Source of the DNA: a virus | Taxonomy: Duplodnaviria; Heunggongvirae; Uroviricota; Caudoviricetes | Virus record (IMG/VR): IMGVR_UViG_3300029713_000003 | Coordinates: 17,710-81,709 of that record | Direction: 5' to 3' (one strand) | Length of the DNA stretch: 64,000 nt | Shown: in pieces, positions 1 through 64,000 of the stretch | Numbering within the stretch: the first letter of the stretch is position 1 | Layout of the letters: the number at the start of each line of letters is the position of its first letter | The notes under the pieces: generated by a model | The model's database searches: none | The model's input: only the letters and a program-made list of their open reading frames with translations | Told to the model about the DNA's origin: nothing | Translations under genes and position numbers: made by a program

Positions 1-3000
1 CGTCTCCCGCCGCAAAAGAAATACTCTCGTTTGTCAAAAAGGCATGAGCTGTATTCTCGCCATTGGTGCCGGAGTAGGATACGTTATAGGTTGTAGCGGT
101 CGTTCCATCAGAATAGGTTACAATCGTCTTTGACCATAGGTAGGAACCTTCTGTTACAGATGGAATATCATCCTGCCACAAGGCGCTGTCTTCTGCCGGC
201 TGCTCGTTGCTGTCTGTCTTTGCATACTTCGTCACCGTAGAAGAAACCGTTACGCCTGTTCCGGCGTCGCCCTTCAGTCTTGACCATGTATACGCGCTGT
301 ACGCGATTGGCGCTGAGCTGGCGGTTCCTGTGTAGATGCCGATGTACGCCGTATCCTTTTCAGGAAGCCGCGTCATGCTGGATCCATCCGCATTCGCAGA
401 GTACCGTACATAAGTATAGTAAGATACGCCTGTGGCTCCCGTCTTTCCGTTATAGGAGACCGAGTAGGTACGCATCGTAGACTTGTCTGAGAAGGTCACG
501 GTTGTCCGCGCCCATAGGAAATATCCCTCGGTCAGCGTCGGTACTTCGGTGTTCCAGCCAGCGTCATCGTCATCAGGTCTTCCCGGCTTTTCAGCGCTCA
601 CCTGATTGTACTCTACTAACGTAGACTCAACCGTGATGTCGCTGCCTACATACTTGCTCCATTTGAAGGCGGTGTAAGGGGGAACGGTTTCAGATGGGCC
701 AGCGTATGAACCGATATACTTGGTATCGACGGTCGGTGCTTCCTTCATCTGCCGTCCATCAGCATAAGCCGAATAGCGGATGTAAGCATAGTAGGATGTT
801 CCCGCGTCGCCCGTCGCACCGTTCCGTACTTTATACAGGGAGAAAATATCGTACACAGAATTGTCGGATGTTATAACCTTGATGGTGCATATATCGTTGA
901 CGAACAGGTTTTCATCCGTAGCGTTTACTGTCAGGGTACTTCCTGTTCCACTCCCCGGAACCTTCGCATATGAGCCGTCTGCTTGGCGGTATTGCCACTC
1001 CACAATTGTTACGTTCACCACGCTGCACGCAATGGTCTGGCTGTTCGGGTTCACAACTCCGTCTGTGTATTTGAACACATTTCCACCGGACAAAACACAG
1101 CTCTTTGTTTTTTCGGCGGCTACTACCTGCGTAAAGCTCAGGGAGTCCTGTCCCATCGTTTCGCCATTGTAAGATACCGCACAAATATATGTCACGCTGT
1201 CTGCGCCAAGCACATTCCCATTGATCGTCAGCTTTCCGGTAGAAGCATCAACTGCTTCATAACTGCCAAGCGCCGTCTCTGTTGAGCCGACCATCTTTTT
1301 CCAAGTGACAACGATTGCGTTATTGACTCCCGGTGTTGTCGCCGTACCGTATAGAAAAATGTATGGTTCAATCTCAACGGGCGTCGCTGCCCAATCAGGC
1401 GTATAGCCGCCTCCAAGGTTCGGGTCGTATACCTGTGTCACTGGAGCATTGCTGCTTAGATAAAAACGGAAGTCCTCGTCTGTCAGATTCGCAACCGCGA
1501 CAGTATCAAAATATAGTCTGGACAAATCTTCGTCCACATCAATAGTAATCTGGCACTCAAACGTTGCGCTTACAGGAACGTCGGTATTGGTCAGTGTAAT
1601 GGAACGCATGCCAATATGCGCCGCATTCCATACGGCATCCGAAGCGTCGTCGCCAGAGGAGCGTAGCCATTTGAATTTACTGGCGTCATATTTCTTCGTC
1701 ACATTTTCACCGTTGGCATACACATCTGCCGTCAGCGTTGTTTCGGCTACTGACTTGGAAAAGAATAAGCCGTTGTCGGATGTGATCTTCAGCTGATAAG
1801 TCACCATACTGTCAACCGCATCCTTGACAGTTAGGCGCACCGATTCGTTGCTGGAAAGGTCAAGGCTTTTCCCGACGTCGCTTGCCAGTTTGCTTGCGGT
1901 GATGGATCCTGCCTCAATGCGTTCGGCGCTCAGGTATCCGGTATAGATCGCGTCCGCAACAATGCCTTTGCCGGACGCTGCCGTTCTCCAGTTCCAGTTG
2001 CCGTCTTCTTTCTTTCCGTCAGCAATCATCCATCCGTCTCCGCATAGCTGCATGGCGCTGGAGCCATCGACGGATTCAAAGATGATATTGCCGTTGTCGT
2101 CTGTGTACCATGAACTCACCGAAGAGGAGAACCGCGTCACCAGCAAATCAATCGCGCCGTTCAGTCGTTCGGTCGCCAGCGTTCCTTCGGATGTAATCGC
2201 CTCAGAACGCTCGAACAATGTTTTCTTCTGCTCAATCAGATTGGCGATGGAGGTAATGCGGCTAAAGATGCTGTCAAAGTTGGCGGAGATATTTACTTCC
2301 TCGTTTGTAATCTCAACAGAACCTTGATCCTTGCGGTCAATGTACCGCTCGATCTTGTTCACATAAACCGTATCGTTGATTTCAAGCTCTGGGTCATAAA
2401 TGCGAACCTTGGAATTGAGCTCCACTTGCCCCGGCGTATATCCCATTGCATCCGACATCACCATCAGCGATACCGTATATTTGATGGTTGGCTTGGAAAC
2501 TTCCTTCATCACGTCAAGAGCGTCGTTGTAAAGATACTGCTCCTGTCCCTTGATGTAGTTGTCGTCGTTCCAATATCCATCACGGAGCAGATCGCCCATA
2601 GCTAAAACAAAATCAGCTTCGATGTTGTTCTGGTTTTTGATCTGTTCCTTCTGCGTGTTTGACAGAATACCGACCTCGGCTGCCAGTTTTACCGCACGGG
2701 CAAACTGCTCATATAGACCATAAGCCACAGCACTTACCGTCATGGTAAAGGTCGTGCCGTATAGCGTCGCTACTACTCCTGTAGAGTTACTGCTGCACTT
2801 GAGCTGAATCTTCTTAGCGACAGAAGAAACATTCAAAATGTTCGCAGGCAAGTCGTAAACGCTCTTGTCTTTAATCTCAGCAGCGGCAGCGCTCTCCGCA
2901 AGTGCATCAGTAATACCATAGTCGCCAAAAGAAAACTTCACGTCGTTAGCGTTTACCACAACGGTTTTGTCAGAGGCAAGCGCAGCGTCTGTACTGCTCA

Positions 3001-4471
3001 GTTTGTAGGACGCTGTGTTCAGAGTAACAGATGTGCTGGTTCGAGCAAGCTCCGCCTCTACCTCTGTTCCGTTCTGCAGCTCCTGTGCTCCTGTAACTTT
3101 TACCGTGTAGGCATGTTTCTCAATCTCGCCAGTGCCGTTGTAGACACCCTGAATCGAAGCGCGGGTAGCATTGATCGTTTCATTGTTCTTGGCTTTCGTG
3201 GCTTCAGAGGTTGTTTCTTTGGCGTTCTCTTTTTCCAGTTCGTCAATCGTTTGCTGCTTAGCCTCAATCGCGACTTCCTTTGCACCGATGGAACCGTTGC
3301 ACTTGCCAATGAATTTCAGAATGTGCGTTACGTTGGATGCGAACGTCAGCTTTGTGTCTGCAGTTACCGCCTGTGTTGTGTACTTCCCATCGTTGGTAAA
3401 CACGTACATCGTATCGCCAATCTCGAAGCTCTCTTGTGCGGTTTCTACTGTACCGCCAATATACTTTTCAGTCGGTGTCCCGTCCTTGACTGTCCAAAGC
3501 ACATAGTTCACACTGCCCCAAAGCAAAGAAAGCTCGCTGGACTTTGCAGATAAATCTGTTGCTGTCGCCATGGTTTCTTTCTTGATGGCTTTGATATCGG
3601 TCATATATTTATCCAGCGCTGCCTGATGAGCATCCGTAAAAGCGCCGATGCTTTTATAGTAATCGAAGTTCATCAGATAAGAAAGACCTGTGGGGTTCAC
3701 ATCGTCAATGCCGACATACTCTTTCTCATCATAGTCACCCTCGACATAAAGCCGCGTTACAATATTCTCGCTGTTTGATTCCTTGCTTAGCGCTGTCAGG
3801 TTCTTGCCTACTTCCATTTCCCAAAGGGGCTTCTTGTTATTCAGGTCAAAGCAGGCCACCTTTTTATTCACCGCATCATATACTGGATAGGCATTAAACA
3901 AGTCGCAGACCGATGCAATTAAAGAGTAAGCGCCCGCCTTGCTGTCCGAGCTGAGCGAGCGCTTCTTTTCTACTTTCTCTGCGGATTCATCCGTGGCATA
4001 GTTTTCATAGAAAACATCAGAGCCATCCTCATCAAATGTCCAGGCGGTTCCTGCAAGGATCTGATTCATCAGATAAGGAAGTGTACCGATGCCGTTCGTG
4101 TCATCAAAATATAAATACAGGTTCTTGGTCTTTAGCGTTCCAGATAGATGCCCACACTCCACGGTTCCGTTGATCTTCTTGCTGGACTTGCTCTTCTTGG
4201 GCGAGGTAATAATAAACCAGTCTTCTTTATTGCCTTCTTTTAACCGCACCTGATATTCTGCTTTGATGTATTTCCAACGCCAGTTATCTTCCTCTGCGGC
4301 ATCGTCTTTCTTCACCAGATAGGGTAAGGTAAAGTTCAGCGTCTTCCATCCAGAGAGCTCTGTCGTTACTGAAATGTCAAACGCCTGTCCCGGTGTCTGA
4401 ACCGTGCTGTCATACAGGTCGCAAACTTTCTTTCCTGAATAATCAAATACAGAAAGACTTTTCTGTTCCAT
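1..4471 (-). CDS. Tail fibre / Tal-like receptor-binding protein, N-terminal ~1490 aa (gene continues past window start)
   Basis: Continuous minus-strand reading frame with no stop from the ATG at 4471-4469 (RBS GGAGTGAAGGAAG) to position 1. Lies directly downstream of the TMP and Dit-like genes. C-terminal part is tandem ~126-aa repeats with a Y.Y.RYS..ADG ... TEG..LW ... T.Y.VSY.G pattern. Confidence 0.6.
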   Translation of the reverse strand, partial: MEQKSLSVFDYSGKKVCDLYDSTVQTPGQAFDISVTTELSGWKTLNFTLPYLVKKDDAAEEDNWRWKYIKAEYQVRLKEGNKEDWFIITSPKKSKSSKKINGTVECGHLSGTLKTKNLYLYFDDTNGIGTLPYLMNQILAGTAWTFDEDGSDVFYENYATDESAEKVEKKRSLSSDSKAGAYSLIASVCDLFNAYPVYDAVNKKVACFDLNNKKPLWEMEVGKNLTALSKESNSENIVTRLYVEGDYDEKEYVGIDDVNPTGLSYLMNFDYYKSIGAFTDAHQAALDKYMTDIKAIKKETMATATDLSAKSSELSLLWGSVNYVLWTVKDGTPTEKYIGGTVETAQESFEIGDTMYVFTNDGKYTTQAVTADTKLTFASNVTHILKFIGKCNGSIGAKEVAIEAKQQTIDELEKENAKETTSEATKAKNNETINATRASIQGVYNGTGEIEKHAYTVKVTGAQELQNGTEVEAELARTSTSVTLNTASYKLSSTDAALASDKTVVVNANDVKFSFGDYGITDALAESAAAAEIKDKSVYDLPANILNVSSVAKKIQLKCSSNSTGVVATLYGTTFTMTVSAVAYGLYEQFARAVKLAAEVGILSNTQKEQIKNQNNIEADFVLAMGDLLRDGYWNDDNYIKGQEQYLYNDALDVMKEVSKPTIKYTVSLMVMSDAMGYTPGQVELNSKVRIYDPELEINDTVYVNKIERYIDRKDQGSVEITNEEVNISANFDSIFSRITSIANLIEQKKTLFERSEAITSEGTLATERLNGAIDLLVTRFSSSVSSWYTDDNGNIIFESVDGSSAMQLCGDGWMIADGKKEDGNWNWRTAASGKGIVADAIYTGYLSAERIEAGSITASKLASDVGKSLDLSSNESVRLTVKDAVDSMVTYQLKITSDNGLFFSKSVAETTLTADVYANGENVTKKYDASKFKWLRSSGDDASDAVWNAAHIGMRSITLTNTDVPVSATFECQITIDVDEDLSRLYFDTVAVANLTDEDFRFYLSSNAPVTQVYDPNLGGGYTPDWAATPVEIEPYIFLYGTATTPGVNNAIVVTWKKMVGSTETALGSYEAVDASTGKLTINGNVLGADSVTYICAVSYNGETMGQDSLSFTQVVAAEKTKSCVLSGGNVFKYTDGVVNPNSQTIACSVVNVTIVEWQYRQADGSYAKVPGSGTGSTLTVNATDENLFVNDICTIKVITSDNSVYDIFSLYKVRNGATGDAGTSYYAYIRYSAYADGRQMKEAPTVDTKYIGSYAGPSETVPPYTAFKWSKYVGSDITVESTLVEYNQVSAEKPGRPDDDDAGWNTEVPTLTEGYFLWARTTVTFSDKSTMRTYSVSYNGKTGATGVSYYTYVRYSANADGSSMTRLPEKDTAYIGIYTGTASSAPIAYSAYTWSRLKGDAGTGVTVSSTVTKYAKTDSNEQPAEDSALWQDDIPSVTEGSYLWSKTIVTYSDGTTATTYNVSYSGTNGENTAHAFLTNESISFAAGD
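20..800 (-). repeat. Tandem ~380-nt (~126-aa) repeat units inside the tail-fibre gene (at least two near-identical units; further copies likely beyond window start)
   Basis: Long near-identical DNA stretches, e.g. 'gacttgtctgagaaggtcacggttgtccgcgcccataggaaatatccctcggtcagcgtcggtac' seen twice, and repeating protein blocks GATGxxxSYYxYxRYSAxADG. Confidence 0.5.
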
Positions 4472-4484
4472 CTTCCTTCACTCC

Positions 4485-5537
4485 TTAATGAACAAGCGGG
4501 GTGTACTCCATTTCAAATTTGGTCAGGGTCACGTTCCCCTCGATAGCCATTTGGTTCATGACAACAATCGTCGAGGATTCTTCACCACTGGCTTCCATGT
4601 TACCATTGAGAACGACGCCGTTTTTCGTGACGGCAATAATTCTCATCCACTTACCGCCGAGGTAAAGATACCTACCCACATGGCTCTGATCCAGTTCCTT
4701 GTTGTAGACGGTAACTGTGTTGCTGCCGGATGTATAGGCTACAAGCACTTCATCATAAAGAAGTCCCGATGGCTCCAGATCAATGAAGCCATAATCGTGA
4801 TACTCAAACATCAGCTCGCGTTGATTAGTGCTGGGGTCAACAAGCGTCACGCTCCCTTTCTGGCTGTCCAGTTCCAGATATGCAGGAGATGGGGGAAGAG
4901 CGATCAGCCTGCACTTCTGACCAGTTGTCTCGTTGCGGATCATAAAACCGTCCTTATCTGTTGCACCGCCAACTCGAATGATCGTCGGGGCGGTTTCTGT
5001 TCCGCAGTTATAAAAGATAAAACGTCTGTCGCTTAATTCCGGCGCAGCAGGCAGCTTGCTTTTTTCAAGCATTCCGCAGTATCTCGTAACGCCGTCTGTA
5101 TCAATGGTATCATAAGAACTGTACTCCAGTTTTCCAAACGGTTCATAAGCCGTAAAGGTAATAGAGAAAGTCCCGGAATACAGCGGTTCCATTCCATGCT
5201 CATGCTGCGAATACTGCTTGCCGGATGGCTTCTTTGTTATATACACATCGTAATACTTCCATGGCTTATCATCGAAGATCAGTCGCCCTGAACGCCTGCC
5301 GCTCAACCATTGTTTCATCTTTTCATAGGTCTTGCGCGGAATATCTTCATAATAGCAATTCAAAGAAAACTCTCGCGGCTTTGCCTTCCTGCCGTAATAA
5401 ATTCCGCCGTCATGCCAGTCAACGTCTTCGTCATACACTTCGTAGTCAGATCTATCGTCAAATAATGAACTCTCGTCCGGGATGTAGTACACACCAAAAG
5501 CACTGCTGTGTATTCCCATAAAAGAAAAACCATTCAT
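4485..5537 (-). CDS. Distal tail protein (Dit)-like / phage tail family protein
   Basis: ORF between the TMP and the fibre gene, which is the conserved siphovirus order TMP-Dit-Tal. Start taken at the internal ATG (MNGFSFMG) preceded by GGAGTG. The track ORF begins further upstream at 5585. Confidence 0.45.
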   Translation of the reverse strand: MNGFSFMGIHSSAFGVYYIPDESSLFDDRSDYEVYDEDVDWHDGGIYYGRKAKPREFSLNCYYEDIPRKTYEKMKQWLSGRRSGRLIFDDKPWKYYDVYITKKPSGKQYSQHEHGMEPLYSGTFSITFTAYEPFGKLEYSSYDTIDTDGVTRYCGMLEKSKLPAAPELSDRRFIFYNCGTETAPTIIRVGGATDKDGFMIRNETTGQKCRLIALPPSPAYLELDSQKGSVTLVDPSTNQRELMFEYHDYGFIDLEPSGLLYDEVLVAYTSGSNTVTVYNKELDQSHVGRYLYLGGKWMRIIAVTKNGVVLNGNMEASGEESSTIVVMNQMAIEGNVTLTKFEMEYTPLVH

Positions 5538-5649
5538 TATGAAACACTCCTTCCTTTTGTCCTCCCTATGTCCCTTATTAAACAACTTGCATTTTTGAAA
5601 TCAAACAAAAAAAGAGGAGGAGACCTTTCGACCTCCTCCTCAATCCAGC

Positions 5650-8600
5650 TTATAAAGCAATGCCGCCGACGGCGCGTCCACGGGTCATGGACTCCACGAT
5701 GGATTCCTTCACCTTGTCTGCCAAATCCTCAATGTCGCGGTCGCTGTCAAGCCGCTCCACTTTGATATTGATGTCGCCAAAGTTGTAGCCGTAGGACTTG
5801 TTGTTCGTTACGGCCTCGCCGTTATACTTCATTGGCGCTACACGAACTCGGTTCATTTGCTCCAAAGAAGCAACCAAGCCCTCGAACAGTTTTGTTTGTG
5901 TAGCAGACAAAATCCGTTCAGGATTAGCCTTGGTTCCATCAATCTGGATGGGCCCTGTAAAGTCGGCAATACCGCCGCGAGCATATTTCTTGACGGTGAT
6001 TTTGTCGTAGAACGTCCGCGCCCATTGTCCTATTGCGCTGGAACTGCTTCCTGAAAGCTGACGGCAAATAGAGTTGATCTTACTCTTGGTAGCAGCAATA
6101 GCCGCTTCCTCTGTGTCGTAACCCTTCAGGGTTCCGCCCTTTGCGCTTCCGATTGCAGGATAGGTCGCAGAGTATTTTTTCTTTCCTCCGCTGCCACCTC
6201 CGCTGGAACCACCTCCAGAAGAACCAGAGCTGCTTCCATCGTCGTCCGATCCGCCCCACTTGGTGTTATTGATGAACTTGCTGTTATCCAGCAGATTCGT
6301 CTGCATATCCTCGTAAGCCTTGCGGATCTTGTCAAACATATCCTGCCATCCTTCGATGTATGCTTCCTGCTGGAGCTTGCTCGCCTCACGGTATTTGTTG
6401 GAGTTCTCTTTCAGGAACGCAATTACCGCCTCATCACCCTGAGAGATAATATCCTGCACTTCTTGCCAGTGGTCGTGGATGATACCGTTCATCGTATCAA
6501 GCGTTTCTTTCCAGCCGTTCTCCATATCCGTCCGCGTGTTATCCGTGGAGTTCTTATAGTCCGTGCTGTTCTGCTCCAGCCAAGTCAAGATATCCTCCTG
6601 ACTCATCTTCAGGATGCTGTTCACTTGATCGATAAAGTTGCGCGGGTTATTCAACAGGTCTTCATAGTACTGCTCAATATAATCGCGGTAATCTTCCAGT
6701 GAAGAAATCTGCTGCTCAATGGATTTCTGCTGAGCCTCGCTTTCATTCTCCGCCTGATCCCAAGCAATTTCATCGCGCAGGTCGTCGATCTGGTCAAGAA
6801 TATCCTGTGCATCCTTGGCGCGTGTCGGGTCAGCCACAATACGGGAGTACTTTGCTTGCAGCTCTTGCAGCTGTGCCAGTTTGTCTTCCTGATCCGCCTG
6901 CTCCTTACGTGCGTCCAGCAATTCGGAAACCGCATCCTTCTCTTTGTTCAGCGCGTCGATTTGAGCGTCAATCGCATCAAGAATTGCCTGCTCCGCATCC
7001 TCCGCCTGAGCTTTCAAGATATCAAGGATAGTTTCCTCCATATCAATTCTAGCCTGCAGCATGTCGTCAATCCGCTGTTCACGGTCTTCGATAGCTTCTA
7101 GAATCTCATTCTCCAAGTCGAGCTTTAGCTGACGGATGGAATCATTCAGATCGTCAATCTTCTGCTTGTTGGACACAATGGAGGCTTCGTTTTCTGTCAG
7201 CTTCTGCGTCCAATCAGTGATGGCGTCCTGAATGGTATTCACCCGGCTCAAGATAGCGTCATACGCTTCGGTATCCGGGGTTGTGGAGTTGAACTGGTCA
7301 ATCAGTGCCGGCAGTCGTGCCTGCGCTTCTGCGATCTTCTCACGCAGAATCTTGTCCTGATCTTCCAGCATCTCATTCACCTGACCAAGCGCTTTGATCT
7401 CTGCGGTGAAGTAACCTTCAGAATCCCAGATGTTCATAATCGTATTCAACTGAGACATGCGATCCGTGATCCGCTTGACGGTGTTATCAACCTGCTCTAC
7501 CCAGCGCTCTTCCTCCGTGCGGGAACTGTCTTTTTTAGAGCTGCTATTGTTCTTGGAGCCGCTTCCACCACCGCCACCACTGCTCTTGGTGCTGGCTTTA
7601 CGATGAGAACCGGAGGAGAAGGGGTTGTTGCCAGTTGGCTTCAAAACCTTGTAAGTACCGTTGACCTGTCTGCTCACAAAGTCTCTTACTGTGCTGTCCC
7701 ATACTTTTGCAACACTGTTCACGGGGATCGTTTCCACTTCAAACTGGCCTGTCTTGATTAACGTATCCAGCATTTCCTGCGCCATGTTATCCACAATCAC
7801 AATGCCGTTCTCAAGGTCAGAGAAATCAACAGAAGACGTACCGGTAATGTTGAAGAACGCCTCTTGGTTTAGCAAGTCAAGCGCACTCAATCCATCTTGC
7901 GCATATTGCTGAAGCATGGCCGGAATTTGATCCCACGCCTGTAGAACCGCTTGGGGACTCATGCTCAGCACGCTCGCAATCTTGCTCACGTCAGAATACA
8001 AAATCTGATCCGCGCTGGAATATTTCTTGGCGAGGTTCTCATATTCCTGTGCAGCTTCAGCGTAGTTGTCTGCCATGGTGTAAACCTTGTCATAAGCACT
8101 TAAGACAGCAGCGCTGCTATCCGTTGCCTCGGTCATCTTCTCGATTTGCTTCGTAACATCATCGAAGTGCGTGTCGGCAACCTCTCGGTTCAAATCACTG
8201 AAGGCATCCTTCATGTCTTTCATAGCAGATGAGGCCGCGTCCGTATCGCCTGTGTCCAAAGCCTTCTTGTACCGTTCCCATGCGGTGCTGAACTTTAGAA
8301 TTGCATCGCTGTTATCAAGCATCCACTTTTGCTCTTCGGCTGAAGCAGATGCGAACTTTTCAATATAAGCATCCAGCCCGTCCAGCGTGCCATCTTCGCC
8401 AATGCTCATTAGGTTAGAAAACTCACTGAGCAGCGACTTCCCGTCTTCGTCTGTAACACCGCTATGGCTTTCCCTGTAATTATTCAATGCCACCAGCATT
8501 TGGTCAGAAGCGTTGGCAACCGCATCAGAAAAGCCTTCAAGGTTCTCGCCGGTTTCGCTGAGTCCGCCATTATCTCCAAGCTCTGCGATCTCTTTCAAAT

Positions 8601-11600
8601 AAGCTGTGAACTGTGGGAATACCTCAAGGAATTTTTCAAGGTTGCTGCTGTCAAGTCCTTGCATCCAAGCAAACAAAGCAGAACCGTCCACTGTTCCATC
8701 CTCGTTGATAAAACTCCGCAATTGGTCTATCCAGCTCTTGAAGTTACTGTTCTGTAGTGCTTTCAGCTCGTTATCGCTCGTCTGGTTCGCCAAAACTTTT
8801 GCAAGTTTAGAAGAGAGCTTTTCAACGTCAGTGCTCGCATCGTCTGCGGCGTCCCCAATATCCGCAAGCCCAGACGCTACGCCGCCAAAACTTTCTTTGG
8901 ATGGTAACTGAACAAAGAAGTCGTCGCCGTATTTTTCTTTGAGTGCATTATATGCAACTTCCAAACTGGCATATGCTGAATCAAATTCATCAGTACCATA
9001 CTTCGAATTGACGGCGTTCAGAGCTTTGATCCAATTGGCACCCCACTCAGTCTGTAACATCTTTTCTGAATATTCACTAGCACCCTGAAGAAGTTTCAAC
9101 ATCACGCCATTGATAGTCTCGTCGCCTTGTTTCATGGCTTCGACAAGCTGATCGATATAAGTTACGCCTGCGTCCTGAGCAGAGCCGACAACTGCATCTT
9201 TAATGCTGACTCCGTATTGAACCGATAGTGTTTCCAGTTCGTCGAACGCTTGGGCCAATGCGCCATCTTTGCCGACGTAATGCATGGCCTCGCCGGTCTT
9301 GATGGCTTCATCGCCAATATCAGCCAGAAGGTTTTTGATGATTTGCCCATCAATTTCAAGCCCTTCAGCATCTAGTGCAAACAGTTCTTCATTTGTCCAA
9401 GAACCATCTTCGTTTGCTTTATCAATAAGTCCCCAGATGTATTCATCTACTGTATTTGCATCCAGCAGCTTTGCGCCTTCTGGAGTTTGCAGTATTGGAG
9501 TAAAAGCAATTTCAATGCCATCATAATCCGCAGATGTTCCCATGACTGTTGATATACTTCCTTTTAAGTCATCAACAGTATATCCCCAAGATTCGTAGGC
9601 ATCTTTGAAAGCCTCAAGATTTTCTTCTGTCCATTCAAGCACCTGACGATTATTGGTATCAATATTTCCGTAAATCGTTTTACCAATATCTACGCCTAAA
9701 TCATCTGCTTCTTTACGAATGGCTTGGTAATCCCGAACGGCTTGTTTCAAATCATTTGGAATGCCAATAAACGTTCCAATCGTACCGTCTGTAAACATAT
9801 TCTCAAAGTAAGATTCAAACAATGCTTGGCTTCCGAAATCCATGTTGTCCCAATCCATTGGTTTCATTGAGTCAAACATGCTTTCAAATAATTGCTGTGC
9901 ATAGGTCTTTGCAGCTTCGTCCGCAGCCTCGTCATTCTGTGAACTCTGAACGGCATCAATAATAAATTGGCCGAGGTCAAGATCGTTTTCAGATGCATCA
10001 AGCGCTTCTTTGTAGGCAGTCACAAACTGTGACACGAACTTGGTAGCAAGGTTGGTGCCTTCGATGAGCCCCTTGTCGGAGTACAGCGCCTGTCTCACAT
10101 TTTCAACTACGCCATATTGTGCTTGCGTTATTTCGTTTACAATCTGCGTAACGGACATTTTGCCCCACCAGTGCTCATCGTTCATATTTGGGATGAGCTG
10201 TCCAATGGTTGAGATAGCGCTTTGGCCGGATTTAGAATCATACAGTCTGCCAATATTTGCGCTCAATGCAGGATCATTGATAATATCATAGCTATTATAT
10301 TTCTTCTGATCGGTTCGATACGCATCCATAATCTGCTTGATGCTGAGCTTGTTTGCTGCAGTTACTACACCGTTATAGCTCTGGGCAAGTCGATCCAGTT
10401 CTTCTCGCAGCGCTTTGGTTACGCCTTCCTGATTCTCCATACCGCCAGACACGTTAGAGAGCGCCATGGCTAATGTTGGTGAGAAGGTCTGCAGCTTCTT
10501 CCAAACTTCTTTTAGCTGAGCCTCTTCTTCTTGCGTGCGGTTTGTGATGGAAATTAGCTTCGTATACTCGCTTTGGAGTTTACTCAAAGAGGAATAATTC
10601 GTGGTGATATCTGCTTGCTTTTTCTGAAGCTCTTGCAATTTCTGCGCTTCATCGTGCGCGTTCCTGTATGCGCCAACAAGTGTCACAACACCAGCCGTGA
10701 TAGCAGCCAAAGTTCCTACTACAAGCGCCACCTTACCGCCAGTTAGGATTTTAGCAATATCGCCGATGCCTTTTGCAGCGCGAAGCGCTTTAACAACAGA
10801 GACAAGTTTACTAACCAGAAGCACAGCCGAGCCAACCGCAGCAGAGAAGACAAGGACATTCTTTGTCACCTGACCAAATCCTGTTTCCATACCGCTTGCA
10901 AAATTATCTGCCAATGAAGCCATTGTGGTATAAAAACTCTTAAGCGTTTCATTATCAAGGATAGTGGTGTACAAACGTTCGAGGGAAACGTTTAGATTTC
11001 CTTGTGCAGCAGCAACAGAATCCAGCCAGACCTCATACTTTTCTGTAACCGTTCCCGCTGATTCCATTGCACCGGCCAGCAGTTCATACATCCGGCTTCC
11101 GTTTTCAGCACCCTTGGCCATGTCGCCCATCAGTGCCAAGAAAACGTTTTGCTGTTTTGTACCAGCCATTGTTGTTGCAATATAAGACTTCTGCGCCGCA
11201 TCGAGCCCATTCCATTTAGATGCAATCTCATCAAGCACCGCAGCCATATCTTTCCACTGGCCATTCTCAAACAGATTGATTCCAAGAACATCACCCAGTG
11301 CTTTGGAAATATCGTTGGCTCCTGTTGTCGTTCCATCATCATTGGTCGTGTAGCCAGTTTTCTTGATACTGTGCCAACGAGCAATAATTGTATTAAATGC
11401 AGTACCAATAGACGCCGCATCCTGACGTGTCGTTTCAGAAACCGTTGCAATGTATGCGCCCAGATGCTTAAAGTCCAAACCGAAAGCCGCAGCCGCTGCA
11501 GCAGCTTTCTGCATTGCCGTGCCGATTTCTGAACCGGACGAAGCGGATGCGTCGCCGAGATAAGTGAACAAATCAACAACCTCTTGCGCGGAAACGCCCA

Positions 11601-14600
11601 TAGAGTTTGTGGACGCAGTGATCTGCGTAGCAGCTTCATCAAACGACTGGGCTGTAATCTTCGCATACATAGATGCCCACTTGGTACGAGACATCGTTTC
11701 TTCTTCGTCCAAGCCCTGACGCCAGAACTCAACAGCTGCTGTGGCAATATCAGTAGAAGAAATCTGGAGTTCTTTTGCAAGATTGCGATACGATTGGCTT
11801 AGCGCCTCAATCTGACTATCCGTCTGCATCGTAACAATCTGAATCTCGTTCAGCTTGTCAAAGTATTCCGTTGCATAAGAAATCGCGTTAGTCCAAATGC
11901 TGCGAAGCGCTCGTGCTACGATCATCGTTTTTGCCATCTGGACAATTTGATTCAGCAGCTTTTCACTAACCTCGCCAGTCTTGAGGCTTAAGTCGTTTTC
12001 CAGACGAACACGCTGCTCCTGTATCTGCTTCAGTTTGGTTTGCGTATCAAGACCAGTTTTATCCATGCTATTGACCTGCTGAGCAATGCGTTCTTCTTCC
12101 TGACGCAAACGGTTAATCTCAGCCTGACGTGCAGCACGTTGTGCTCCTGTTCCTTTGCCTGACTGGTTTTCAAGTGTGAGCCTACGCTTTTCATATGACC
12201 ATTGTTCTTCCAAAAGCTGATTATATTCTTTTTGGCGGGTAGCAACGCTATTCGAATTTACAGCAGCGGCATACCGCTTTTGAGCTTCAGTGGCAGCGTC
12301 AATGTAACTTTGCTCTTGAGCCAATGCGGAATTCTTTTTCAAAATGTCTTTGATCTCGGCATCAAGGTTTTGAGCGCGGCGGGTGTATTCGTCTTTGTCA
12401 ACAGTTGTTGTTGCCGTTTCCGCTTTGGTCATGAGATCCCAGTACTCTGCCGTCTTGCTAATCAGGGCGCTTAGATTGCTTGATTGATTCGCACTCTGCT
12501 GTTTTGCAGAAAGATTATCCAAAGCGTCGGATGTCTTTTGTTCTGCTTCAGTCCAAGCATTTTGAACCGCAACAGAATTGCGTACCGTATCAGAGTAAGA
12601 ATCGTAAGAGGCTTTCGCACGATTGATCTGCTCTTGGAGCGTAGCAAATTCCGGTGAATCCGTCTTGAATTTTGCCTGTGTCTTTTGCAGACTATGGTAC
12701 TCGTTCAGTGCCTTGATGCAACCCTTAATCTGATCCTGTTCATATGCAAGGCTTTGTTTGTACTCGGTATCCGCTTCTTTTTGAGCAATCTTATCCGTTG
12801 TGTCACGATAAGCCTGAACAGCGGCAGCCTGTGCTTTCACGTAAGCGTTCGTAGCGTCTGTCTGTGCCTGAAGGATAGCTGCAGAGTTGCGACGTTTATC
12901 GTCCAAACCATCCATTGCCCTTTCAGCTTGATTGATTTTTTCAATAGCCTGGTCGTATAGATCAGCAGCCAGATCTTCATCTTTTGCAGAGAAAGACTGT
13001 GAGATCAAAGTCCCAGCACTCTTGTAAAGAGATACAATCTCATCAACAGCAGATTTTTGATTGGCTGTGCCACGAATCACTTGGCTGGTTATTTGAGCGG
13101 CGGTATTATAATACTGAGTGATGCTACGGTTGGCTTCGTTCCATCCTGTTGCGACCGCTCCAGTAACAGATCCATCTCTTCCATAAGTGACCTGAAGATT
13201 ATGAAGACGAGTGATGCGGTTCTCCAGTTGGTTGACCTGTTCACCAGATGCCTCAGCCTGAGCGCCGATGTTAGAAATATTCGTGCCGGAAGAATTGATG
13301 TTCTCTTTAATAACCGACAAAAGATGTTCGCCTTGTGTGTTGTTTTGATTACTGTTGAGCAACTGAGAAATAGTATCCATTACAACACGGAGCCTTTCAG
13401 GATCCAGATGCGTAATGGCTTCGCCCATAGAAGATATTGCCTGCGCAATACCATTCAAACCATCACGAAGGTTTGCCGTCATCGACTCGGAGAGCTTGGT
13501 ACTCATAGAGTCAGCCAAAGTAAGACCATCCGTAGCACCAAGCGCTGTCTTAATTTCTTCCAGCTTCTCTGCTGTTTTCTGTAAATCAGTTAGAGAACTT
13601 TCGATTTTGCTAAAGCCAGTTTCCTCGTTCTTTACCGCAAACAAATCATGCAGCGCTGCGACAAGTTCACTCAGCTTCTTTGTATCGAAAGCAGCCAGCG
13701 TTTGAGCCACAGCTTGTAGATTAACCGCGAACTGTTTCATGTCTCCGCTGTTTTGAAAGCCGGTAAAGAAACCATTCGCCTTTGTTAAGCTGGTCTGGCT
13801 CAGGTCGCGGAACTTGGATATATACTTGTTGGTATCCTGAATAAATGCCGCTGCTGGATCGGTAGAAAACATTTCTTTGATAGATGCAGAGAAGGAACCA
13901 GAAGTCTGAGCCACCACACGATTCAGCGCATTCTCACTCACATTAACATCTTGGAGTGCGTTTTTGAAATCCTCTACATTGATGGTTGCGGTTGTTGTCT
14001 CTGTGGATAGCTTACGGATATGTTCGGCAAATGTAGCCTGTCCCTTTACATCGATATTGAAATCATTCAGAGCCGCTTCATAACTTTCGTAATCTGTAAA
14101 GATATGAGTAATCAGTGTCCCGATTTTCTCAAGTTCTTCGGCAAAATTGACAAGGCCAGCGGTGGCGTCTGTCGGATCGGCCATGATGAATGCGTCAATA
14201 TTATTCCGAGATCCTTCAAGCGCATCAATAAAAGATATAACTTCTTGTTTGGATTTGTTTATATCTGATACTGTTTTGCCGACAAATACATTCGTTACCG
14301 CATTGCCAACATCCGTCATTTCTTTTGTTAGTTTTTTGAAGCTCTCGGTAAGCTGCTCTACTTGCCCGTCGCTCAAACCATTCAGTTTTTGAGCAAACTT
14401 GTCAAGCTGCTTTTCATCAGATAGAGTTTTAAGGGCGGCTGCAATAGCGGCAATATCTCGACCAACTGTAATCTTAGCCTTATTGCTACCATTCTGTACT
14501 GTAGCAAGCCCTTTAATAATTGTTCCAATAGCCTTTTCTAACTCGGAAGTATCGCCAATAAAGTCTTCAGCTGAAGCATCCTTGGTTTTATTTTGAGCAT

Positions 14601-15873
14601 TAGTAATTGCTTCCGCACTTTTATTTGTTGCAGTCAATGCCTGGTTAGCATTTGTTTTCATCTTAATCAGTTCATCAACGACTCCACTGACAGATTCTGC
14701 TGCCTCATGCATTGCCCCAGCAAAATTCTTGGTATTTTCAACTTGTGTAGTAGTTAGCGTGTTGTTTTTTAGAGCCGAGAGTACATCATTCAGTTGCTCT
14801 GCTTTTGACTTGGTTGTATTCAGCGCTTTGTCAACTTGACCAGTAACTTTTGAGGCGTCACTTCCTTTGACAATCGCAGCGGAGATTTGACTGCCGATAG
14901 AAAGAATATTCTGCTTAATATCTTCAAGATGTTCACTAATTGATCGAAATGTCACAAGGTCATCTGAATTTACCAGATTGCCATTCTTGTATTTTATTCC
15001 AGAAACTTCTCTGAAAGCGTTTGCAAGATAACCAACAGCGCTTGAGAGATTTGCAAGCCGCTGATCATCAGGCAATGCTTTTGTTATATCCACGCCGCCT
15101 GCCGCGTCTCTTGCTGCAATAGCCTTCTCAGCGACTACATCAAGAGACTTTGCAAGTTTGCTGAACGCGCTTCCATCAACCGATCCATCAAACTCTGCCA
15201 GTTTGCCAATAGCATTCACAAGCGTAGTGATCTTCCGGTCAACATTTGTCAGTCCGTCCATGGCGTCAACGAAATCTCGTACCTGCTCGGCGAGGGGTGA
15301 TAGGTCTATCACACTCCCTTCGCTGTCCTTACCCATTCCTGCAAGCACGCTGTTCAGCTTGCTTAGATCTATGGTGGCAATGTTCTTAAGTGCAGTCGCA
15401 TAATCACGGAGAGCAGAAGATGCCTTTTGAACATCGTCGCTCTTAAAGGCTTTTAGAAAGTCTTCACTCTGAATGAGCGCACTGAACTTCTTAATGCTAT
15501 TCTGTAAATCAGCTAACTGATCTTGCACTTCAGTTAATTTAACCTTGTTTACGTCAGCCATGGAGTCTGCCATCTTCTCCATATAGGAATCAATACTACC
15601 TACGATCTTGCCAACGTTTGTATCAAGGCTCTGCAAATTCCGCGCTACCTGAGAAAGATCAATCGTGTTCGTAATCTTGCCAATCTCAGTTTGAATGGTT
15701 GTGGCTGCCTGCACAACACGATTCGCCAACGAAGAAAATTCATTCTTCACCTGTGCAAAGTCAGCAGCACTGTTCACATTGTCAACCGTCTGCTGAATTG
15801 CCTTGGCTCCTTTTTGAATAGAGCGCAGGCTCAGCTCTATGCTGGCTGACAAAATATTGCTTTCATTTGCCAT
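5650..15873 (-). CDS. Tail tape measure protein, giant (3407 aa)
   Basis: Single 10.2-kb ORF. Has long coiled-coil-like Q/A/K/E-rich N-terminal region. The central block (...FGLDFKHLGAYIATVSETTRQDAASIGTAFNTIIARWHSIKKTGY...) is typical of the TP901-family TMP core. Hydrophobic segments (VLVFSAAVGSAVLLVSKLVSVV..., VALVVGTLAAITAGVVTLVGAY) and Gly/Ser-rich linkers are present. Position between the chaperone genes and Dit/Tal fits a TMP. Confidence 0.8.
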   Translation of the reverse strand: MANESNILSASIELSLRSIQKGAKAIQQTVDNVNSAADFAQVKNEFSSLANRVVQAATTIQTEIGKITNTIDLSQVARNLQSLDTNVGKIVGSIDSYMEKMADSMADVNKVKLTEVQDQLADLQNSIKKFSALIQSEDFLKAFKSDDVQKASSALRDYATALKNIATIDLSKLNSVLAGMGKDSEGSVIDLSPLAEQVRDFVDAMDGLTNVDRKITTLVNAIGKLAEFDGSVDGSAFSKLAKSLDVVAEKAIAARDAAGGVDITKALPDDQRLANLSSAVGYLANAFREVSGIKYKNGNLVNSDDLVTFRSISEHLEDIKQNILSIGSQISAAIVKGSDASKVTGQVDKALNTTKSKAEQLNDVLSALKNNTLTTTQVENTKNFAGAMHEAAESVSGVVDELIKMKTNANQALTATNKSAEAITNAQNKTKDASAEDFIGDTSELEKAIGTIIKGLATVQNGSNKAKITVGRDIAAIAAALKTLSDEKQLDKFAQKLNGLSDGQVEQLTESFKKLTKEMTDVGNAVTNVFVGKTVSDINKSKQEVISFIDALEGSRNNIDAFIMADPTDATAGLVNFAEELEKIGTLITHIFTDYESYEAALNDFNIDVKGQATFAEHIRKLSTETTTATINVEDFKNALQDVNVSENALNRVVAQTSGSFSASIKEMFSTDPAAAFIQDTNKYISKFRDLSQTSLTKANGFFTGFQNSGDMKQFAVNLQAVAQTLAAFDTKKLSELVAALHDLFAVKNEETGFSKIESSLTDLQKTAEKLEEIKTALGATDGLTLADSMSTKLSESMTANLRDGLNGIAQAISSMGEAITHLDPERLRVVMDTISQLLNSNQNNTQGEHLLSVIKENINSSGTNISNIGAQAEASGEQVNQLENRITRLHNLQVTYGRDGSVTGAVATGWNEANRSITQYYNTAAQITSQVIRGTANQKSAVDEIVSLYKSAGTLISQSFSAKDEDLAADLYDQAIEKINQAERAMDGLDDKRRNSAAILQAQTDATNAYVKAQAAAVQAYRDTTDKIAQKEADTEYKQSLAYEQDQIKGCIKALNEYHSLQKTQAKFKTDSPEFATLQEQINRAKASYDSYSDTVRNSVAVQNAWTEAEQKTSDALDNLSAKQQSANQSSNLSALISKTAEYWDLMTKAETATTTVDKDEYTRRAQNLDAEIKDILKKNSALAQEQSYIDAATEAQKRYAAAVNSNSVATRQKEYNQLLEEQWSYEKRRLTLENQSGKGTGAQRAARQAEINRLRQEEERIAQQVNSMDKTGLDTQTKLKQIQEQRVRLENDLSLKTGEVSEKLLNQIVQMAKTMIVARALRSIWTNAISYATEYFDKLNEIQIVTMQTDSQIEALSQSYRNLAKELQISSTDIATAAVEFWRQGLDEEETMSRTKWASMYAKITAQSFDEAATQITASTNSMGVSAQEVVDLFTYLGDASASSGSEIGTAMQKAAAAAAAFGLDFKHLGAYIATVSETTRQDAASIGTAFNTIIARWHSIKKTGYTTNDDGTTTGANDISKALGDVLGINLFENGQWKDMAAVLDEIASKWNGLDAAQKSYIATTMAGTKQQNVFLALMGDMAKGAENGSRMYELLAGAMESAGTVTEKYEVWLDSVAAAQGNLNVSLERLYTTILDNETLKSFYTTMASLADNFASGMETGFGQVTKNVLVFSAAVGSAVLLVSKLVSVVKALRAAKGIGDIAKILTGGKVALVVGTLAAITAGVVTLVGAYRNAHDEAQKLQELQKKQADITTNYSSLSKLQSEYTKLISITNRTQEEEAQLKEVWKKLQTFSPTLAMALSNVSGGMENQEGVTKALREELDRLAQSYNGVVTAANKLSIKQIMDAYRTDQKKYNSYDIINDPALSANIGRLYDSKSGQSAISTIGQLIPNMNDEHWWGKMSVTQIVNEITQAQYGVVENVRQALYSDKGLIEGTNLATKFVSQFVTAYKEALDASENDLDLGQFIIDAVQSSQNDEAADEAAKTYAQQLFESMFDSMKPMDWDNMDFGSQALFESYFENMFTDGTIGTFIGIPNDLKQAVRDYQAIRKEADDLGVDIGKTIYGNIDTNNRQVLEWTEENLEAFKDAYESWGYTVDDLKGSISTVMGTSADYDGIEIAFTPILQTPEGAKLLDANTVDEYIWGLIDKANEDGSWTNEELFALDAEGLEIDGQIIKNLLADIGDEAIKTGEAMHYVGKDGALAQAFDELETLSVQYGVSIKDAVVGSAQDAGVTYIDQLVEAMKQGDETINGVMLKLLQGASEYSEKMLQTEWGANWIKALNAVNSKYGTDEFDSAYASLEVAYNALKEKYGDDFFVQLPSKESFGGVASGLADIGDAADDASTDVEKLSSKLAKVLANQTSDNELKALQNSNFKSWIDQLRSFINEDGTVDGSALFAWMQGLDSSNLEKFLEVFPQFTAYLKEIAELGDNGGLSETGENLEGFSDAVANASDQMLVALNNYRESHSGVTDEDGKSLLSEFSNLMSIGEDGTLDGLDAYIEKFASASAEEQKWMLDNSDAILKFSTAWERYKKALDTGDTDAASSAMKDMKDAFSDLNREVADTHFDDVTKQIEKMTEATDSSAAVLSAYDKVYTMADNYAEAAQEYENLAKKYSSADQILYSDVSKIASVLSMSPQAVLQAWDQIPAMLQQYAQDGLSALDLLNQEAFFNITGTSSVDFSDLENGIVIVDNMAQEMLDTLIKTGQFEVETIPVNSVAKVWDSTVRDFVSRQVNGTYKVLKPTGNNPFSSGSHRKASTKSSGGGGGSGSKNNSSSKKDSSRTEEERWVEQVDNTVKRITDRMSQLNTIMNIWDSEGYFTAEIKALGQVNEMLEDQDKILREKIAEAQARLPALIDQFNSTTPDTEAYDAILSRVNTIQDAITDWTQKLTENEASIVSNKQKIDDLNDSIRQLKLDLENEILEAIEDREQRIDDMLQARIDMEETILDILKAQAEDAEQAILDAIDAQIDALNKEKDAVSELLDARKEQADQEDKLAQLQELQAKYSRIVADPTRAKDAQDILDQIDDLRDEIAWDQAENESEAQQKSIEQQISSLEDYRDYIEQYYEDLLNNPRNFIDQVNSILKMSQEDILTWLEQNSTDYKNSTDNTRTDMENGWKETLDTMNGIIHDHWQEVQDIISQGDEAVIAFLKENSNKYREASKLQQEAYIEGWQDMFDKIRKAYEDMQTNLLDNSKFINNTKWGGSDDDGSSSGSSGGGSSGGGSGGKKKYSATYPAIGSAKGGTLKGYDTEEAAIAATKSKINSICRQLSGSSSSAIGQWARTFYDKITVKKYARGGIADFTGPIQIDGTKANPERILSATQTKLFEGLVASLEQMNRVRVAPMKYNGEAVTNNKSYGYNFGDINIKVERLDSDRDIEDLADKVKESIVESMTRGRAVGGIAL

Positions 15874-15900
15874 TTCCTCTACACCTTTCCCTTCTCAAGT

Positions 15901-15930
15901 AAAAAGAAAAGGGACTGCCTTCACAGTCCC
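15901..15930 (-). terminator. Rho-independent terminator-like hairpin (minus strand) between the 209-aa gene and the TMP start
   Basis: GGGACTG ccttca CAGTCCC stem-loop followed on the minus strand by TTTTCTTTTT. Confidence 0.45.
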
Positions 15931-15938
15931 TCATATCA

Positions 15939-16568
15939 TCAATTCTTTTTTGTTCTCTTCTTTGCAAGGTTAATCACTGCGCCGCCATCCAAAGCAATCT
16001 TGTCGTTCTTAGCCGGCTGGTTTTCTTTGCGCTCCATCGCAGCTCCGATCATATCAATCATTTGGCTGTTCACAGCTTCACTCTTAGCAATACTCTCCGT
16101 AATATCCTCATCAGTCAGGAGTGAAGCAAAGGATTTCTTGATCTTTGCAGAAAGAGTGTGGCTTTCTTCATATGAATGATAGGTTGCATAGCGCATCAAG
16201 ATATAAAGCTCACGAACAAGTTTGTAATCCTGCTCAACCGTACTAAACAATTCATGATAGATTCCGTTCATAGTCAGCCAGTCAATCAATAGCTTCCAGT
16301 CCTTCTCTTCTGCCATCTCAGAAACATCAATGTTGGTGTAGTACTTTGCCACCAATGCACATTCGAGCAGCGGCTTCTTATAACTGTCATACATAATTTC
16401 TGCCGCATCATCCGTCACGCTGGTATACATAGCCAACTCAAGCGCCATGGCTTCCTTGCTGTCATATGGGATATGCTCTTTCACTTCAATATGCGAACCG
16501 TCTTTGCAGGTCAAAGTAATAATGCCAACATTCGGGATATTCTCAGCAGCGATTTTAATCTTTTCCAT
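15939..16568 (-). CDS. Hypothetical protein (209 aa) inserted between the G/GT chaperone genes and the TMP
   Basis: ORF with RBS GGAG N9 ATG; no recognisable motif. Confidence 0.5.
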   Translation of the reverse strand: MEKIKIAAENIPNVGIITLTCKDGSHIEVKEHIPYDSKEAMALELAMYTSVTDDAAEIMYDSYKKPLLECALVAKYYTNIDVSEMAEEKDWKLLIDWLTMNGIYHELFSTVEQDYKLVRELYILMRYATYHSYEESHTLSAKIKKSFASLLTDEDITESIAKSEAVNSQMIDMIGAAMERKENQPAKNDKIALDGGAVINLAKKRTKKN

Positions 16569-16569
16569 T

Positions 16570-16911
16570 TTATTTTTCTCCTTTTCCCTTTATATGAATA
16601 TCTGCCTTGCCAAAGAAATCAGCAAGAGAGTGCATGGTTTTGCTGTTTGATGCTGTGCCATTCTCGGCAATGTTGAACGGATTGCTGTCTGAAATCATCT
16701 GCCAGCTTTTCTCGCAGAAACTGTTTCCAGCGTAGTTCACAACCGCCTCATAGTTCAGGCGGTGTCCGAGTTCATGAAGCACATCATCAAAGAAAACATA
16801 GGACATGTTATTGATCTCATCTTCATTGATTACGCCAAGATGAGCTGCAACAATTGCGACGGCGCGGTCGAGACTTACACCGCCCCCTTCCGATCCGTCT
16901 CCATGTTTTTT
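16570..16911 (-). CDS. T extension of the G/GT chaperone, reached by a -1 programmed frameshift (fusion about 270 aa)
   Basis: The -1 frame is open from the slippery site at 16911-16905 through to 16570. The downstream track ORF (16570..16806) is in exactly the -1 frame relative to G. The extension contains an HELGH (HEXXH) motif. Confidence 0.5.
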   Translation of the reverse strand, partial: KKHGDGSEGGGVSLDRAVAIVAAHLGVINEDEINNMSYVFFDDVLHELGHRLNYEAVVNYAGNSFCEKSWQMISDSNPFNIAENGTASNSKTMHSLADFFGKADIHIKGKGEK

Positions 16912-17393
16912 AGCTTCTCGTCCTTTTCGGTAATCCTGTTGACACGTTTGAAGATCACAAGGATCTTCTCAATCGTCTCTGTGTCCATGTCATCATAGTT
17001 TTCCGTAATCAGCTTTTCATCGTCGGTTGCCGCAATCAGCCAATCCATTACAGCCTTATCGCCGTCTCGCTCGTCGCCAAACTGACCTGCATCCATAGCC
17101 AAAATATCAGTCAGAGGATAGAGATCCAAAATACGATAAAATGTCGCGGTGCGATTGCGCTGGTACTTCAGTTTTGTAGCTTTTATTTCAATAGGTCTCC
17201 CGCCAATAATCACTGTGTTCTCAGGGTTTCTAATAGCGGGGAGACTCTTTGTTTTCGTTTTTGAATCGGGCATCGGCTTCGCCGTGCTTTCGGTCGTAGG
17301 GGTTTCCTTCGTGGTATGATCCACTTCTGGTAGTTGCTTTTGATTCTGCTCAATATCCGGCAGACTCTTTTTGCGTGGAGCCATATGCTGCAC
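16875..17393 (-). CDS. Tail assembly chaperone (G-like), 172 aa
   Basis: Sits between the major tail protein and the TMP. Ends 9 codons after an A_AAA_AAC slippery heptamer. Confidence 0.55.
   Translation of the reverse strand: MQHMAPRKKSLPDIEQNQKQLPEVDHTTKETPTTESTAKPMPDSKTKTKSLPAIRNPENTVIIGGRPIEIKATKLKYQRNRTATFYRILDLYPLTDILAMDAGQFGDERDGDKAVMDWLIAATDDEKLITENYDDMDTETIEKILVIFKRVNRITEKDEKLKNMETDRKGAV
16905..16911 (-). promoter_or_regulatory. Slippery heptamer A_AAA_AAC (programmed -1 ribosomal frameshift site)
   Basis: Plus-strand gtttttt, which reads AAAAAAC on the minus strand in X_XXY_YYZ phase of the G frame. Confidence 0.55.
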
Positions 17394-17415
17394 CTCATTC
17401 CTTCAAACCTTCAAT

Positions 17416-17456
17416 ATAAAAAGAAAAAGGGAGGTTCCCGAAAATGAGAACCTCCC
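17416..17456 (-). terminator. Rho-independent terminator downstream of the major tail protein gene
   Basis: GGGAGGTTC ... GAACCTCCC stem followed on the minus strand by TTTTTCTTTTT. Confidence 0.55.
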
Positions 17457-17462
17457 AAACGA

Positions 17463-18257
17463 TTAAGCCGCGACCGCCTCGTAGGACAGGTCGAACATCT
17501 TCTCGTCCGCACGCTTCGGGTCAAGCGCAGTAAAAGTCACGCCGTGTGTAGACGCAGACTTATATGAGTTGTCAAAACCGGGCAACGCTGTAACACGCAC
17601 GCGAGGGATAAACAGATGCACCCAGCCTTTGATTGCAGCTTCTGTGCAGTCTGTACCAGAAGAGTAGACCGGCCAGTGAGCATACAGAGCACCCTTGGCG
17701 GTGGTAGACTTGGTAGTCACAGAAACAATGCTCGCCTTATCACCAATCACGCGACGGTAAGCAATGCGGATTGTATCTCCATCAGCAAGATCGCCGTCAT
17801 GGAAAGTAACGGTAGCCTTGGACGCTTCGATCTTCACAGAGATCTTCCCTTCCGCGCTCGGCGTGTCCGCAGCATCCAGCTCGAAGCCATTGATCTTCAC
17901 ACTGCCGGCAGTCACAACATACGGGATCTCTGCCTTGTTGCCCTTGACCTCAAACAGCTTGGACTCAAGGGTATCGTAAGCCGCGTCGCCTTCCTTGATG
18001 TTAGACGCATTTGCCATGGCGAACATATCCAATGAGAACGCTGAAGAGTCAAACGTAAACTCCAGTGTACGAGACGTATCGATGATAGCCAGTGGGAAGT
18101 TGGACTGACCGCCGTTAATGGTCAGGGACTCTGACTGGTCGTTCATTGAAGCGGTGTTCACTTCATCATAAGAGAACACCTTGCCGTCACAACGCTCGAA
18201 CTCAATGTTCGGGTTGTCAGCAATATAGCCCTTTAGCTTTTCAACATAAACAGCCAT
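17463..18257 (-). CDS. Major tail protein (264 aa)
   Basis: Position upstream of G/GT; followed by a strong terminator; beta-rich composition. Confidence 0.5.
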   Translation of the reverse strand: MAVYVEKLKGYIADNPNIEFERCDGKVFSYDEVNTASMNDQSESLTINGGQSNFPLAIIDTSRTLEFTFDSSAFSLDMFAMANASNIKEGDAAYDTLESKLFEVKGNKAEIPYVVTAGSVKINGFELDAADTPSAEGKISVKIEASKATVTFHDGDLADGDTIRIAYRRVIGDKASIVSVTTKSTTAKGALYAHWPVYSSGTDCTEAAIKGWVHLFIPRVRVTALPGFDNSYKSASTHGVTFTALDPKRADEKMFDLSYEAVAA

Positions 18258-18323
18258 TATATTTCCTCCTTGTAATTTGCCGCATAAGAAATAAGCCCAG
18301 CCTCCTAAAACAAGGCTTAAGGC

Positions 18324-18797
18324 TTACACGGTCGTCTTATAAGAAAAGACCACGTGATATCTTTTATATCCGGCGGTCTTTGTCCATAGATTATATGAAT
18401 TTCCAAACCTGAATCTCATATTGCAGACCACAGGTTCGTGAAGCAACAAATACTTTAACCGCTCACAAATCAAATCATATCTGTTCTGTAGACGATCTTT
18501 TGTTGCTGTATGAAGCACATCGTCTTTCACAAAGATATCAAACTCTTTATATCTGTTCAGCACGTCTTTGTTTCCCGTGTCAGATCCGTCTGAGTCATAA
18601 TAGATGATTCTTACTTTCTCATCCGTCAGCAACTCTGAACTAACAGCGTCTTCAATAAAGTACTTTTCAATAAACTTTGTAATCGGCGTATTCTTTGGAA
18701 CACACATCAGCGACAACAGTTTTTCATCAGGAAAGAATACATAGCGAATGATGTCGTTCCAATTGTCTTTCCAAGTTTTTGTTTTCTCAACATACAT
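18324..18797 (-). CDS. Head-tail connector region protein (tail terminator or completion candidate), 157 aa
   Basis: Position between the capsid and major tail protein genes. Confidence 0.35.
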   Translation of the reverse strand: MYVEKTKTWKDNWNDIIRYVFFPDEKLLSLMCVPKNTPITKFIEKYFIEDAVSSELLTDEKVRIIYYDSDGSDTGNKDVLNRYKEFDIFVKDDVLHTATKDRLQNRYDLICERLKYLLLHEPVVCNMRFRFGNSYNLWTKTAGYKRYHVVFSYKTTV

Positions 18798-19327
18798 TAC
18801 AGCATCTTTCCAATCTCGTCTCTGATTTTTCTTTGAGCCACAAGAACATTATCATTGAACCGATCCCTGTAAAGTTTTGTGGCGTTTGCCATAAAGTTCT
18901 GCCCAGAGGGATGGTTAAAACTCTCTGGAAGTGGTTCTGGTTTTTCGCCAGCTGGAACATGTACAGACTTTTCATCAATATTTCCGTTCCATGTTTTTTG
19001 ACCCGGCTTTGTAAACAATGGGCCTCCCGCTTGGTTGCCAGTAGCCAGCACCATTGCACGAACGTAATCACCGTCATCATGGTCTTCTGGCATGTAAACC
19101 TTTCCAATCACCTTTTGCGAATGAGGGTCATAATATGGCTCCTCCGCAACAAGAGAATCGGCAATGTCGGCAGCCCAGTTCTTTTTCTTTTTGCTTGAAT
19201 GTTCAGACTGTATTTCACTCATCACACGAGCTTTGTATTCAGCTTGCGACTGCCGGACAGTATCGAGAGCAATGTCAATTGCCAACTGCATAAAATCAAT
19301 GGCCATTGACAGCACCGCCTGCTTCAC
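18797..19327 (-). CDS. Hypothetical connector-region protein, 176 aa
   Basis: ORF in the structural operon; start overlaps the neighbouring gene. Confidence 0.4.
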   Translation of the reverse strand: MKQAVLSMAIDFMQLAIDIALDTVRQSQAEYKARVMSEIQSEHSSKKKKNWAADIADSLVAEEPYYDPHSQKVIGKVYMPEDHDDGDYVRAMVLATGNQAGGPLFTKPGQKTWNGNIDEKSVHVPAGEKPEPLPESFNHPSGQNFMANATKLYRDRFNDNVLVAQRKIRDEIGKML

Positions 19328-20108
19328 GCCTCGCCTGCAAATACAGGCAACCGTGCGTTTTGTGAATGTTTACTTCCGCCGTATATACATTCTGAATAAC
19401 ATAAGTGTAGCTGCCAATTTCCACCGTATCATCAATACGGATGTCTTTGGTCTTGCAATTCCATTGCACATAGATGTTAATCAGGTTATTAGCATTCACA
19501 CCGGCATAACTTTCAGAAACAGAATACTCCGGTCGTCCAGCATATTCAGAATGAGATGCAGGAATTTCTTTGACAATAATCTCGCGCCCCTTCTCATCAA
19601 GCTCAACGCCCGGTTCATCATCTATTTCAAAGCCATACTGGTTTGTCGCCACATGGTGTTCACGGGTAAAAGTTAAAAAGTCATTGCATTCTACAACCTG
19701 ACTGGATTGATTGTTGGGGTGAAGCGTTACGTTCCAGTTCAGTAAGTAAATGGTTCCGTCTTCACGGACTGCAATATCGCCTTTGAAAATCTGATGGTCA
19801 AATGACGTTTTGAAATTGGTGCTCATATCCGAGTTACCAATTTTAGATTTCCAATCGATAGGCGTTTGCTGCGCCCGAATGAATACAGGCTCATAGTCAT
19901 CTTCCTGCGCCGCATACCAGTCGTGAATCAACTCAAACGTAAAATTCGTGTGAGGGACATCGTGTTCAAGCAAGCGCTTAAAATCAGATTCCAAAGTAGG
20001 TGGAGGTCTGAAGTCTCGGTGGCTTGCTTTCTTGATGCCCGGAATGAGCTTATAAGCATCCTTCAGATCAGCGATTCGCTCATCGGTAATCCATTGGGGT
20101 CTTGCCAT
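19296..20108 (-). CDS. Hypothetical structural-module protein, 270 aa
   Basis: ORF in the structural operon. Confidence 0.45.
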   Translation of the reverse strand: MARPQWITDERIADLKDAYKLIPGIKKASHRDFRPPPTLESDFKRLLEHDVPHTNFTFELIHDWYAAQEDDYEPVFIRAQQTPIDWKSKIGNSDMSTNFKTSFDHQIFKGDIAVREDGTIYLLNWNVTLHPNNQSSQVVECNDFLTFTREHHVATNQYGFEIDDEPGVELDEKGREIIVKEIPASHSEYAGRPEYSVSESYAGVNANNLINIYVQWNCKTKDIRIDDTVEIGSYTYVIQNVYTAEVNIHKTHGCLYLQARREAGGAVNGH

Positions 20109-20386
20109 TATTCATCACCCACAAGGTCATCCGGGAGCCGTCCGATAGAACCGGCTTTGTCCAGCAGCTTATGTCGAATGCGCTGGAAAGCCGTCCATGT
20201 ATCGTCGCTCCATTCGTCTTTCGGTTTATTTCCATTTGTTATATAGACTAAATCTTCAATGTCGGCTATAACGCGAAGAATATCCATCTTCAGCATATCT
20301 GTATAGTCATGAAGCAAATAAGTCTTTTCAGAGGTTGGATTCAGATTGCGATCTCTGTACACAACCTTTACTTTCAAATCATCCAT
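20108..20386 (-). CDS. Small connector-region protein, 92 aa
   Basis: ORF with ATG start, translationally coupled to its neighbours. Confidence 0.45.
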   Translation of the reverse strand: MDDLKVKVVYRDRNLNPTSEKTYLLHDYTDMLKMDILRVIADIEDLVYITNGNKPKDEWSDDTWTAFQRIRHKLLDKAGSIGRLPDDLVGDE

Positions 20387-20398
20387 GCACTCACCGCC

Positions 20399-20833
20399 TC
20401 ACAAAAGATGATAGCGCCCCATCTTGTACCAGATGGATCTGCGCATGGATTCCAAATCAGTAATGGTCTGCTGGAGATTCGCATAGGGTTTATCGCCATG
20501 CGTAATGCTCATCGCATCGGTCGTATAGCTTGTCAGATCATCCACGCTGCTTTGTACCTTTCGCAAAAAGGCAATCTGTGCAGATAGAATTACGTACTCA
20601 CGCTCGTCCAATGGGAGGTCTGCTGAAAACTCAGTATAGATACCGTTCTCATCTGAAGTAAACATACTTTCAGAAAAGAGCAACGCCCGACCTGTCATTG
20701 TGTATAAATGCCGGATCGCATCAGCAATATACTTTGTCATATCGTTGATGGTCACGGGGTCTGGTACGTTCTGCCATTCAATCCGATCAAAAAGCACTTT
20801 CGCAAGGATTTTCATATCTGTCATACCTTGCAC
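20399..20833 (-). CDS. Head-tail adaptor/connector candidate, 144 aa (GTG start)
   Basis: Position shortly downstream of the capsid gene. Confidence 0.4.
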   Translation of the reverse strand: MQGMTDMKILAKVLFDRIEWQNVPDPVTINDMTKYIADAIRHLYTMTGRALLFSESMFTSDENGIYTEFSADLPLDEREYVILSAQIAFLRKVQSSVDDLTSYTTDAMSITHGDKPYANLQQTITDLESMRRSIWYKMGRYHLL

Positions 20834-20844
20834 CCAGCTTTCTA

Positions 20845-21315
20845 TTACTCTCCGATAAAGTCACGCTCCGGCATCTTTGCCTTCAGCACCTTCAGCTTAG
20901 GAGCAGTCAGATTATCCATAGACATCGCCACATCATACACGCGATCCAAAACAAACGGCTCGGTAATCGTATCAAGCCACTCGCCGATTTTCTTGGGCGT
21001 AGATGCAAGATGCTTACGAATATCCTCATCATCGGAAAAATGAGGATCGTGTTCCGGGTCAATGCCAATGGACATTTCCACCTCATGGGCTGTATCATTG
21101 GTATCTCCAGAAAGATTTTCAATACGCAGCAAACCGCGCTGAATGATATTTGAAATGCTTGAAATGTAGCTCACATCATCCGTGGAGACAAGAACAAAAG
21201 AACCTGCCTTGATGTTCATGCCCATCGGTCTGTCCTGTGTACGAACTCCAACGTCGAATTTCTGTGGGTTTACGAGCTTAATCTTATCTGCCATATTTGT
21301 TCCTCTCTCCTTCAA
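20845..21315 (-). CDS. Hypothetical head protein, 156 aa
   Basis: ORF immediately downstream of the capsid gene. Confidence 0.4.
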   Translation of the reverse strand: MKERGTNMADKIKLVNPQKFDVGVRTQDRPMGMNIKAGSFVLVSTDDVSYISSISNIIQRGLLRIENLSGDTNDTAHEVEMSIGIDPEHDPHFSDDEDIRKHLASTPKKIGEWLDTITEPFVLDRVYDVAMSMDNLTAPKLKVLKAKMPERDFIGE

Positions 21316-21353
21316 AAAGAAAAAGTAAAAGGATGCTCCACCCGAAGCACCCT
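21314..21353 (-). terminator. Terminator-like hairpin downstream of the major capsid gene
   Basis: Imperfect 8-bp stem (GGTGCTTC ... GGAGCATC) followed on the minus strand by TTTTACTTTTTCTTTTT. Confidence 0.4.
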
Positions 21354-21368
21354 TTTACCAATCATCTC

Positions 21369-22379
21369 TTAGTTGCCCTGATAGACGCCGATGTACGGAC
21401 GGTCGCCAACCACAATGCCTGCGCCGATGTACTGATCCAGACGGACTTCATACACCATGTCATCGATATCCTGATTGTCCTTGCTGGTCACGTCGCCCTC
21501 AAAGAGAACCTTTAGCGGGCGCATACCTGCATCAATACCGCTCGGCAGGATGAACAGCTTGTTGGTGTCGAACACCGGAGTATCCGTGCCATCAATCAGC
21601 GGGTTCACCAGATTCACAACCTTGCAGCCGCCATACACGCCAATCATACCGGTCGCGTTGTACTCGTCCATGATGGAATCAGAGAACTGCTTTGATGTTG
21701 TAGAGGCAGTAAAGCCAGTCAGTTCTGCCAGCTGAGAAACCATATCAATGTCGCCCAGCAGGGTCGGAGCAGCGCCGCCGCTCATGCGCATCCAATGACG
21801 GATCATCGGATCCAGCGTCGCCTTAACGATGCCAGAACCAGTGCCGTAGTAAGGAGTCACAAACGGAGCAGTACCCAGCGCTGCATTCATCGTGCCCTGA
21901 ATGTACTGGTAGTAAGCCAGTTCCATCTGGTAAGCAGCGTCGTTAATCAGCGCAGCCATATCCGCCTGACTATTCTGCATCTCAACAAGGTTCACACTCG
22001 GACGAGCGCTGACCGCTACGGTATCCAGCGTAATGGTCTTGTTGGCAACCTTGCTGCGGGCAGGAGTTCCGCCCTTAGCGCCAACGTAAGCGCGGATACC
22101 CTCCAGACGAACCTTGAACTGAGCCTTCTCGCCGTAGCCAACGCGCTTGGCATCAGCAATCTGATCCAGCCAGTTGGTCTTCGGACGCACGATCTCGTTC
22201 ACAGCAAATCCGATTAGCTGCGCAATCTGATAACGGTTGTGCGGGTTCGGCTCCTTTGCCAGTTCCGCAATCATTTCATTTGTGCGCTTCGCCACGTCAG
22301 AGTCAACGCTCTCATGCTTGGCCTGCGCAACCAGCGTCTTCACGACGTTGGAATTTTTCTTGATCTCAATATAATCCAT
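21369..22379 (-). CDS. Major capsid protein (HK97-fold candidate)
   Basis: About 340 aa ORF downstream of scaffold, followed by a terminator. Start taken at MDYIEIKK with GAGGTG RBS; the track start is 22400. Confidence 0.55.
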   Translation of the reverse strand: MDYIEIKKNSNVVKTLVAQAKHESVDSDVAKRTNEMIAELAKEPNPHNRYQIAQLIGFAVNEIVRPKTNWLDQIADAKRVGYGEKAQFKVRLEGIRAYVGAKGGTPARSKVANKTITLDTVAVSARPSVNLVEMQNSQADMAALINDAAYQMELAYYQYIQGTMNAALGTAPFVTPYYGTGSGIVKATLDPMIRHWMRMSGGAAPTLLGDIDMVSQLAELTGFTASTTSKQFSDSIMDEYNATGMIGVYGGCKVVNLVNPLIDGTDTPVFDTNKLFILPSGIDAGMRPLKVLFEGDVTSKDNQDIDDMVYEVRLDQYIGAGIVVGDRPYIGVYQGN

Positions 22380-22400
22380 TACTTTTGCACCTCGTTTCAA

Positions 22401-22838
22401 TTAGGACGCCTTGGCAACGAGGCCATCAGCCGTAACCTTCAAGGTATCGCCAACCGCAAGCGTTTCAGCAAGCGAATGCTCAACGGTGATAATCATGCGC
22501 TCGCCAATCAGCGGACGATGCATGCGGACATAGTGGCCCTTGTCAACGGTGTATTCCGCTGTGTTGTACTCGCCTGCGTCTTCGTAAACTTCCCACTCGT
22601 TCTCCACGAGGAAGATTTCGTCAGCGCCAACCGCAATGACATCCAGAACCAGCGCATCCTTGCGCCACAGGGTCGTCTTCTCAACAACCTTCAGTTTGGT
22701 GTCGCAATCAGCAGCAGTCAGGATCACGTCACCGTTTGTATCAATCTTGACGAACATACCGTTCGCAAGGCCATCCACGCCAGACTTATGCTGGAAGTCG
22801 TAGATATGGCCGTTCAGTCGATTCATATAACCAGCCAT
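22401..22838 (-). CDS. Head protein (decoration protein or unknown), 145 aa
   Basis: Strong RBS AAGGAGGAAAACAA-ATG; lies between the scaffold and capsid genes. Confidence 0.4.
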   Translation of the reverse strand: MAGYMNRLNGHIYDFQHKSGVDGLANGMFVKIDTNGDVILTAADCDTKLKVVEKTTLWRKDALVLDVIAVGADEIFLVENEWEVYEDAGEYNTAEYTVDKGHYVRMHRPLIGERMIITVEHSLAETLAVGDTLKVTADGLVAKAS

Positions 22839-22850
22839 TTGTTTTCCTCC

Positions 22851-24026
22851 TTAGTCAGAAACAGCAAGCAGATCATCATACTTGCCGCCCTTCATTTCAA
22901 AGCCGTCCGTCATAATGCTTGCAACAGCAACGCCATTGGTTTCCGGCTTATCGTTTGCCATGCACATTTCCGCAATGGCCTGATAGTTCAATTCCGCAAT
23001 CGCCTTGGCAACGTCTTTATCTTCCACGTCAAGGCCCTGCTTCTCTGCAAATGTCTTTGCCTTCGCCTGATTAGCCGCAAGTTCGGCAGCAGCCTTTTCC
23101 TGCTTCATCGTTTCAAGCTCGGCCTTTGCAGCCTTCAGTTCCTCGCAAGAGGCTTCCAGCTCTTCAATTTTTGCATCGCGCTCGGCAATAGTCGCCTCTG
23201 CCTTAGCAAGATCTTCCTTGGTGCTGTCATCCGCAGGAGTTTTCTCGGCGGTTGCATCTTTCGGATCTTCCTCTTTCTTATCCTCGACGGGGGGCTTTGC
23301 AGCTTCCTCGGCAAGTTTCTGTTCAGCCTTCTCTGCACGAGCCGTCAGAGACGCAATCTGCGCATCCTTTTCAGCCAGAGAAGCCATCGCTTCTTCCAAA
23401 GTCATCTTGTTTTCAACTCCTTCAGCTTCCATTCCGTTTTCTTCGTTTTTCTCAGCCACAAGATTAAGCGCAACTGATTCCTTATAAGCAGGTATAGAAA
23501 CAACCGCAACGCCAGTGAGAGCATTGTTTTCATTCACATCGACATACAGCACGCCATCTTTCTCTATGGTTGCGTCTTTGTCATACTTGATTTCAAAGGA
23601 AAATTTCAGACAACCGCACCGGTACAACTCCATTAGCGCTTCGCATACGCCTGCCTCGCGTTTCGGGATGCGACCTTCGGCAATCAGTGATGTGCCGTAT
23701 TCGCCATCCTCTTTGCGAAACAAGGTAATGCTGCCAATTTGCTTTGTACCAAAGGTGCCGGTGTCAGCGTTATACATGTGTCCAAGATGCAGGTAATCCC
23801 CGCTCAGAAGTCTTTCAACATCAGCATATAAAGGCAGACAAGCGTACTTCTCCGGATGGGCAACCACCTCATCAATAAACTGTGGGGTTACGCCCTCCGC
23901 ATTACCATTGGGCTGTGTGGAGAGGATTCTCATCTCGACCAGTAGAAAAATGTCATTCGACTTCTGCTCTGATATGGCAACGTCGGAAGCCAATACATAA
24001 AGTTTCTCATCTGCCATATTGTTCAT
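22851..24026 (-). CDS. Scaffolding protein with Ala/Glu/Lys-rich coiled-coil C-terminus, possibly fused to an N-terminal prohead-protease-like domain
   Basis: C-terminal ~180 aa is AEKAEQKLAEEAAK... coiled coil. Position between portal and capsid. Confidence 0.45.
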   Translation of the reverse strand: MNNMADEKLYVLASDVAISEQKSNDIFLLVEMRILSTQPNGNAEGVTPQFIDEVVAHPEKYACLPLYADVERLLSGDYLHLGHMYNADTGTFGTKQIGSITLFRKEDGEYGTSLIAEGRIPKREAGVCEALMELYRCGCLKFSFEIKYDKDATIEKDGVLYVDVNENNALTGVAVVSIPAYKESVALNLVAEKNEENGMEAEGVENKMTLEEAMASLAEKDAQIASLTARAEKAEQKLAEEAAKPPVEDKKEEDPKDATAEKTPADDSTKEDLAKAEATIAERDAKIEELEASCEELKAAKAELETMKQEKAAAELAANQAKAKTFAEKQGLDVEDKDVAKAIAELNYQAIAEMCMANDKPETNGVAVASIMTDGFEMKGGKYDDLLAVSD

Positions 24027-24119
24027 TCCTTGCTTTTACAAAATCGTGTTAGGAGGTCACGATCTGGTAAATAAAATATAATTAAAGGAACGCGCTTGAA
24101 CACGTTCCCTCAATCCAAA

Positions 24120-25700
24120 TTATTGTGTTTCCTGTTCTACGCTGCCATCAGGGTTGGACGGCTTAGGCTGTCGGCCTGTCTGAGAGTTTGCGGGATCACT
24201 GTGCCGCTCCTCTTCGTCCAGCGTTGGCCTTCCGCGAACGCCGTTATCGGCAGCTTTATCTGCGGTTTCTCTGCAATTGTCTTTGTCAGAAGGAGCAAGC
24301 ACCGCATGTACGCCTTGCGCCTCTTCCGTCTTCTTGCGCTCAACTTCCTGATTCATATCCAAACCATAAGACTGCATCAGCGTCTCATGAGAAAGAACAC
24401 CTTCCTGCCACAGTTTGAGGCAGGTATCTTGAAACGCCTTGGAACCAGATAGATCCGTAGGCGGGAATGTAAAGCGTGGAATCTGATCGTTGGCACTATG
24501 CTTCAGTGTGTTGCCAACACGGAAGTTTAACCTCCGATTGATCTTATCCATCATATCGCAAAAAGAATCTTTCGCCTGCTTGATTCGCATGGCTGCAGTC
24601 TGCATGCTCACTTGAGCAGAAGCAAATGTTGAACCATCTTCGGCATGACCGGAAACAATAATTCCTGAAATGCCACCGGCAGAAAGAATGTCGCTGTTGA
24701 CGCCTTTGTATTTGTCATACTCGAAAATGTCGTCCGTCTTCGGCTGGATTACTTCGGCGCTGCACCAGTTGTTGGTGACAGCCAATGCCGTTCCAGTCAT
24801 TGCAGACTTGAACAGTTTGCTGACCTGATTCAGCACATTGACATCCGGAAGGACTTCCTGATTTTTATCGCCATACTTGACATGAACAAAGGAGCGAGCC
24901 GCCAAGTCAATCAGAGAATCCTCATAGTTGGAAATGCGTTCCTTTTTCTCGAAAGCCTTTAGACAGGCAGCTACCATCGGTACGGCGTATCGCATCCAGC
25001 CTTCCTTCAGATCCTGCATAACAAATGTGTTGGCAGGATTTAGCTGAACCCATTCTTTCCACTCAGTCTTAATGGCAAGCGCCACTTCCGGCGGATAACC
25101 GCTCAGGCGAACATCAAGATCTTCATCTTCGACCCATTGCTTAAAGGTCTGCCCGCAACGCTTAATCAAATCGTCCCGAACGGATCGGCAGTTAAATTCC
25201 ACCACAGGCTCTCCGTCGATTGAAACATTTCCAATCCTGCATAAGTGGATGGGCAAAACAATCAGCCGGTCATTCGGCATCATGTACACGACCACATTGG
25301 CATACTTATAAAACTCAAGAAATACATCCTCCATAAATTGACGGAAGCCGATTCTCTCATAGTAATCTATGTATTTCTTTTTTACTCGTTCGTTTGCGCC
25401 TACAAGCCGGAAACCGTCGCTGATACTAAACGGGGTATAGACTTCTTTGATAATTCCCCTAAATACAGGATCTGCATCTGAATAGTAGTCCGACAATTCA
25501 TACAGCTGCAGGATATGCTTTTGCTTGTTTCGCAAAATCGCCCGGTAGTTATAACCAGCCAGACATCCTTGAAAAGTGATGTCACGATCTGCAAATGTCA
25601 TAGACACATTTGCGTCAGGTCCAACAAAGACCTCTTTTGGCTTATCTGGTTCTGGAGGCGGAGCTGGAGGCTTTGCCTTAAACCAATCAAATATTCCCAT
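24120..25700 (-). CDS. Portal protein, 526 aa
   Basis: Size and position immediately downstream of TerL; acidic and Pro-rich tail; RBS GGAGGAATGA. Confidence 0.55.
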   Translation of the reverse strand: MGIFDWFKAKPPAPPPEPDKPKEVFVGPDANVSMTFADRDITFQGCLAGYNYRAILRNKQKHILQLYELSDYYSDADPVFRGIIKEVYTPFSISDGFRLVGANERVKKKYIDYYERIGFRQFMEDVFLEFYKYANVVVYMMPNDRLIVLPIHLCRIGNVSIDGEPVVEFNCRSVRDDLIKRCGQTFKQWVEDEDLDVRLSGYPPEVALAIKTEWKEWVQLNPANTFVMQDLKEGWMRYAVPMVAACLKAFEKKERISNYEDSLIDLAARSFVHVKYGDKNQEVLPDVNVLNQVSKLFKSAMTGTALAVTNNWCSAEVIQPKTDDIFEYDKYKGVNSDILSAGGISGIIVSGHAEDGSTFASAQVSMQTAAMRIKQAKDSFCDMMDKINRRLNFRVGNTLKHSANDQIPRFTFPPTDLSGSKAFQDTCLKLWQEGVLSHETLMQSYGLDMNQEVERKKTEEAQGVHAVLAPSDKDNCRETADKAADNGVRGRPTLDEEERHSDPANSQTGRQPKPSNPDGSVEQETQ

Positions 25701-25715
25701 CTCTCATTCCTCCAT

Positions 25716-27404
25716 TTAGAATGTTGTCACAACACCAATGCACACATTGTTATAATTGCGTGCAAGTTTCACTTTGCGTTCTTCCTCCAGTTCGGAGACA
25801 TATCTTAGTCCCATAGCCAGCGAAGACCATCTGTCTTTGTGCTGTGTTGATTTTGCAGTATCATAAACGATTGCACCGGACGCCGTCTCACGGGAAACAA
25901 CGTTTCCCATCTCAATTTGCAAAGCATCTGTTTCAACGAAGATTGCTTTCTCTGCTTGCGTCAAGTTGCGTTGATTCTTCGGCGAATCTCCTTCGTCGTC
26001 TTCATCAGGGCGCACAACAGTGTTTCCCAAAATATAACGGCTGTTTATCGGTATCTGAATCAGTTCCCGCTCAAAGTTAATCGTTGTCTGGGAAACAAGC
26101 TGCTGGTTAATCTGGTTGTTTGCAGCACATGGGCGCAACAGCGGAACCGCATCATGAATGATAGAATGTTCCGTGTCCATGACCAGAGGCGGATATTCTT
26201 TATTTGTCTCCGGGTCTGTCCATGGTTGAGACAGAAACTGAGGAAACGCATCTCCAAGACCGCGATAGTCAAATACAACCTTGATGGTGTTTGGGAAGCG
26301 AACCAAGAGCTTGCGAAGCTCAACCGCCAGCGCATCCAAGCGTTTTCCGTGGTAAGACCGAATGTATACCAGCTTCTTGATGTACATGCCGTCCTCGCGC
26401 TCGATTAGCTTCAGCACGGTAATCACCGCGTTGTCCGCATGCTTTGCAGCGGAGGTCGCAAGGTCAAGGGTGATTACATACTGGGATGTGCTCTTTGCTG
26501 GCTGCGCAGTTTCAACTTCCGTCAGGTTCCGGCATCGTTCAGTGAGCTCGTATGGGAAGATGGAACCGCTTTCTGCACCCATGAAGATCGTTCCATATTC
26601 CATTCGGAAGTTTACTTCAGGTAACGTCTCACGTTCCTTTTCAAAGAACTCCATTTTCGTAATACCAACACGCGCCGCCGACTCATAGTCCAGCGCACAG
26701 GCGAAATAGGATGTATCACCCTGCCCCAGTTTTTTCAACGCATCGCAGAACGCAGTGTAGAAATAGTTCGACTTCAAACAAGCCGATGTAATGCTTACCA
26801 GTTTTGAAGGGTAATCAGGGATGTCGTTTGCAACACAATGGGAACGTGTCGTATTACGAACAGGCTTGACAACCTTGGAGAGGACATACTCTTTTACTTC
26901 TGGCGCTTCGTCCACAACAATAACCTTTGCACGAGAACCAAGAAAGGTTCCAAGCGAATAGCTCTCAATCTTAGAACCATTGCCGAAGCGGACAACGCCT
27001 TTGTTGGCATTCACGTTCACGGGTTTTTTGCCGCTGCCGTAATCCAGTTCTTTCCTGATATTCTCATTGTCCGCAAACTCATCTTCAATCTTTTTAAGCA
27101 TGAGGGTCGCTTGCTGCGCGGTGGCGGAAACAACCGCGATAAAACTTCTTGGATATAGAATCGCAAGCGCGATGCAGCAAATGGCGCAGATCCATGTCTT
27201 GCCATAGCCACGAGATTGCGTCAAAAAAAGCGTGTCACCATTGCCAAAAGCTCTGGCTTCAACACGCTGCGTATCTTTAAGCGGCACATGCAGATAGTCT
27301 ACAATAAACACATCCAAGTGTGTCCGCCAATACCAAACCATTTCTGTCCAGCCAGCAATGTTCGCGATCTCTCGAACGTTGTTGACCTGACTTTCCATCG
27401 ACAT
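25716..27404 (-). CDS. terL: Terminase large subunit
   Basis: 562 aa with an N-terminal ATPase region (GYGKTW Walker-A-like, VIVVDEA Walker B) and a C-terminal nuclease-like region (VITLDLATS...D). Followed by the portal gene. Confidence 0.8.
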   Translation of the reverse strand: MSMESQVNNVREIANIAGWTEMVWYWRTHLDVFIVDYLHVPLKDTQRVEARAFGNGDTLFLTQSRGYGKTWICAICCIALAILYPRSFIAVVSATAQQATLMLKKIEDEFADNENIRKELDYGSGKKPVNVNANKGVVRFGNGSKIESYSLGTFLGSRAKVIVVDEAPEVKEYVLSKVVKPVRNTTRSHCVANDIPDYPSKLVSITSACLKSNYFYTAFCDALKKLGQGDTSYFACALDYESAARVGITKMEFFEKERETLPEVNFRMEYGTIFMGAESGSIFPYELTERCRNLTEVETAQPAKSTSQYVITLDLATSAAKHADNAVITVLKLIEREDGMYIKKLVYIRSYHGKRLDALAVELRKLLVRFPNTIKVVFDYRGLGDAFPQFLSQPWTDPETNKEYPPLVMDTEHSIIHDAVPLLRPCAANNQINQQLVSQTTINFERELIQIPINSRYILGNTVVRPDEDDEGDSPKNQRNLTQAEKAIFVETDALQIEMGNVVSRETASGAIVYDTAKSTQHKDRWSSLAMGLRYVSELEEERKVKLARNYNNVCIGVVTTF

Positions 27405-28258
27405 TAGATCTGTGCTCCTACCGCAACAGCCACATGCCGGTAATCTGCCATAACCTTGTCAATATCATCTTCTGGGAATATGAAAGGATTGATATCTAAC
27501 TGATGATTGATTTCAAGATTATAAATGATATTGCCCAGCGATGTAAGTCCGGTTGACGAACCGGGCTTTCGGGCGCAGGCAGCAAAGTTGCTGGACTTAG
27601 ATAAGTTGTCAAAAATCTTTTGAACCTCATTGTATTCACTGGCGGAGATCTCGCCGCGCCGCATCTTGTCTTCGGCAATGTCCGCGTTCAATGACGCCTT
27701 CGCAACTTTGCGGGCATAATCACGAACACTGACATTTCCAAGATCGAAGTCACGCTCGTATTCTTCGTAAGTGGCGTCCAGTATGGCAATTTGGTCTTTG
27801 GTAAAATAACCGCGCCATACCTTACTGTATTCCATCTTCGTGTCGCGCTCTTCAATCTTCTGTGCCTCAAAAACATCGTTTGTTTTTACGTTATCAAGAT
27901 ACGTATAAAATGACTTCATGTTCATCAACGTAAAGAACTGCCGGCATGTTGCTTCATCAACAATAGCCTTTTTCTTTTCCGTTGGTGTTTTTGGATTTAC
28001 GTAAAGAGGATTGTTGCTCAAATAATATTGAGCCTTCTTGTAGGAAGAATCCCAATAGCTATCCTCCCACTTGCGGTTGTTCTCAAAGCAATATTGTTTT
28101 AACGATTCCTGATCGGTACAATAGCGCTGCGCACATTCTTTGCACCATGCGTCATGGTAACTTTGTGCTGCCCATTTCTTGTTGGGATAAAACTCACTCA
28201 GTGGGAGAGAACGATTGCATTTAATACACAGCTTATAATTCGCTGACGCTTTTGCCAT
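27404..28258 (-). CDS. Terminase small subunit candidate, DNA-binding protein with N-terminal CxxC...CxxC zinc ribbon
   Basis: Immediately upstream of TerL and overlapping its start; call is position-based only. Confidence 0.35.
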   Translation of the reverse strand: MAKASANYKLCIKCNRSLPLSEFYPNKKWAAQSYHDAWCKECAQRYCTDQESLKQYCFENNRKWEDSYWDSSYKKAQYYLSNNPLYVNPKTPTEKKKAIVDEATCRQFFTLMNMKSFYTYLDNVKTNDVFEAQKIEERDTKMEYSKVWRGYFTKDQIAILDATYEEYERDFDLGNVSVRDYARKVAKASLNADIAEDKMRRGEISASEYNEVQKIFDNLSKSSNFAACARKPGSSTGLTSLGNIIYNLEINHQLDINPFIFPEDDIDKVMADYRHVAVAVGAQI

Positions 28259-28302
28259 TTACGCTTCCCTCCTTTAATATTAAAAAAGAGCTGATTTTGA
28301 AA

Positions 28303-29508
28303 TCAACTCTCTGTTCCTAAATCAATTGGGTAAACAACTTGGCGTCCATACTTGGGTGACATCACAAAGGCGGTTGCACCAGCACGTCCGCCATAACCTT
28401 TGCTCTGCGCGTACTTATCCATGCCGCACAGAGACGGCACTCGAATAATTACAGAATTTCCATCACTGGTATATCCAGATGGGAATTCCTGCTCTTTATG
28501 CAAATGACCACAAACAAAATAATCTACACGCTCGCCATATAGGTTCACCGTATTTCGAGCAATCTGGTCGATACTCTTCTCTCCATCACCATGAAGCAGC
28601 ACAAAGTTATATCCGCAAATGGTGATCTTGGACATTTGCCCGCAATCGCGCATCACGATCACGTTGTCATTGTCCTTGAGCCGTTCATCTAAAAACCAGA
28701 AGACGATCTTCTCCAGATTCTCATCCGGGAACTCACGTGCTTTTGATTTGAAAGGGCGAACTTCAGAATGGTTGCCCGTTACACCCATAACACCAACCGT
28801 GGCATAACCAGATAACTGATTGATCCATCTCGATAAGTACTCAGAAAGGTGAATGACAGATTCAACCAATCCATATTCCAATTTCATCAGCTGGCTCTGG
28901 CGAAGCATTCCATCCACCAAATCTCCCATAAAGAAGAGGTTTACAAATCCGATTTCTTCACGCTTAATGATCCAGATAATATCATCAAGAAGTTTTTGCA
29001 TGCGAGTTTCAAAAACTTCACTGTTGTAGCGGTTCAGGCATTCTCCATATAAACCGCGAACGTCAATGTCCGCTCCGTAATGAAAGTCGCCCATGGCAAC
29101 TACAAGCTCTCGTGCTCTATGCTCCTTGTCTTGCGGCATCGGCTGAATTTCGATTTCCGGCAAACTGGGCAACTGCTGTACCGCCTGCTGCACTGTCTCG
29201 CGCAATAACTGGCTCCGCGATTCGGAGCGATAAGCGGCGTTCAGCTTATTTCCCAAGTCCCGCATCTTCTGGCGTTCCATGTACTCGGTGCCAGACTCAT
29301 CGGAGTTACCGCAGAAAGACATTCCAGCATCGCTTGCCAGCTTTACGCCAACTCCGGCCTTCCGAAGTGTTTCCGCATTTACCGTCAGATCAAACTCCTC
29401 ACAGATTTCTGCCCAGTCTTTATCGGACGCACCGTTCTTTTTGTCAATCATTTCGCCTACTAGATTTCGTTTCGCTTCTGATGGAAGCTCGTCAATCGTA
29501 TAACCCAT
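28303..29508 (-). CDS. Calcineurin-like metallophosphoesterase with ~120-aa N-terminal extension
   Basis: Motifs GDFHYG, GDLVDG, GNHS and GHLH, which are the metallophosphatase signatures. First gene of the late arm after the tRNA array. Confidence 0.65.
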   Translation of the reverse strand: MGYTIDELPSEAKRNLVGEMIDKKNGASDKDWAEICEEFDLTVNAETLRKAGVGVKLASDAGMSFCGNSDESGTEYMERQKMRDLGNKLNAAYRSESRSQLLRETVQQAVQQLPSLPEIEIQPMPQDKEHRARELVVAMGDFHYGADIDVRGLYGECLNRYNSEVFETRMQKLLDDIIWIIKREEIGFVNLFFMGDLVDGMLRQSQLMKLEYGLVESVIHLSEYLSRWINQLSGYATVGVMGVTGNHSEVRPFKSKAREFPDENLEKIVFWFLDERLKDNDNVIVMRDCGQMSKITICGYNFVLLHGDGEKSIDQIARNTVNLYGERVDYFVCGHLHKEQEFPSGYTSDGNSVIIRVPSLCGMDKYAQSKGYGGRAGATAFVMSPKYGRQVVYPIDLGTES

Positions 29509-29537
29509 CCTGTCACATCCTTCGTCGCCTTATCAAC

Positions 29538-29613
29538 TGGTGCCAGCGGTCGGACTTGAACCGACAAATCAACGGGTTAGATCCGTTTGCATATGCCATT
29601 CTGCTACACTGGC
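29538..29613 (-). tRNA. tRNA with anticodon CUA (candidate amber suppressor; isotype undetermined, possibly Gln-derived)
   Basis: 76-nt cloverleaf: acceptor GCCAGTG/CGCTGGC, discriminator A, CCA encoded. Anticodon stem AACGG/CCGTT is perfect. Anticodon loop is AUCUAAC with U33, C34-U35-A36 and A37. T arm is GTCGG-TTCAAGT-CCGAC. Confidence 0.6.
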
Positions 29614-29617
29614 AAAT

Positions 29618-29692
29618 TGGAGCCGGACACGGGACTCGAACCCGCAACCTGCTGATTACAAGTCAGCTGCTCTACCATTGAGCTAATCCGGC
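29618..29692 (-). tRNA. tRNA-Thr (anticodon TGT)
   Basis: Cloverleaf with D stem GCTC/GAGC, anticodon loop CTTGTAA and T loop TTCGAGT. Confidence 0.7.
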
Positions 29693-29807
29693 ACATGGCG
29701 TACTTGATATTTGGTGACGAAGACAAGTACACGAACTACTCCGGGAGACTGCGGGCGATCAACTCCGCTTGCTGGTTTTACAGTCAAGGTGGCTTCCTTC
29801 ACCTTTC

Positions 29808-29891
29808 TGGTGCGGACAAAGAGACTTGAACTCTTACGAGATAACTCACCAGATCCTAAGTCTGGCGCGTCTGCCATTCCGCCACGCCCGC
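29808..29891 (-). tRNA. tRNA-Leu (anticodon TAG), class II
   Basis: 84 nt with a long variable arm; anticodon loop CTTAGGA; T arm AAGAG-TTCAAGT-CTCTT. Confidence 0.65.
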
Positions 29892-29904
29892 ATAATCTTT
29901 ACAA

Positions 29905-29980
29905 TGGCAGGGCCTAAAGGATTCGAACCTTTATCTTCTCGTTTTGGAGACGAGTGTTTTACCAGTTATACTAAAACCCC
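29905..29980 (-). tRNA. tRNA-Trp (anticodon CCA)
   Basis: Anticodon stem CTCGT/ACGAG, loop CTCCAAA, T loop TTCGAAT. Confidence 0.7.
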
Positions 29981-30087
29981 ATATGGCGGTTTGAAAATTT
30001 CGGAGGTGCCGCCAATCCATCATCCGAACGTAAGCAAGGATTGCCACGACAATCCCAGAAACCTTTTCTACACTAGTAGATAGGCAA

Positions 30088-30164
30088 TGGTGCGCCATCT
30101 GAGGTTCGAACTCAGGGCTCCGTGATTAAAAGTCACGTGCTCATACCAACTGAGCTAATGGCGC
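30088..30164 (-). tRNA. tRNA-Lys (anticodon TTT)
   Basis: Acceptor GCGCCAT/ATGGCGC is perfect; loop CTTTTAA; T loop TTCGAAC. Confidence 0.7.
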
Positions 30165-30246
30165 ATAAATGGCTGGTTGCCCCTCCCACCAACCAATATC
30201 CTGATCTCCATGGGACACATCACCCAATCAGGCACCCACATCGGTT

Positions 30247-30717
30247 TTAGTTCAGAATGATTTTCTCTTTCTGCGATTGCTCTGCATAATCCTGAAACAT
30301 GATATTACCGGCGAGTAATTCGTCATAGCTGATACAAGAAGTGCAGCCGTTCCGAACCATCAGGGACTGTTCCTGAACACCGGGCATCACAACAAGCAGA
30401 ATCGGCTTTTCTTTTGCAAAGGCATAGCCGGCTTCCCAAGCAGTACCGCAAGTTCCATTCCTGCCAAAGTCAAACACGACCACTGTATCAGATTGGTCGA
30501 TTGCAAGAACATCTTCGGTAAACACGCATCGCGCCCATTCGCTCTGCGGCATGTTCCATGCGTTGGGAATCTTTAGCTTTCTAGGATTGTAGATGTTTGC
30601 CTGACGACCGAGCTTGTCCTGAACATATTTTTCAAGAACCAAGATGGCGTCGTCAATTTGACCGCGCTTGCTGCACGACAGTCCGACAACCGGCGCGGCA
30701 ATATAAAAATCAAACAT
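30247..30717 (-). CDS. Nucleoside 2-deoxyribosyltransferase-like protein, about 156 aa
   Basis: Strong RBS AGGAGGG-N5-ATG at the internal Met; the track ORF extends upstream across tRNA-Tyr. Motifs FYIAAP ... FDFGRNGTCGTAWEAGYAFAKEKPILLVV resemble the NDT family signature. Family assignment is from memory. Confidence 0.5.
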   Translation of the reverse strand: MFDFYIAAPVVGLSCSKRGQIDDAILVLEKYVQDKLGRQANIYNPRKLKIPNAWNMPQSEWARCVFTEDVLAIDQSDTVVVFDFGRNGTCGTAWEAGYAFAKEKPILLVVMPGVQEQSLMVRNGCTSCISYDELLAGNIMFQDYAEQSQKEKIILN

Positions 30718-30739
30718 AAACCCTCCTGATAAAACAAAA

Positions 30740-30825
30740 TGGTGGGAGAGGAAGGACTCGAACCTTCGGCGTTTCAGTCGTGGGGGATTTACAGTCCCTT
30801 GCCTTCGCCACTGGGCTACTCTCCC
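30740..30825 (-). tRNA. tRNA-Tyr (anticodon GTA), class II
   Basis: 86 nt with a long variable arm; loop CTGTAAA; T arm GAAGG-TTCGAGT-CCTTC; CCA encoded. Confidence 0.7.
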
Positions 30826-31086
30826 ATAATGGTACTCCATCCCGGTAACGATCCGGGTAGTCCTGCGTGAGAGGCAGGCGGCTCAACCTTTTGCCTTATG
30901 GAGCATAAAATTGTAGTCTGTCCATGTATAGCCGTCTATCACATCGCCTCGTTTAATGACGGTCGCAGGATCAGATGTCCCGCACTGGCCGAGTCACGCA
31001 GCAAGCTCGCTTCTAAAAGGCACTCGACTAATTCTCCGCTTGCCCGGATGCCGGCGTCACCATCGCCGGAGGGGACAGACTCAATT

Positions 31087-31161
31087 TGGTACTCCGTGAG
31101 GGAATCGAACCCTCGACAGCAGCTTGAAAGGCTGCCCGCTTGGCCACTTGCGTAACGGAGC
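31087..31161 (-). tRNA. tRNA-Glu (anticodon TTC)
   Basis: Anticodon stem GCAGC/GCTGC, loop CTTTCAA, T arm GAGGG-TTCGATT-CCCTC. Confidence 0.65.
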
Positions 31162-31165
31162 ATAA

Positions 31166-31240
31166 TGGCGGTCTATCCGGGAGTTGAACCCGGCTCTTAG
31201 CCGTGACAGGGCTACATCCTTACCGATGAACGAATAGACC
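31166..31240 (-). tRNA. tRNA-Asp (anticodon GTC)
   Basis: Acceptor GGTCTAT/ATAGACC; loop CTGTCAC. Confidence 0.7.
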
Positions 31241-31245
31241 ATAAT

Positions 31246-31321
31246 TGGTGGGACAGAAGAGATTCGAACTCTTAGTCGGACGGGTTTGAGCCGTCTGCGT
31301 CTGCCGTTGCACCACTGTCCC
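31246..31321 (-). tRNA. Class-I (short variable arm) tRNA with anticodon CAA, an atypical combination
   Basis: 76 nt. Acceptor GGGACAG/CTGTCCC and anticodon stem GACGG/CCGTC are both perfect. Loop is CTCAAAC with a 5-nt variable loop, T arm AAGAG-TTCGAAT-CTCTT and CCA encoded. Confidence 0.55.
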
Positions 31322-31323
31322 AA

Positions 31324-31398
31324 TGGTGGAGGCACCGGGAATCGAACCCGGATTTACGGCTTGCAAAGCCGTCACACGAACCATTATGTTATGCCCCC
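31324..31398 (-). tRNA. tRNA-Ala (anticodon TGC)
   Basis: G3:U70 pair present in the acceptor stem; loop TTTGCAA. Confidence 0.7.
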
Positions 31399-31408
31399 AA
31401 TCGGGGTA

Positions 31409-31484
31409 TGGTGGGCTATGCAGGGATTGAACCTACGCGCAGCCGTTTATGAGACGGCAGCTCTACCACTGAGCTAATAGCCCG
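31409..31484 (-). tRNA. tRNA-Met/fMet/Ile2 (anticodon CAT)
   Basis: D stem GCTC/GAGC; loop CTCATAA; T loop TTCAATC. Confidence 0.65.
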
Positions 31485-31520
31485 TAAAATCCGGAGCGGA
31501 TGAACCGCCCCAGAAAAAAA

Positions 31521-32453
31521 TTACTCAATACTTCCAATGTCTACGATGGGAGTGCTGCCGCCGGAAACCTTCGGTACAGAACCGTCCCACTTTTCGTACT
31601 TGATCTTTTCAATCAGCTCAGGGGTAAGCGAAGCAGCAATCTTCTTGTTCGCGTCGGCTTCCGCTTCTGCCGCAATACGCAATGCTTCAGCGTCCGCCTG
31701 CGCAGCGATCAGCTTTTTGTCCGCCTCAATCTGAGCAACTTCCTTGTCTCGTTCTGCGTTGATTTGCGCAATGTTCCGATCCTTCTCTGCTTTGATACGA
31801 TCTGTTTCTGCCTCAATCTCCGCCAGCTCTTTATCCTGCTGAGCATTGACCTTCTTCTGGATAGCCGCTGCGGTTTCCTCGTCCACAGAAATATCTGTAA
31901 AGTTTACCGTATCAATGATGATGCCGTACTTATCGAACTTCTCTCGCAGATAAACGTCCAACTCCGCATTGATCTTGGTGCGCTTGTCGCCAAAGATATC
32001 TGTCACCGGGTAGTTCGCAGAAACTTCCTGCGTCCATGCAATGATCTTCGGTTTGATAAAGGTTTCCTTGATCTGCTCGCCGCTCTTGCCCTTGAACTGA
32101 ACAAAGGTATCGGACACTCGGTCGGCGTCGAAACGATAAGAGAACTCAAGGTTCACACGAACCGTCTTGCCATCCGATGTCGGAATCACAAAGCTCTCAT
32201 CCTTGGGAGAATCACCTTTAGAGTCAGTGGTCAAATAGCTCTGCTCAATGCCGATAGAATAGAGCGTCACATTCTTCGTCGGTGAGATCACATGCCAGCC
32301 TTGTGAAAGCGTATCGCCTTCAATACCGCCGTTCATGTTGTACACAACGCCGACATAGCCGGCTGGAACACGTTCCGTGCAGAAACCAACGCACACCAGA
32401 ATGACGACCATCACAACGCCCAGAACAATCGCACCTACAGTACCTTTTCTCAT
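31521..32453 (-). CDS. SPFH/band-7 (prohibitin/HflK-like) membrane protein, 310 aa
   Basis: N-terminal transmembrane helix, then an SPFH-like core (GYVGVVYNMNGG...) and a long charged coiled-coil C-terminus. Confidence 0.6.
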   Translation of the reverse strand: MRKGTVGAIVLGVVMVVILVCVGFCTERVPAGYVGVVYNMNGGIEGDTLSQGWHVISPTKNVTLYSIGIEQSYLTTDSKGDSPKDESFVIPTSDGKTVRVNLEFSYRFDADRVSDTFVQFKGKSGEQIKETFIKPKIIAWTQEVSANYPVTDIFGDKRTKINAELDVYLREKFDKYGIIIDTVNFTDISVDEETAAAIQKKVNAQQDKELAEIEAETDRIKAEKDRNIAQINAERDKEVAQIEADKKLIAAQADAEALRIAAEAEADANKKIAASLTPELIEKIKYEKWDGSVPKVSGGSTPIVDIGSIE

Positions 32454-32614
32454 ACTTCCTTCTGCGCTCCTTCGTCCTTATCTTCTTCTAGGATTTTTTC
32501 TTTTGCGTCGCGATAAATACGTTGGAAGAGTATACCGAGCGGTTGAAACAGTGCTGAAGCACAAAACCAGATTCCGACAGCCGCTACCACAACCAGAAAA
32601 TAAAACACCGGCAT
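32450..32614 (-). CDS. Small membrane protein (NfeD-like partner candidate) upstream of, and overlapping, the SPFH gene
   Basis: Internal start with strong RBS AAGGAGGAAG. Hydrophobic MPVFYFLVVVAAVGIWF... The track ORF extends across tRNA-Asn. Confidence 0.4.
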   Translation of the reverse strand: MPVFYFLVVVAAVGIWFCASALFQPLGILFQRIYRDAKEKILEEDKDEGAQKEV

Positions 32615-32643
32615 ATAATCTTCCTCCTTGTTTATCACACGCA

Positions 32644-32720
32644 TGGCTGGCCGGGTGGGACTTGAACCCACGACCCTCCGCTTAACGGGCGGACGCTCTA
32701 ACCAACTGAGCTACCGGTCA
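32644..32720 (-). tRNA. tRNA-Asn (anticodon GTT) with C33 (atypical)
   Basis: D stem GCTC/GAGC; anticodon stem TCCGC/GCGGA; loop CCGTTAA; T arm GTGGG-TTCAAGT-CCCAC. Confidence 0.55.
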
Positions 32721-33524
32721 ATATAAAAGGGAAAGCCTGAGACTTACTTGAGCTCTCCATGCTCTCTTCTCCTGTCGTTGGAAACAGCCAGTCACACACC
32801 GGGTTAGGGTGTAGAGAGCAACCACACTGGTTTTGAGAAAGCCAGCAAAATCTTGCAATGGAGTATTATAGATTTTCTTTCAGCACATCGCTCCTTGCGG
32901 GATGCAGAGCTTGCGGGCTCTTACGGTTGCACCTACTTGTACTTTCTTACATGTCGCCTTGCGAGCTTCATGCACGTTCATATTCCAGAACGATAAGTGG
33001 TTTGTTTCTCCAAAGCCACATACACTTTTGCTTCTTCATTTCTCAATAACATTAGAAATTCATGCTGCTTTTTCAAAAGCTAAGTGTATGTTCTGGATGA
33101 CGGGGTATGTGCTTGACCATTCGTGCCTTTTGAACACGACCCAGCCGCCGCCACCCTGCGCGTCTTGCTATCGACGCCCTTCCTGTGCGGCACCTTTCTT
33201 TCGATATGAGATGCCCGTCCACAGGATCCGTACAGCACTCACCCTTGCGAAGCTCGCACCATACGTCGGTTCATGCATTCTACTCATTTCTGAGATTAGG
33301 TTTCTAGCGCTTTTCCCATAGCGCCCATCCGACCATAGTCATCAGCAGTTGCCCTCTGACCGCAGGCAGGATGTATGCAGATACCGGTTTTCCGTTGCAG
33401 TGTCCAAGACACTCGCACAAGGTACAACCCTTGTGCTTTATACGTATCACTACGCTTATCTAAGGAGCCGAAACCACCCCGTCCCTTGTTTCATTTCAGG
33501 CTGAAACAGGGAATAAAAGAACCA

Positions 33525-33600
33525 TGGTAGCAGACTTGGGAGTCGAACCCAATCCTCAAGGAGCATGAATCCCGCGACTTAACCGCTTGTCCTGTCTGCT
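33525..33600 (-). tRNA. tRNA-like with CAT anticodon; degenerate (imperfect anticodon stem, G37), possible pseudo-tRNA
   Basis: 76 nt. Acceptor AGCAGAC/GTCTGCT is perfect and the T arm TTGGG-TTCGACT-CCCAA is good. The anticodon stem has a mismatch and a wobble pair. Confidence 0.4.
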
Positions 33601-33703
33601 GTAAACTAGAGTAGCCACCCATCTCAACTACTCCCATGTGCCTTCGCTTTATACTGATGTAATCCGATGCAGATTGGCTACTGCTTCAGGCACTCCACGT
33701 TAT

Positions 33704-33958
33704 TCACTCGCAAATTTTCCAATCTGCAGCCAACATATCTGCTTGAGACGCAAGCCAGCCCATCTGTATGCCGCCGGTTCCAACAAACGCAATCGCCTGA
33801 TTCCCAATCGCGTCATGTTCGCAGTTGACAATTTCGTTCCGGCTGTTGATGTAGCTGATGCAGGTTGCTAGTTCAATATACTGGTTTTTACCGTTCCACC
33901 CGCTGCGCTGCACACGTGCTCCGCACTTCATTGCCTCAATCGCTTCTCCGAATTTCAT
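33704..33958 (-). CDS. DUF2829 / Tad2-like small protein (candidate anti-Thoeris sponge), 84 aa
   Basis: MKFGEAIEAMKCGARVQRSGWNGK ... SQADMLAADWKI matches my recollection of the DUF2829 N- and C-terminal signatures. RBS GAAGGAG; sits inside the tRNA array. Confidence 0.5.
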   Translation of the reverse strand: MKFGEAIEAMKCGARVQRSGWNGKNQYIELATCISYINSRNEIVNCEHDAIGNQAIAFVGTGGIQMGWLASQADMLAADWKICE

Positions 33959-33979
33959 CTCAAGACTCCTTCATTTCTC

Positions 33980-34053
33980 TGGTCGAAAACGTCGGACTCG
34001 AACCGCTACTCGTCGTCCCAGGCGACGCGTGTTACCATTACACCACGTTCTCG
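33980..34053 (-). tRNA. tRNA-Pro-like (anticodon TGG) with C33 and a weak T stem; possibly degenerate
   Basis: Anticodon stem CGTCG/CGACG is perfect; loop CCTGGGA; acceptor pairs. The T stem has only 3 bp. Confidence 0.4.
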
Positions 34054-34235
34054 TTATCCGGTGAGATTTGGATCATACCAAATCAAACACCCGTCTCTTC
34101 AGCTCTTCCATATTGCCATCCGCCTCATAGAGACCGGCAATCCTCGCAGCGCTGAAGAACATCTTCACCATCTTCAAAAACATGATCTTCAACCTTTTGT
34201 TTTTTATTATTTGTGCAGGTCTGGGCACCGCACAT

Positions 34236-34309
34236 TGGAGTGCGATATGGGGATTGAACCCACGATTTCAGCTTGGAAGGCTGACGTGTTACCTCTACAC
34301 TAATCGCAC
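34236..34309 (-). tRNA. tRNA-Gly (anticodon TCC)
   Basis: Acceptor GTGCGAT/ATCGCAC; loop CTTCCAA; discriminator U. Confidence 0.7.
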
Positions 34310-34313
34310 ATCA

Positions 34314-34387
34314 TGGCTACCGAGGCTGGAGTTGAACCAGCAATACAGGAGTCAAAGTCCCGTGCCTTGCCGTTTGGCTACTCGGCA
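34314..34387 (-). tRNA. tRNA-Gln (anticodon TTG)
   Basis: Loop CTTTGAC; discriminator G; T arm GCTGG-TTCAACT-CCAGC. Confidence 0.65.
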
Positions 34388-34509
34388 ATGATTGGTAAAA
34401 AAGATGCCTTTCTCATTCACTCCGCAAAGTGCGAGCTTTCACCAAGCCGTCTTACCATGTATGGCAGACCTGTCGCCGCTATGGCTGCCGTAGCAGTACC
34501 GGAGGGCGC

Positions 34510-34600
34510 TGGCGGAGACGGTGTGATTCGAACACACGGTAGAAAATTTCCCTACGACGGTTTAGCAAACCGCTGCCATAAACCACTCGGCCACGTCTCC
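34510..34600 (-). tRNA. tRNA-Ser (anticodon GCT), class II
   Basis: 91 nt with a long variable arm; loop TTGCTAA. Confidence 0.65.
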
Positions 34601-34856
34601 AGAAACAGAGTGCAGTTTTTCAGCTCTTAATGTCTGTTGCCCTGCACCGTGGCGTCCTCTCATTATGGACTTATCGGCGTTGCTCTCCGTCGTGTCGCAA
34701 TTGCTATCGGTTTGTGTTCCGTCCGGCTCTGCGCTTTTAAGCGCAACTACGGAAGGGAGCGACCCTGCACATTGAGGGGAAACGGGTTTCGAACACCCCT
34801 CTAAACCCAGGGTTCCGGACACCTGGTAAATCATTGTCACCCGTTATTTTTTATAG

Positions 34857-34923
34857 ACCAGCCGCCCGGACTTGAACCGGGGTCGCACGCTGTACAGCCG
34901 TGTGCAGCCACCTGACCAGCTGG
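34857..34923 (-). tRNA. Short tRNA-like element (67 nt, reduced D arm, possible GTA anticodon); likely pseudo or atypical
   Basis: Good T arm CCCGG-TTCAAGT-CCGGG and a pairing acceptor stem, but the D loop is only 4 nt and the anticodon stem is imperfect. Confidence 0.3.
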
Positions 34924-34927
34924 ATCA

Positions 34928-35012
34928 TGGTGCCGACAGCGGGACTTGAACCCGCACGGGATAACCCATGGGATTTTAAGTCCCAAACGTCTGCCAATTC
35001 CGTCATGTCGGC
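34928..35012 (-). tRNA. tRNA-Leu (anticodon TAA), class II
   Basis: 85 nt; anticodon stem TGGGA/TCCCA; loop CTTAAAA; long variable arm; CCA encoded. Confidence 0.7.
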
Positions 35013-35114
35013 ATAGTGCTTGTTCTCGGACAGCGGCAGCTCCTGTCCCGTACCCGAAGGCCAAGCAAAGCCTGCATCTTTAGCAGTTCTACCTTGAGGG
35101 AAAGATGCTGAAAT

Positions 35115-35188
35115 CGGATCGTGCCGGATTCGAACCGACGCCCTTCGGTTGCGCTGACCAACGCTCTGACCAGCTGAGCTAACCACCC
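35115..35188 (-). tRNA. tRNA-like (Arg-like D arm; anticodon loop CAGCGCA, i.e. GCG with A33 and C37); probably degenerate
   Basis: D arm TAGCTCAGCTGGTCAGAGC and T arm GTCGG-TTCGAAT-CCGGC are good. Acceptor has 6 of 7 pairs; the anticodon loop is non-canonical. Confidence 0.35.
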
Positions 35189-35242
35189 GAAATCAGCTAT
35201 AGACTTGAAGAGCCCCTCTTGCTCTTCGCACGGTACGTTCTT

Positions 35243-35330
35243 TGGCGGGGCAGGTAGGATTTGAACCCACGGACGGTTGCCCGTCAAGAGTTTTCAAGAC
35301 TCCCGCCTTAAGCCACTCGGCCACTGCCCC
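35243..35330 (-). tRNA. tRNA-Ser (anticodon TGA), class II
   Basis: 88 nt; loop CTTGAAA; long variable arm; acceptor GGGGCAG/CTGCCCC. Confidence 0.7.
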
Positions 35331-35358
35331 GAAGGAATCCATGAGAGGATTCCGAAAA

Positions 35359-36204
35359 TCATTGACACTCGATAGCGTCATCAGGAATGCGTTCTAGTTC
35401 AGCGTCATAGAACTGAACGGCTCCGGACGCAGCAACCGCGCAGTAAACTGTGTCCATGTCGTAGAGTTCGCCAGCTTTTGTTTTCTTGGGACTGTATTTG
35501 TCGTACTGCTCAGGAATGATCCTGTATCGGTTTCCAAGAAACGAGAAAGCGTTCTCTGTATCCACAACCGCAGAGACGAGCTCCTTAACGCCGTTGTCGC
35601 GGCGGATGCTCATGCTCCGGTCTAGTTTTGTTCGGCTCGCTTTTTTCTTTCGCGGCTTCACGCCGTATCTTTTTTCAGCCTTGTTGTCCGCATGCTCCAT
35701 CATACCGCGAAAGCAATCATCTTCTGCTTTCATCAGCATATCATTTCTGTTCACATGTACGCCACTATATACAGTGTCTTCCACAAAGGATGGGCAAGAC
35801 GATACAGGAATTTCTCGCTTCCCATTCATAATCTGTTTGTAGTCGGTCACTATATCGTCAGCGCTGCCCATGATTAAAAAGTATCCTAAACTGGAAAGGA
35901 ACATCTTGACTTTGTTCTCTGGAGAATACGGATTAGAACTTGTAATGCCTACCCAATTCTTCTCACAATACCAAGCCCATTCGTTCAGAAGGTCTTTGAC
36001 AATCTGAATGCGTTCATCCAGACAAGACGCCTTCACCTTCTTTACCGTGCCATTGGGCTGGAGGATGTTATATCCCGTTGCCAATACGCTATCCCTTCCC
36101 TCAGTATATATTAAACAAGATCGCTTTTTGAAATCAAAGGCTATATGGAACCGCGCTTCTTGAAAAACGCTTGCATGGTTTAGAGACTGCAGTTGGCAGC
36201 GCAT
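35359..36204 (-). CDS. Hypothetical protein (start uncertain; track ORF begins with TTG at 36249)
   Basis: Long ORF between the tRNA array and the small late-arm genes; no recognisable motifs. Confidence 0.35.
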   Translation of the reverse strand: MRCQLQSLNHASVFQEARFHIAFDFKKRSCLIYTEGRDSVLATGYNILQPNGTVKKVKASCLDERIQIVKDLLNEWAWYCEKNWVGITSSNPYSPENKVKMFLSSLGYFLIMGSADDIVTDYKQIMNGKREIPVSSCPSFVEDTVYSGVHVNRNDMLMKAEDDCFRGMMEHADNKAEKRYGVKPRKKKASRTKLDRSMSIRRDNGVKELVSAVVDTENAFSFLGNRYRIIPEQYDKYSPKKTKAGELYDMDTVYCAVAASGAVQFYDAELERIPDDAIECQ

Positions 36205-36394
36205 AGTAGTCAGCCCTGCAGCACAAACCCCAGTCACCGTTTGGGCCAATGAAATGTTCGCAGTTGCCGCAGATATTCTTGCCGCTCAAGTCAGCGTTAT
36301 AGAAAGCACAGCCTCCAGCGCTTTTACTTGGCAGACACATCGCTGCGGTTAACTGACACCATTGTCCTTTGGCATATTTACAACCCTCACACAT
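36134..36394 (-). CDS. Cys-rich small protein (about 86 aa; CxxC, CGNC motifs)
   Basis: RBS GAGGAG upstream of the internal ATG. Overlaps the neighbouring ORF in another frame, so one of the two starts is wrong. Confidence 0.35.
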   Translation of the reverse strand: MCEGCKYAKGQWCQLTAAMCLPSKSAGGCAFYNADLSGKNICGNCEHFIGPNGDWGLCCRADYYALPTAVSKPCKRFSRSAVPYSL

Positions 36395-36662
36395 CCTGCC
36401 AGAACTCCTCTCGCGAATCTCCAAGCACACCCGGATTATCGCGGAAGAATTCGAAGAAGTTTGCCTCGTCCGATTTATTATCGCAGAACAATTCTAAATC
36501 GTTGTTGCAGTTCTGAATCAGAAGTGCCAATGCAACGTACCGCGAGATAAACGACTTCAGGTTGAAGCGGCTCCCGTCAGAGCCTATCAGCCACACAGCG
36601 CCATGGCTCTTTTGAACCACACGTTCAAATGCAGAAACTTCGACATCACTTCTTAATCTCAT
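36387..36662 (-). CDS. Hypothetical protein, 91 aa
   Basis: ORF in the late-arm leader operon. Confidence 0.4.
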   Translation of the reverse strand: MRLRSDVEVSAFERVVQKSHGAVWLIGSDGSRFNLKSFISRYVALALLIQNCNNDLELFCDNKSDEANFFEFFRDNPGVLGDSREEFWQDV

Positions 36663-36773
36663 TTCTTCCAGACTCCTTGTCCACGTAGGAGTATTCCGTG
36701 CCAGAATCGTTTGATGGCAGCATGGTGGATAAAATCCTCATCAGCAGCATACGAAGCGATTCTGGCCTAGAAT

Positions 36774-37019
36774 TCACAGACAGTACTGAGGGTTCTCATT
36801 TGCCGGCAGTTCTCCGTGCCAATATGCCCATTGGTCATTGTACTCGCGGATGATCTTCTGGACTGCACGGCGGTAGTAACCTCCATAGGCTTGGCGTGTA
36901 CCTCCGTAGGATTCAGATAGGTCAACAATCGAATACCCTTCCATCAGCTTTTCGACCACGAAACGTTCACTTTGTGATAACTTCGTAACCGCAAGCAGAC
37001 GGTCGAAATCAATGTACAA
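36774..37019 (-). CDS. Small sigma-70 region-4-like HTH protein (putative transcription regulator), 81 aa
   Basis: LSQSERFVVEKLMEGYSIVDLSESYGGTRQAYGGYYRRAVQKI resembles a sigma region-4 helix-turn-helix. Confidence 0.45.
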   Translation of the reverse strand: MYIDFDRLLAVTKLSQSERFVVEKLMEGYSIVDLSESYGGTRQAYGGYYRRAVQKIIREYNDQWAYWHGELPANENPQYCL

Positions 37020-37191
37020 GCAAATGATATCCTCGATTAAGGGAGCAACATCGGCTGCATCAATGATGCTCCCAGAGGTTTCACGAATAGGCGCGAGCTT
37101 CGCCCTCTGTTCGATCTACGTCTTAACGACTACCTCATCGCTCAGCGGAGCGTATGCAAAATTGATACTGCCTTTCGTCACTCCCATCACC

Positions 37192-37476
37192 TCACTTTGT
37201 TTTGTGTGAGGCCATCGAAGCCTTCAGCTCTTTGTACTGGGCGTCAGCGTCATCCAGCGCAGCTTGCAAAGATTCGATGTCGCGGCGCAGCATGTTCAGT
37301 TCTTTTTCGGCTTCATCGACGCGCTGCATGTTTTCCAGAATGCCGGAGACATGGTTGAACAGCAGATTGGAAAGCCGCGTTCTCGCTCCGGAAATTCCGT
37401 TACCGCGACGCTCTGCGTCATGAAGTGCCTCCAGCGCATTGGAGATATCGTTGTACAATCCACTCATGCGTAGCAC
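37192..37476 (-). CDS. Coiled-coil protein, 94 aa
   Basis: ORF with heptad-like Leu/Glu/Ala composition. Confidence 0.45.
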   Translation of the reverse strand: MLRMSGLYNDISNALEALHDAERRGNGISGARTRLSNLLFNHVSGILENMQRVDEAEKELNMLRRDIESLQAALDDADAQYKELKASMASHKTK

Positions 37477-37477
37477 C

Positions 37478-37888
37478 TCATTGGAGCAAGCTATTCAGCG
37501 TATCACTAATCAACGCCTTGGTGATTCCTTTCAGAATCTCGTTGGCAACAGCCCCGCGATCTGCGTTCAAGCCTTTACTGATCACATCGCCGATAGCATA
37601 CGCCAGTGCATAAGTCACATCCGCCAGAGTCTTCGCGTCGCTTACATCAGTCGGAAAGATGACATGCGCATCTGAATCTTCGTCATTCTCGGTATACGCC
37701 ACCGTGATGAGATTGGTTTTCTTCTCTTCGACAGGCTTCTCGGCGGGAGTCTTTTCCTTCTCCGGCTCGACAGGCTTTTCTTCCGTCTTGCCGACCTCGT
37801 TGGCAACGGCATCGCACATGCCTTTCAGGATCGCAGCCATCGCCTCGTCACAGTTCATTCCACGGGTCAGCGCATCAAACATCGTCAT
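37478..37888 (-). CDS. Hypothetical protein, 136 aa (first gene of the leftward arm)
   Basis: ORF adjacent to the divergent control region. Confidence 0.45.
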   Translation of the reverse strand: MTMFDALTRGMNCDEAMAAILKGMCDAVANEVGKTEEKPVEPEKEKTPAEKPVEEKKTNLITVAYTENDEDSDAHVIFPTDVSDAKTLADVTYALAYAIGDVISKGLNADRGAVANEILKGITKALISDTLNSLLQ

Positions 37889-37899
37889 GATTTCAAATC

Positions 37900-38215
37900 C
37901 TCCAGTCGTTTAATAGAGTAATAATTAAATACAATATATAGAGTTTACTTTATACTGTTAACTCAATATATCATATTTGTTTATTTACATACTTAAATCA
38001 ATAGACAAATAAATATTTAATCAATATATTGTACAGGTTAGTTTTAGTATTTAGTATCTATTGAAACCTTACTCACATAAATATTAACTATTTATTGTTT
38101 TACTTATCTTATTCAATCTTACTTATCTTACTAAATCAATCTATTGTATTACTCAGTTAAATCAATTTACTATAAGCTGTTGTTATTGTTGTTGTTGATG
38201 TTGCCGTTACACCTA
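37900..38215. repeat. AT-rich block with short direct repeats (TAAATCAAT three times, CTTATCTTA-like, TGTTGTTATTGTTGTTGTTGATGTTG)
   Basis: About 75% AT and devoid of ORFs. Lies between the leftward sigma-type promoter copy and the first leftward gene. Confidence 0.5.
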
Positions 38216-38249
38216 TAATTGGGGCGATTTTTCAAAAAACGTTCCGGGT
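38212..38249 (-). promoter_or_regulatory. Copy 1 (leftward-facing) of bipartite motif ACCCGGAAC-N14-CGCCCCAATTATA; putative promoter for the phage-encoded sigma factor driving the late arm
   Basis: Same two boxes and spacing as the copies at 44123 and 61352; oriented toward the minus-strand genes. Confidence 0.45.
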
Positions 38250-38540
38250 AAAATAAAACTTTTTGAAAAAACTTTTGCAGGACAATATAAGAGTATGTAC
38301 CTCTTTTTTGAGTTTCTACTGGAGGACTCTGGCTGGAGGTAAAGCATAGAACAAACGTAATCCATACACCTGTAATACATAGCACATTACTTGAGCGGTT
38401 TCTGGATTAGAATGCTATATAAGAATAACGATAGTGTCATAACCGCCATAGAAATTGTGTGCGGTTTTGCTTCGATTGGCGTCGAACTCAAAAAGAGAGT
38501 TTCATCTAGTTATATGACAGGCATATGGTTTCTAAAAGTA

Positions 38541-38549
38541 TGCTATACT
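38541..38549 (+). promoter_or_regulatory. Extended -10 promoter candidate TGcTATACT (rightward). A similar TGcTATATA lies at 38413-38421.
   Basis: Matches the TGnTATAAT extended -10 consensus. The same TGCTATAAT type recurs at 56171. Confidence 0.35.
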
Positions 38550-38622
38550 TTTTCAACGTAAAATACAGTTATGTTAAATTGATTTTATTTCTTTTTCGGG
38601 TAAATCGCCGTTTTCGTGTTAC

Positions 38623-39046
38623 CTTGTCAATGTCGAAAGCGACAAGCCGAAAGGCAAGTAGCCGACGATATATCCCCTGCACCTTGACAACCGCATAGCA
38701 GTAGCCCCTGCAACAAAAAAGGGCATGATATGCAACGCATAGCAAGTTTGTACTATGCTTGTTGTGTTAAGTGGCTGATGTTCAAATAGAGCAAATGACG
38801 CCCACAATGGCTACACCCTTGACAGGGCAACCCGTCTAAATCGCGGGGATAAGTGTAGAGCTTTGCAGACGCAACGAACCATAGGCAAATACTACCTTGT
38901 GTTATGTATCAAGTGGGCATTGCGTAGAACCTTGTTCCCCTTTGGGGAAAGTGGGTATTACTGTGTGGCTATATGCCACTGTGATAAAGCTAAAACAATG
39001 CGGCAGTATACCCTACGCCCACACTGTCAAAGTAGGTCTTGACAGC
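38623..39046. promoter_or_regulatory. Operator-like inverted repeats containing TTGACA half-sites (CTTGTC-N12-GACAAG near 38623; CTGTCAA-N8-TTGACAG near 39023), plus extra CCTTGACA copies at about 38681 and 38816
   Basis: Seen directly in the divergent leader upstream of the first rightward gene. Confidence 0.35.
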
Positions 39047-39110
39047 CTTGCATAGGTTTTCAGAATTTGACATTAGAACAAAAATTCGACTGTGAAAGGA
39101 AGAAAACATT

Positions 39111-39968
39111 ATGAAGTATATTGCTATCAAGAACACTGAACTGGACGCTATGTTTGATAAGGTCTCCACTGCAAGCCGCGAATTTGCCAAAGCGGCAAGC
39201 GTCAAGGTTTCTGACGAAAAGAAAGAAACTCTGACCATGACAAAGAAGAAATATCAAGCCGCTATCAATACGGCGGCTATTGCATACTGGATTGACTCCG
39301 CTGAACATGGTGACGGCATGAAAAACATGTTGGCGGATGCTCAGCGTCCAGAGATTAAAGGCACAAAAACGTTGTCTTTGTTGGATTCGCCTATCAAAGG
39401 CTATCGGTTCATCAAAGAATTTATTTCTTGTGAACTGACGGCTGAACAGGCGAAAAAACGTGAAGCCTGCGAACCGTCTACCGACTGGGAACAGCTGGTA
39501 GAAATCGCAAGGAAATACTGTGTCGGTTTCGTCAGTATGACGGAACTGTCTGAAGAAAAGGCAAAAGATTATGTGTCTGACTTTGAAAATACATGGAAAA
39601 GCAAGCGTTCTGATGTGACGGCTTGCAAGATGGAAGAAGGCGAAAAAACATTCTCAAAGCGCGGATGCAAGCGCGTTTTGCAGGACATGTTCAACGCTAT
39701 CATCGTCAATCATGACGGAATGGCGTTGAAAACGGAACATGTTGAATCTGTTCTTGCTAAAATTAGCAAGGCAGAAGGCGCAGTGTCTGCCTATGTGGAT
39801 ACCCCCGAAAAGTTCCTTGAAGCCTGCTTGCCTGCATTGCGGGCTTATGTTACCGGTGAAGGTATCAAGCAGCGTATCAACAAGCTGTCCAAGGAAGAAA
39901 AAAAGGCAAAAGAACAGGAACTGCCTGTCACCGAAAAGCCTTCTAAAAATAATAAAACCACCAAGTGA
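39111..39968 (+). CDS. Hypothetical protein, 285 aa (first gene of the rightward early operon)
   Basis: RBS AAGGAAG; long ORF; Lys/Glu-rich C-terminus. Confidence 0.55.
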   Translation: MKYIAIKNTELDAMFDKVSTASREFAKAASVKVSDEKKETLTMTKKKYQAAINTAAIAYWIDSAEHGDGMKNMLADAQRPEIKGTKTLSLLDSPIKGYRFIKEFISCELTAEQAKKREACEPSTDWEQLVEIARKYCVGFVSMTELSEEKAKDYVSDFENTWKSKRSDVTACKMEEGEKTFSKRGCKRVLQDMFNAIIVNHDGMALKTEHVESVLAKISKAEGAVSAYVDTPEKFLEACLPALRAYVTGEGIKQRINKLSKEEKKAKEQELPVTEKPSKNNKTTK

Positions 39969-39974
39969 CACAAA

Positions 39975-39995
39975 GACAACCTGTGCAAGGTTGTC
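39975..39995 (+). other. Perfect 8-bp hairpin GACAACCT-gtgca-AGGTTGTC immediately after the stop of the 39111 gene (no U-tract)
   Basis: Seen in sequence. Confidence 0.4.
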
Positions 39996-40087
39996 AAGAC
40001 TTACTTTGACACCACTTCACGCAAAGAAGATTGACTCTTTGGCTATGAAAAGTCAGTTTGTCTGATGGGTGAACCTGTGCAGGCGTT

Positions 40088-40161
40088 CGACGTTCGGTGA
40101 ACGTGAACTTTAGCTTGGGGAAGTGTCTGCACTCCAAGAATACGACGTTCGGTGAACGTGT
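40088..40161. promoter_or_regulatory. Two direct copies (40088-40105 and 40144-40161) of the 18-bp element CGACGTTCGGTGAACGTG, each containing the palindrome ACGTTC-ggt-GAACGT; putative repressor operators
   Basis: Exact 18-bp repeat spaced 56 bp apart, upstream of the gene at 40259. Confidence 0.5.
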
Positions 40162-40258
40162 ATTCTCAAATCGACCAGCTTGACCAAGTAGTTAAATAAA
40201 ATCTGATTTGCAACCAAAGTGTCCATATCAGCGCCCGAATAAGAAAGGGTGTTAGTAT

Positions 40259-40567
40259 ATGAAAAATTGGAAGCGTAATAAAAAGTGGATGCGTCGTCTC
40301 TGGAATGCGATGGCGTATTATGAAACGCAAAACATATTTGCTGGGATGGAGTGTTACTTCACTCCAGCGAAAAAGCCAATAAGCGGAAAATCTGCACGTC
40401 GGCTAGTAGGATCCATGTATCGCAGACTGGACGCCTATGAAGGCGGCTGGCTTTTCTGCGAGCGTCCGAAATTCTGCAAGGGTACGCGGTATATTATCCT
40501 TGCAGAAAACGAAGATGGGCAGCCCGAAAAGTTGCGCATCTGTAAAGCGCAGGATAATTATTTCTAA
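40259..40567 (+). CDS. Hypothetical basic protein, 102 aa
   Basis: ORF downstream of the operator pair. Confidence 0.45.
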   Translation: MKNWKRNKKWMRRLWNAMAYYETQNIFAGMECYFTPAKKPISGKSARRLVGSMYRRLDAYEGGWLFCERPKFCKGTRYIILAENEDGQPEKLRICKAQDNYF

Positions 40568-40569
40568 AA

Positions 40570-41043
40570 ATAAATGTGACGGGCGTTGATATGGGCGCTT
40601 TGGTGAAGTGGTAACAGGTGTGGAATTGCCCACGCCCCATCCAGTACGCATACGAAATGCGGAAATTTGGGGCAAAACTGCGTAGCACCTAACGCGCACA
40701 GTACGGGAGTGACAGTCCCTTGTGACAGGCTGTGCGTGAGTCGAACTTTGGGTCGATGGAATAGACGGTTCCATAGGCACACGTCTATACAAAGATACCG
40801 GACATTTGCCGGCGTTATGCGCGGAATTTGTGCAGACGCGACAGGTCTATACGGCGGTTTCTGCGTCTTTCGGGAGTCGTCCCGTTTGGCGTGCAAGTAT
40901 ACGAGAGCCTATCTTCCGTCTGTGGTGACGGGCAAACTGTACAATGCGGAATTTCTGTGTTGTGCGGTTATGCCTGTCCATATAAGGGCGCGGAAAATCT
41001 GTGCCTTTATATGGGCAGACTATGCCCTAGGAGGTGAAAATCT
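40570..41043. repeat. Iteron-like repeat field: at least 5 copies of GCGGAAWWTYTGTG (about 40659, 40821, 40946, 40990, 41031) plus repeated ATATGGGC / CCATATAAGGGCG motifs; candidate replication origin or regulator-binding array
   Basis: 474 nt without a credible ORF. Repeats are irregularly spaced at 162, 125, 44 and 41 nt. Confidence 0.45.
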
Positions 41044-41352
41044 GTGATTTCTACGAATGTGGAGGCGTTAGCGGACATGCAGCGCCTCCAGCCGGGAACC
41101 CTTGGGCGCATTCTGTTCTGGGAACAGGGGCACTTTGGGGAAACGGCAGGCATTACCGTAACCGTTCGGACATATGACACGTCGGAAGAAGTGGACGTGT
41201 ACTATGCAGGCGGCGGAATTATCGGTATGCTCTGCAATAATACGGGCAGTCTGTCTAATTTTTGTGTGGACGATATGGATTTTCGTTCACTCAAAAATGC
41301 GGAGATTTTGCCCGAAATGTACAGGAGGTGTTTGCATGAGCAAACGGCTTGA
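41044..41352 (+). CDS. Hypothetical protein, 102 aa (GTG start)
   Basis: RBS GGAGGTG followed by GTG. Confidence 0.45.
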   Translation: MISTNVEALADMQRLQPGTLGRILFWEQGHFGETAGITVTVRTYDTSEEVDVYYAGGGIIGMLCNNTGSLSNFCVDDMDFRSLKNAEILPEMYRRCLHEQTA

Positions 41353-41557
41353 CCTGTACGACCCATATGTCATCCGCAAGTCTACCCATCCGGCAGATGT
41401 GCGGCGATATGCAGTGATAGACATGAAGAAAATCCGTCCTGTCTATATCTGCAATGGGTATGGAGGGGCGGAACTCTACATGCGCTCATTGGGCGACCCT
41501 GTGCGCTATATGGTGACGGCGTACAATGGGCGCAGACCGAACGGCGTGCAGGCTTAA
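41336..41557 (+). CDS. Hypothetical small protein, 73 aa
   Basis: RBS GGAGGTG-N6-ATG at an internal Met of the track ORF. Confidence 0.45.
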   Translation: MSKRLDLYDPYVIRKSTHPADVRRYAVIDMKKIRPVYICNGYGGAELYMRSLGDPVRYMVTAYNGRRPNGVQA

Positions 41558-41629
41558 TCTGTGCGGTTTGGAAAGAGGTTGTTTCTGTTGAAATAACCTC
41601 TTATTTTTGTACGAAAAATGGAGGCTTAT

Positions 41630-41914
41630 ATGGAAAAATTCTATCTTCGACCTGTCGATGGGCGCAAATCCTTCTATCAAAAGGCGGTTGTACTGGAAGA
41701 AGGCAACCGTCTGATTCTCCGTTCCTACAATACGGACGTTGCAGAGTTTGACCGCACGACCGGAAAAATCAAGCGGCTTTGGTCGGGCTATTCGGCAACG
41801 ACTATGCGTCACATCAACGCATTTGTACATCATTGCGGACTTGCATGTGTTGGCGGGAAAAAATGGTGGGATTCTCTCTCGTGTGGAAAGGAGGAATATG
41901 TATGCGGAGAATGA
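41630..41914 (+). CDS. Hypothetical protein, about 94 aa
   Basis: RBS GGAGG then ATG. Confidence 0.45.
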   Translation: MEKFYLRPVDGRKSFYQKAVVLEEGNRLILRSYNTDVAEFDRTTGKIKRLWSGYSATTMRHINAFVHHCGLACVGGKKWWDSLSCGKEEYVCGE

Positions 41915-42084
41915 TTGCGATTTTGATGTCATTCATATTCTCTTTGGTTGCCATGTTTGCGTTTGGAATGTGGACAATGTGGAGCTGGATCAACCCGGAT
42001 CATATGGAGGTGTGGGACGATGGCACATTCTACTATGTGCAAACCGCAGATGGAAACGTCTGGCTGTACGATATGGAGGAATGA
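41902..42084 (+). CDS. Small membrane protein, 60 aa
   Basis: RBS AGGAGG; hydrophobic MRRMIAILMSFIFSLVAMFAFGMW. Confidence 0.45.
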   Translation: MRRMIAILMSFIFSLVAMFAFGMWTMWSWINPDHMEVWDDGTFYYVQTADGNVWLYDMEE

Positions 42085-42087
42085 AGA

Positions 42088-42324
42088 ATGAGACCGGAAT
42101 TTATTATCTGGGCAGGCGACGTGCTGGCAACCCTGTTTAGACTTGGCATTGCTGGAGGCGTACTGATTCTTGTGTTCGCGTTCGTAGGCTGTGGATTTTG
42201 CGATGATGCGGACAATGCGGCGTTTGCCAAGGCTTGCGAATTGGCGAAGGCACAGCCTCAGATTCGCAGGCGGAAGAAAGTCGTCAGGAATGTGAGGCGG
42301 GAAAACCATGCAGGATTGCTATAA
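42088..42324 (+). CDS. Small membrane protein, 78 aa
   Basis: RBS; one transmembrane segment. Confidence 0.45.
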   Translation: MRPEFIIWAGDVLATLFRLGIAGGVLILVFAFVGCGFCDDADNAAFAKACELAKAQPQIRRRKKVVRNVRRENHAGLL

Positions 42325-42502
42325 AACCATTGGCAAACATCTGTTCATTGCTTACCCACTGTATGCGGAAACCTATAATCCGATCATCATTCTTGCCAAC
42401 ACGCAAAAAGAAGCAGAAACCATCGCTTCTGAGCATTGGCGTGACCGGAAATTATTGGTGCGCCGTGCGCAACAGTTGGAGAATGCGCAGGTATATGAAT
42501 GA
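42308..42502 (+). CDS. Hypothetical small protein, 64 aa
   Basis: ORF with overlapping start. Confidence 0.4.
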   Translation: MQDCYKTIGKHLFIAYPLYAETYNPIIILANTQKEAETIASEHWRDRKLLVRRAQQLENAQVYE

Positions 42503-42517
42503 GAAAGGAGAGATGAT

Positions 42518-42766
42518 ATGAGTCTGTTTGAGCGTGAAACTTTCTGTGAAATCCAGAAATCTGGCAAGACCATCACCGTGTCTTGTTTTGAGAAGCGTTA
42601 TAACTATCGTGGCGAGGCGTACTATGCGCGGTTCAATGGCATTCAGTCCAAACAGCGCAAGCGTGTGCTTGATTGGGCAGATAGTATGCCAATGGATATT
42701 CGGAAATCTGTGTGGAGTTTCTTCGGAGTGGGAGGTCGGCAGTATGGCAAAGTGGCAGAGTTATAA
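42518..42766 (+). CDS. Hypothetical small protein, 82 aa
   Basis: RBS AAAGGAGAG. Confidence 0.45.
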   Translation: MSLFERETFCEIQKSGKTITVSCFEKRYNYRGEAYYARFNGIQSKQRKRVLDWADSMPMDIRKSVWSFFGVGGRQYGKVAEL

Positions 42767-43139
42767 GCGGTTTCGTATCGTCGATACGATCAGCCGTGAG
42801 TACGTGGATACCATCGACGCGACGAACGGGAAGGTTGCTATGCAAAAATTCCGTCACCGCATGATGAACACCGGCATTTATGAGATTCGCAAGATGGGCA
42901 ATGAATGGCACATGCTGTCCTCCTATGGGTCTCACTTCAAAACCGAACTGGTGTGCGGTATCAGCGGTAAAGTCGTACAAAAAATCGAAAAACGGAACGG
43001 ATGTATGGTTGTCAATGGCATCTGTGGAGAAGCCAGCTTTGTTGGCGCAAATGCGAAGGTCGCAAAGGAACAATATATTCGTATGTGCATTGACGATGCG
43101 CTTCGGCACCTCCCGGAATGTCTTAGAGGAAGAATTTAA
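42744..43139 (+). CDS. Hypothetical protein, 131 aa
   Basis: RBS GGGAGG at an internal Met of the track ORF 42528..43139. Confidence 0.45.
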   Translation: MAKWQSYKRFRIVDTISREYVDTIDATNGKVAMQKFRHRMMNTGIYEIRKMGNEWHMLSSYGSHFKTELVCGISGKVVQKIEKRNGCMVVNGICGEASFVGANAKVAKEQYIRMCIDDALRHLPECLRGRI

Positions 43140-43210
43140 GCGATGAAGGCGCATAATATTTCTGCCTGTCGGTTTGAAAATGGTGACATTTGGAAAGTTA
43201 GGTATTCGAT

Positions 43211-44080
43211 ATGTATACAACTTCAAAGAAGTGGGAAAGTTTTGAACCTCAAAAACTTCCCGGCGTTGAAATCTATGGGGCAAAAGAAATTGCACAGGTT
43301 TTTGGAATCGGTTTATCAACGGTTACTCTCTGCATGACTAACAAAAACTCTTACAATAAAATTCTTGTACAAAAGGTTAGAAAATTTGCAAAGGAAGTTG
43401 GATATAAACAGAAAAATGCAAAGTATTGGGAGAATTTTGAACCTCAAAAACTTCCGGGCGTAGAGGTCTATACTGCTGCGGATATTGCGAAAATTTTTGG
43501 AATTTCTGAGGGTTATGTTTGGAATATTATGGGAGGAATCAAAACTTGTTCCGCTCCTCTTCGGGAAAAGGTTTTACAATTTGCACAATCAGTTGGTTAT
43601 GATGGCAAAACATCTTGCTGCACACGAGGTGCAAAGCTGCGTGGGTTTTCTTCTATGGAGCAACGCGATGAGCATCTTAGAAAGTTACGTGAAATGGGAT
43701 ACTCAAATGCAGAAATTGCCAAACTCTCTGGATATGGATATGAACACATATGTGAATTGCTTGGCCCTCAGCCAAAAGAGATCACGCAGAAATCTAGGGC
43801 TCGCGCTGGGAAAATCCGCTCCATGAAAGCGCAAGACCGCAAAGAAGCATCTGCTGAAATAAAGCGCAAACAGGAGATTGCGGAAGCTAACGTCAAGGTC
43901 GAAGAATACCATGCGGCGCTGGATAAGTTAACCGCTCTTGATGAAGAACTTGCACAGCTCAAGATGAAGTATCTTTCTGCCAAGGCGGAAACTAAGAAGC
44001 TCCGTAAGGCAATCCCGAAATGCGCAACCGTACCCATTCGGGAGCTTACTCAGCAAATTCCAATGGGAATTGAACATTAA
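43211..44080 (+). CDS. Putative DNA-binding regulator with two tandem duplicated HTH-like modules, a third HTH-like segment and a C-terminal coiled coil; 289 aa
   Basis: Internal ~60-aa direct repeat WE(S/N)FEPQKLPGVE(I/V)Y...I(A)(Q/K)(V/I)FGI..., also visible as a DNA repeat at 43229-43290 and 43421-43480. Confidence 0.45.
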   Translation: MYTTSKKWESFEPQKLPGVEIYGAKEIAQVFGIGLSTVTLCMTNKNSYNKILVQKVRKFAKEVGYKQKNAKYWENFEPQKLPGVEVYTAADIAKIFGISEGYVWNIMGGIKTCSAPLREKVLQFAQSVGYDGKTSCCTRGAKLRGFSSMEQRDEHLRKLREMGYSNAEIAKLSGYGYEHICELLGPQPKEITQKSRARAGKIRSMKAQDRKEASAEIKRKQEIAEANVKVEEYHAALDKLTALDEELAQLKMKYLSAKAETKKLRKAIPKCATVPIRELTQQIPMGIEH

Positions 44081-44122
44081 ACACAGGGAGCCGGAATTTC
44101 TGGCTCTCTCTTTTAGTGCTCG

Positions 44123-44160
44123 ACCCGGAACAAATCGGCACTATATCGCCCCAATTAAAA
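44123..44160 (+). promoter_or_regulatory. Copy 2 of bipartite motif ACCCGGAAC-N15-CGCCCCAATTAAAA, about 20 nt upstream of the gene at 44180
   Basis: Seen in sequence. Confidence 0.45.
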
Positions 44161-44179
44161 CCGAAAAGGAGGAATTGTC

Positions 44180-44428
44180 ATGAAAGTATGTGACGAAGGG
44201 GTTCGCAATCTGGCTTGCGGAGTGTGCGCCAAAGCGGTGGAGGATTATGTCCGGCTGAAAAAGCGGATCCGCAAAGCAGAACATGCTAAACCGGATGAGC
44301 TGTTCCGCTATCGGCAGGTAAAAGAATTTATTCGCAGTCAGACCTTCACGGAGTATTCCGGTGGTCTGGATGGGCGCAAGGTTATTGCGGAGTTGGATAG
44401 GAGGCATGGCAAACATGCGGCACAGTGA
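44180..44428 (+). CDS. Hypothetical protein, 82 aa
   Basis: RBS AAAGGAGGAATTGTC-ATG. Confidence 0.5.
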   Translation: MKVCDEGVRNLACGVCAKAVEDYVRLKKRIRKAEHAKPDELFRYRQVKEFIRSQTFTEYSGGLDGRKVIAELDRRHGKHAAQ

Positions 44429-44606
44429 CCGAACCATGCGTCTCATTCGCAAGATGGAGGAGCGCGGCTATCACTATGACGAGCTGGAATCTCATTCTGG
44501 CTGGTGGCATTTCTTCGGTGCGTACAGCACCATGGCATTCCAGACATGGAAAGAAGTAGAGGCATGGTTGAAAGAAACGGAGGATTTGTATGGAGCAGAA
44601 AGTTGA
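44406..44606 (+). CDS. Hypothetical protein, about 66 aa
   Basis: RBS GGATAGGAGG-ATG. Confidence 0.4.
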   Translation: MANMRHSDRTMRLIRKMEERGYHYDELESHSGWWHFFGAYSTMAFQTWKEVEAWLKETEDLYGAES

Positions 44607-45504
44607 CATTTATCAGGAGATCACCAATCGCGTAATTGCTGCGCTGGAAAACGGAACCGTTCCGTGGCAGCAGCCTTGGGTTTCTGTCAACGGCATAGGC
44701 GCATATAACCGCGTCAGCAGAAAGCCCTATTCTCTGCTCAACCAGATTATTCTCGGTCAGCCGGGTGAATGGGCGTCCTTCAAACAGTGGCAAGCGGCAG
44801 GTGCTCATGTCAAGAAGGGAGAGAAATCCTCGCTCAATGTGTGGTGGAGTGTCTTGACCTTTCCGAAGAAGGATGATTCCGGCAATGTGGAACGGGATGG
44901 GAACGGCAGTCCCGTTATGGTATCCGTCCCGAAACTCAAGTGGAATCGCGTGTTCCATATCTCGCAGGTGGAGAAAAATGAGGGCGGCGTTATGGAACCC
45001 GTCATTCAACCGGAACCCTTGCCCAATGGCGTGAAGCCTGTGGAGCTGGCAGATAAAACGTTTCTGGAATATCTGGACAGGGAGCATATCCGTTTGGAAG
45101 AAGGCGGCGACCGCGCCTGCTATTCTCCATCGTTTGACCGCATCTGTCTGCCGGAACGCGCTCAGTTCAAGAGTACGGCAGAGTATTATTCCACCGCATT
45201 CCATGAGGCGGTTCATTCCACCGGGCATAAGTCACGGCTGAACCGGATTGAAAAAGACGCGCATTTTGGAAACACGGAATACAGCAAGGAAGAACTCTGT
45301 GCGGAAATGGGCAGCGCTATGATTCTTCATACGCTGGGTGTGGATACAGAATCCAGCTTTGCCAACACGGCGGCATATATCAAAAGCTGGCTCAGGGTTC
45401 TTAAGGGTGACAATAAATTTGTCGTCGGCGCGGCATCCCGTGCGGAAAAAGCCGCAAAGTTCATTCTCAATATTGAGGAAAAAAGGAGCGTTGAAAATGC
45501 GTGA
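44590..45504 (+). CDS. ardC: ArdC-like antirestriction protein (N-terminal ssDNA-binding domain plus C-terminal HExxH zincin-like domain)
   Basis: N-terminus DIYQEITNRVIAALENGTVPWQQPW matches the ArdC-N signature. C-terminal FHEAVHSTGH is an HEXXH motif. Confidence 0.65.
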   Translation: MEQKVDIYQEITNRVIAALENGTVPWQQPWVSVNGIGAYNRVSRKPYSLLNQIILGQPGEWASFKQWQAAGAHVKKGEKSSLNVWWSVLTFPKKDDSGNVERDGNGSPVMVSVPKLKWNRVFHISQVEKNEGGVMEPVIQPEPLPNGVKPVELADKTFLEYLDREHIRLEEGGDRACYSPSFDRICLPERAQFKSTAEYYSTAFHEAVHSTGHKSRLNRIEKDAHFGNTEYSKEELCAEMGSAMILHTLGVDTESSFANTAAYIKSWLRVLKGDNKFVVGAASRAEKAAKFILNIEEKRSVENA

Positions 45505-45754
45505 AGAGCTTGAGCTTTCGTCGGAACAGTGCGCTCGTATCGACGAGATTGACGCCAAGGTGTATGAACTGTGCAAACTTCTTACGGAGGATTGCAATTT
45601 GCCGTGGGATATGGAACTGATTGGGCCTATCGCCGATTATGCGTCGGAATGGCTGACAAAATGCGGCAAGCGCGTTCGTTTTCCCGCTATCGTGTGGGAC
45701 GATCAGGGTGAGGAAAGTTGTATCGAGGAATATGTTGGGGAGGGTCAGCCGTGA
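45497..45754 (+). CDS. Hypothetical acidic protein, 85 aa
   Basis: RBS AAAAGGAG; ATG lies inside the track ORF 45338..45754. Confidence 0.45.
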   Translation: MREELELSSEQCARIDEIDAKVYELCKLLTEDCNLPWDMELIGPIADYASEWLTKCGKRVRFPAIVWDDQGEESCIEEYVGEGQP

Positions 45755-46125
45755 ATACGAAGGTTGTTGTGGAAATTAAGCAGGGCGCAACACGTTTGGA
45801 GGAACTGTTTTATTTCAACGCCTATATCCTCCAGCCTGTCTTTGAGGCGGTCAAGCAGAACACTGTTTCTTACGAATCCGATTTGGCGTATGACATTTTG
45901 AATATCTATCAGTGTTTGGAAAAAATGAGCATTCAGGATTTCAAAAATCAGGAGGTGCAAATCTATCGTCTTGGCGTTCGCAAATGTGGAACGGACAGTG
46001 AATCTATTATGAAAATTCGCGGAGATTCGCTTGCTTATATTGGCGGCGTGTTTGTTCTTACTGGTTACTGGGATGAGGAACAGAACACTTTTACACTCCG
46101 TTTGCGCAAAGAAAAGGATGGTTGA
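45751..46125 (+). CDS. Hypothetical protein, about 124 aa (GTG start)
   Basis: RBS GGGGAGGG-N6-GTG. Confidence 0.4.
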   Translation: MNTKVVVEIKQGATRLEELFYFNAYILQPVFEAVKQNTVSYESDLAYDILNIYQCLEKMSIQDFKNQEVQIYRLGVRKCGTDSESIMKIRGDSLAYIGGVFVLTGYWDEEQNTFTLRLRKEKDG

Positions 46126-46129
46126 TGAT

Positions 46130-46660
46130 ATGTTTATCTACACAGATGATATCTGGACTCGTTTCGGCACTCTTGATTACACCAAGAGCATTATGGAAGA
46201 GCTGGAAGATCATAAGAAGAAAGCGTCTGAGTTCACAGACGAAGAAGCCTATGAGTTTGCGGACAATGAGGCTCTCGGCGATTGGGAATATCTGATGGAG
46301 TGCGTTCGGGAGCTGGATGCAAAGTTGCCGTCTTATTGGATTGCAAAAGGGGATCTTGGGTTATGGAATGTTCATCATGCTGGCGGCAAGATATTTGACC
46401 GATTGTATACGGCAATCACGGAAATGACGCTCGGAATGGATTCTGTCACCATTAACGAGGACAGGCGTGGGAATGTGACGGTGAAGTGTACGTATCACGA
46501 TAGCGTGTATACATCCAAAATTCGCCGTTTGAATAAGAGAGGTTCCTATACTTATGAGCACAGTTCCGTTTCTAAAGACCTGCGAACAAAGATTGAGCGT
46601 TTGTTCAAACCAACATACAGCAACAGCGCTCGTCTTGCAGAAGCTATCGGTTGGTGGTAA
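46130..46660 (+). CDS. Paralog A of a tandemly duplicated gene pair (about 176 aa)
   Basis: Shares MxIYT(D/N)xxW ... WNVHHAGGKIF ... RRLN ... Y.EHSSV ... R..E.L.KP.YS.(S/N)ARL..A.GW with the next gene. Confidence 0.5.
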   Translation: MFIYTDDIWTRFGTLDYTKSIMEELEDHKKKASEFTDEEAYEFADNEALGDWEYLMECVRELDAKLPSYWIAKGDLGLWNVHHAGGKIFDRLYTAITEMTLGMDSVTINEDRRGNVTVKCTYHDSVYTSKIRRLNKRGSYTYEHSSVSKDLRTKIERLFKPTYSNSARLAEAIGWW

Positions 46661-46674
46661 GGAGGGTTGACAAT

Positions 46675-47205
46675 ATGTTGATTTATACGAATAATCTCTG
46701 GAAACTGTATGGAGATCTTGAGAATGTGAAAAAGGTCATGGAAGAAATTGACGACGACGGCAGAACTGCCGACGATTTTACTGATGACGAGGCGTACTCC
46801 TTTGCTTATCAGGAGATGGATGACGAATGGGATAACCTGATGGAAAACATCCGTATGCTTGATAAGAAGTCTCCGTCCTGCTGGGTTGTCGCGGCAGATT
46901 TGGAACTCTGGGATGGTCATCATGCCGGCGGTAAGATTTTTCAGAAGTTGGAAGACGCCATCTATGGGATGGTCAGCAAGATGGATTACATCACCATCGA
47001 AGAAAGTGCATACGGCAATGTGGAATTGTCCTGCTCTCATCATGACGGAACGAATCGGTTTGTTATTCGCAGGCTGAACAGTACCGGAGAGTACGCCTAC
47101 CTTCACAGTTCCGTTTTTGATGACCCGCGAACTGTTGTAGAACGTCTGAGAAAGCCGAAGTACAGCAGCAACGCACGTCTGATGTCTGCCTTTGGTTGGA
47201 GGTAA
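46675..47205 (+). CDS. Paralog B of the tandemly duplicated gene pair (about 176 aa)
   Basis: RBS GGTAAGGAGGG; about 45% identical to paralog A by eye. Confidence 0.5.
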   Translation: MLIYTNNLWKLYGDLENVKKVMEEIDDDGRTADDFTDDEAYSFAYQEMDDEWDNLMENIRMLDKKSPSCWVVAADLELWDGHHAGGKIFQKLEDAIYGMVSKMDYITIEESAYGNVELSCSHHDGTNRFVIRRLNSTGEYAYLHSSVFDDPRTVVERLRKPKYSSNARLMSAFGWR

Positions 47206-47209
47206 TGTC

Positions 47210-47734
47210 ATGGCAACCGCCTACAAACTTTTTCGATTGAAAAGTGGTCGATTATATCCACTTTATGTCCTGCCAAATCAAGAAGTGCCGCTTGGCGTAT
47301 GGCTGCAAGCTCAATCGGGTGAACGCCTACCCTCCGGTAAGGTCAAGGCAAAGCTGGGCAAAGGGCTCGCCTATCGCCCAGGCTGGCATTGCTCGGATAT
47401 CCCACTGGCTACCCATATCGGCAGGAAGAATGCGGAGGGCAACATCGTGTCCATGCATCCGGATACCGTTTGGGCAGAGGTGGAATACGCAGATTCGGTT
47501 TCCTATGCGCCGGAGGCAATAGCTAACGGGATGCGCGGCACAAGATTTAATCCGCAGAAGGCTTGCCTCGATCATATTCCAGAGGATGGATTCTATCGCT
47601 ACAAGACCAACCCCAAAATGTTGGGCGAATGGATTATCTCTGGCGCTATTCGCGTTAACAGGATTCTCACTGATGCGGAAGTAGCACAAATTTGCAGAGC
47701 GCACGGTTATGAGCCGCAAAGAAGAGCTGTTTAA
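47210..47734 (+). CDS. Hypothetical protein, 174 aa
   Basis: RBS GGTTGGAGG. Confidence 0.45.
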   Translation: MATAYKLFRLKSGRLYPLYVLPNQEVPLGVWLQAQSGERLPSGKVKAKLGKGLAYRPGWHCSDIPLATHIGRKNAEGNIVSMHPDTVWAEVEYADSVSYAPEAIANGMRGTRFNPQKACLDHIPEDGFYRYKTNPKMLGEWIISGAIRVNRILTDAEVAQICRAHGYEPQRRAV

Positions 47735-47744
47735 GGAGGATTTT

Positions 47745-48404
47745 ATGGGACAGTATTATATGCCGACGTTGATTTCTCAGGATGGTACGATTCATTCTTT
47801 GTATTCTCATTTTTATGGCAATGGATTGAAGCTGATGGAGCATTCTTACATCGGCAACGACTTTGTCAATGCAGTCTGCACGCAGATCTGGCATAAGCCT
47901 ACGGTCGTCGCATGGATTGGAGACTATTCCGACGAGCCGTATGAGGGTGAGTATTGCAAAGATATTCCAGAAGATCAGTTCATGGAAATTTACCGCGCAG
48001 TATGGGGCGAAAACAAGGAAAGAACCCAGATTTATCCCAAACCATACGGACATCTGACCATGAAAAATCGCCGTCGCTATTTGGTCAACCACACAAACCA
48101 GACCTATATCGACATGCAGGAATACATCCAGCGCAATCAGTGGCATGAAAGCGGAACTTGGACGAAGAGATATAAGAATGGGCGAGTTGACCAGAAACGA
48201 TACGACTATGATATGTGTGTTCATCCGCTCCCACTGCTTACTGCTTGCGGAAATAGTCGCGGCGGCGGTGACTACCATGATTGCTTCCCGGACTATGACA
48301 AGGTTGGAACATGGGCGTTTTGCGAAATTGAGTTGACGGGAAAGAGACCGAAAGATTACGAGCAGGTCATGTATCACTTCACAGAACAGGAAAGGAGCGA
48401 GTGA
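47745..48404 (+). CDS. Hypothetical protein, 219 aa
   Basis: RBS TAAGGAGG. Confidence 0.45.
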   Translation: MGQYYMPTLISQDGTIHSLYSHFYGNGLKLMEHSYIGNDFVNAVCTQIWHKPTVVAWIGDYSDEPYEGEYCKDIPEDQFMEIYRAVWGENKERTQIYPKPYGHLTMKNRRRYLVNHTNQTYIDMQEYIQRNQWHESGTWTKRYKNGRVDQKRYDYDMCVHPLPLLTACGNSRGGGDYHDCFPDYDKVGTWAFCEIELTGKRPKDYEQVMYHFTEQERSE

Positions 48405-48406
48405 TT

Positions 48407-48850
48407 ATGAGCTATCATTACTGGACGACGGATGGCTTTGGGTTTTGCGTGGACGATATTCATACTACGCCGAAGCGGTTAATGGAATTGGCTGCGATGA
48501 ATAAGAAAGTGCTGCGCCGGGTTGAAGAATATCTGAATGAAGAGCATCCCGGATGGACGATTGAATCCTTGAATATGGAAGATTTCAACGATCTGGAAGG
48601 TGATTACGGAGAAACTGGTTTGGCATATGTCCTTTATGAAGTTATCTTTGCAGAGTTGACTGTTACTGTCACATCGGATTTCGACAACAGGTACTATATT
48701 CTGTATGAACCGTCCTATCCGTGGTCTATTCCGGATGGCGAAGAACACCTAACAGAAGACGACGTTTTGAGGGTATTCCTGAAATACATTTCGGTTGTAA
48801 CGGATGAGAATATCTTCATTTACTATCAGAGTGTGGAAAATGGAGGCTGA
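48407..48850 (+). CDS. Hypothetical acidic protein, 147 aa
   Basis: RBS AAAGGAG. Confidence 0.45.
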   Translation: MSYHYWTTDGFGFCVDDIHTTPKRLMELAAMNKKVLRRVEEYLNEEHPGWTIESLNMEDFNDLEGDYGETGLAYVLYEVIFAELTVTVTSDFDNRYYILYEPSYPWSIPDGEEHLTEDDVLRVFLKYISVVTDENIFIYYQSVENGG

Positions 48851-48855
48851 TTATA

Positions 48856-49152
48856 ATGGAACAAAAGCTGGTCATGAATTGCGGCAAGTTCCGAATTGTT
48901 GCTGAAATTTATCCGAATAATGGAACGGATATTCCACCAGAGATGTGCGTCTATCTGGAAGATCAGGAGGGAAAGTTGCAGCAGGATATCTGCCTTGTTC
49001 GTAAGCACTTGCAATGCGATGTTAAAACGATGCAGTTCAAAACCTACGACAACTTGCTTGATTTGCTCATATGGGGTGATGGTGATAGCGAGGATTATAC
49101 TCATCACCAAATGATTGCCATTCATGATTTCGAGGAGGATGAAGATTCTTGA
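48856..49152 (+). CDS. Hypothetical protein, 98 aa
   Basis: RBS AATGGAGG. Confidence 0.45.
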   Translation: MEQKLVMNCGKFRIVAEIYPNNGTDIPPEMCVYLEDQEGKLQQDICLVRKHLQCDVKTMQFKTYDNLLDLLIWGDGDSEDYTHHQMIAIHDFEEDEDS

Positions 49153-49355
49153 CAATTACAAAGGCATTCAATGATATCCGCCAAGTCAAAGGGTGGAAGA
49201 TGAATGAAATCATTAAAACCAGAGAGCCGCGTGGTTTGTTCTGGTATTTTGACGAGCAGGCTCATGTGTACGTCGGTTGTGACAACCAGTATGGCGATGC
49301 ATGGACGGAAGAATTTGCCACGCGGTCTAATTGTATTGCATGGCTGAACCAATAA
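49149..49355 (+). CDS. Hypothetical protein, 68 aa (TTG start; alternative ATG at about 49200)
   Basis: ORF with overlapping start. Confidence 0.35.
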   Translation: MTITKAFNDIRQVKGWKMNEIIKTREPRGLFWYFDEQAHVYVGCDNQYGDAWTEEFATRSNCIAWLNQ

Positions 49356-49369
49356 AGGAGGAAAGATTT

Positions 49370-50073
49370 ATGAGTCATTTTCTGGTGGGCGTTTTCTGTA
49401 CGGATATTGAAGACGTGGACAACCTGCTGGCTCCTTATGATGAGCAGAATGAGGACTACTTCGAGTTCCAAGAAGACGCAAGCGAAGATCTGGAAACCCT
49501 GCGCAAAAACTATGAAGAAGATGAAGAGAAGGATAACATGACCTTTGAAGAGTGGTTGAAGGAATATAACGGCTATGTCTTGCAGGATGGTAAGATCGGT
49601 TATAGGTCTAATCCGAACGCCAAATGGGATTGGTATGACGCAGATGGCGGTCGGTGGAGGAATGCGGGTTTGTATCGCCTCAAACCCGGTGAAAAGCCGG
49701 ACGAGTGGAACCGCGTTAAAGTAAAGCAGATGGATTTCTCCCAAATCAGGAGGAATATCGGCAGGCAGAGATATTTTGGGATGAATATGTAGAAGGCAAA
49801 GCACCTGAAAAATATCCGCATGCGTTTTTGGAGCCGGAATATTACCGCAGAACTTACGGCACCAAGGAGTTTTATGTCAGCTATAACGCCGATGTCACCC
49901 GCCCTTACGCTTTCGTCACACCGGATGGCGAATGGCATGAACAGGGACAGATGGGATGGTTTGGCATCAGCACGGCCTCTCAGGAATCTATTGCACAGAA
50001 TGCCGACGATTGGCAGGAAGCTATTCAGGATTATCAAGGGCTGTATCTGGTCTATGTGGATTGCCACATCTAA
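49370..50073 (+). CDS. Hypothetical acidic protein apparently split across two frames (0 frame to 49792, then -1 frame 49720-50073). Either a frameshifted gene or a site of recoding.
   Basis: RBS AAAGGAGG at 49370. The -1 frame is open from 49720 and reads like real protein (EEYRQAEIFWDEYVEGKAPEKYPHAFLEPEYY...) with no start codon or RBS of its own. The 0 frame ends in TAG only 16 codons later. Confidence 0.4.
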
Positions 50074-50085
50074 GGAGGGTTCATC

Positions 50086-50466
50086 ATGCTGAAGGACTGC
50101 GTTCCCGCTCATCCGGAAATTCATACGGAATATTATCTCGTCTTCGACGATGGGCATGGCAATGGGTTCTGGTTTCCATGCAACCATAAAGGTGCGTTTG
50201 CAAAACCGCTGAGTCCATGCGCACAGCGGAACTACGATGACTGTCTGCAAAATCCGCATCGGTTCGTCCGTTATAACGAGGTCGTCAAGGAGGTGCGTCA
50301 TTTTACTGTCCCGGCGAGTGGCAAGTGTCGGTGCGGCAATACCGTGGAACTGATCGATGAATACTGCGGCGCTTCTCAATGCCATCAGTGTGGACAGTGG
50401 TATAACCTTTTTGGAGAAGAACTTCTTCCGCCCAGTGAGTGGTGTGAAAGTTGCAATGATTACTAA
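50086..50466 (+). CDS. Cys-rich protein, 126 aa (several CxxC motifs)
   Basis: RBS TAAGGAGGG. Confidence 0.5.
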   Translation: MLKDCVPAHPEIHTEYYLVFDDGHGNGFWFPCNHKGAFAKPLSPCAQRNYDDCLQNPHRFVRYNEVVKEVRHFTVPASGKCRCGNTVELIDEYCGASQCHQCGQWYNLFGEELLPPSEWCESCNDY

Positions 50467-50477
50467 GGAGGGACATT

Positions 50478-50660
50478 ATGAAGTACATTATGAGGCTCTT
50501 TATCAGAGATAAGGCGGCTGCGCAAGCCATCATCGACGCTTATCAGCAGTGCCGCAACTGTTCTGATTGTATTCTTCATACGCCGGAAGGGTGGAGGTGT
50601 TCTTACCAGTATGAATGTGCCATGCGGTATCTGGAAGATCATCAGGAGGACAAGCTATGA
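50478..50660 (+). CDS. Small Cys-rich protein, 60 aa
   Basis: RBS TAAGGAGGG. Confidence 0.45.
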   Translation: MKYIMRLFIRDKAAAQAIIDAYQQCRNCSDCILHTPEGWRCSYQYECAMRYLEDHQEDKL

Positions 50661-50959
50661 ACTTTGTTCTTGTTGAGGCGCGTGTTGGCCATATTACTTC
50701 CTGGTTCTTTCAGACTTATACAGAAGCTCATCGCTATATGATGAATCTGCTCAAGCAAACATTAGATACCTATTACAGCGATGAAGAAATTCCGTATTGG
50801 GAAGAAATTATACTGTGGGAGCAGTATAACGGTGGATTCTTCGGCTTTTTCGGTGATTGTGCTTATGCCAATACCGGTTGCTATACACATGAATGGCAAA
50901 TTTTTTCTGTGCATCAGGAAGAGCATGGCTGTCCACTCATAAAGAAGGTGGAGAAATGA
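50657..50959 (+). CDS. Hypothetical protein, 100 aa
   Basis: RBS CAGGAGG at the internal Met. Confidence 0.45.
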   Translation: MNFVLVEARVGHITSWFFQTYTEAHRYMMNLLKQTLDTYYSDEEIPYWEEIILWEQYNGGFFGFFGDCAYANTGCYTHEWQIFSVHQEEHGCPLIKKVEK

Positions 50960-51087
50960 ACTATCAGATCAACCGCGTTCAGGATCACTATGAAGTCTAC
51001 TCCTATGGGCGGTTTGTGTGCAGTGCCGACACCTTGGAGGAAACCGTTCAGGAATTGGAACATGAAAAGGAGAAGCTGGAATCATGA
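50956..51087 (+). CDS. Small protein, 43 aa
   Basis: RBS GGTGGAG; overlapping starts and stops. Confidence 0.3.
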   Translation: MNYQINRVQDHYEVYSYGRFVCSADTLEETVQELEHEKEKLES

Positions 51088-51404
51088 AGATTGTTGTGCC
51101 GTGCGACGTGGAAATCCGCCGCTTCTATCGTACCTATGTGACTGTGGATGAGGATACTTCCGATGCGGAGATTGTCCTCAAAGCTAAAGCGGAGATTTTG
51201 GAACATCAGGATGCTGTTTTATCACCCGACCCCGACCTTGATATTGAGGCGCATGATATTTTGAATGTCTGTTTGGATTCGGAAAACTGGCTTGAAGATA
51301 TGGATGACGAGGGCGAACTTTATACGCCGTCCTCGTATCATGGCGACTATAGTCCCGGTAATCCGTGGGACGCACCCGGCATGAGCATTCGCGATTTTAT
51401 CTGA
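51084..51404 (+). CDS. Hypothetical acidic protein, 106 aa
   Basis: RBS AAGGAGAAG. Confidence 0.45.
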   Translation: MKIVVPCDVEIRRFYRTYVTVDEDTSDAEIVLKAKAEILEHQDAVLSPDPDLDIEAHDILNVCLDSENWLEDMDDEGELYTPSSYHGDYSPGNPWDAPGMSIRDFI

Positions 51405-51416
51405 GGAGGGTTTACT

Positions 51417-51665
51417 GTGTTCAGTTTGTATAATGTGCTGGTCAGTTTGCTGGGGAATCGGTTTTATCGCTACAGAAATAAAGGAAAAATCCGGTCGGAT
51501 GGTGAGCAGCTGCTTACAGAGACAGAGGAGCTTGCCAATGCACTTGCGGACTTGATTGATTTGGTAGATGATTGCCAAACAACAACCGGATATTACGACC
51601 CGGAAGAAGACGCAAAGTCTGGCGAAGTAGACGAATACACTGGCTATTATTATGTGTCGCTGTAA
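51417..51665 (+). CDS. Hypothetical protein, 82 aa (GTG start)
   Basis: RBS GAGGAGGG. Confidence 0.4.
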   Translation: MFSLYNVLVSLLGNRFYRYRNKGKIRSDGEQLLTETEELANALADLIDLVDDCQTTTGYYDPEEDAKSGEVDEYTGYYYVSL

Positions 51666-51677
51666 GGAGGTTTTGTT

Positions 51678-52265
51678 ATGGGACAAAGACTTGTTGTTTC
51701 AGTAAGGCATCTCGGCGAGGATATCGCCCGAATCTATTATCATTGGTCGGCTTTTTCCGTCTCCGCTTTGGAGGAGGCGCGGAAAGTGGTAGAAACCATC
51801 TACGATGATGACGATATGTCTGTCAGGGCATTGCAGCTCCGCCTTATCCGTATGGTAGAGGAATCCGGAGGAGGTATTGACGGAGGGAAAAACGGCACTG
51901 AACTGGCGCGGATTGTCCCCATGTTCCCAGAGGAAGAGTTTAAGGAGAGCGGTGCCAGCCGGAATAATGGCTTAATTGCATTGAGTAAGAGCGGTATGGA
52001 GCATTTGCTGTATTGGGCAGAGGGAACCGTCACGATTGATCTTGATGAAGACATGATCGAAAACGACGTGTACTATGACTATGATCTTGAATCCTATATG
52101 GAAGAAAACGACGCTGGTCAGGTGCGTTTAGATGACTTTCCTGATATCGGTGTGGAGCTTTCATATTTCCCAGTGTCTTATTTGGATCATGTTCTTGAAA
52201 AACTGCAACATCCTTATCTGAATGCCGTCCGTCATGGCAGTAGCATTTACCAGTTGATCGAGTGA
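51678..52265 (+). CDS. Hypothetical protein, 195 aa
   Basis: RBS TAAGGAGG. Confidence 0.5.
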   Translation: MGQRLVVSVRHLGEDIARIYYHWSAFSVSALEEARKVVETIYDDDDMSVRALQLRLIRMVEESGGGIDGGKNGTELARIVPMFPEEEFKESGASRNNGLIALSKSGMEHLLYWAEGTVTIDLDEDMIENDVYYDYDLESYMEENDAGQVRLDDFPDIGVELSYFPVSYLDHVLEKLQHPYLNAVRHGSSIYQLIE

Positions 52266-52279
52266 AAGGAGATTTTATT

Positions 52280-52732
52280 ATGGGTTATTATGTCCAGCAA
52301 AAAGAAACGAGCGTTACCATTACCAAAGCAAACTGGGACAAGCTCCATATCGATCATCCGGAATTGTTTATGGAAAAGCCAGAACACGATGGTCTGTTTG
52401 CGGAACTATTTGATGTAGATACACGATACGATAACGGCGATGTGATTTCGCTTTTCTATATGCCGGAGAAATGGTATGGCGACGATGTAGAAGAATGCCT
52501 GTCTATCATTGCTCCTTATGTGGAGGATGAATCCATGCTTTCTTTTGTTGGCGAAGATAACGCCATGTGGGGCTATTCATTCCGGCATGGGACATGGCAC
52601 GAAATGTATGGCTCGCTGGTCTGCTCGGATGTAAGGTTGAACCTTCCTCATCTGAAGGAATACGTCTTGAAGTATCTGCCAGACAGTTCGGAACGTCAAC
52701 AAATGCTGGATATTCTCGCCCAACTGCAATAA
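52280..52732 (+). CDS. Hypothetical protein, 150 aa
   Basis: RBS AAAGGAG. Confidence 0.45.
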   Translation: MGYYVQQKETSVTITKANWDKLHIDHPELFMEKPEHDGLFAELFDVDTRYDNGDVISLFYMPEKWYGDDVEECLSIIAPYVEDESMLSFVGEDNAMWGYSFRHGTWHEMYGSLVCSDVRLNLPHLKEYVLKYLPDSSERQQMLDILAQLQ

Positions 52733-52743
52733 GGAGGCTTTCC

Positions 52744-52959
52744 ATGAAAAATACAGATCGGATGAGTTGGAAAGACGGCTGGCATGTATTCGGGGATATG
52801 GGATACTACGTCGAAAACGGAAAGCTGATGCGCGGAATGATGGATGGTCGCACGGTTTATCCCTATCTTCCTGTGTCTAAGAGGTATGGCGGTGGCTGGG
52901 ATGATGCCAGTGGGATTGTTGCTAGCCGCCGAAACTTTGACCGTGTAAGCTGGTTCTAA
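52744..52959 (+). CDS. Hypothetical protein, 71 aa
   Basis: RBS TAAGGAGG. Confidence 0.45.
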   Translation: MKNTDRMSWKDGWHVFGDMGYYVENGKLMRGMMDGRTVYPYLPVSKRYGGGWDDASGIVASRRNFDRVSWF

Positions 52960-52970
52960 GGAGGAACAGT

Positions 52971-53141
52971 ATGAAGAAGTACGTTGTAGAAGCCGTTTTG
53001 CGCAAGGAAGTTACGGCAGAATCGGAGGATGAAGCCGTCGATATTGCTTTTGAAGAGTGGGATAACGAGCTGATGGAAACTCCCATCTCCGTTGCCGAGA
53101 ACAGCTTTAGTGTTAAGGAGGCTAAGAACGATGAAAACTAA
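52971..53141 (+). CDS. Small protein, 56 aa (below the ORF-track cutoff)
   Basis: RBS TAAGGAGG-N6-ATG; open frame MKKYVVEAVLRKE... Confidence 0.35.
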   Translation: MKKYVVEAVLRKEVTAESEDEAVDIAFEEWDNELMETPISVAENSFSVKEAKNDEN

Positions 53142-53433
53142 TCCTTTGTTTTCTTTGGGAATGATGGTGGCAACCCGTGCAGTTGCTGATGCCATGGAGG
53201 GAGCGCCTGATACCTTTGGTGCTTTTGCCAAACAGTGTATGCACCGTCACAGGACTGGTGACTGGGGCGACATGACAGAAGATGACAAGGCTATGAATGA
53301 TGAGGCAGTTCGTCAGGGTAACCTCCGTATCTTCTCTGCCTATGAGAATCCGAACAATCCGGAATGGAATCTCTGGATAATCACCGAGGCAGACCGCAGC
53401 GTTACAACCCTTTTGTTTCCGGGCGAATATTAA
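53131..53433 (+). CDS. Hypothetical protein, 100 aa, with TGDWGD motif
   Basis: RBS TAAGGAGG. Confidence 0.45.
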   Translation: MKTNPLFSLGMMVATRAVADAMEGAPDTFGAFAKQCMHRHRTGDWGDMTEDDKAMNDEAVRQGNLRIFSAYENPNNPEWNLWIITEADRSVTTLLFPGEY

Positions 53434-53445
53434 GGAGGATAAATT

Positions 53446-53961
53446 ATGCACGGTAGGATTTATCAACTTATTGAGGAATCGAAGACGGGTCAGTTTGACC
53501 GTATTTCCGCTGACACTTTTGATTATGAAGACTTTTTTCTTCGGGAAGTGGCGGATTATGTGGACGCTGTCGAGCCGGAACACTACGATTACGAACAGGA
53601 AGTCTTTTTCAAAAACGTGACGGAGCTTTGCACACCTTATATTCAGCTCTTTCACGATCAGAGTACCGTTGGGTTCATCCTGCGGGACGGGTTCCGCGAA
53701 AAGTACTTTGAAAAGAACTACGAAACCTTCCTGCATTGCTTGGAAGACTTGAATCAGAACACTTCTTTGCAGGCTTTTGCCAAAGGAGAGTTTGAAGGGG
53801 CGGTTTTGAGAATGGAAGCTGTTATGGATGATAAGTTCGGCTCGTATGTTGTCTGTTCAGACTGGTCTGGGGATATCGAAACACTGGATCACTTCATGCG
53901 GTATACAGCGAAGCCTGACGTCAGGTATAATCTTGAAAATATTTTGGATTACCATTGGTAA
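53446..53961 (+). CDS. Hypothetical protein, 171 aa
   Basis: RBS TAAGGAGG. Confidence 0.5.
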   Translation: MHGRIYQLIEESKTGQFDRISADTFDYEDFFLREVADYVDAVEPEHYDYEQEVFFKNVTELCTPYIQLFHDQSTVGFILRDGFREKYFEKNYETFLHCLEDLNQNTSLQAFAKGEFEGAVLRMEAVMDDKFGSYVVCSDWSGDIETLDHFMRYTAKPDVRYNLENILDYHW

Positions 53962-53969
53962 GGAGGTAC

Positions 53970-54323
53970 ATGATGAATCGTCTTTCCATTTGCAGGGACG
54001 GCAAGTCCATTCAATTAACCGCAGAGGAAATGCTGGAAGCCTATCGGCGTGTTCGGGAAGACTTGATTGAGCAGGATCTCCTTCTTCGTTTCTCGGATTC
54101 GGATGTTCTGGACAATCTGTCCGAAGTCCTCTTCCTCAGTAACTCGGAGCGTGGTATTTTGGAAGATATTCTCCTCGTGCCGGGCAGTGCTTTCTTGCAT
54201 GGCGTTTCGGATAGCGTGGCGCATATGCAAGACTTTGAAACCTACGAAGATGCCTATGCGGATATGCTCTATGAAACATTGATGGATGACCTCCGCGCTT
54301 ACTTTAACGCCTATCGCAACTAA
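53970..54323 (+). CDS. Hypothetical acidic protein, 117 aa
   Basis: RBS TAAGGAGG. Confidence 0.45.
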   Translation: MMNRLSICRDGKSIQLTAEEMLEAYRRVREDLIEQDLLLRFSDSDVLDNLSEVLFLSNSERGILEDILLVPGSAFLHGVSDSVAHMQDFETYEDAYADMLYETLMDDLRAYFNAYRN

Positions 54324-54420
54324 TCTTTTAGCAAAAACAGAATACGGTCTCTCTGGAACTGGGTCGGTCTTGTCCGGCTCAGTTCTTTTTCATGGGTCTT
54401 TGTTGGGAAAGGAAAACATT

Positions 54421-55164
54421 ATGGCAATCAAACCGGAAACCATTCGCAAAATCAAGGAAGCACGGGAGCTGTTTGTTTCTCATCCGGAAGGCAAGATGCA
54501 CGATATTCCCGCTATTACGGAATCTTGTCTGTGCAATCCGTTTTGCGAAAAAATGTCAAAGGATGCGGCTAACGTCTGTTCCAAGTGCTATGCCAGAAAC
54601 GGTCTTGGTTTTGAACAAGCGGCAGCGCTTCGCTACGCCCGTAACACGGAACTTCTCAGCCAGAGCGAGATTCCCGACTACTATCTGCCCCGCTTCTATA
54701 CGGATGTGGCACGGTTCGAAACTCATGGCGATTGGGTTAATCTGCAATCTGCACTCAATGAAATCAAGATTGCCCGCTTCAATCCCATGACGCACTTCAC
54801 CGTTTGGACGAAGCGAGTAGATATTCTGCGTCAGTTGGCGGAAGCCGGTGTGCAGCAGCCAGCTAACTTTCACGTCAAGGTTTCCTCTCCTCTGCTTAAT
54901 CAGTGCCTTCCGCAGACTGTTAAGGAAGAACTGGCAAAAAACGGATGGCATGTCTCCTACTTCACGGTACTTTCGCTGGACACGCTGCTTGAGAAGTATG
55001 GAAAGGAATACCTCCAGCAGCACGGCGATCAGGTAATTACCTGCGGTGGTCGGGATTGCCGAAACTGTATGCGTTGCTATGGCGATCATCCCATGGAGGA
55101 TGTGGTGGAGCTGCTCAAGCAGGATGCGGCGAAAGCACGTCGGCTTGGTATAAAGATTGCGTAA
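54421..55164 (+). CDS. Cys-rich protein, 247 aa (CLCNPFC, CSKC and CGGRDCRNCMRC clusters; possible metal or Fe-S binding)
   Basis: RBS GGAAAGGAAAAC at the internal Met. The upstream part of the track ORF has no RBS. Confidence 0.45.
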   Translation: MAIKPETIRKIKEARELFVSHPEGKMHDIPAITESCLCNPFCEKMSKDAANVCSKCYARNGLGFEQAAALRYARNTELLSQSEIPDYYLPRFYTDVARFETHGDWVNLQSALNEIKIARFNPMTHFTVWTKRVDILRQLAEAGVQQPANFHVKVSSPLLNQCLPQTVKEELAKNGWHVSYFTVLSLDTLLEKYGKEYLQQHGDQVITCGGRDCRNCMRCYGDHPMEDVVELLKQDAAKARRLGIKIA

Positions 55165-55183
55165 TCGAAAGGAGAAATCAATC

Positions 55184-55543
55184 ATGCAGAAAATGACTTG
55201 GCAAAAAATGACGAAACTGTTCCGTGGATACAACAAAACGAAACCGCCTGTGGATCCCGTTATTGGCTACATCATCTTTGCTCCGGAAAGTTACCGAATG
55301 GAATACTCTTTGGAGTCCCGCACTTATATGGTGTGCAGCAATTGCAACTGGTTCAATGATCGAATCAGCAGTTCGCTCTATGGTGACTGTCTGGATGGGA
55401 CGGATCGTGGCGTTCGTTTGGATTGGTATATGAAGGACTTTGGTAATCAAGGCGAATGGATTGTGGCGGATTGTTATGTAGATGATTTCGTCATGGAAAA
55501 GATTCTGGCGGCAAAAACGAAAAACAACAAGGAGGCTTTGTAA
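55184..55543 (+). CDS. Hypothetical protein, 119 aa
   Basis: RBS AAAGGAGAAA. Confidence 0.45.
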   Translation: MQKMTWQKMTKLFRGYNKTKPPVDPVIGYIIFAPESYRMEYSLESRTYMVCSNCNWFNDRISSSLYGDCLDGTDRGVRLDWYMKDFGNQGEWIVADCYVDDFVMEKILAAKTKNNKEAL

Positions 55544-55788
55544 TGCATAAGGTTTATGATCCAAAACTCCAATGGAACCCAGATGTTCAGTACGATATTG
55601 AAGAGTACTGCCCGGAATGCGGCAATATGATTGCTGTGGAGATCGACCGAGGAGATTCTCGGTTCTTCGTTACCTGTCCTGTTTGCGGACGAAAGCTGCT
55701 ACTCTGCTCCATGTGCGCCGAGCGCTGCGATTGGAATGAAGAAACCGGATGTCATATGAAAGATAGAAAGGTGGATTGGGATTTATGA
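55543..55788 (+). CDS. Zinc-ribbon protein, 81 aa (two CxxC pairs)
   Basis: RBS CAAGGAGG. Confidence 0.45.
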   Translation: MHKVYDPKLQWNPDVQYDIEEYCPECGNMIAVEIDRGDSRFFVTCPVCGRKLLLCSMCAERCDWNEETGCHMKDRKVDWDL

Positions 55789-56153
55789 TGAAGCCGGACG
55801 AATGGATTTTGACCGATGACGATTGCGCTCAGTATTTGCGCTCGATTGGTAACGCGCATTATGAAGGATGGATGATGGCAGAAGTAGCAGATGATGACAC
55901 CTACGAAGTTCACCATGTCTTTATCAATTTTGAAGATTATGAAATTGACTCTGAAGATTTTGAAGCAGAGTATCTGAATCCTTATGGTTATGCCAATCTT
56001 GAGGATGTTTGTTCTCAGTATGGGGATGAGTGGGAGCAGATCGTCGTGGAATGCATCATGGAAACGGAACTTTTTGAGACGCCTTGCTCGTTTGTTGGAA
56101 CCTTCGATGAGTGCAATCGTTATATTGTAAGAGTAATTTCATCAGACTATTGA
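55785..56153 (+). CDS. Hypothetical acidic protein, about 122 aa
   Basis: ORF with overlapping start. Confidence 0.4.
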   Translation: MMKPDEWILTDDDCAQYLRSIGNAHYEGWMMAEVADDDTYEVHHVFINFEDYEIDSEDFEAEYLNPYGYANLEDVCSQYGDEWEQIVVECIMETELFETPCSFVGTFDECNRYIVRVISSDY

Positions 56154-56161
56154 CGGATGGT

Positions 56162-56179
56162 TTGACACAGTGCTATAAT
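56162..56179 (+). promoter_or_regulatory. Extended -10 promoter TGcTATAAT (a TTGACA lies immediately upstream, too close to serve as a -35) in a 140-nt intergenic gap
   Basis: GTGCTATAAT at 56170-56179. Confidence 0.45.
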
Positions 56180-56292
56180 GCCAAAACAAATACCAAATAA
56201 TACAAATCTAAATCAACTTCTTATTGCCAACCTTGCTTTATGCGGCTAGGTTTGTTTTCTGTTTCGCTATTTGGAAAGGAGGATTTGGAACA

Positions 56293-56439
56293 ATGATGGC
56301 TTTGGACGTGCTGTATATTATCCTGCTGGCTTTTGTGGCAGGGCGTATCTCCTGCGTGATTGTTCCTGTCAAGCTGGACGCTGTAATCCATTGGTTTACC
56401 GACGTTGAGGAAGAAGAGGAGGATGACGACGATGTATGA
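56293..56439 (+). CDS. Small membrane protein with poly-acidic tail (EEEEEDDDD), 48 aa
   Basis: RBS GGAAAGGAGG. Confidence 0.4.
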   Translation: MMALDVLYIILLAFVAGRISCVIVPVKLDAVIHWFTDVEEEEEDDDDV

Positions 56440-56707
56440 GACGGCTGTTTATTATATGAGCGACGATGCTTTTGCCCGCATCTCGACCAATGAAATCAAA
56501 TGGAAAAACTGGGCGCACAAGATGGCAGAGGAACATCCGCAGGAAGTCCGCATTCAGTCGGAAAGCGAGAGCTATCTTGTTGCGCAGTTTCCCAAGCGTT
56601 ACCTCAAGCTGAGCCCGCCGCGCCAGATGTCCGAGGAACAACGTCAGAAGGCAGCAGAGAGGCTGTCGGCTTACCGTCCTAACAAAGGAGGCGCATCTCA
56701 TGATTGA
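56432..56707 (+). CDS. Hypothetical protein, about 91 aa
   Basis: RBS GAGGAGGATGACGACG-ATG. Confidence 0.4.
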   Translation: MYETAVYYMSDDAFARISTNEIKWKNWAHKMAEEHPQEVRIQSESESYLVAQFPKRYLKLSPPRQMSEEQRQKAAERLSAYRPNKGGASHD

Positions 56708-57485
56708 TCGTCCAAATGATTTGGGTAATCTGATTGCCTATTATGTACCGCCCCTTGCGGAAATGCAGATGTCGAAAAAGGAATATCACCCTTATGCCAA
56801 CTGGGTGCGTGTTCTTCGCCCGGTGGAACGGGATTCTGTATATGTGCAGGAGTACCGGCTCCGTCCTTTTGATTTGTATGACGGCGTCCCTCCGTGGGAG
56901 TTCAGTACGGATACCAGGTGGAAGAAACTGCCCAAAGACTGGACTTATTCTACTGATTTGATGGCTTCCCGCCGCACCATCGACGAAAAACTCAAGGCGG
57001 AATGGCAGGAGTTCGCCAAGAATGCCAGCACGAAAGACCCGGAAAGCCTGCTTCTGGCTATTGAGAAAGGTTTCTTTGTTCCGCGAAACTGCACTCGCTG
57101 TCATGTGGAGGCGGAGATTATCAAAAACCAGTACCGCCTCATCTATGCAGCTGATCGTACACTGAATGATAATGATACCCGCATCATTCCCCGTTCTAAA
57201 CTTTACTACACCTATGAGGAGGCTTTTGTTCAGGCAGAAGGAGTGATTACCGACCGCTTGAATGAGCTGGAAAGCCTGCATCGAGCGGATGTTGTCAACG
57301 ATATTTGCGAAATCCTTGCCAAGGTGCCGGAAGTCCACCGCAAAGAGGTCAATTTCCTGCTCCGCAATAGGGAATACCCTTGCGGTTTCTCCCTTCGCTA
57401 TTTTGATGGTAAGGTTCTGTTTCGCTCTCGTCCTGGCAAGGACTGGGAAGTTCTTTGGGAGGTGCCGAAATGCTTCGAGAAATAA
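56700..57485 (+). CDS. Hypothetical protein, 261 aa
   Basis: RBS AAAGGAGG. Confidence 0.5.
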   Translation: MIDRPNDLGNLIAYYVPPLAEMQMSKKEYHPYANWVRVLRPVERDSVYVQEYRLRPFDLYDGVPPWEFSTDTRWKKLPKDWTYSTDLMASRRTIDEKLKAEWQEFAKNASTKDPESLLLAIEKGFFVPRNCTRCHVEAEIIKNQYRLIYAADRTLNDNDTRIIPRSKLYYTYEEAFVQAEGVITDRLNELESLHRADVVNDICEILAKVPEVHRKEVNFLLRNREYPCGFSLRYFDGKVLFRSRPGKDWEVLWEVPKCFEK

Positions 57486-57808
57486 TCTCAACCCAGAAAT
57501 GTGTGGAGCGACATGGTGCGCTGGTTGAAAAGTTGAGCGCCGAAGAACGTCTGAAGTTCATCAGCGAAATTCTTGTGGATTATGATGGAGCACGCAGTAT
57601 TGACGGCTTGTGTGACCTGATGGACGAGGTTCGTGGCTATGCCGCAGCAGTTCTTCCTACCGCAGAGTGGAAGAAGGATGGAACATGTTCCCATTGCGGA
57701 GGCGAAATGCTGGTAGACGCTGAGTTTGAGGAATGGAAACATAGCTCTTATTGTCCACACTGCGGTATAAAAATGAGAAACAACGATGACGAAAGCGAGG
57801 ATGATTGA
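57470..57808 (+). CDS. Zn-ribbon-containing protein, 112 aa
   Basis: RBS GGGAGGTG; C-terminal CSHCGG...CPHCG. Confidence 0.45.
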   Translation: MLREIISTQKCVERHGALVEKLSAEERLKFISEILVDYDGARSIDGLCDLMDEVRGYAAAVLPTAEWKKDGTCSHCGGEMLVDAEFEEWKHSSYCPHCGIKMRNNDDESEDD

Positions 57809-57810
57809 TA

Positions 57811-57954
57811 TGCAGAACATTGCCAAGCAAGACCTGATGCAGCTTATCGAGTTCCGTCAGGCGGTGTTGAACCTGCGCAATAACGGTCTCAATGAAAACC
57901 GCGCCATAGAACTGGTCAGGGAGGCTTTCCTCCGCCAGTTCAGTCATGCTTGAA
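57811..57954 (+). CDS. Small protein, 47 aa (below the ORF-track cutoff)
   Basis: RBS GAGGATGA-N5-ATG. Confidence 0.3.
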
Positions 57955-58170
57955 GCTCGCGCCGTTAAGGAGGCGCTGGTCTTTGACCGCTATTACGATG
58001 TGAATGAGTTTGCCAAGGAATTGTTTGTCACACCTTCAACGGTTCGACAGTGGCATAGGAGGGGCTGTTTGCCAACCGCCGTAAAAATCGGAAACATGCT
58101 TTTCATTCCCGTCGGCACACCGTATCCTGTCCGAACTCGCAAGTTTGACAGGTACATGGCACAAGGATAA
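57946..58170 (+). CDS. xis: Excisionase-family HTH DNA-binding protein (Xis-like), 74 aa
   Basis: FAKELFVTPSTVRQWHRRGCLPTAVKIGNMLFIP matches the excisionase/MerR-type winged HTH pattern. Confidence 0.5.
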   Translation: MLEARAVKEALVFDRYYDVNEFAKELFVTPSTVRQWHRRGCLPTAVKIGNMLFIPVGTPYPVRTRKFDRYMAQG

Positions 58171-58196
58171 CCCGTTGACTCTAAGAGGAATTTTCT

Positions 58197-58820
58197 ATGG
58201 ATTACATGGCTTACGATCAGCAAAACGATATGTATCTGGTGTTGGCTGGCACCAGCTGGGTTCCGTCCAAACGAAGGGATCTGGTCAAACCATCCTCTAA
58301 AGAAAAGCTGGAACGTATGATAAATCAGGTGTCCAAAGCCTATGATGGTCACTTCGACATCGTTCCTGTTCCTGACCCAGCGCCTTCCGCTCTTTCTGTT
58401 TTTGACCCTGCACTTGATAGGGTAAATGAGAAGAATCCGCCCAAGCCGAAGGTTTCCGTGGTTCACAATATGGAAGTGGACAAACCTGTCCAACTTCTCA
58501 TTGAAGCGATAGACGCGTTGGTCACTGCCGCAGAGCAGGCGGATGCCACCAGCTACTCTAACGCTCAATCGAAAATCGATTTGGAAATCAGCCGTCTTTA
58601 TCATCGTATCGAAACCGGAAAGCCGGACGCTGTTGAAATGGTCAAGACCTATAAACAACTGAAAGAGCTTTTGCTGGAGCGCCGCAAGATCAAGAATGCT
58701 TTGGCGGTGCTGCTTTATATTCACAGCAATCCGGGCTTGATACTTACCCGCATGGGGCTTGAAAAAATCCGCAGTCTTTCTGATCGCGCATGGGTTGAGG
58801 AGGAGAACAAAAATGACTAA
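58197..58820 (+). CDS. Hypothetical protein, 207 aa
   Basis: RBS AAGAGGAA. Confidence 0.5.
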   Translation: MDYMAYDQQNDMYLVLAGTSWVPSKRRDLVKPSSKEKLERMINQVSKAYDGHFDIVPVPDPAPSALSVFDPALDRVNEKNPPKPKVSVVHNMEVDKPVQLLIEAIDALVTAAEQADATSYSNAQSKIDLEISRLYHRIETGKPDAVEMVKTYKQLKELLLERRKIKNALAVLLYIHSNPGLILTRMGLEKIRSLSDRAWVEEENKND

Positions 58821-59163
58821 ACCCAAAGACCCGTTTGATACTTTCCGGGAAGCAAAACGAATCTTAAATCAAAGCACTTGTGTTACGGACGATGAATGCG
58901 AAGATGTTCTTCAAAATGTCTCGTGCATTCTCGGTGATTATCTGAATGTGGAACATAATAAGTGGAAGATGAGGAAAAACGTTACCAAGAATGTGCTTTT
59001 TGTCTTGTGTGTGCTTTCCTTTTGGGCAGGACTTTTGCTGTTTGGCTTTGGACTTGAAGCAATCTTTGAGGGAAAGCCGCTTCAAGCGCTGTTTGTCTTC
59101 CTTGTTGCAGCCGTTGACATGATTGCCTGCGCGATTTTTTATGGCATTCGTCAGAGTATGTAA
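58813..59163 (+). CDS. Membrane protein, 116 aa
   Basis: RBS GAGGAGGAG; two hydrophobic helices. Confidence 0.45.
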   Translation: MTKPKDPFDTFREAKRILNQSTCVTDDECEDVLQNVSCILGDYLNVEHNKWKMRKNVTKNVLFVLCVLSFWAGLLLFGFGLEAIFEGKPLQALFVFLVAAVDMIACAIFYGIRQSM

Positions 59164-59193
59164 TCAAAATTTGAAAGGAGCCTTATTCTAAAG

Positions 59194-59835
59194 ATGTTTG
59201 CTGCCTTTAATAACACCAAGAAGGCTTATCTCTGTCTGGATCGGATGCACCATTGGTCTCTTACCTGCAATCCTCACACCGCGTTTTGTACTACCAAGGA
59301 AAAGCTGATGAGTATTACAGCAACACAGGTCAAAATGATGCCGGATGATTGGGAATATCAGCAGGTCGAAAACGGAGTTCCTGTTTCCGGGCAAAAAGAA
59401 GCGGAGCCGGCAGAAAGCATCAACGTTCTGAAGCCGGTGGTCATCAGTGGAGAGTGGAAGGCGACCCAGGCCTATAACGAAATTCTGGATGCGGTTCAAA
59501 AGCTGTCCTCTGTTGTCAGCAAAACCCGTGCTTGCGAACTGGCGGCGGAAGTCAGCCGCTGCAACGCTGAAGTTATCGACATGGAGCACTTCATTGAGTT
59601 CAATGAGCTGGATGAAGTGCAGGGCTATGAGGCTTATCGGAAACTCCGTACCCTCCTCCAGCGCCGCAGGGATGTAAAGCAGCAGCTGGAACTGACCAAT
59701 CGCATCTTGGATAGCGGCGTTCGGCAGTTGACAGATGGGCACACCTTTGAACCTGCGCAGGATACCGTTACCAAGAACTATTATCCCCGTGGAGACGGCA
59801 CTATCTTTGCTGCATCCACTACCAACGAGTCATAA
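59194..59835 (+). CDS. Hypothetical protein, 213 aa
   Basis: RBS AAAGGAG. Confidence 0.5.
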   Translation: MFAAFNNTKKAYLCLDRMHHWSLTCNPHTAFCTTKEKLMSITATQVKMMPDDWEYQQVENGVPVSGQKEAEPAESINVLKPVVISGEWKATQAYNEILDAVQKLSSVVSKTRACELAAEVSRCNAEVIDMEHFIEFNELDEVQGYEAYRKLRTLLQRRRDVKQQLELTNRILDSGVRQLTDGHTFEPAQDTVTKNYYPRGDGTIFAASTTNES

Positions 59836-59848
59836 AAGGAGCATGACC

Positions 59849-60079
59849 ATGAACAAACTTCGTCGCAGCAGCATTCAGTCTATCATTGACGCTCTTGGAA
59901 CAGCCCAGTCGGATGTGGAAAATGTGCAGTATGAAGAGCAGGATTGTCTGGATAACCTCCCGGAGAATCTGCAGTCATCTGAACGCGCTGACCGTATGCA
60001 GGAGGCTATCGACGCCTTAGAGGAAGCCGCTGATCTGATTTCGCAGGCGGTTGAACAGCTGAACACGGCGATGGAATAA
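59849..60079 (+). CDS. Hypothetical acidic protein, 76 aa
   Basis: RBS AAAAGGAG. Confidence 0.45.
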   Translation: MNKLRRSSIQSIIDALGTAQSDVENVQYEEQDCLDNLPENLQSSERADRMQEAIDALEEAADLISQAVEQLNTAME

Positions 60080-60089
60080 GGAGGAGCCT

Positions 60090-60335
60090 ATGAAAAAGCC
60101 TGTGAATATTGGAGCTTTTCAGATTCGTGACCGAAGGCTGGAGCAATTCCTCTTCTATCACGATATCTTCTTTGTTGATTCTCATCAATGTGAGGATGGC
60201 TCCATGATTTGGGAGTATGAGGACTGTCCTTATTTTCGTGAAGTGCTTTTGGAGTGGAAGGAGATCTTGGTTCGCCGCAAGCAGCGCAGAATCAATGGCG
60301 AATATACCACTCCGCTTCCCAGAAAGAAGCATTAA
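60090..60335 (+). CDS. Hypothetical protein, 81 aa
   Basis: RBS TAAGGAGG. Confidence 0.45.
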   Translation: MKKPVNIGAFQIRDRRLEQFLFYHDIFFVDSHQCEDGSMIWEYEDCPYFREVLLEWKEILVRRKQRRINGEYTTPLPRKKH

Positions 60336-60347
60336 GGAGGGAGTATT

Positions 60348-61301
60348 TTGAGCACGGTTATTACTCTCAAGCGTTCCTTTGATCGGTATCCTATGATTAT
60401 GTTCTATGCCCAGTCCAGAAAGAAGCAGTGTTCGGAAACGACCAATCATCAGTGTGTGGAACGCCTGAATACCATTTTCGATGAGCTGATTGATAACTAC
60501 GGTGTCATTCTTCATGAGCGGTGGGTTGAAAAACTTACAGGTCATGTGCTGCAAAGCTGGTTTAATGATTTCGTGGATACCCGTAAACCATCTACCATCA
60601 ATAACTATCTTTCCTTCTTGAACCCTTTCCTTCGCTGGGCATTTAAGATTGGCTATATGCCGGATGACTTGACGGGTCTGCTTCGGACACTGCGCATCCC
60701 GTCTGTGGATAAAGTTCCGGAGTGGGATCGACCGCAGGAAAAATATCTTACCCATGCTCAAGTGGTACAGCTCCTTGAAAATATGGACATCGGCACTTAT
60801 GCCAAGAGAAACCGTGCCATTGCCGCACTGTTTCTCTTCTCCGGTATACGAGTCAGTGAACTTTGCAGCCTGACCATCGGCTCTGTTTTTGGCAGACCCC
60901 GTGGAACACTGTATTGTAAGCGAAAAGGCGGCACTTGGTGCGACGTTGAAATCAGCATGGATGTATATCCCTATCTGGAAGATTATCTGGAGACGCGGAA
61001 AGACCGTGACAACCTGTCCGCGCCGCTGTTCCTGTCGGCTCGCGGTAATCCAATGGATCGGTTCTCCGTGTATGCGGCTATCCGCCCTGTTCAGGAGAAG
61101 CTGGGCGTTGCCACAGGGCCCCATGCCTTGCGCCATACCTATATTTCGGAAGTGGAAAAGCTCAGCAGCCCTTCTGTAGCAAGAGATCTTGCCAACCACA
61201 AGTCTATTCGTATCACAAACCGCTATGACCATTCCAGTCCAGAGCAACGCAGAGATGCGGTGGATAAACTGCACTGGGGTAACGTTCCAAAGCTCGGCTG
61301 A
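60348..61301 (+). CDS. int: Tyrosine recombinase / phage integrase family protein, 317 aa (TTG start)
   Basis: C-terminal catalytic signature R...HALRHTYISE...HKSIRITNRY (R, H-x-x-R, H, Y). RBS TAAGGAGGG. Confidence 0.7.
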   Translation: MSTVITLKRSFDRYPMIMFYAQSRKKQCSETTNHQCVERLNTIFDELIDNYGVILHERWVEKLTGHVLQSWFNDFVDTRKPSTINNYLSFLNPFLRWAFKIGYMPDDLTGLLRTLRIPSVDKVPEWDRPQEKYLTHAQVVQLLENMDIGTYAKRNRAIAALFLFSGIRVSELCSLTIGSVFGRPRGTLYCKRKGGTWCDVEISMDVYPYLEDYLETRKDRDNLSAPLFLSARGNPMDRFSVYAAIRPVQEKLGVATGPHALRHTYISEVEKLSSPSVARDLANHKSIRITNRYDHSSPEQRRDAVDKLHWGNVPKLG

Positions 61302-61314
61302 TGGACGTTGTGGG

Positions 61315-61350
61315 AACCGGAGATGAAATAATCTCCGGTTTTTTATTTTT
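61315..61350 (+). terminator. Rho-independent terminator after the recombinase gene
   Basis: 10-bp stem AACCGGAGAT/ATCTCCGGTT with loop gaaata, followed by TTTTTTATTTTTT. Confidence 0.7.
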
Positions 61351-61351
61351 T

Positions 61352-61388
61352 ACCCGGAACGTTTCCATTTTTTTCGCCCCAATTAAAA
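61352..61388 (+). promoter_or_regulatory. Copy 3 of bipartite motif ACCCGGAAC-N14-CGCCCCAATTAAAA, about 50 nt upstream of the Sak4-SSB-sigma operon
   Basis: Seen in sequence. Confidence 0.45.
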
Positions 61389-61437
61389 GCGTACAATGTA
61401 AGGTTTTCCGCAACAAGCGGAAGCTAGGAGGTAAAAC

Positions 61438-62538
61438 ATGGCTACTCTTCAGTTCAAAAAGGCAAAACGAAGCCAAGTCGCAATCAAGATCGGCATCGGC
61501 GGCCCCAGTGGCTCCGGCAAGACCATGTCTTCGCTGCTGCTTGCCTATGGTTTGCTCAAGGCAGAGCATCCGGAATGGTCGGATGAGGAATGCTGGGATC
61601 ACATCTGCCTCATCGATACGGAGAACGGTTCCGGTTCGCTGTACACCGGAGACACCGTCGGCGAGACGCACATCGGCGAGTATAACACGATTGATATGGC
61701 TCCGCCTTTCACGCCGACTAGTTTCGTGGACGCCATCCATATGGCGGAGGAGCATGGGATGCGCGTCATCATCATCGACTCTCTGACCCATGCATGGACT
61801 GGTGAAGGCGGTTCGCTGGACAAGCAGGGCAAGATCGCTTCCCGTTCCGGTAATTCGTACACCGCATGGCGCGAGGTAACGCCGGAGCATAACCGGCTGG
61901 TGGATACCATGCTTCAGTCCAAGTGCCATCTGATTGCGGATATGCGAGCCAAGATGGATTACGAGCAGGTCAAGGGTGCGAACGGCAAATCTCAGGTGAA
62001 AGCCGTTGGCATGGGCGTCCAGATGCGCGAAGGCATCGAGTATGAGTTTACGACTTTCTTCATGCTGGATTATGAACACATCGCCAACGCCACCAAGGAT
62101 CGTACTCATATGTTCGATGGCGCGTACTTCACCATTTCGCCCAAGACTGGTCGCGCTTTCTATAATTGGCTGACCACAGGCGCTCCCATTAAGAAGGAAG
62201 AGAAGCAGGAAGCACCCGCTGTCCCGCAGCCCAAGAAAGCAGAAAAGAAGCCGCCTGTTTCCGAGCCGCCTGCTGCCGAGCCGTCTGCTGCACCCGAAAT
62301 GCCGGAGCCTCCGGCGGAGGATGACAGCTTGCCGTTTATGGATGATGAACCGACAGAAGCCGCTCACGTTACGATGGAACAACTGGATAAGGCAATTCGC
62401 TCTGCCTGCGCCGGTAAGACTACGGCAGAGAAGAAGGAAATCGGTGAGAAAATCAAGGCTGTCGCCGGCACCGGTAATTATATGAAGATTACCGATCAGA
62501 CAATCATTGACAAGCTCTACGAAATGTTTCAAGGATAA
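61438..62538 (+). CDS. RecA-core ATPase (Sak4 / AAA_24-like recombination protein) with a Pro/Glu/Ala-rich C-terminal extension
   Basis: Walker A GGPSGSGKT; Walker B RVIIIDS. Internal EDDSLPFMDDEP resembles an SSB C-terminal tail. Confidence 0.5.
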   Translation: MATLQFKKAKRSQVAIKIGIGGPSGSGKTMSSLLLAYGLLKAEHPEWSDEECWDHICLIDTENGSGSLYTGDTVGETHIGEYNTIDMAPPFTPTSFVDAIHMAEEHGMRVIIIDSLTHAWTGEGGSLDKQGKIASRSGNSYTAWREVTPEHNRLVDTMLQSKCHLIADMRAKMDYEQVKGANGKSQVKAVGMGVQMREGIEYEFTTFFMLDYEHIANATKDRTHMFDGAYFTISPKTGRAFYNWLTTGAPIKKEEKQEAPAVPQPKKAEKKPPVSEPPAAEPSAAPEMPEPPAEDDSLPFMDDEPTEAAHVTMEQLDKAIRSACAGKTTAEKKEIGEKIKAVAGTGNYMKITDQTIIDKLYEMFQG

Positions 62539-62549
62539 GGAGTATCATC

Positions 62550-62951
62550 ATGGCAGTTAACAAACTTCATACGATTGGCCGCTTGACCGCAGACCCCGAA
62601 ATGCGCGAGGCAGGCGGCGTCCCCTGCGTCAATTTCAACCTTGCTTCCGACACCCGCAATAAGGATGCCAGCGGTAATACGACGACGAACTACTATCGCG
62701 TTACGGCGTGGCGCAAAACCGCCGAGGTTATGGCAAAGTACTTGCATAAAGGCGACAAAATCTATATCGAGGGCGAGCTGGTTATTCGGGAGTACAAGGA
62801 TAATAACGGCAACAACCGCACGGCTGTCGGCATTACGGTTTCGGAGTTTGATTTCATTCAGACCAAGCGAAACGATCAGTCGGAATCGGCAAGCGCCGCC
62901 CCGAAACAGAGCGGTTTCACCGCTGTTGATGACGACGATCTCCCGTTCTAA
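62550..62951 (+). CDS. ssb: Single-stranded DNA-binding protein
   Basis: OB-fold-like N-terminus (NKLHTIGRLTADPE...), Gly/Asn-rich linker and the canonical acidic tail DDDDLPF. Confidence 0.75.
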   Translation: MAVNKLHTIGRLTADPEMREAGGVPCVNFNLASDTRNKDASGNTTTNYYRVTAWRKTAEVMAKYLHKGDKIYIEGELVIREYKDNNGNNRTAVGITVSEFDFIQTKRNDQSESASAAPKQSGFTAVDDDDLPF

Positions 62952-62988
62952 TCTCTTTTAATCCGCAGGGCGGTCACAAACACCGTCA

Positions 62989-63624
62989 ATGTCACCGTTC
63001 ATTAGAACGACTCACTGCCAACGTCACTTTGCTGGCCGCTCCTATGAAAGGAAGCGCATCAAAGTGGATGAACAGCGACTCATCGAGAAAAACAATCGTT
63101 GGATTTGGAAGAACGTGCATGCCTTTTCTCGTAAGCAAACCGGCTACGGCTCTATTCGGTATGATGAAGACGACCTCTATCAGGAATGTGTACTGTATTT
63201 ACTTCAGCGGTTCAGAAGATCAGGAAAAACCGTTGATGAATTTATGGTTTCCGATTTTGATCTGCGCCATGTCATGTGCGAATACATTCAGTCCCTGCTT
63301 CCCGTCACAACCCCAAAGACCGTCCGCAATTATTCCAAGATGATGACGGAGCATGGAGCGCAGAAAGTGGAACCAACCGAAGTTTTCTCTTCCGATATCA
63401 ATCAGGCTTCGGCGGACGCAGAGTTTGCGGTAGACATTCATCATTTGAAAGAGCGGCTAGACAAACGCGATCAGCAAGTTTTGAAATACATCCTGTTAGG
63501 GTATAGCTTTGCTGAAATCAGTAAGGAGATGACCATGCCAAAGGTTACACTGAATCGCGCTAAACAGCGCATAGGACGACAATATAACCAGTATATGGGA
63601 GGACGTTATGGAAAATTTGATTGA
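62989..63624 (+). CDS. Sigma-70 family (ECF-like) RNA polymerase sigma factor; possible alternative GTG start near 63063
   Basis: Region-2-like LYQECVLYLLQRF and region-4 HTH LDKRDQQVLKYILLGYSFAEISKEMTMPKVTLNRAKQRIGRQ. Confidence 0.55.
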   Translation: MSPFIRTTHCQRHFAGRSYERKRIKVDEQRLIEKNNRWIWKNVHAFSRKQTGYGSIRYDEDDLYQECVLYLLQRFRRSGKTVDEFMVSDFDLRHVMCEYIQSLLPVTTPKTVRNYSKMMTEHGAQKVEPTEVFSSDINQASADAEFAVDIHHLKERLDKRDQQVLKYILLGYSFAEISKEMTMPKVTLNRAKQRIGRQYNQYMGGRYGKFD

Positions 63625-63763
63625 TGTCTCGATGAGCAGAAGCCATTATGATGCACTTATCAAAACCTGTGGCTCTTACGAGAAGGCTGTGGCGTATGTC
63701 AACGATACCTATGGCTACCTCGGAACAGTCGTTAAGCTGGTTGTCACAGATTAAAGTAGAGTC
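63617..63763 (+). CDS. Small protein, 48 aa (below the ORF-track cutoff)
   Basis: RBS GGAGGACGTT-ATG overlapping the sigma gene stop. Confidence 0.3.
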
Positions 63764-63856
63764 GAACATGGAAACGTGTTCGACTTCTTTCAAACATGGG
63801 AGGAAGTGCTGTTCGGGTATGAGGCTAATGCAGATTATCAGTGTGGGTTCTTATGT

Positions 63857-64000
63857 ATGAATAGAAACGACGAGGCGAAGATCTTCGAACTTGCCGATCA
63901 ATACCTTGCCCCATATCGTATTAAAGAAAAGGCAGACGGACGGGAAATTGTTCCGCAGCTTTGCCCTTTTTGTCATGGCGGAGACCACGCAGACCAGCAG
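63857..64000 (+). CDS. DNA primase-like protein, N-terminal fragment (zinc-binding CPFCHGGDH); continues beyond the window
   Basis: Open frame to the window end; Cys-Pro-Phe-Cys-His motif. Confidence 0.3.
   Translation, partial: MNRNDEAKIFELADQYLAPYRIKEKADGREIVPQLCPFCHGGDHADQQ

Follow-up and report, generated by a model that had tools for sequence, protein, structure and literature searches.

A large, uncultured gut phage of siphovirus type, about 92 kb in size, encodes a small and divergent sigma factor, sigma1, and carries at least five copies of a two-box motif (class I), one of which stands at the head of the operon that encodes sigma1 itself. The motifs, their positions and their conservation are observed directly, and from them we infer that the class I sites act as promoters. 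We lean towards the view that class I is a phage-specific promoter, which the host core RNA polymerase (RNAP) would read with a phage sigma factor, most likely sigma1. Positions given without a contig name are those of the window, i.e. the whole 64,000-nucleotide stretch of viral DNA that was analysed. Sigma1 and sigma2 denote the two sigma factors of the phage; where the domains of the same names are meant, this is stated.

A two-box motif recurs ahead of phage operons

Both strands of the window were searched for the pattern ACCCGGAAC-N{12,17}-CGCCCCAATTA. Exactly three matches were obtained, all at sites where the initial annotation had placed the motif (Table 1), and none was found across 100 dinucleotide-preserving shuffles of the window, i.e. 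the number expected by chance is 0. The consensus is ACCCGGAAC-N14/15-CGCCCCAATTA, and no other 11- or 12-mer of the phage is repeated as often as its two boxes. When the three window sites are aligned, similarity is limited to the boxes, to a run rich in T ahead of them and to a few bases after them, while the 14-15-nt spacer between the boxes is unconserved. Three is also the number of copies that the initial annotation had counted, but a wider motif search raised it to five distinct sites in the lineage (at least five for the phage). The two copies beyond the window are located at 17437 of L009, before a PDDEXK nuclease-PhoH-ClpP-DnaE operon, and at 5620 of L002, before dUTPase-nucleotide kinase-RuvC; both are exact copies and were found on a 92-kb IMG/VR contig, to parts of which the window is 97% identical.

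Table 1. Features of the window discussed in the text, ordered by position.
Feature	Position	Strand	Remarks
Class II motif	5576-5604	-	after a terminator; upstream of the Sipho_tail distal-tail gene and a tail-fibre-like, >1490-aa tail protein
Class II motif	28278-28306	-	upstream of endonuclease, terminase, portal and other genes; orthologues in L186 and L175
Class II motif	36109-36137	-	precedes a 241-aa ORF and the tRNA array; orthologue in L007
First minus-strand ORF after P5	37478-37888	-	
AT-rich leader	37889-38215	-	327 nt, non-coding, with short direct repeats; separates P5 from the first minus-strand ORF
Class I motif P5	38216-38249	-	exact match, spacer 14; head of the minus-strand arm; kept in L007
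289-aa protein	43211-44080	+	three helix-turn-helix modules; HTH_23 26.1 bits (cut-off 24.6)
Intrinsic terminator	44085-44109	+	11-bp stem and T-run; directly before the 44k motif
Class I motif, 44k site	44123-44157	+	exact match, spacer 15; precedes an 82-aa ORF and the ArdC-like gene
ArdC-like protein	44590-45504	+	domain matches: ArdcN and MPTase-PolyVal (zincin peptidase)
Best host sigmaA-type promoter candidate	56150-56179	+	TTGACG-18-TATAAT with TG extension
Tyrosine integrase	60348-61301		gene before P1
Intrinsic terminator	61312-61343	+	13-bp stem and T-run; between the integrase gene and P1
Class I motif P1	61352-61385	+	exact match, N14; heads the Sak4-SSB-sigma1 operon, on to primase-helicase and sigma2
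Sak4-like AAA_24 ATPase	61438-62538	+	P1 operon gene 1; PF13479, E 3e-18; PHROG 1366, 124
SSB	62550-62951	+	P1 operon gene 2; PF00436, E 3.4e-27
Sigma1	63064-63624	+	two-domain (sigma2 and sigma4) sigma factor, probably 186 aa; mechanical ORF starts at 62989
48-aa ORF	63608-63754	+	overlaps the end of sigma1; 48-aa gene at the same position in L010-L013

All five sites are intergenic and point in the same direction as the next gene. At four of the five, an RBS and ATG are present 22-52 nt downstream of the motif, and intrinsic terminators were detected immediately upstream of three of them (P1, P2 and the 44k site), those at P1 and the 44k site being strong. The two ends of this range of distances are seen at P1, where the RBS and start codon are 52 nt downstream, and at the 44k site, where AAGGAGG and ATG are 22 nt downstream.

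The units behind these sites were then delineated. The copy at P1 precedes the Sak4-SSB-sigma operon and the 44k copy precedes the operon with the ArdC-like gene, both as initially annotated. Gene calls on a 114.7-kb relative, together with ORFs on L009, give the P1 operon a length of about 10.8 kb and the order Sak4, SSB, sigma1, primase-helicase, HNH, macro domain, sigma2, radical-SAM and ligase; no strong internal terminator was found within this 10.8-kb unit. The 48-aa ORF at the end of sigma1 gave no PHROG or family match, and to assign it an anti-sigma role would be only a guess. The third window copy, P5, heads the minus-strand arm. AACTGAGTAATA and CAATAGATT occur both in its leader and in the one that follows a class I-like site in L200, a small element described below; an extended homology between the two leaders was considered and rejected, as the alignment consists of these two short common words only. 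As class I heads replication, recombination, nucleotide and anti-restriction operons, it looks like an element of middle expression more than a late switch, i.e. like a mostly middle-gene class to which the top of the leftward arm is added.

The geometry of the motif was compared with that of ECF promoters. GGAAC-N18-CCAAT in class I resembles the E. coli sigmaE consensus GGAACTT-N16-TCAAA. The downstream box reads CGCCCCAATT, the distance from GGAAC to CCAAT is 18 and that from AAC to CG is 14-15. The usual ECF spacing between the AAC of the -35 element and a CGT-type -10 element is about 16-17 bp, and the analogy therefore hinges on the choice of bases for the -10 element. At the 44k site, with only 22 nt to the RBS and ATG, transcription would have to start at the motif's 3' end, placing the -10 element inside CGCCCCAATT. 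CCGGAAC would be the -35 element, CGCCCCAATT would hold the -10 element, and the start would lie at or just past ATTA, a layout that is consistent in itself.

Sigma1 is a divergent two-domain sigma factor

Every homologue of sigma1 begins at MDEQ, which corresponds to GTG 63064, and a ribosome-binding site, GAAAGGAAG, is located upstream of this codon. From these two observations, the protein probably starts at GTG 63064 and is 186 residues long.

The gene had been annotated as encoding an ECF-like sigma factor. The analysis upheld the two-domain sigma factor but did not show membership of the ECF group: Sigma70_r4_2 of Pfam scored 20 bits against a cut-off of 25.7, no Pfam Sigma70_r2 match was obtained, and the NCBIfam model TIGR02937 (sigma70-ECF) scored 31.6 bits against a cut-off of 42.9. 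PHROG 1740, "RNA polymerase sigma factor", was matched with E 7.5e-13. A profile of the sigma1 family searched against PDB sequences retrieved only region 4 of a SigH (3mzy, E 8.6e-6), and structure comparison matched sigmaE region 4 in complex with -35 DNA, as well as the N-terminal domains of SigE and SigR. Two domains are present, with residues 82-119 forming a low-confidence linker between them, and regions 1.1 and 3 are absent. Sigma1 is a real sigma factor with sigma2 and sigma4 domains; its sub-threshold scores indicate that it is too divergent for ECF membership on curated criteria, so that "ECF-like" describes its architecture.

Homologues of sigma1 fall into 13 clusters in a single-sequence search and into 23 clusters at E <1e-30 in a profile search, all of them metagenomic. 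By tblastn, none was found at E <= 1e-3 in 50,697 GenBank phage records; none was found in GTDB species representatives, and further searches of viral, metagenome and genome collections gave close relatives only, or nothing. Sigma1 stands in a family without any characterised member, for which a likely promoter specificity can now be defined. The sigma2-like domain of the homologues closes with an invariant block, DL-H-MC-Y-QSLLPV--PKT-R.

Conservation of class I in related phages

We next compared class I sites between relatives of increasing distance. In L010, where sigma1 is 77% identical, 20 of 20 box positions are the same at both P1 and P2, while 8 of 14 (P1) and 3 of 14 (P2) spacer positions have changed. 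Variants of the motif are present before Sak4-SSB-sigma1, in each case behind a terminator, in L014 (sigma1 51% identical; ACCCGTTAC-N14-CGCCCCCATTA) and in L202 (sigma1 36% identical; ACCCCGTTAC...CGCGTTCCCATTG). In all, a class I motif upstream of Sak4-SSB-sigma1 is conserved in four lineages. Together, these results support the view that class I behaves as a promoter and tracks the sigma1 family across relatives.

The two boxes are not conserved alike. Every lineage with an intact QSLLPV block keeps CGCCCC(A/C)ATT, whereas in L202, the sole changed-block lineage with a known promoter, the block is altered (protein P0022) and the box reads CGCGTTCCCATT. Co-variation of block and box is therefore seen in one diverged lineage, L202. 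The upstream box of class I and the sigma4 helix of sigma1 are both more variable than the downstream box and the block at the end of the sigma2 domain: GGAAC is found in the lineages of the window, L010 and L015, and GTTAC or GGTCA in L014, L202 and L200. GGAAC had been taken as an ECF -35 element in the initial annotation; it is indeed present at the window sites, but it belongs to the less conserved part of the motif and is replaced in distant lineages.

No exact class I match in the viral collection lies outside this phage lineage. A looser pattern yielded 7 extra viral loci (L017-L023), which were rejected, as they have neither the extended motif nor T-rich surroundings and look fortuitous. 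A 17-base class I pattern had at least 120 loci in GTDB genomes, which show the same lacks and likewise look like chance, except for L033, a relative of the phage. L033 is a contig binned in a Clostridia MAG, and the host of the phage is for this reason probably a Clostridia bacterium.

A second motif class ahead of the structural genes

The genes of the minus-strand arm include those of an exonuclease, terminase, portal, a 3407-aa tape measure and the tail. A second motif, TTGATTTCAAAA-N11-TTAATA(T/A) (class II), has three exact copies in the gaps of this arm against 0.01 expected, and a fourth copy is located outside the window, in L177. Read as hexamers (TTGATT-18-TAATAT), it makes a poor host-type promoter, yet its 12-mer is perfectly conserved. 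In viral contigs, the class II pattern, which is AT-rich, has 54 loci, mostly on other contigs; the 4 of these 54 that come from the phage lineage (L007, L175, L177 and L186) were inspected. With terminase, portal, capsid and tail genes lying behind class II, the structural genes have a signal of their own. This bears on the proposal that the 38k class I copy switches on the late structural arm: the copy does head the minus-strand arm, but terminase, capsid and tail genes are preceded by class II and would not be switched on by it directly.

The second sigma factor, sigma2, is a 185-aa protein encoded at L009 12126-12683, about 3.5 kb beyond the end of the window and within the P1 operon. It exceeds the curated cut-offs of two models, with 34.6 against 24 bits for Pfam Sigma70_r2 and 47.9 against 42.9 bits for TIGR02937. 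The models that score best on region 2 are SigB/SigF/SigG, SigK and RpoD; region 3 is absent, and the protein is far under every equivalog cut-off. The gene is syntenic in L010 and L014, and a search with the protein returned three clusters, all of one lineage. Class II is probably read with sigma2.

Two further ideas were also considered. The 3407-aa ORF (5650-15873) was rejected as a virion RNA polymerase, which would have been one more candidate reader of the class I motif, since it is a tape-measure protein (PF10145), and no plus-strand-arm ORF is big enough for a single-subunit RNAP. An amber-suppressor tRNA and an apparent ORF gap at 1-4484 had suggested stop-codon recoding, which was rejected: from 4471 the minus-strand frame reads on to the edge of the window without meeting a stop codon, and recoding is therefore unsupported. 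The only Rfam matches in the window are tRNAs.

Small elements carrying sigma1 homologues and both motifs

Two very small integrative elements, L015 and L200, share one layout: a sigma1 homologue, a class II motif, a conserved module of a 237/241-aa and a 217-aa protein, a class I-like motif and a recombination gene. In L015, a 4965-bp contig, the class I-like motif is GGCCGGAAC-N14-CGCCCCAATTG and stands before an integrase gene; in L200 it is ACCCGGTCA-N15-CGCCCCCATTG and stands before TnpV. The 217-aa protein of these islands is related to a virion-module protein that the phage encodes at 19296-20108. With ARAGORN, neither end of L015 yielded a complete tRNA. We tentatively raise the possibility, which we hold to be somewhat unlikely, that elements of this type are phage satellites wired into, or hijacking, the sigma-dependent programme of a helper. 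Under such a model, middle transcription of the helper would trigger excision of the element and late transcription of the helper would express virion-interference genes. If so, the islands would be a case of satellites sharing the sigma-promoter code of their helper.

Which factor is likely to read class I

As sigma2 is encoded in the operon of sigma1, the pairing of sigma1 with class I has to be argued indirectly. The operon placement of sigma2 and its synteny in L010 and L014 mean that, in full-length phages, autoregulation and co-occurrence would suit sigma2 equally, and no full-length phage carrying just one of the two genes was found in the collections searched. Class I could thus be a promoter read by sigma2, with sigma1 reading class II or having another role, a reading we judge unlikely even though sigma2 scores better than sigma1 against sigma HMMs. 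Sigma2 was not found in L015 (whole 4965-bp contig) or in L200 (10.8 kb of a 27-kb contig examined), both of which have class I-like sites, although dependence of these elements on a helper phage could account for the missing gene; both motif classes accompany sigma1 there, so that co-occurrence does not separate the classes. The putative recognition helices of sigma2 diverge between the window lineage (TRQNVDRIK) and L014 (TQSYVATIV), the proteins being 35% identical overall, while their class I motifs differ at only 3 of 20 positions. In addition, a region 2 of SigB/F/G and RpoD type suits the TTGA...TAATAT-like class II at least equally. The conservation pattern of the proteins therefore favours sigma1 over sigma2 as the reader of class I, and since this argument draws on few lineages, we put the sigma1-class I pairing at only slightly better than an even chance.

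Readings without a phage sigma factor were weighed against the same observations. Class I could be the site of a non-sigma regulator that works with the host sigma factor, and a candidate is at hand in the three-helix-turn-helix protein encoded directly upstream of the 44k copy (Table 1), which also has LacI-type and Sigma70_r4-type HTH matches and internal repeats in its sequence; two unlike boxes could suit a multi-domain DNA binder, each box being contacted by one module. We regard this as improbable. The motif has neither dyad nor direct-repeat symmetry, its orientation is fixed and its distance to the RBS is short and set; the 22-nt case leaves no space for a separate core promoter downstream, and window promoter scans found no sigmaA-type hexamers overlapping the sites. 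Besides, no homologue of the HTH protein was found by tblastn among the family loci in the motif-bearing L015 and L200, and it is sigma1 that the motif tracks between lineages. It is more improbable still, to the point of being hardly credible, that the repeats are non-transcriptional, i.e. recombination, replication or packaging sites or remnants of mobile repeats. The AT-rich repeat region after the 38k copy could be an origin or a packaging site, but each of the five copies is oriented towards a gene start, a detected terminator directly precedes three of them, and conservation is limited to the two boxes, with unconserved flanks and neither terminal inverted repeats nor target-site duplications.

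A putative transcription cascade

Taking sigma1 as the reader of class I and sigma2 as that of class II, we propose a cascade from host sigmaA to sigma1 (middle) and on to sigma2 (late). Host RNAP with sigmaA would transcribe the early genes. The first sigma1 transcripts would come from host sigmaA promoters upstream (e.g. that at 56150), by read-through of the terminator that precedes P1. A second candidate early promoter in the window lies at 39039, and in L014 a consensus promoter, TTGACA-17-TATAAT, is located upstream of the integrase block, at a place equivalent to 56150. The sequence directly in front of sigma1 yielded no host sigmaA promoter, and scans for sigma70-type promoters gave no enrichment over shuffles.

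Once made, sigma1-holoenzyme would fire the class I promoters, that of its own operon among them, and because the sigma1 gene sits in a class I unit, sigma1 would reinforce its own synthesis in a positive feedback. At least five promoters would in this way start Sak4-SSB-sigma1-primase/helicase-sigma2-ligase, PDDEXK nuclease-PhoH-ClpP-DnaE, dUTPase-kinase-RuvC, the ArdC-like block and the head of the leftward arm. The downstream part of the P1 operon would then yield sigma2, which would fire class II before the packaging and virion genes. Each regulatory step in this scheme, i.e. the pairing of sigma factors with motif classes, the start by read-through and the timing, is proposed from sequence.

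The scheme amounts to a testable transcription map of the phage: it has two phage sigma factors, gives a consensus sequence for each of the two putative promoter classes and delimits the units by their terminators. Related metagenomic phages can be annotated with these consensus sequences, and a very specific pair of sigma factor and promoter is the kind of part used in orthogonal gene expression.

Comparison with known systems

Sigma1 resembles the ECF (group 4) sigma factors, such as E. coli sigmaE, B. subtilis SigW and M. tuberculosis SigE/SigH/SigL, in its size of about 190 aa and its restriction to sigma2 and sigma4 domains. The putative promoter resembles theirs in its GGAAC-type upstream box, its C/G-containing downstream box and its place before the sigma factor's own operon. 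Sigma1 differs from them in that it is below curated HMM cut-offs, that the -10 box CGCCCCAATT is not CGTC, that a recognisable anti-sigma partner is absent and that GGAAC is unconserved across the sigma1 family. Schwartz et al. are said to have described, in 2022, sporulation-type sigma factors encoded by Bacillota phages. The SigB/SigF/SigG-, SigK- and RpoD-like region 2 of sigma2 recalls these, but region 3 is lacking and nothing in the phage points to a role in host dormancy.

Bacillus phage SPO1 runs a cascade in which gp28 serves middle and gp33/gp34 late transcription, the late sigma factor being produced from middle transcripts. Its consensus sequences are AGGAGA/TTTNTTT for middle and CGTTAGA/GATATT for late promoters. 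The phage described here is similarly of Firmicute type and has two sigma factors and, in addition to host sigmaA promoters, two putative promoter classes of its own (for context on SPO1, see PMC13401047). As in an SPO1-type programme, the two sigma genes and two classes split DNA metabolism (class I) from the structural genes (class II). In contrast to SPO1, both sigma genes are located in one operon, and the consensus sequences are unrelated to those of SPO1.

The other close parallel is provided by phiEco32 and Salmonella phage 7-11, in which a phage sigma factor redirects host RNAP to a small number of highly conserved middle/late promoters; one of these lies ahead of the sigma gene, and the initial sigma factor is supplied from host-type promoters (PMC4331800). 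The likeness to these phages (gp36 in phiEco32) lies in a small sigma factor and few conserved intergenic promoters, one of them before the sigma operon. Sigma1, however, has no homologue among GenBank phages, the records of which presumably include both, and its consensus differs; here the host is likely a Clostridia bacterium, and the phage has a second sigma gene and a second motif class. Nor was a host-RNAP inhibitor of the gp79 type identified in this phage. Thus, the class of mechanism is already known from SPO1 and from phiEco32/7-11, and what is new is the sigma family, the two consensus sequences and a possible link to satellites.

A promoter-like motif on the structural arm is shared with small elements

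A conserved, promoter-like sequence, TTGATTTCAAAA-N11-TTAATA(T/A), which we refer to as the class II motif, differs from the two-box class I motif preceding the DNA-metabolism operons. Three exact copies are observed in the window against 0.01 expected, and the gene blocks downstream encode packaging, virion and tail functions. The length of the tape-measure protein implies an unusually long tail; another tail protein, longer than 1490 aa, extends from position 4471 past the start of the window.

The class II motif is also present in two small elements, L015 (at 1173) and L200 (at 1953), which share one gene order: a homologue of the flagged sigma factor, sigma1 (48% identity in L015, 42% in L200), the class II motif, genes for a conserved 237/241-aa and a conserved 217-aa protein, a class I-like motif, and finally a recombination gene, encoding an integrase in L015 and TnpV in L200. 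The 217-aa protein shares 21-24% identity with the product of window 19296-20108. T-arm-like GTTCGAATC fragments are found near the sigma gene of these elements, and the same 14 nt are present at both ends of the L015 contig. L015 and L200 may be phage satellites.

Coordinates of the features described
Feature	Location	Strand	Remarks
Class II motif	window 5576-5604, 28278-28306, 36109-36137	minus
Class II motif, further copy	L177 (same phage lineage) 713-742
Tape-measure protein	window 5650-15873	minus	3407 aa; PF10145 at residues 1360-1571
tRNA array	window 29538-35330	minus	20 genes; small ORFs interleaved
AT-rich non-coding stretch	window 37889-38215		327 nt; between 38k class I motif and first ORF
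Non-coding region	window 38300-39110		800 nt; separates two divergent arms
289-aa protein	window 43211-44080		three helix-turn-helix modules
Tyrosine integrase	window 60348-61301		directly upstream of Sak4-SSB-sigma operon
Small elements	L015 1-4965; L200 1-5100
sigma2	L009 12126-12683		185 aa; ~3.5 kb past window end
sigma2 counterparts	L010 12806-13372; L014 8290-8820

Non-coding regions and neighbouring genes

The AT-rich stretch contains short direct repeats (TTACTTATCTTA, AATCAAT...) and has the words AACTGAGTAATA and CAATAGATT in common with the L200 leader that follows the class I-like site; its possible roles are those of a long regulatory leader, an origin or a site for packaging. In the region between the arms, the box TTGACA occurs four times and TTGTCA once (38626, 38684, 38822, 39039 and 39068), several of them in the context CCTTGACA. 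An Rfam search of this region returned no match; the region may contain an operator or early promoters. The gene for the 289-aa protein ends a short way upstream of a terminator, which is followed by the 44k class I motif; two of its three helix-turn-helix modules lie within near-identical repeats starting with WE(S/N)FEPQKLPGVE.

The tRNA array includes a CTA-anticodon (amber suppressor) tRNA (29538-29613), labelled tRNA-Pyl by ARAGORN. TAG serves as stop codon in only 2 of 37 longer genes, and the one large tail ORF that was inspected showed no TAG in frame.

Lifestyle, host and second sigma gene

The tyrosine integrase adjoining the Sak4-SSB-sigma operon suggests that the phage is temperate or episomal. 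A search of GTDB representative genomes found no prophage copy. A PhdYeFM/ParE toxin-antitoxin pair (2982-3588) is located nearby in the relative L010. The sole host clue in the analysis, a hint, is the binning of a 39-kb contig (JAUMVT010000016.1) with a 'Clostridia bacterium' MAG; it is 90% identical to the phage dUTPase region, class I site included.

A single operon encodes both sigma1 and a second sigma factor, sigma2, which scores above the cut-off for both Pfam Sigma70_r2 and TIGR02937 and whose region 2 is SigB/F/G-like.
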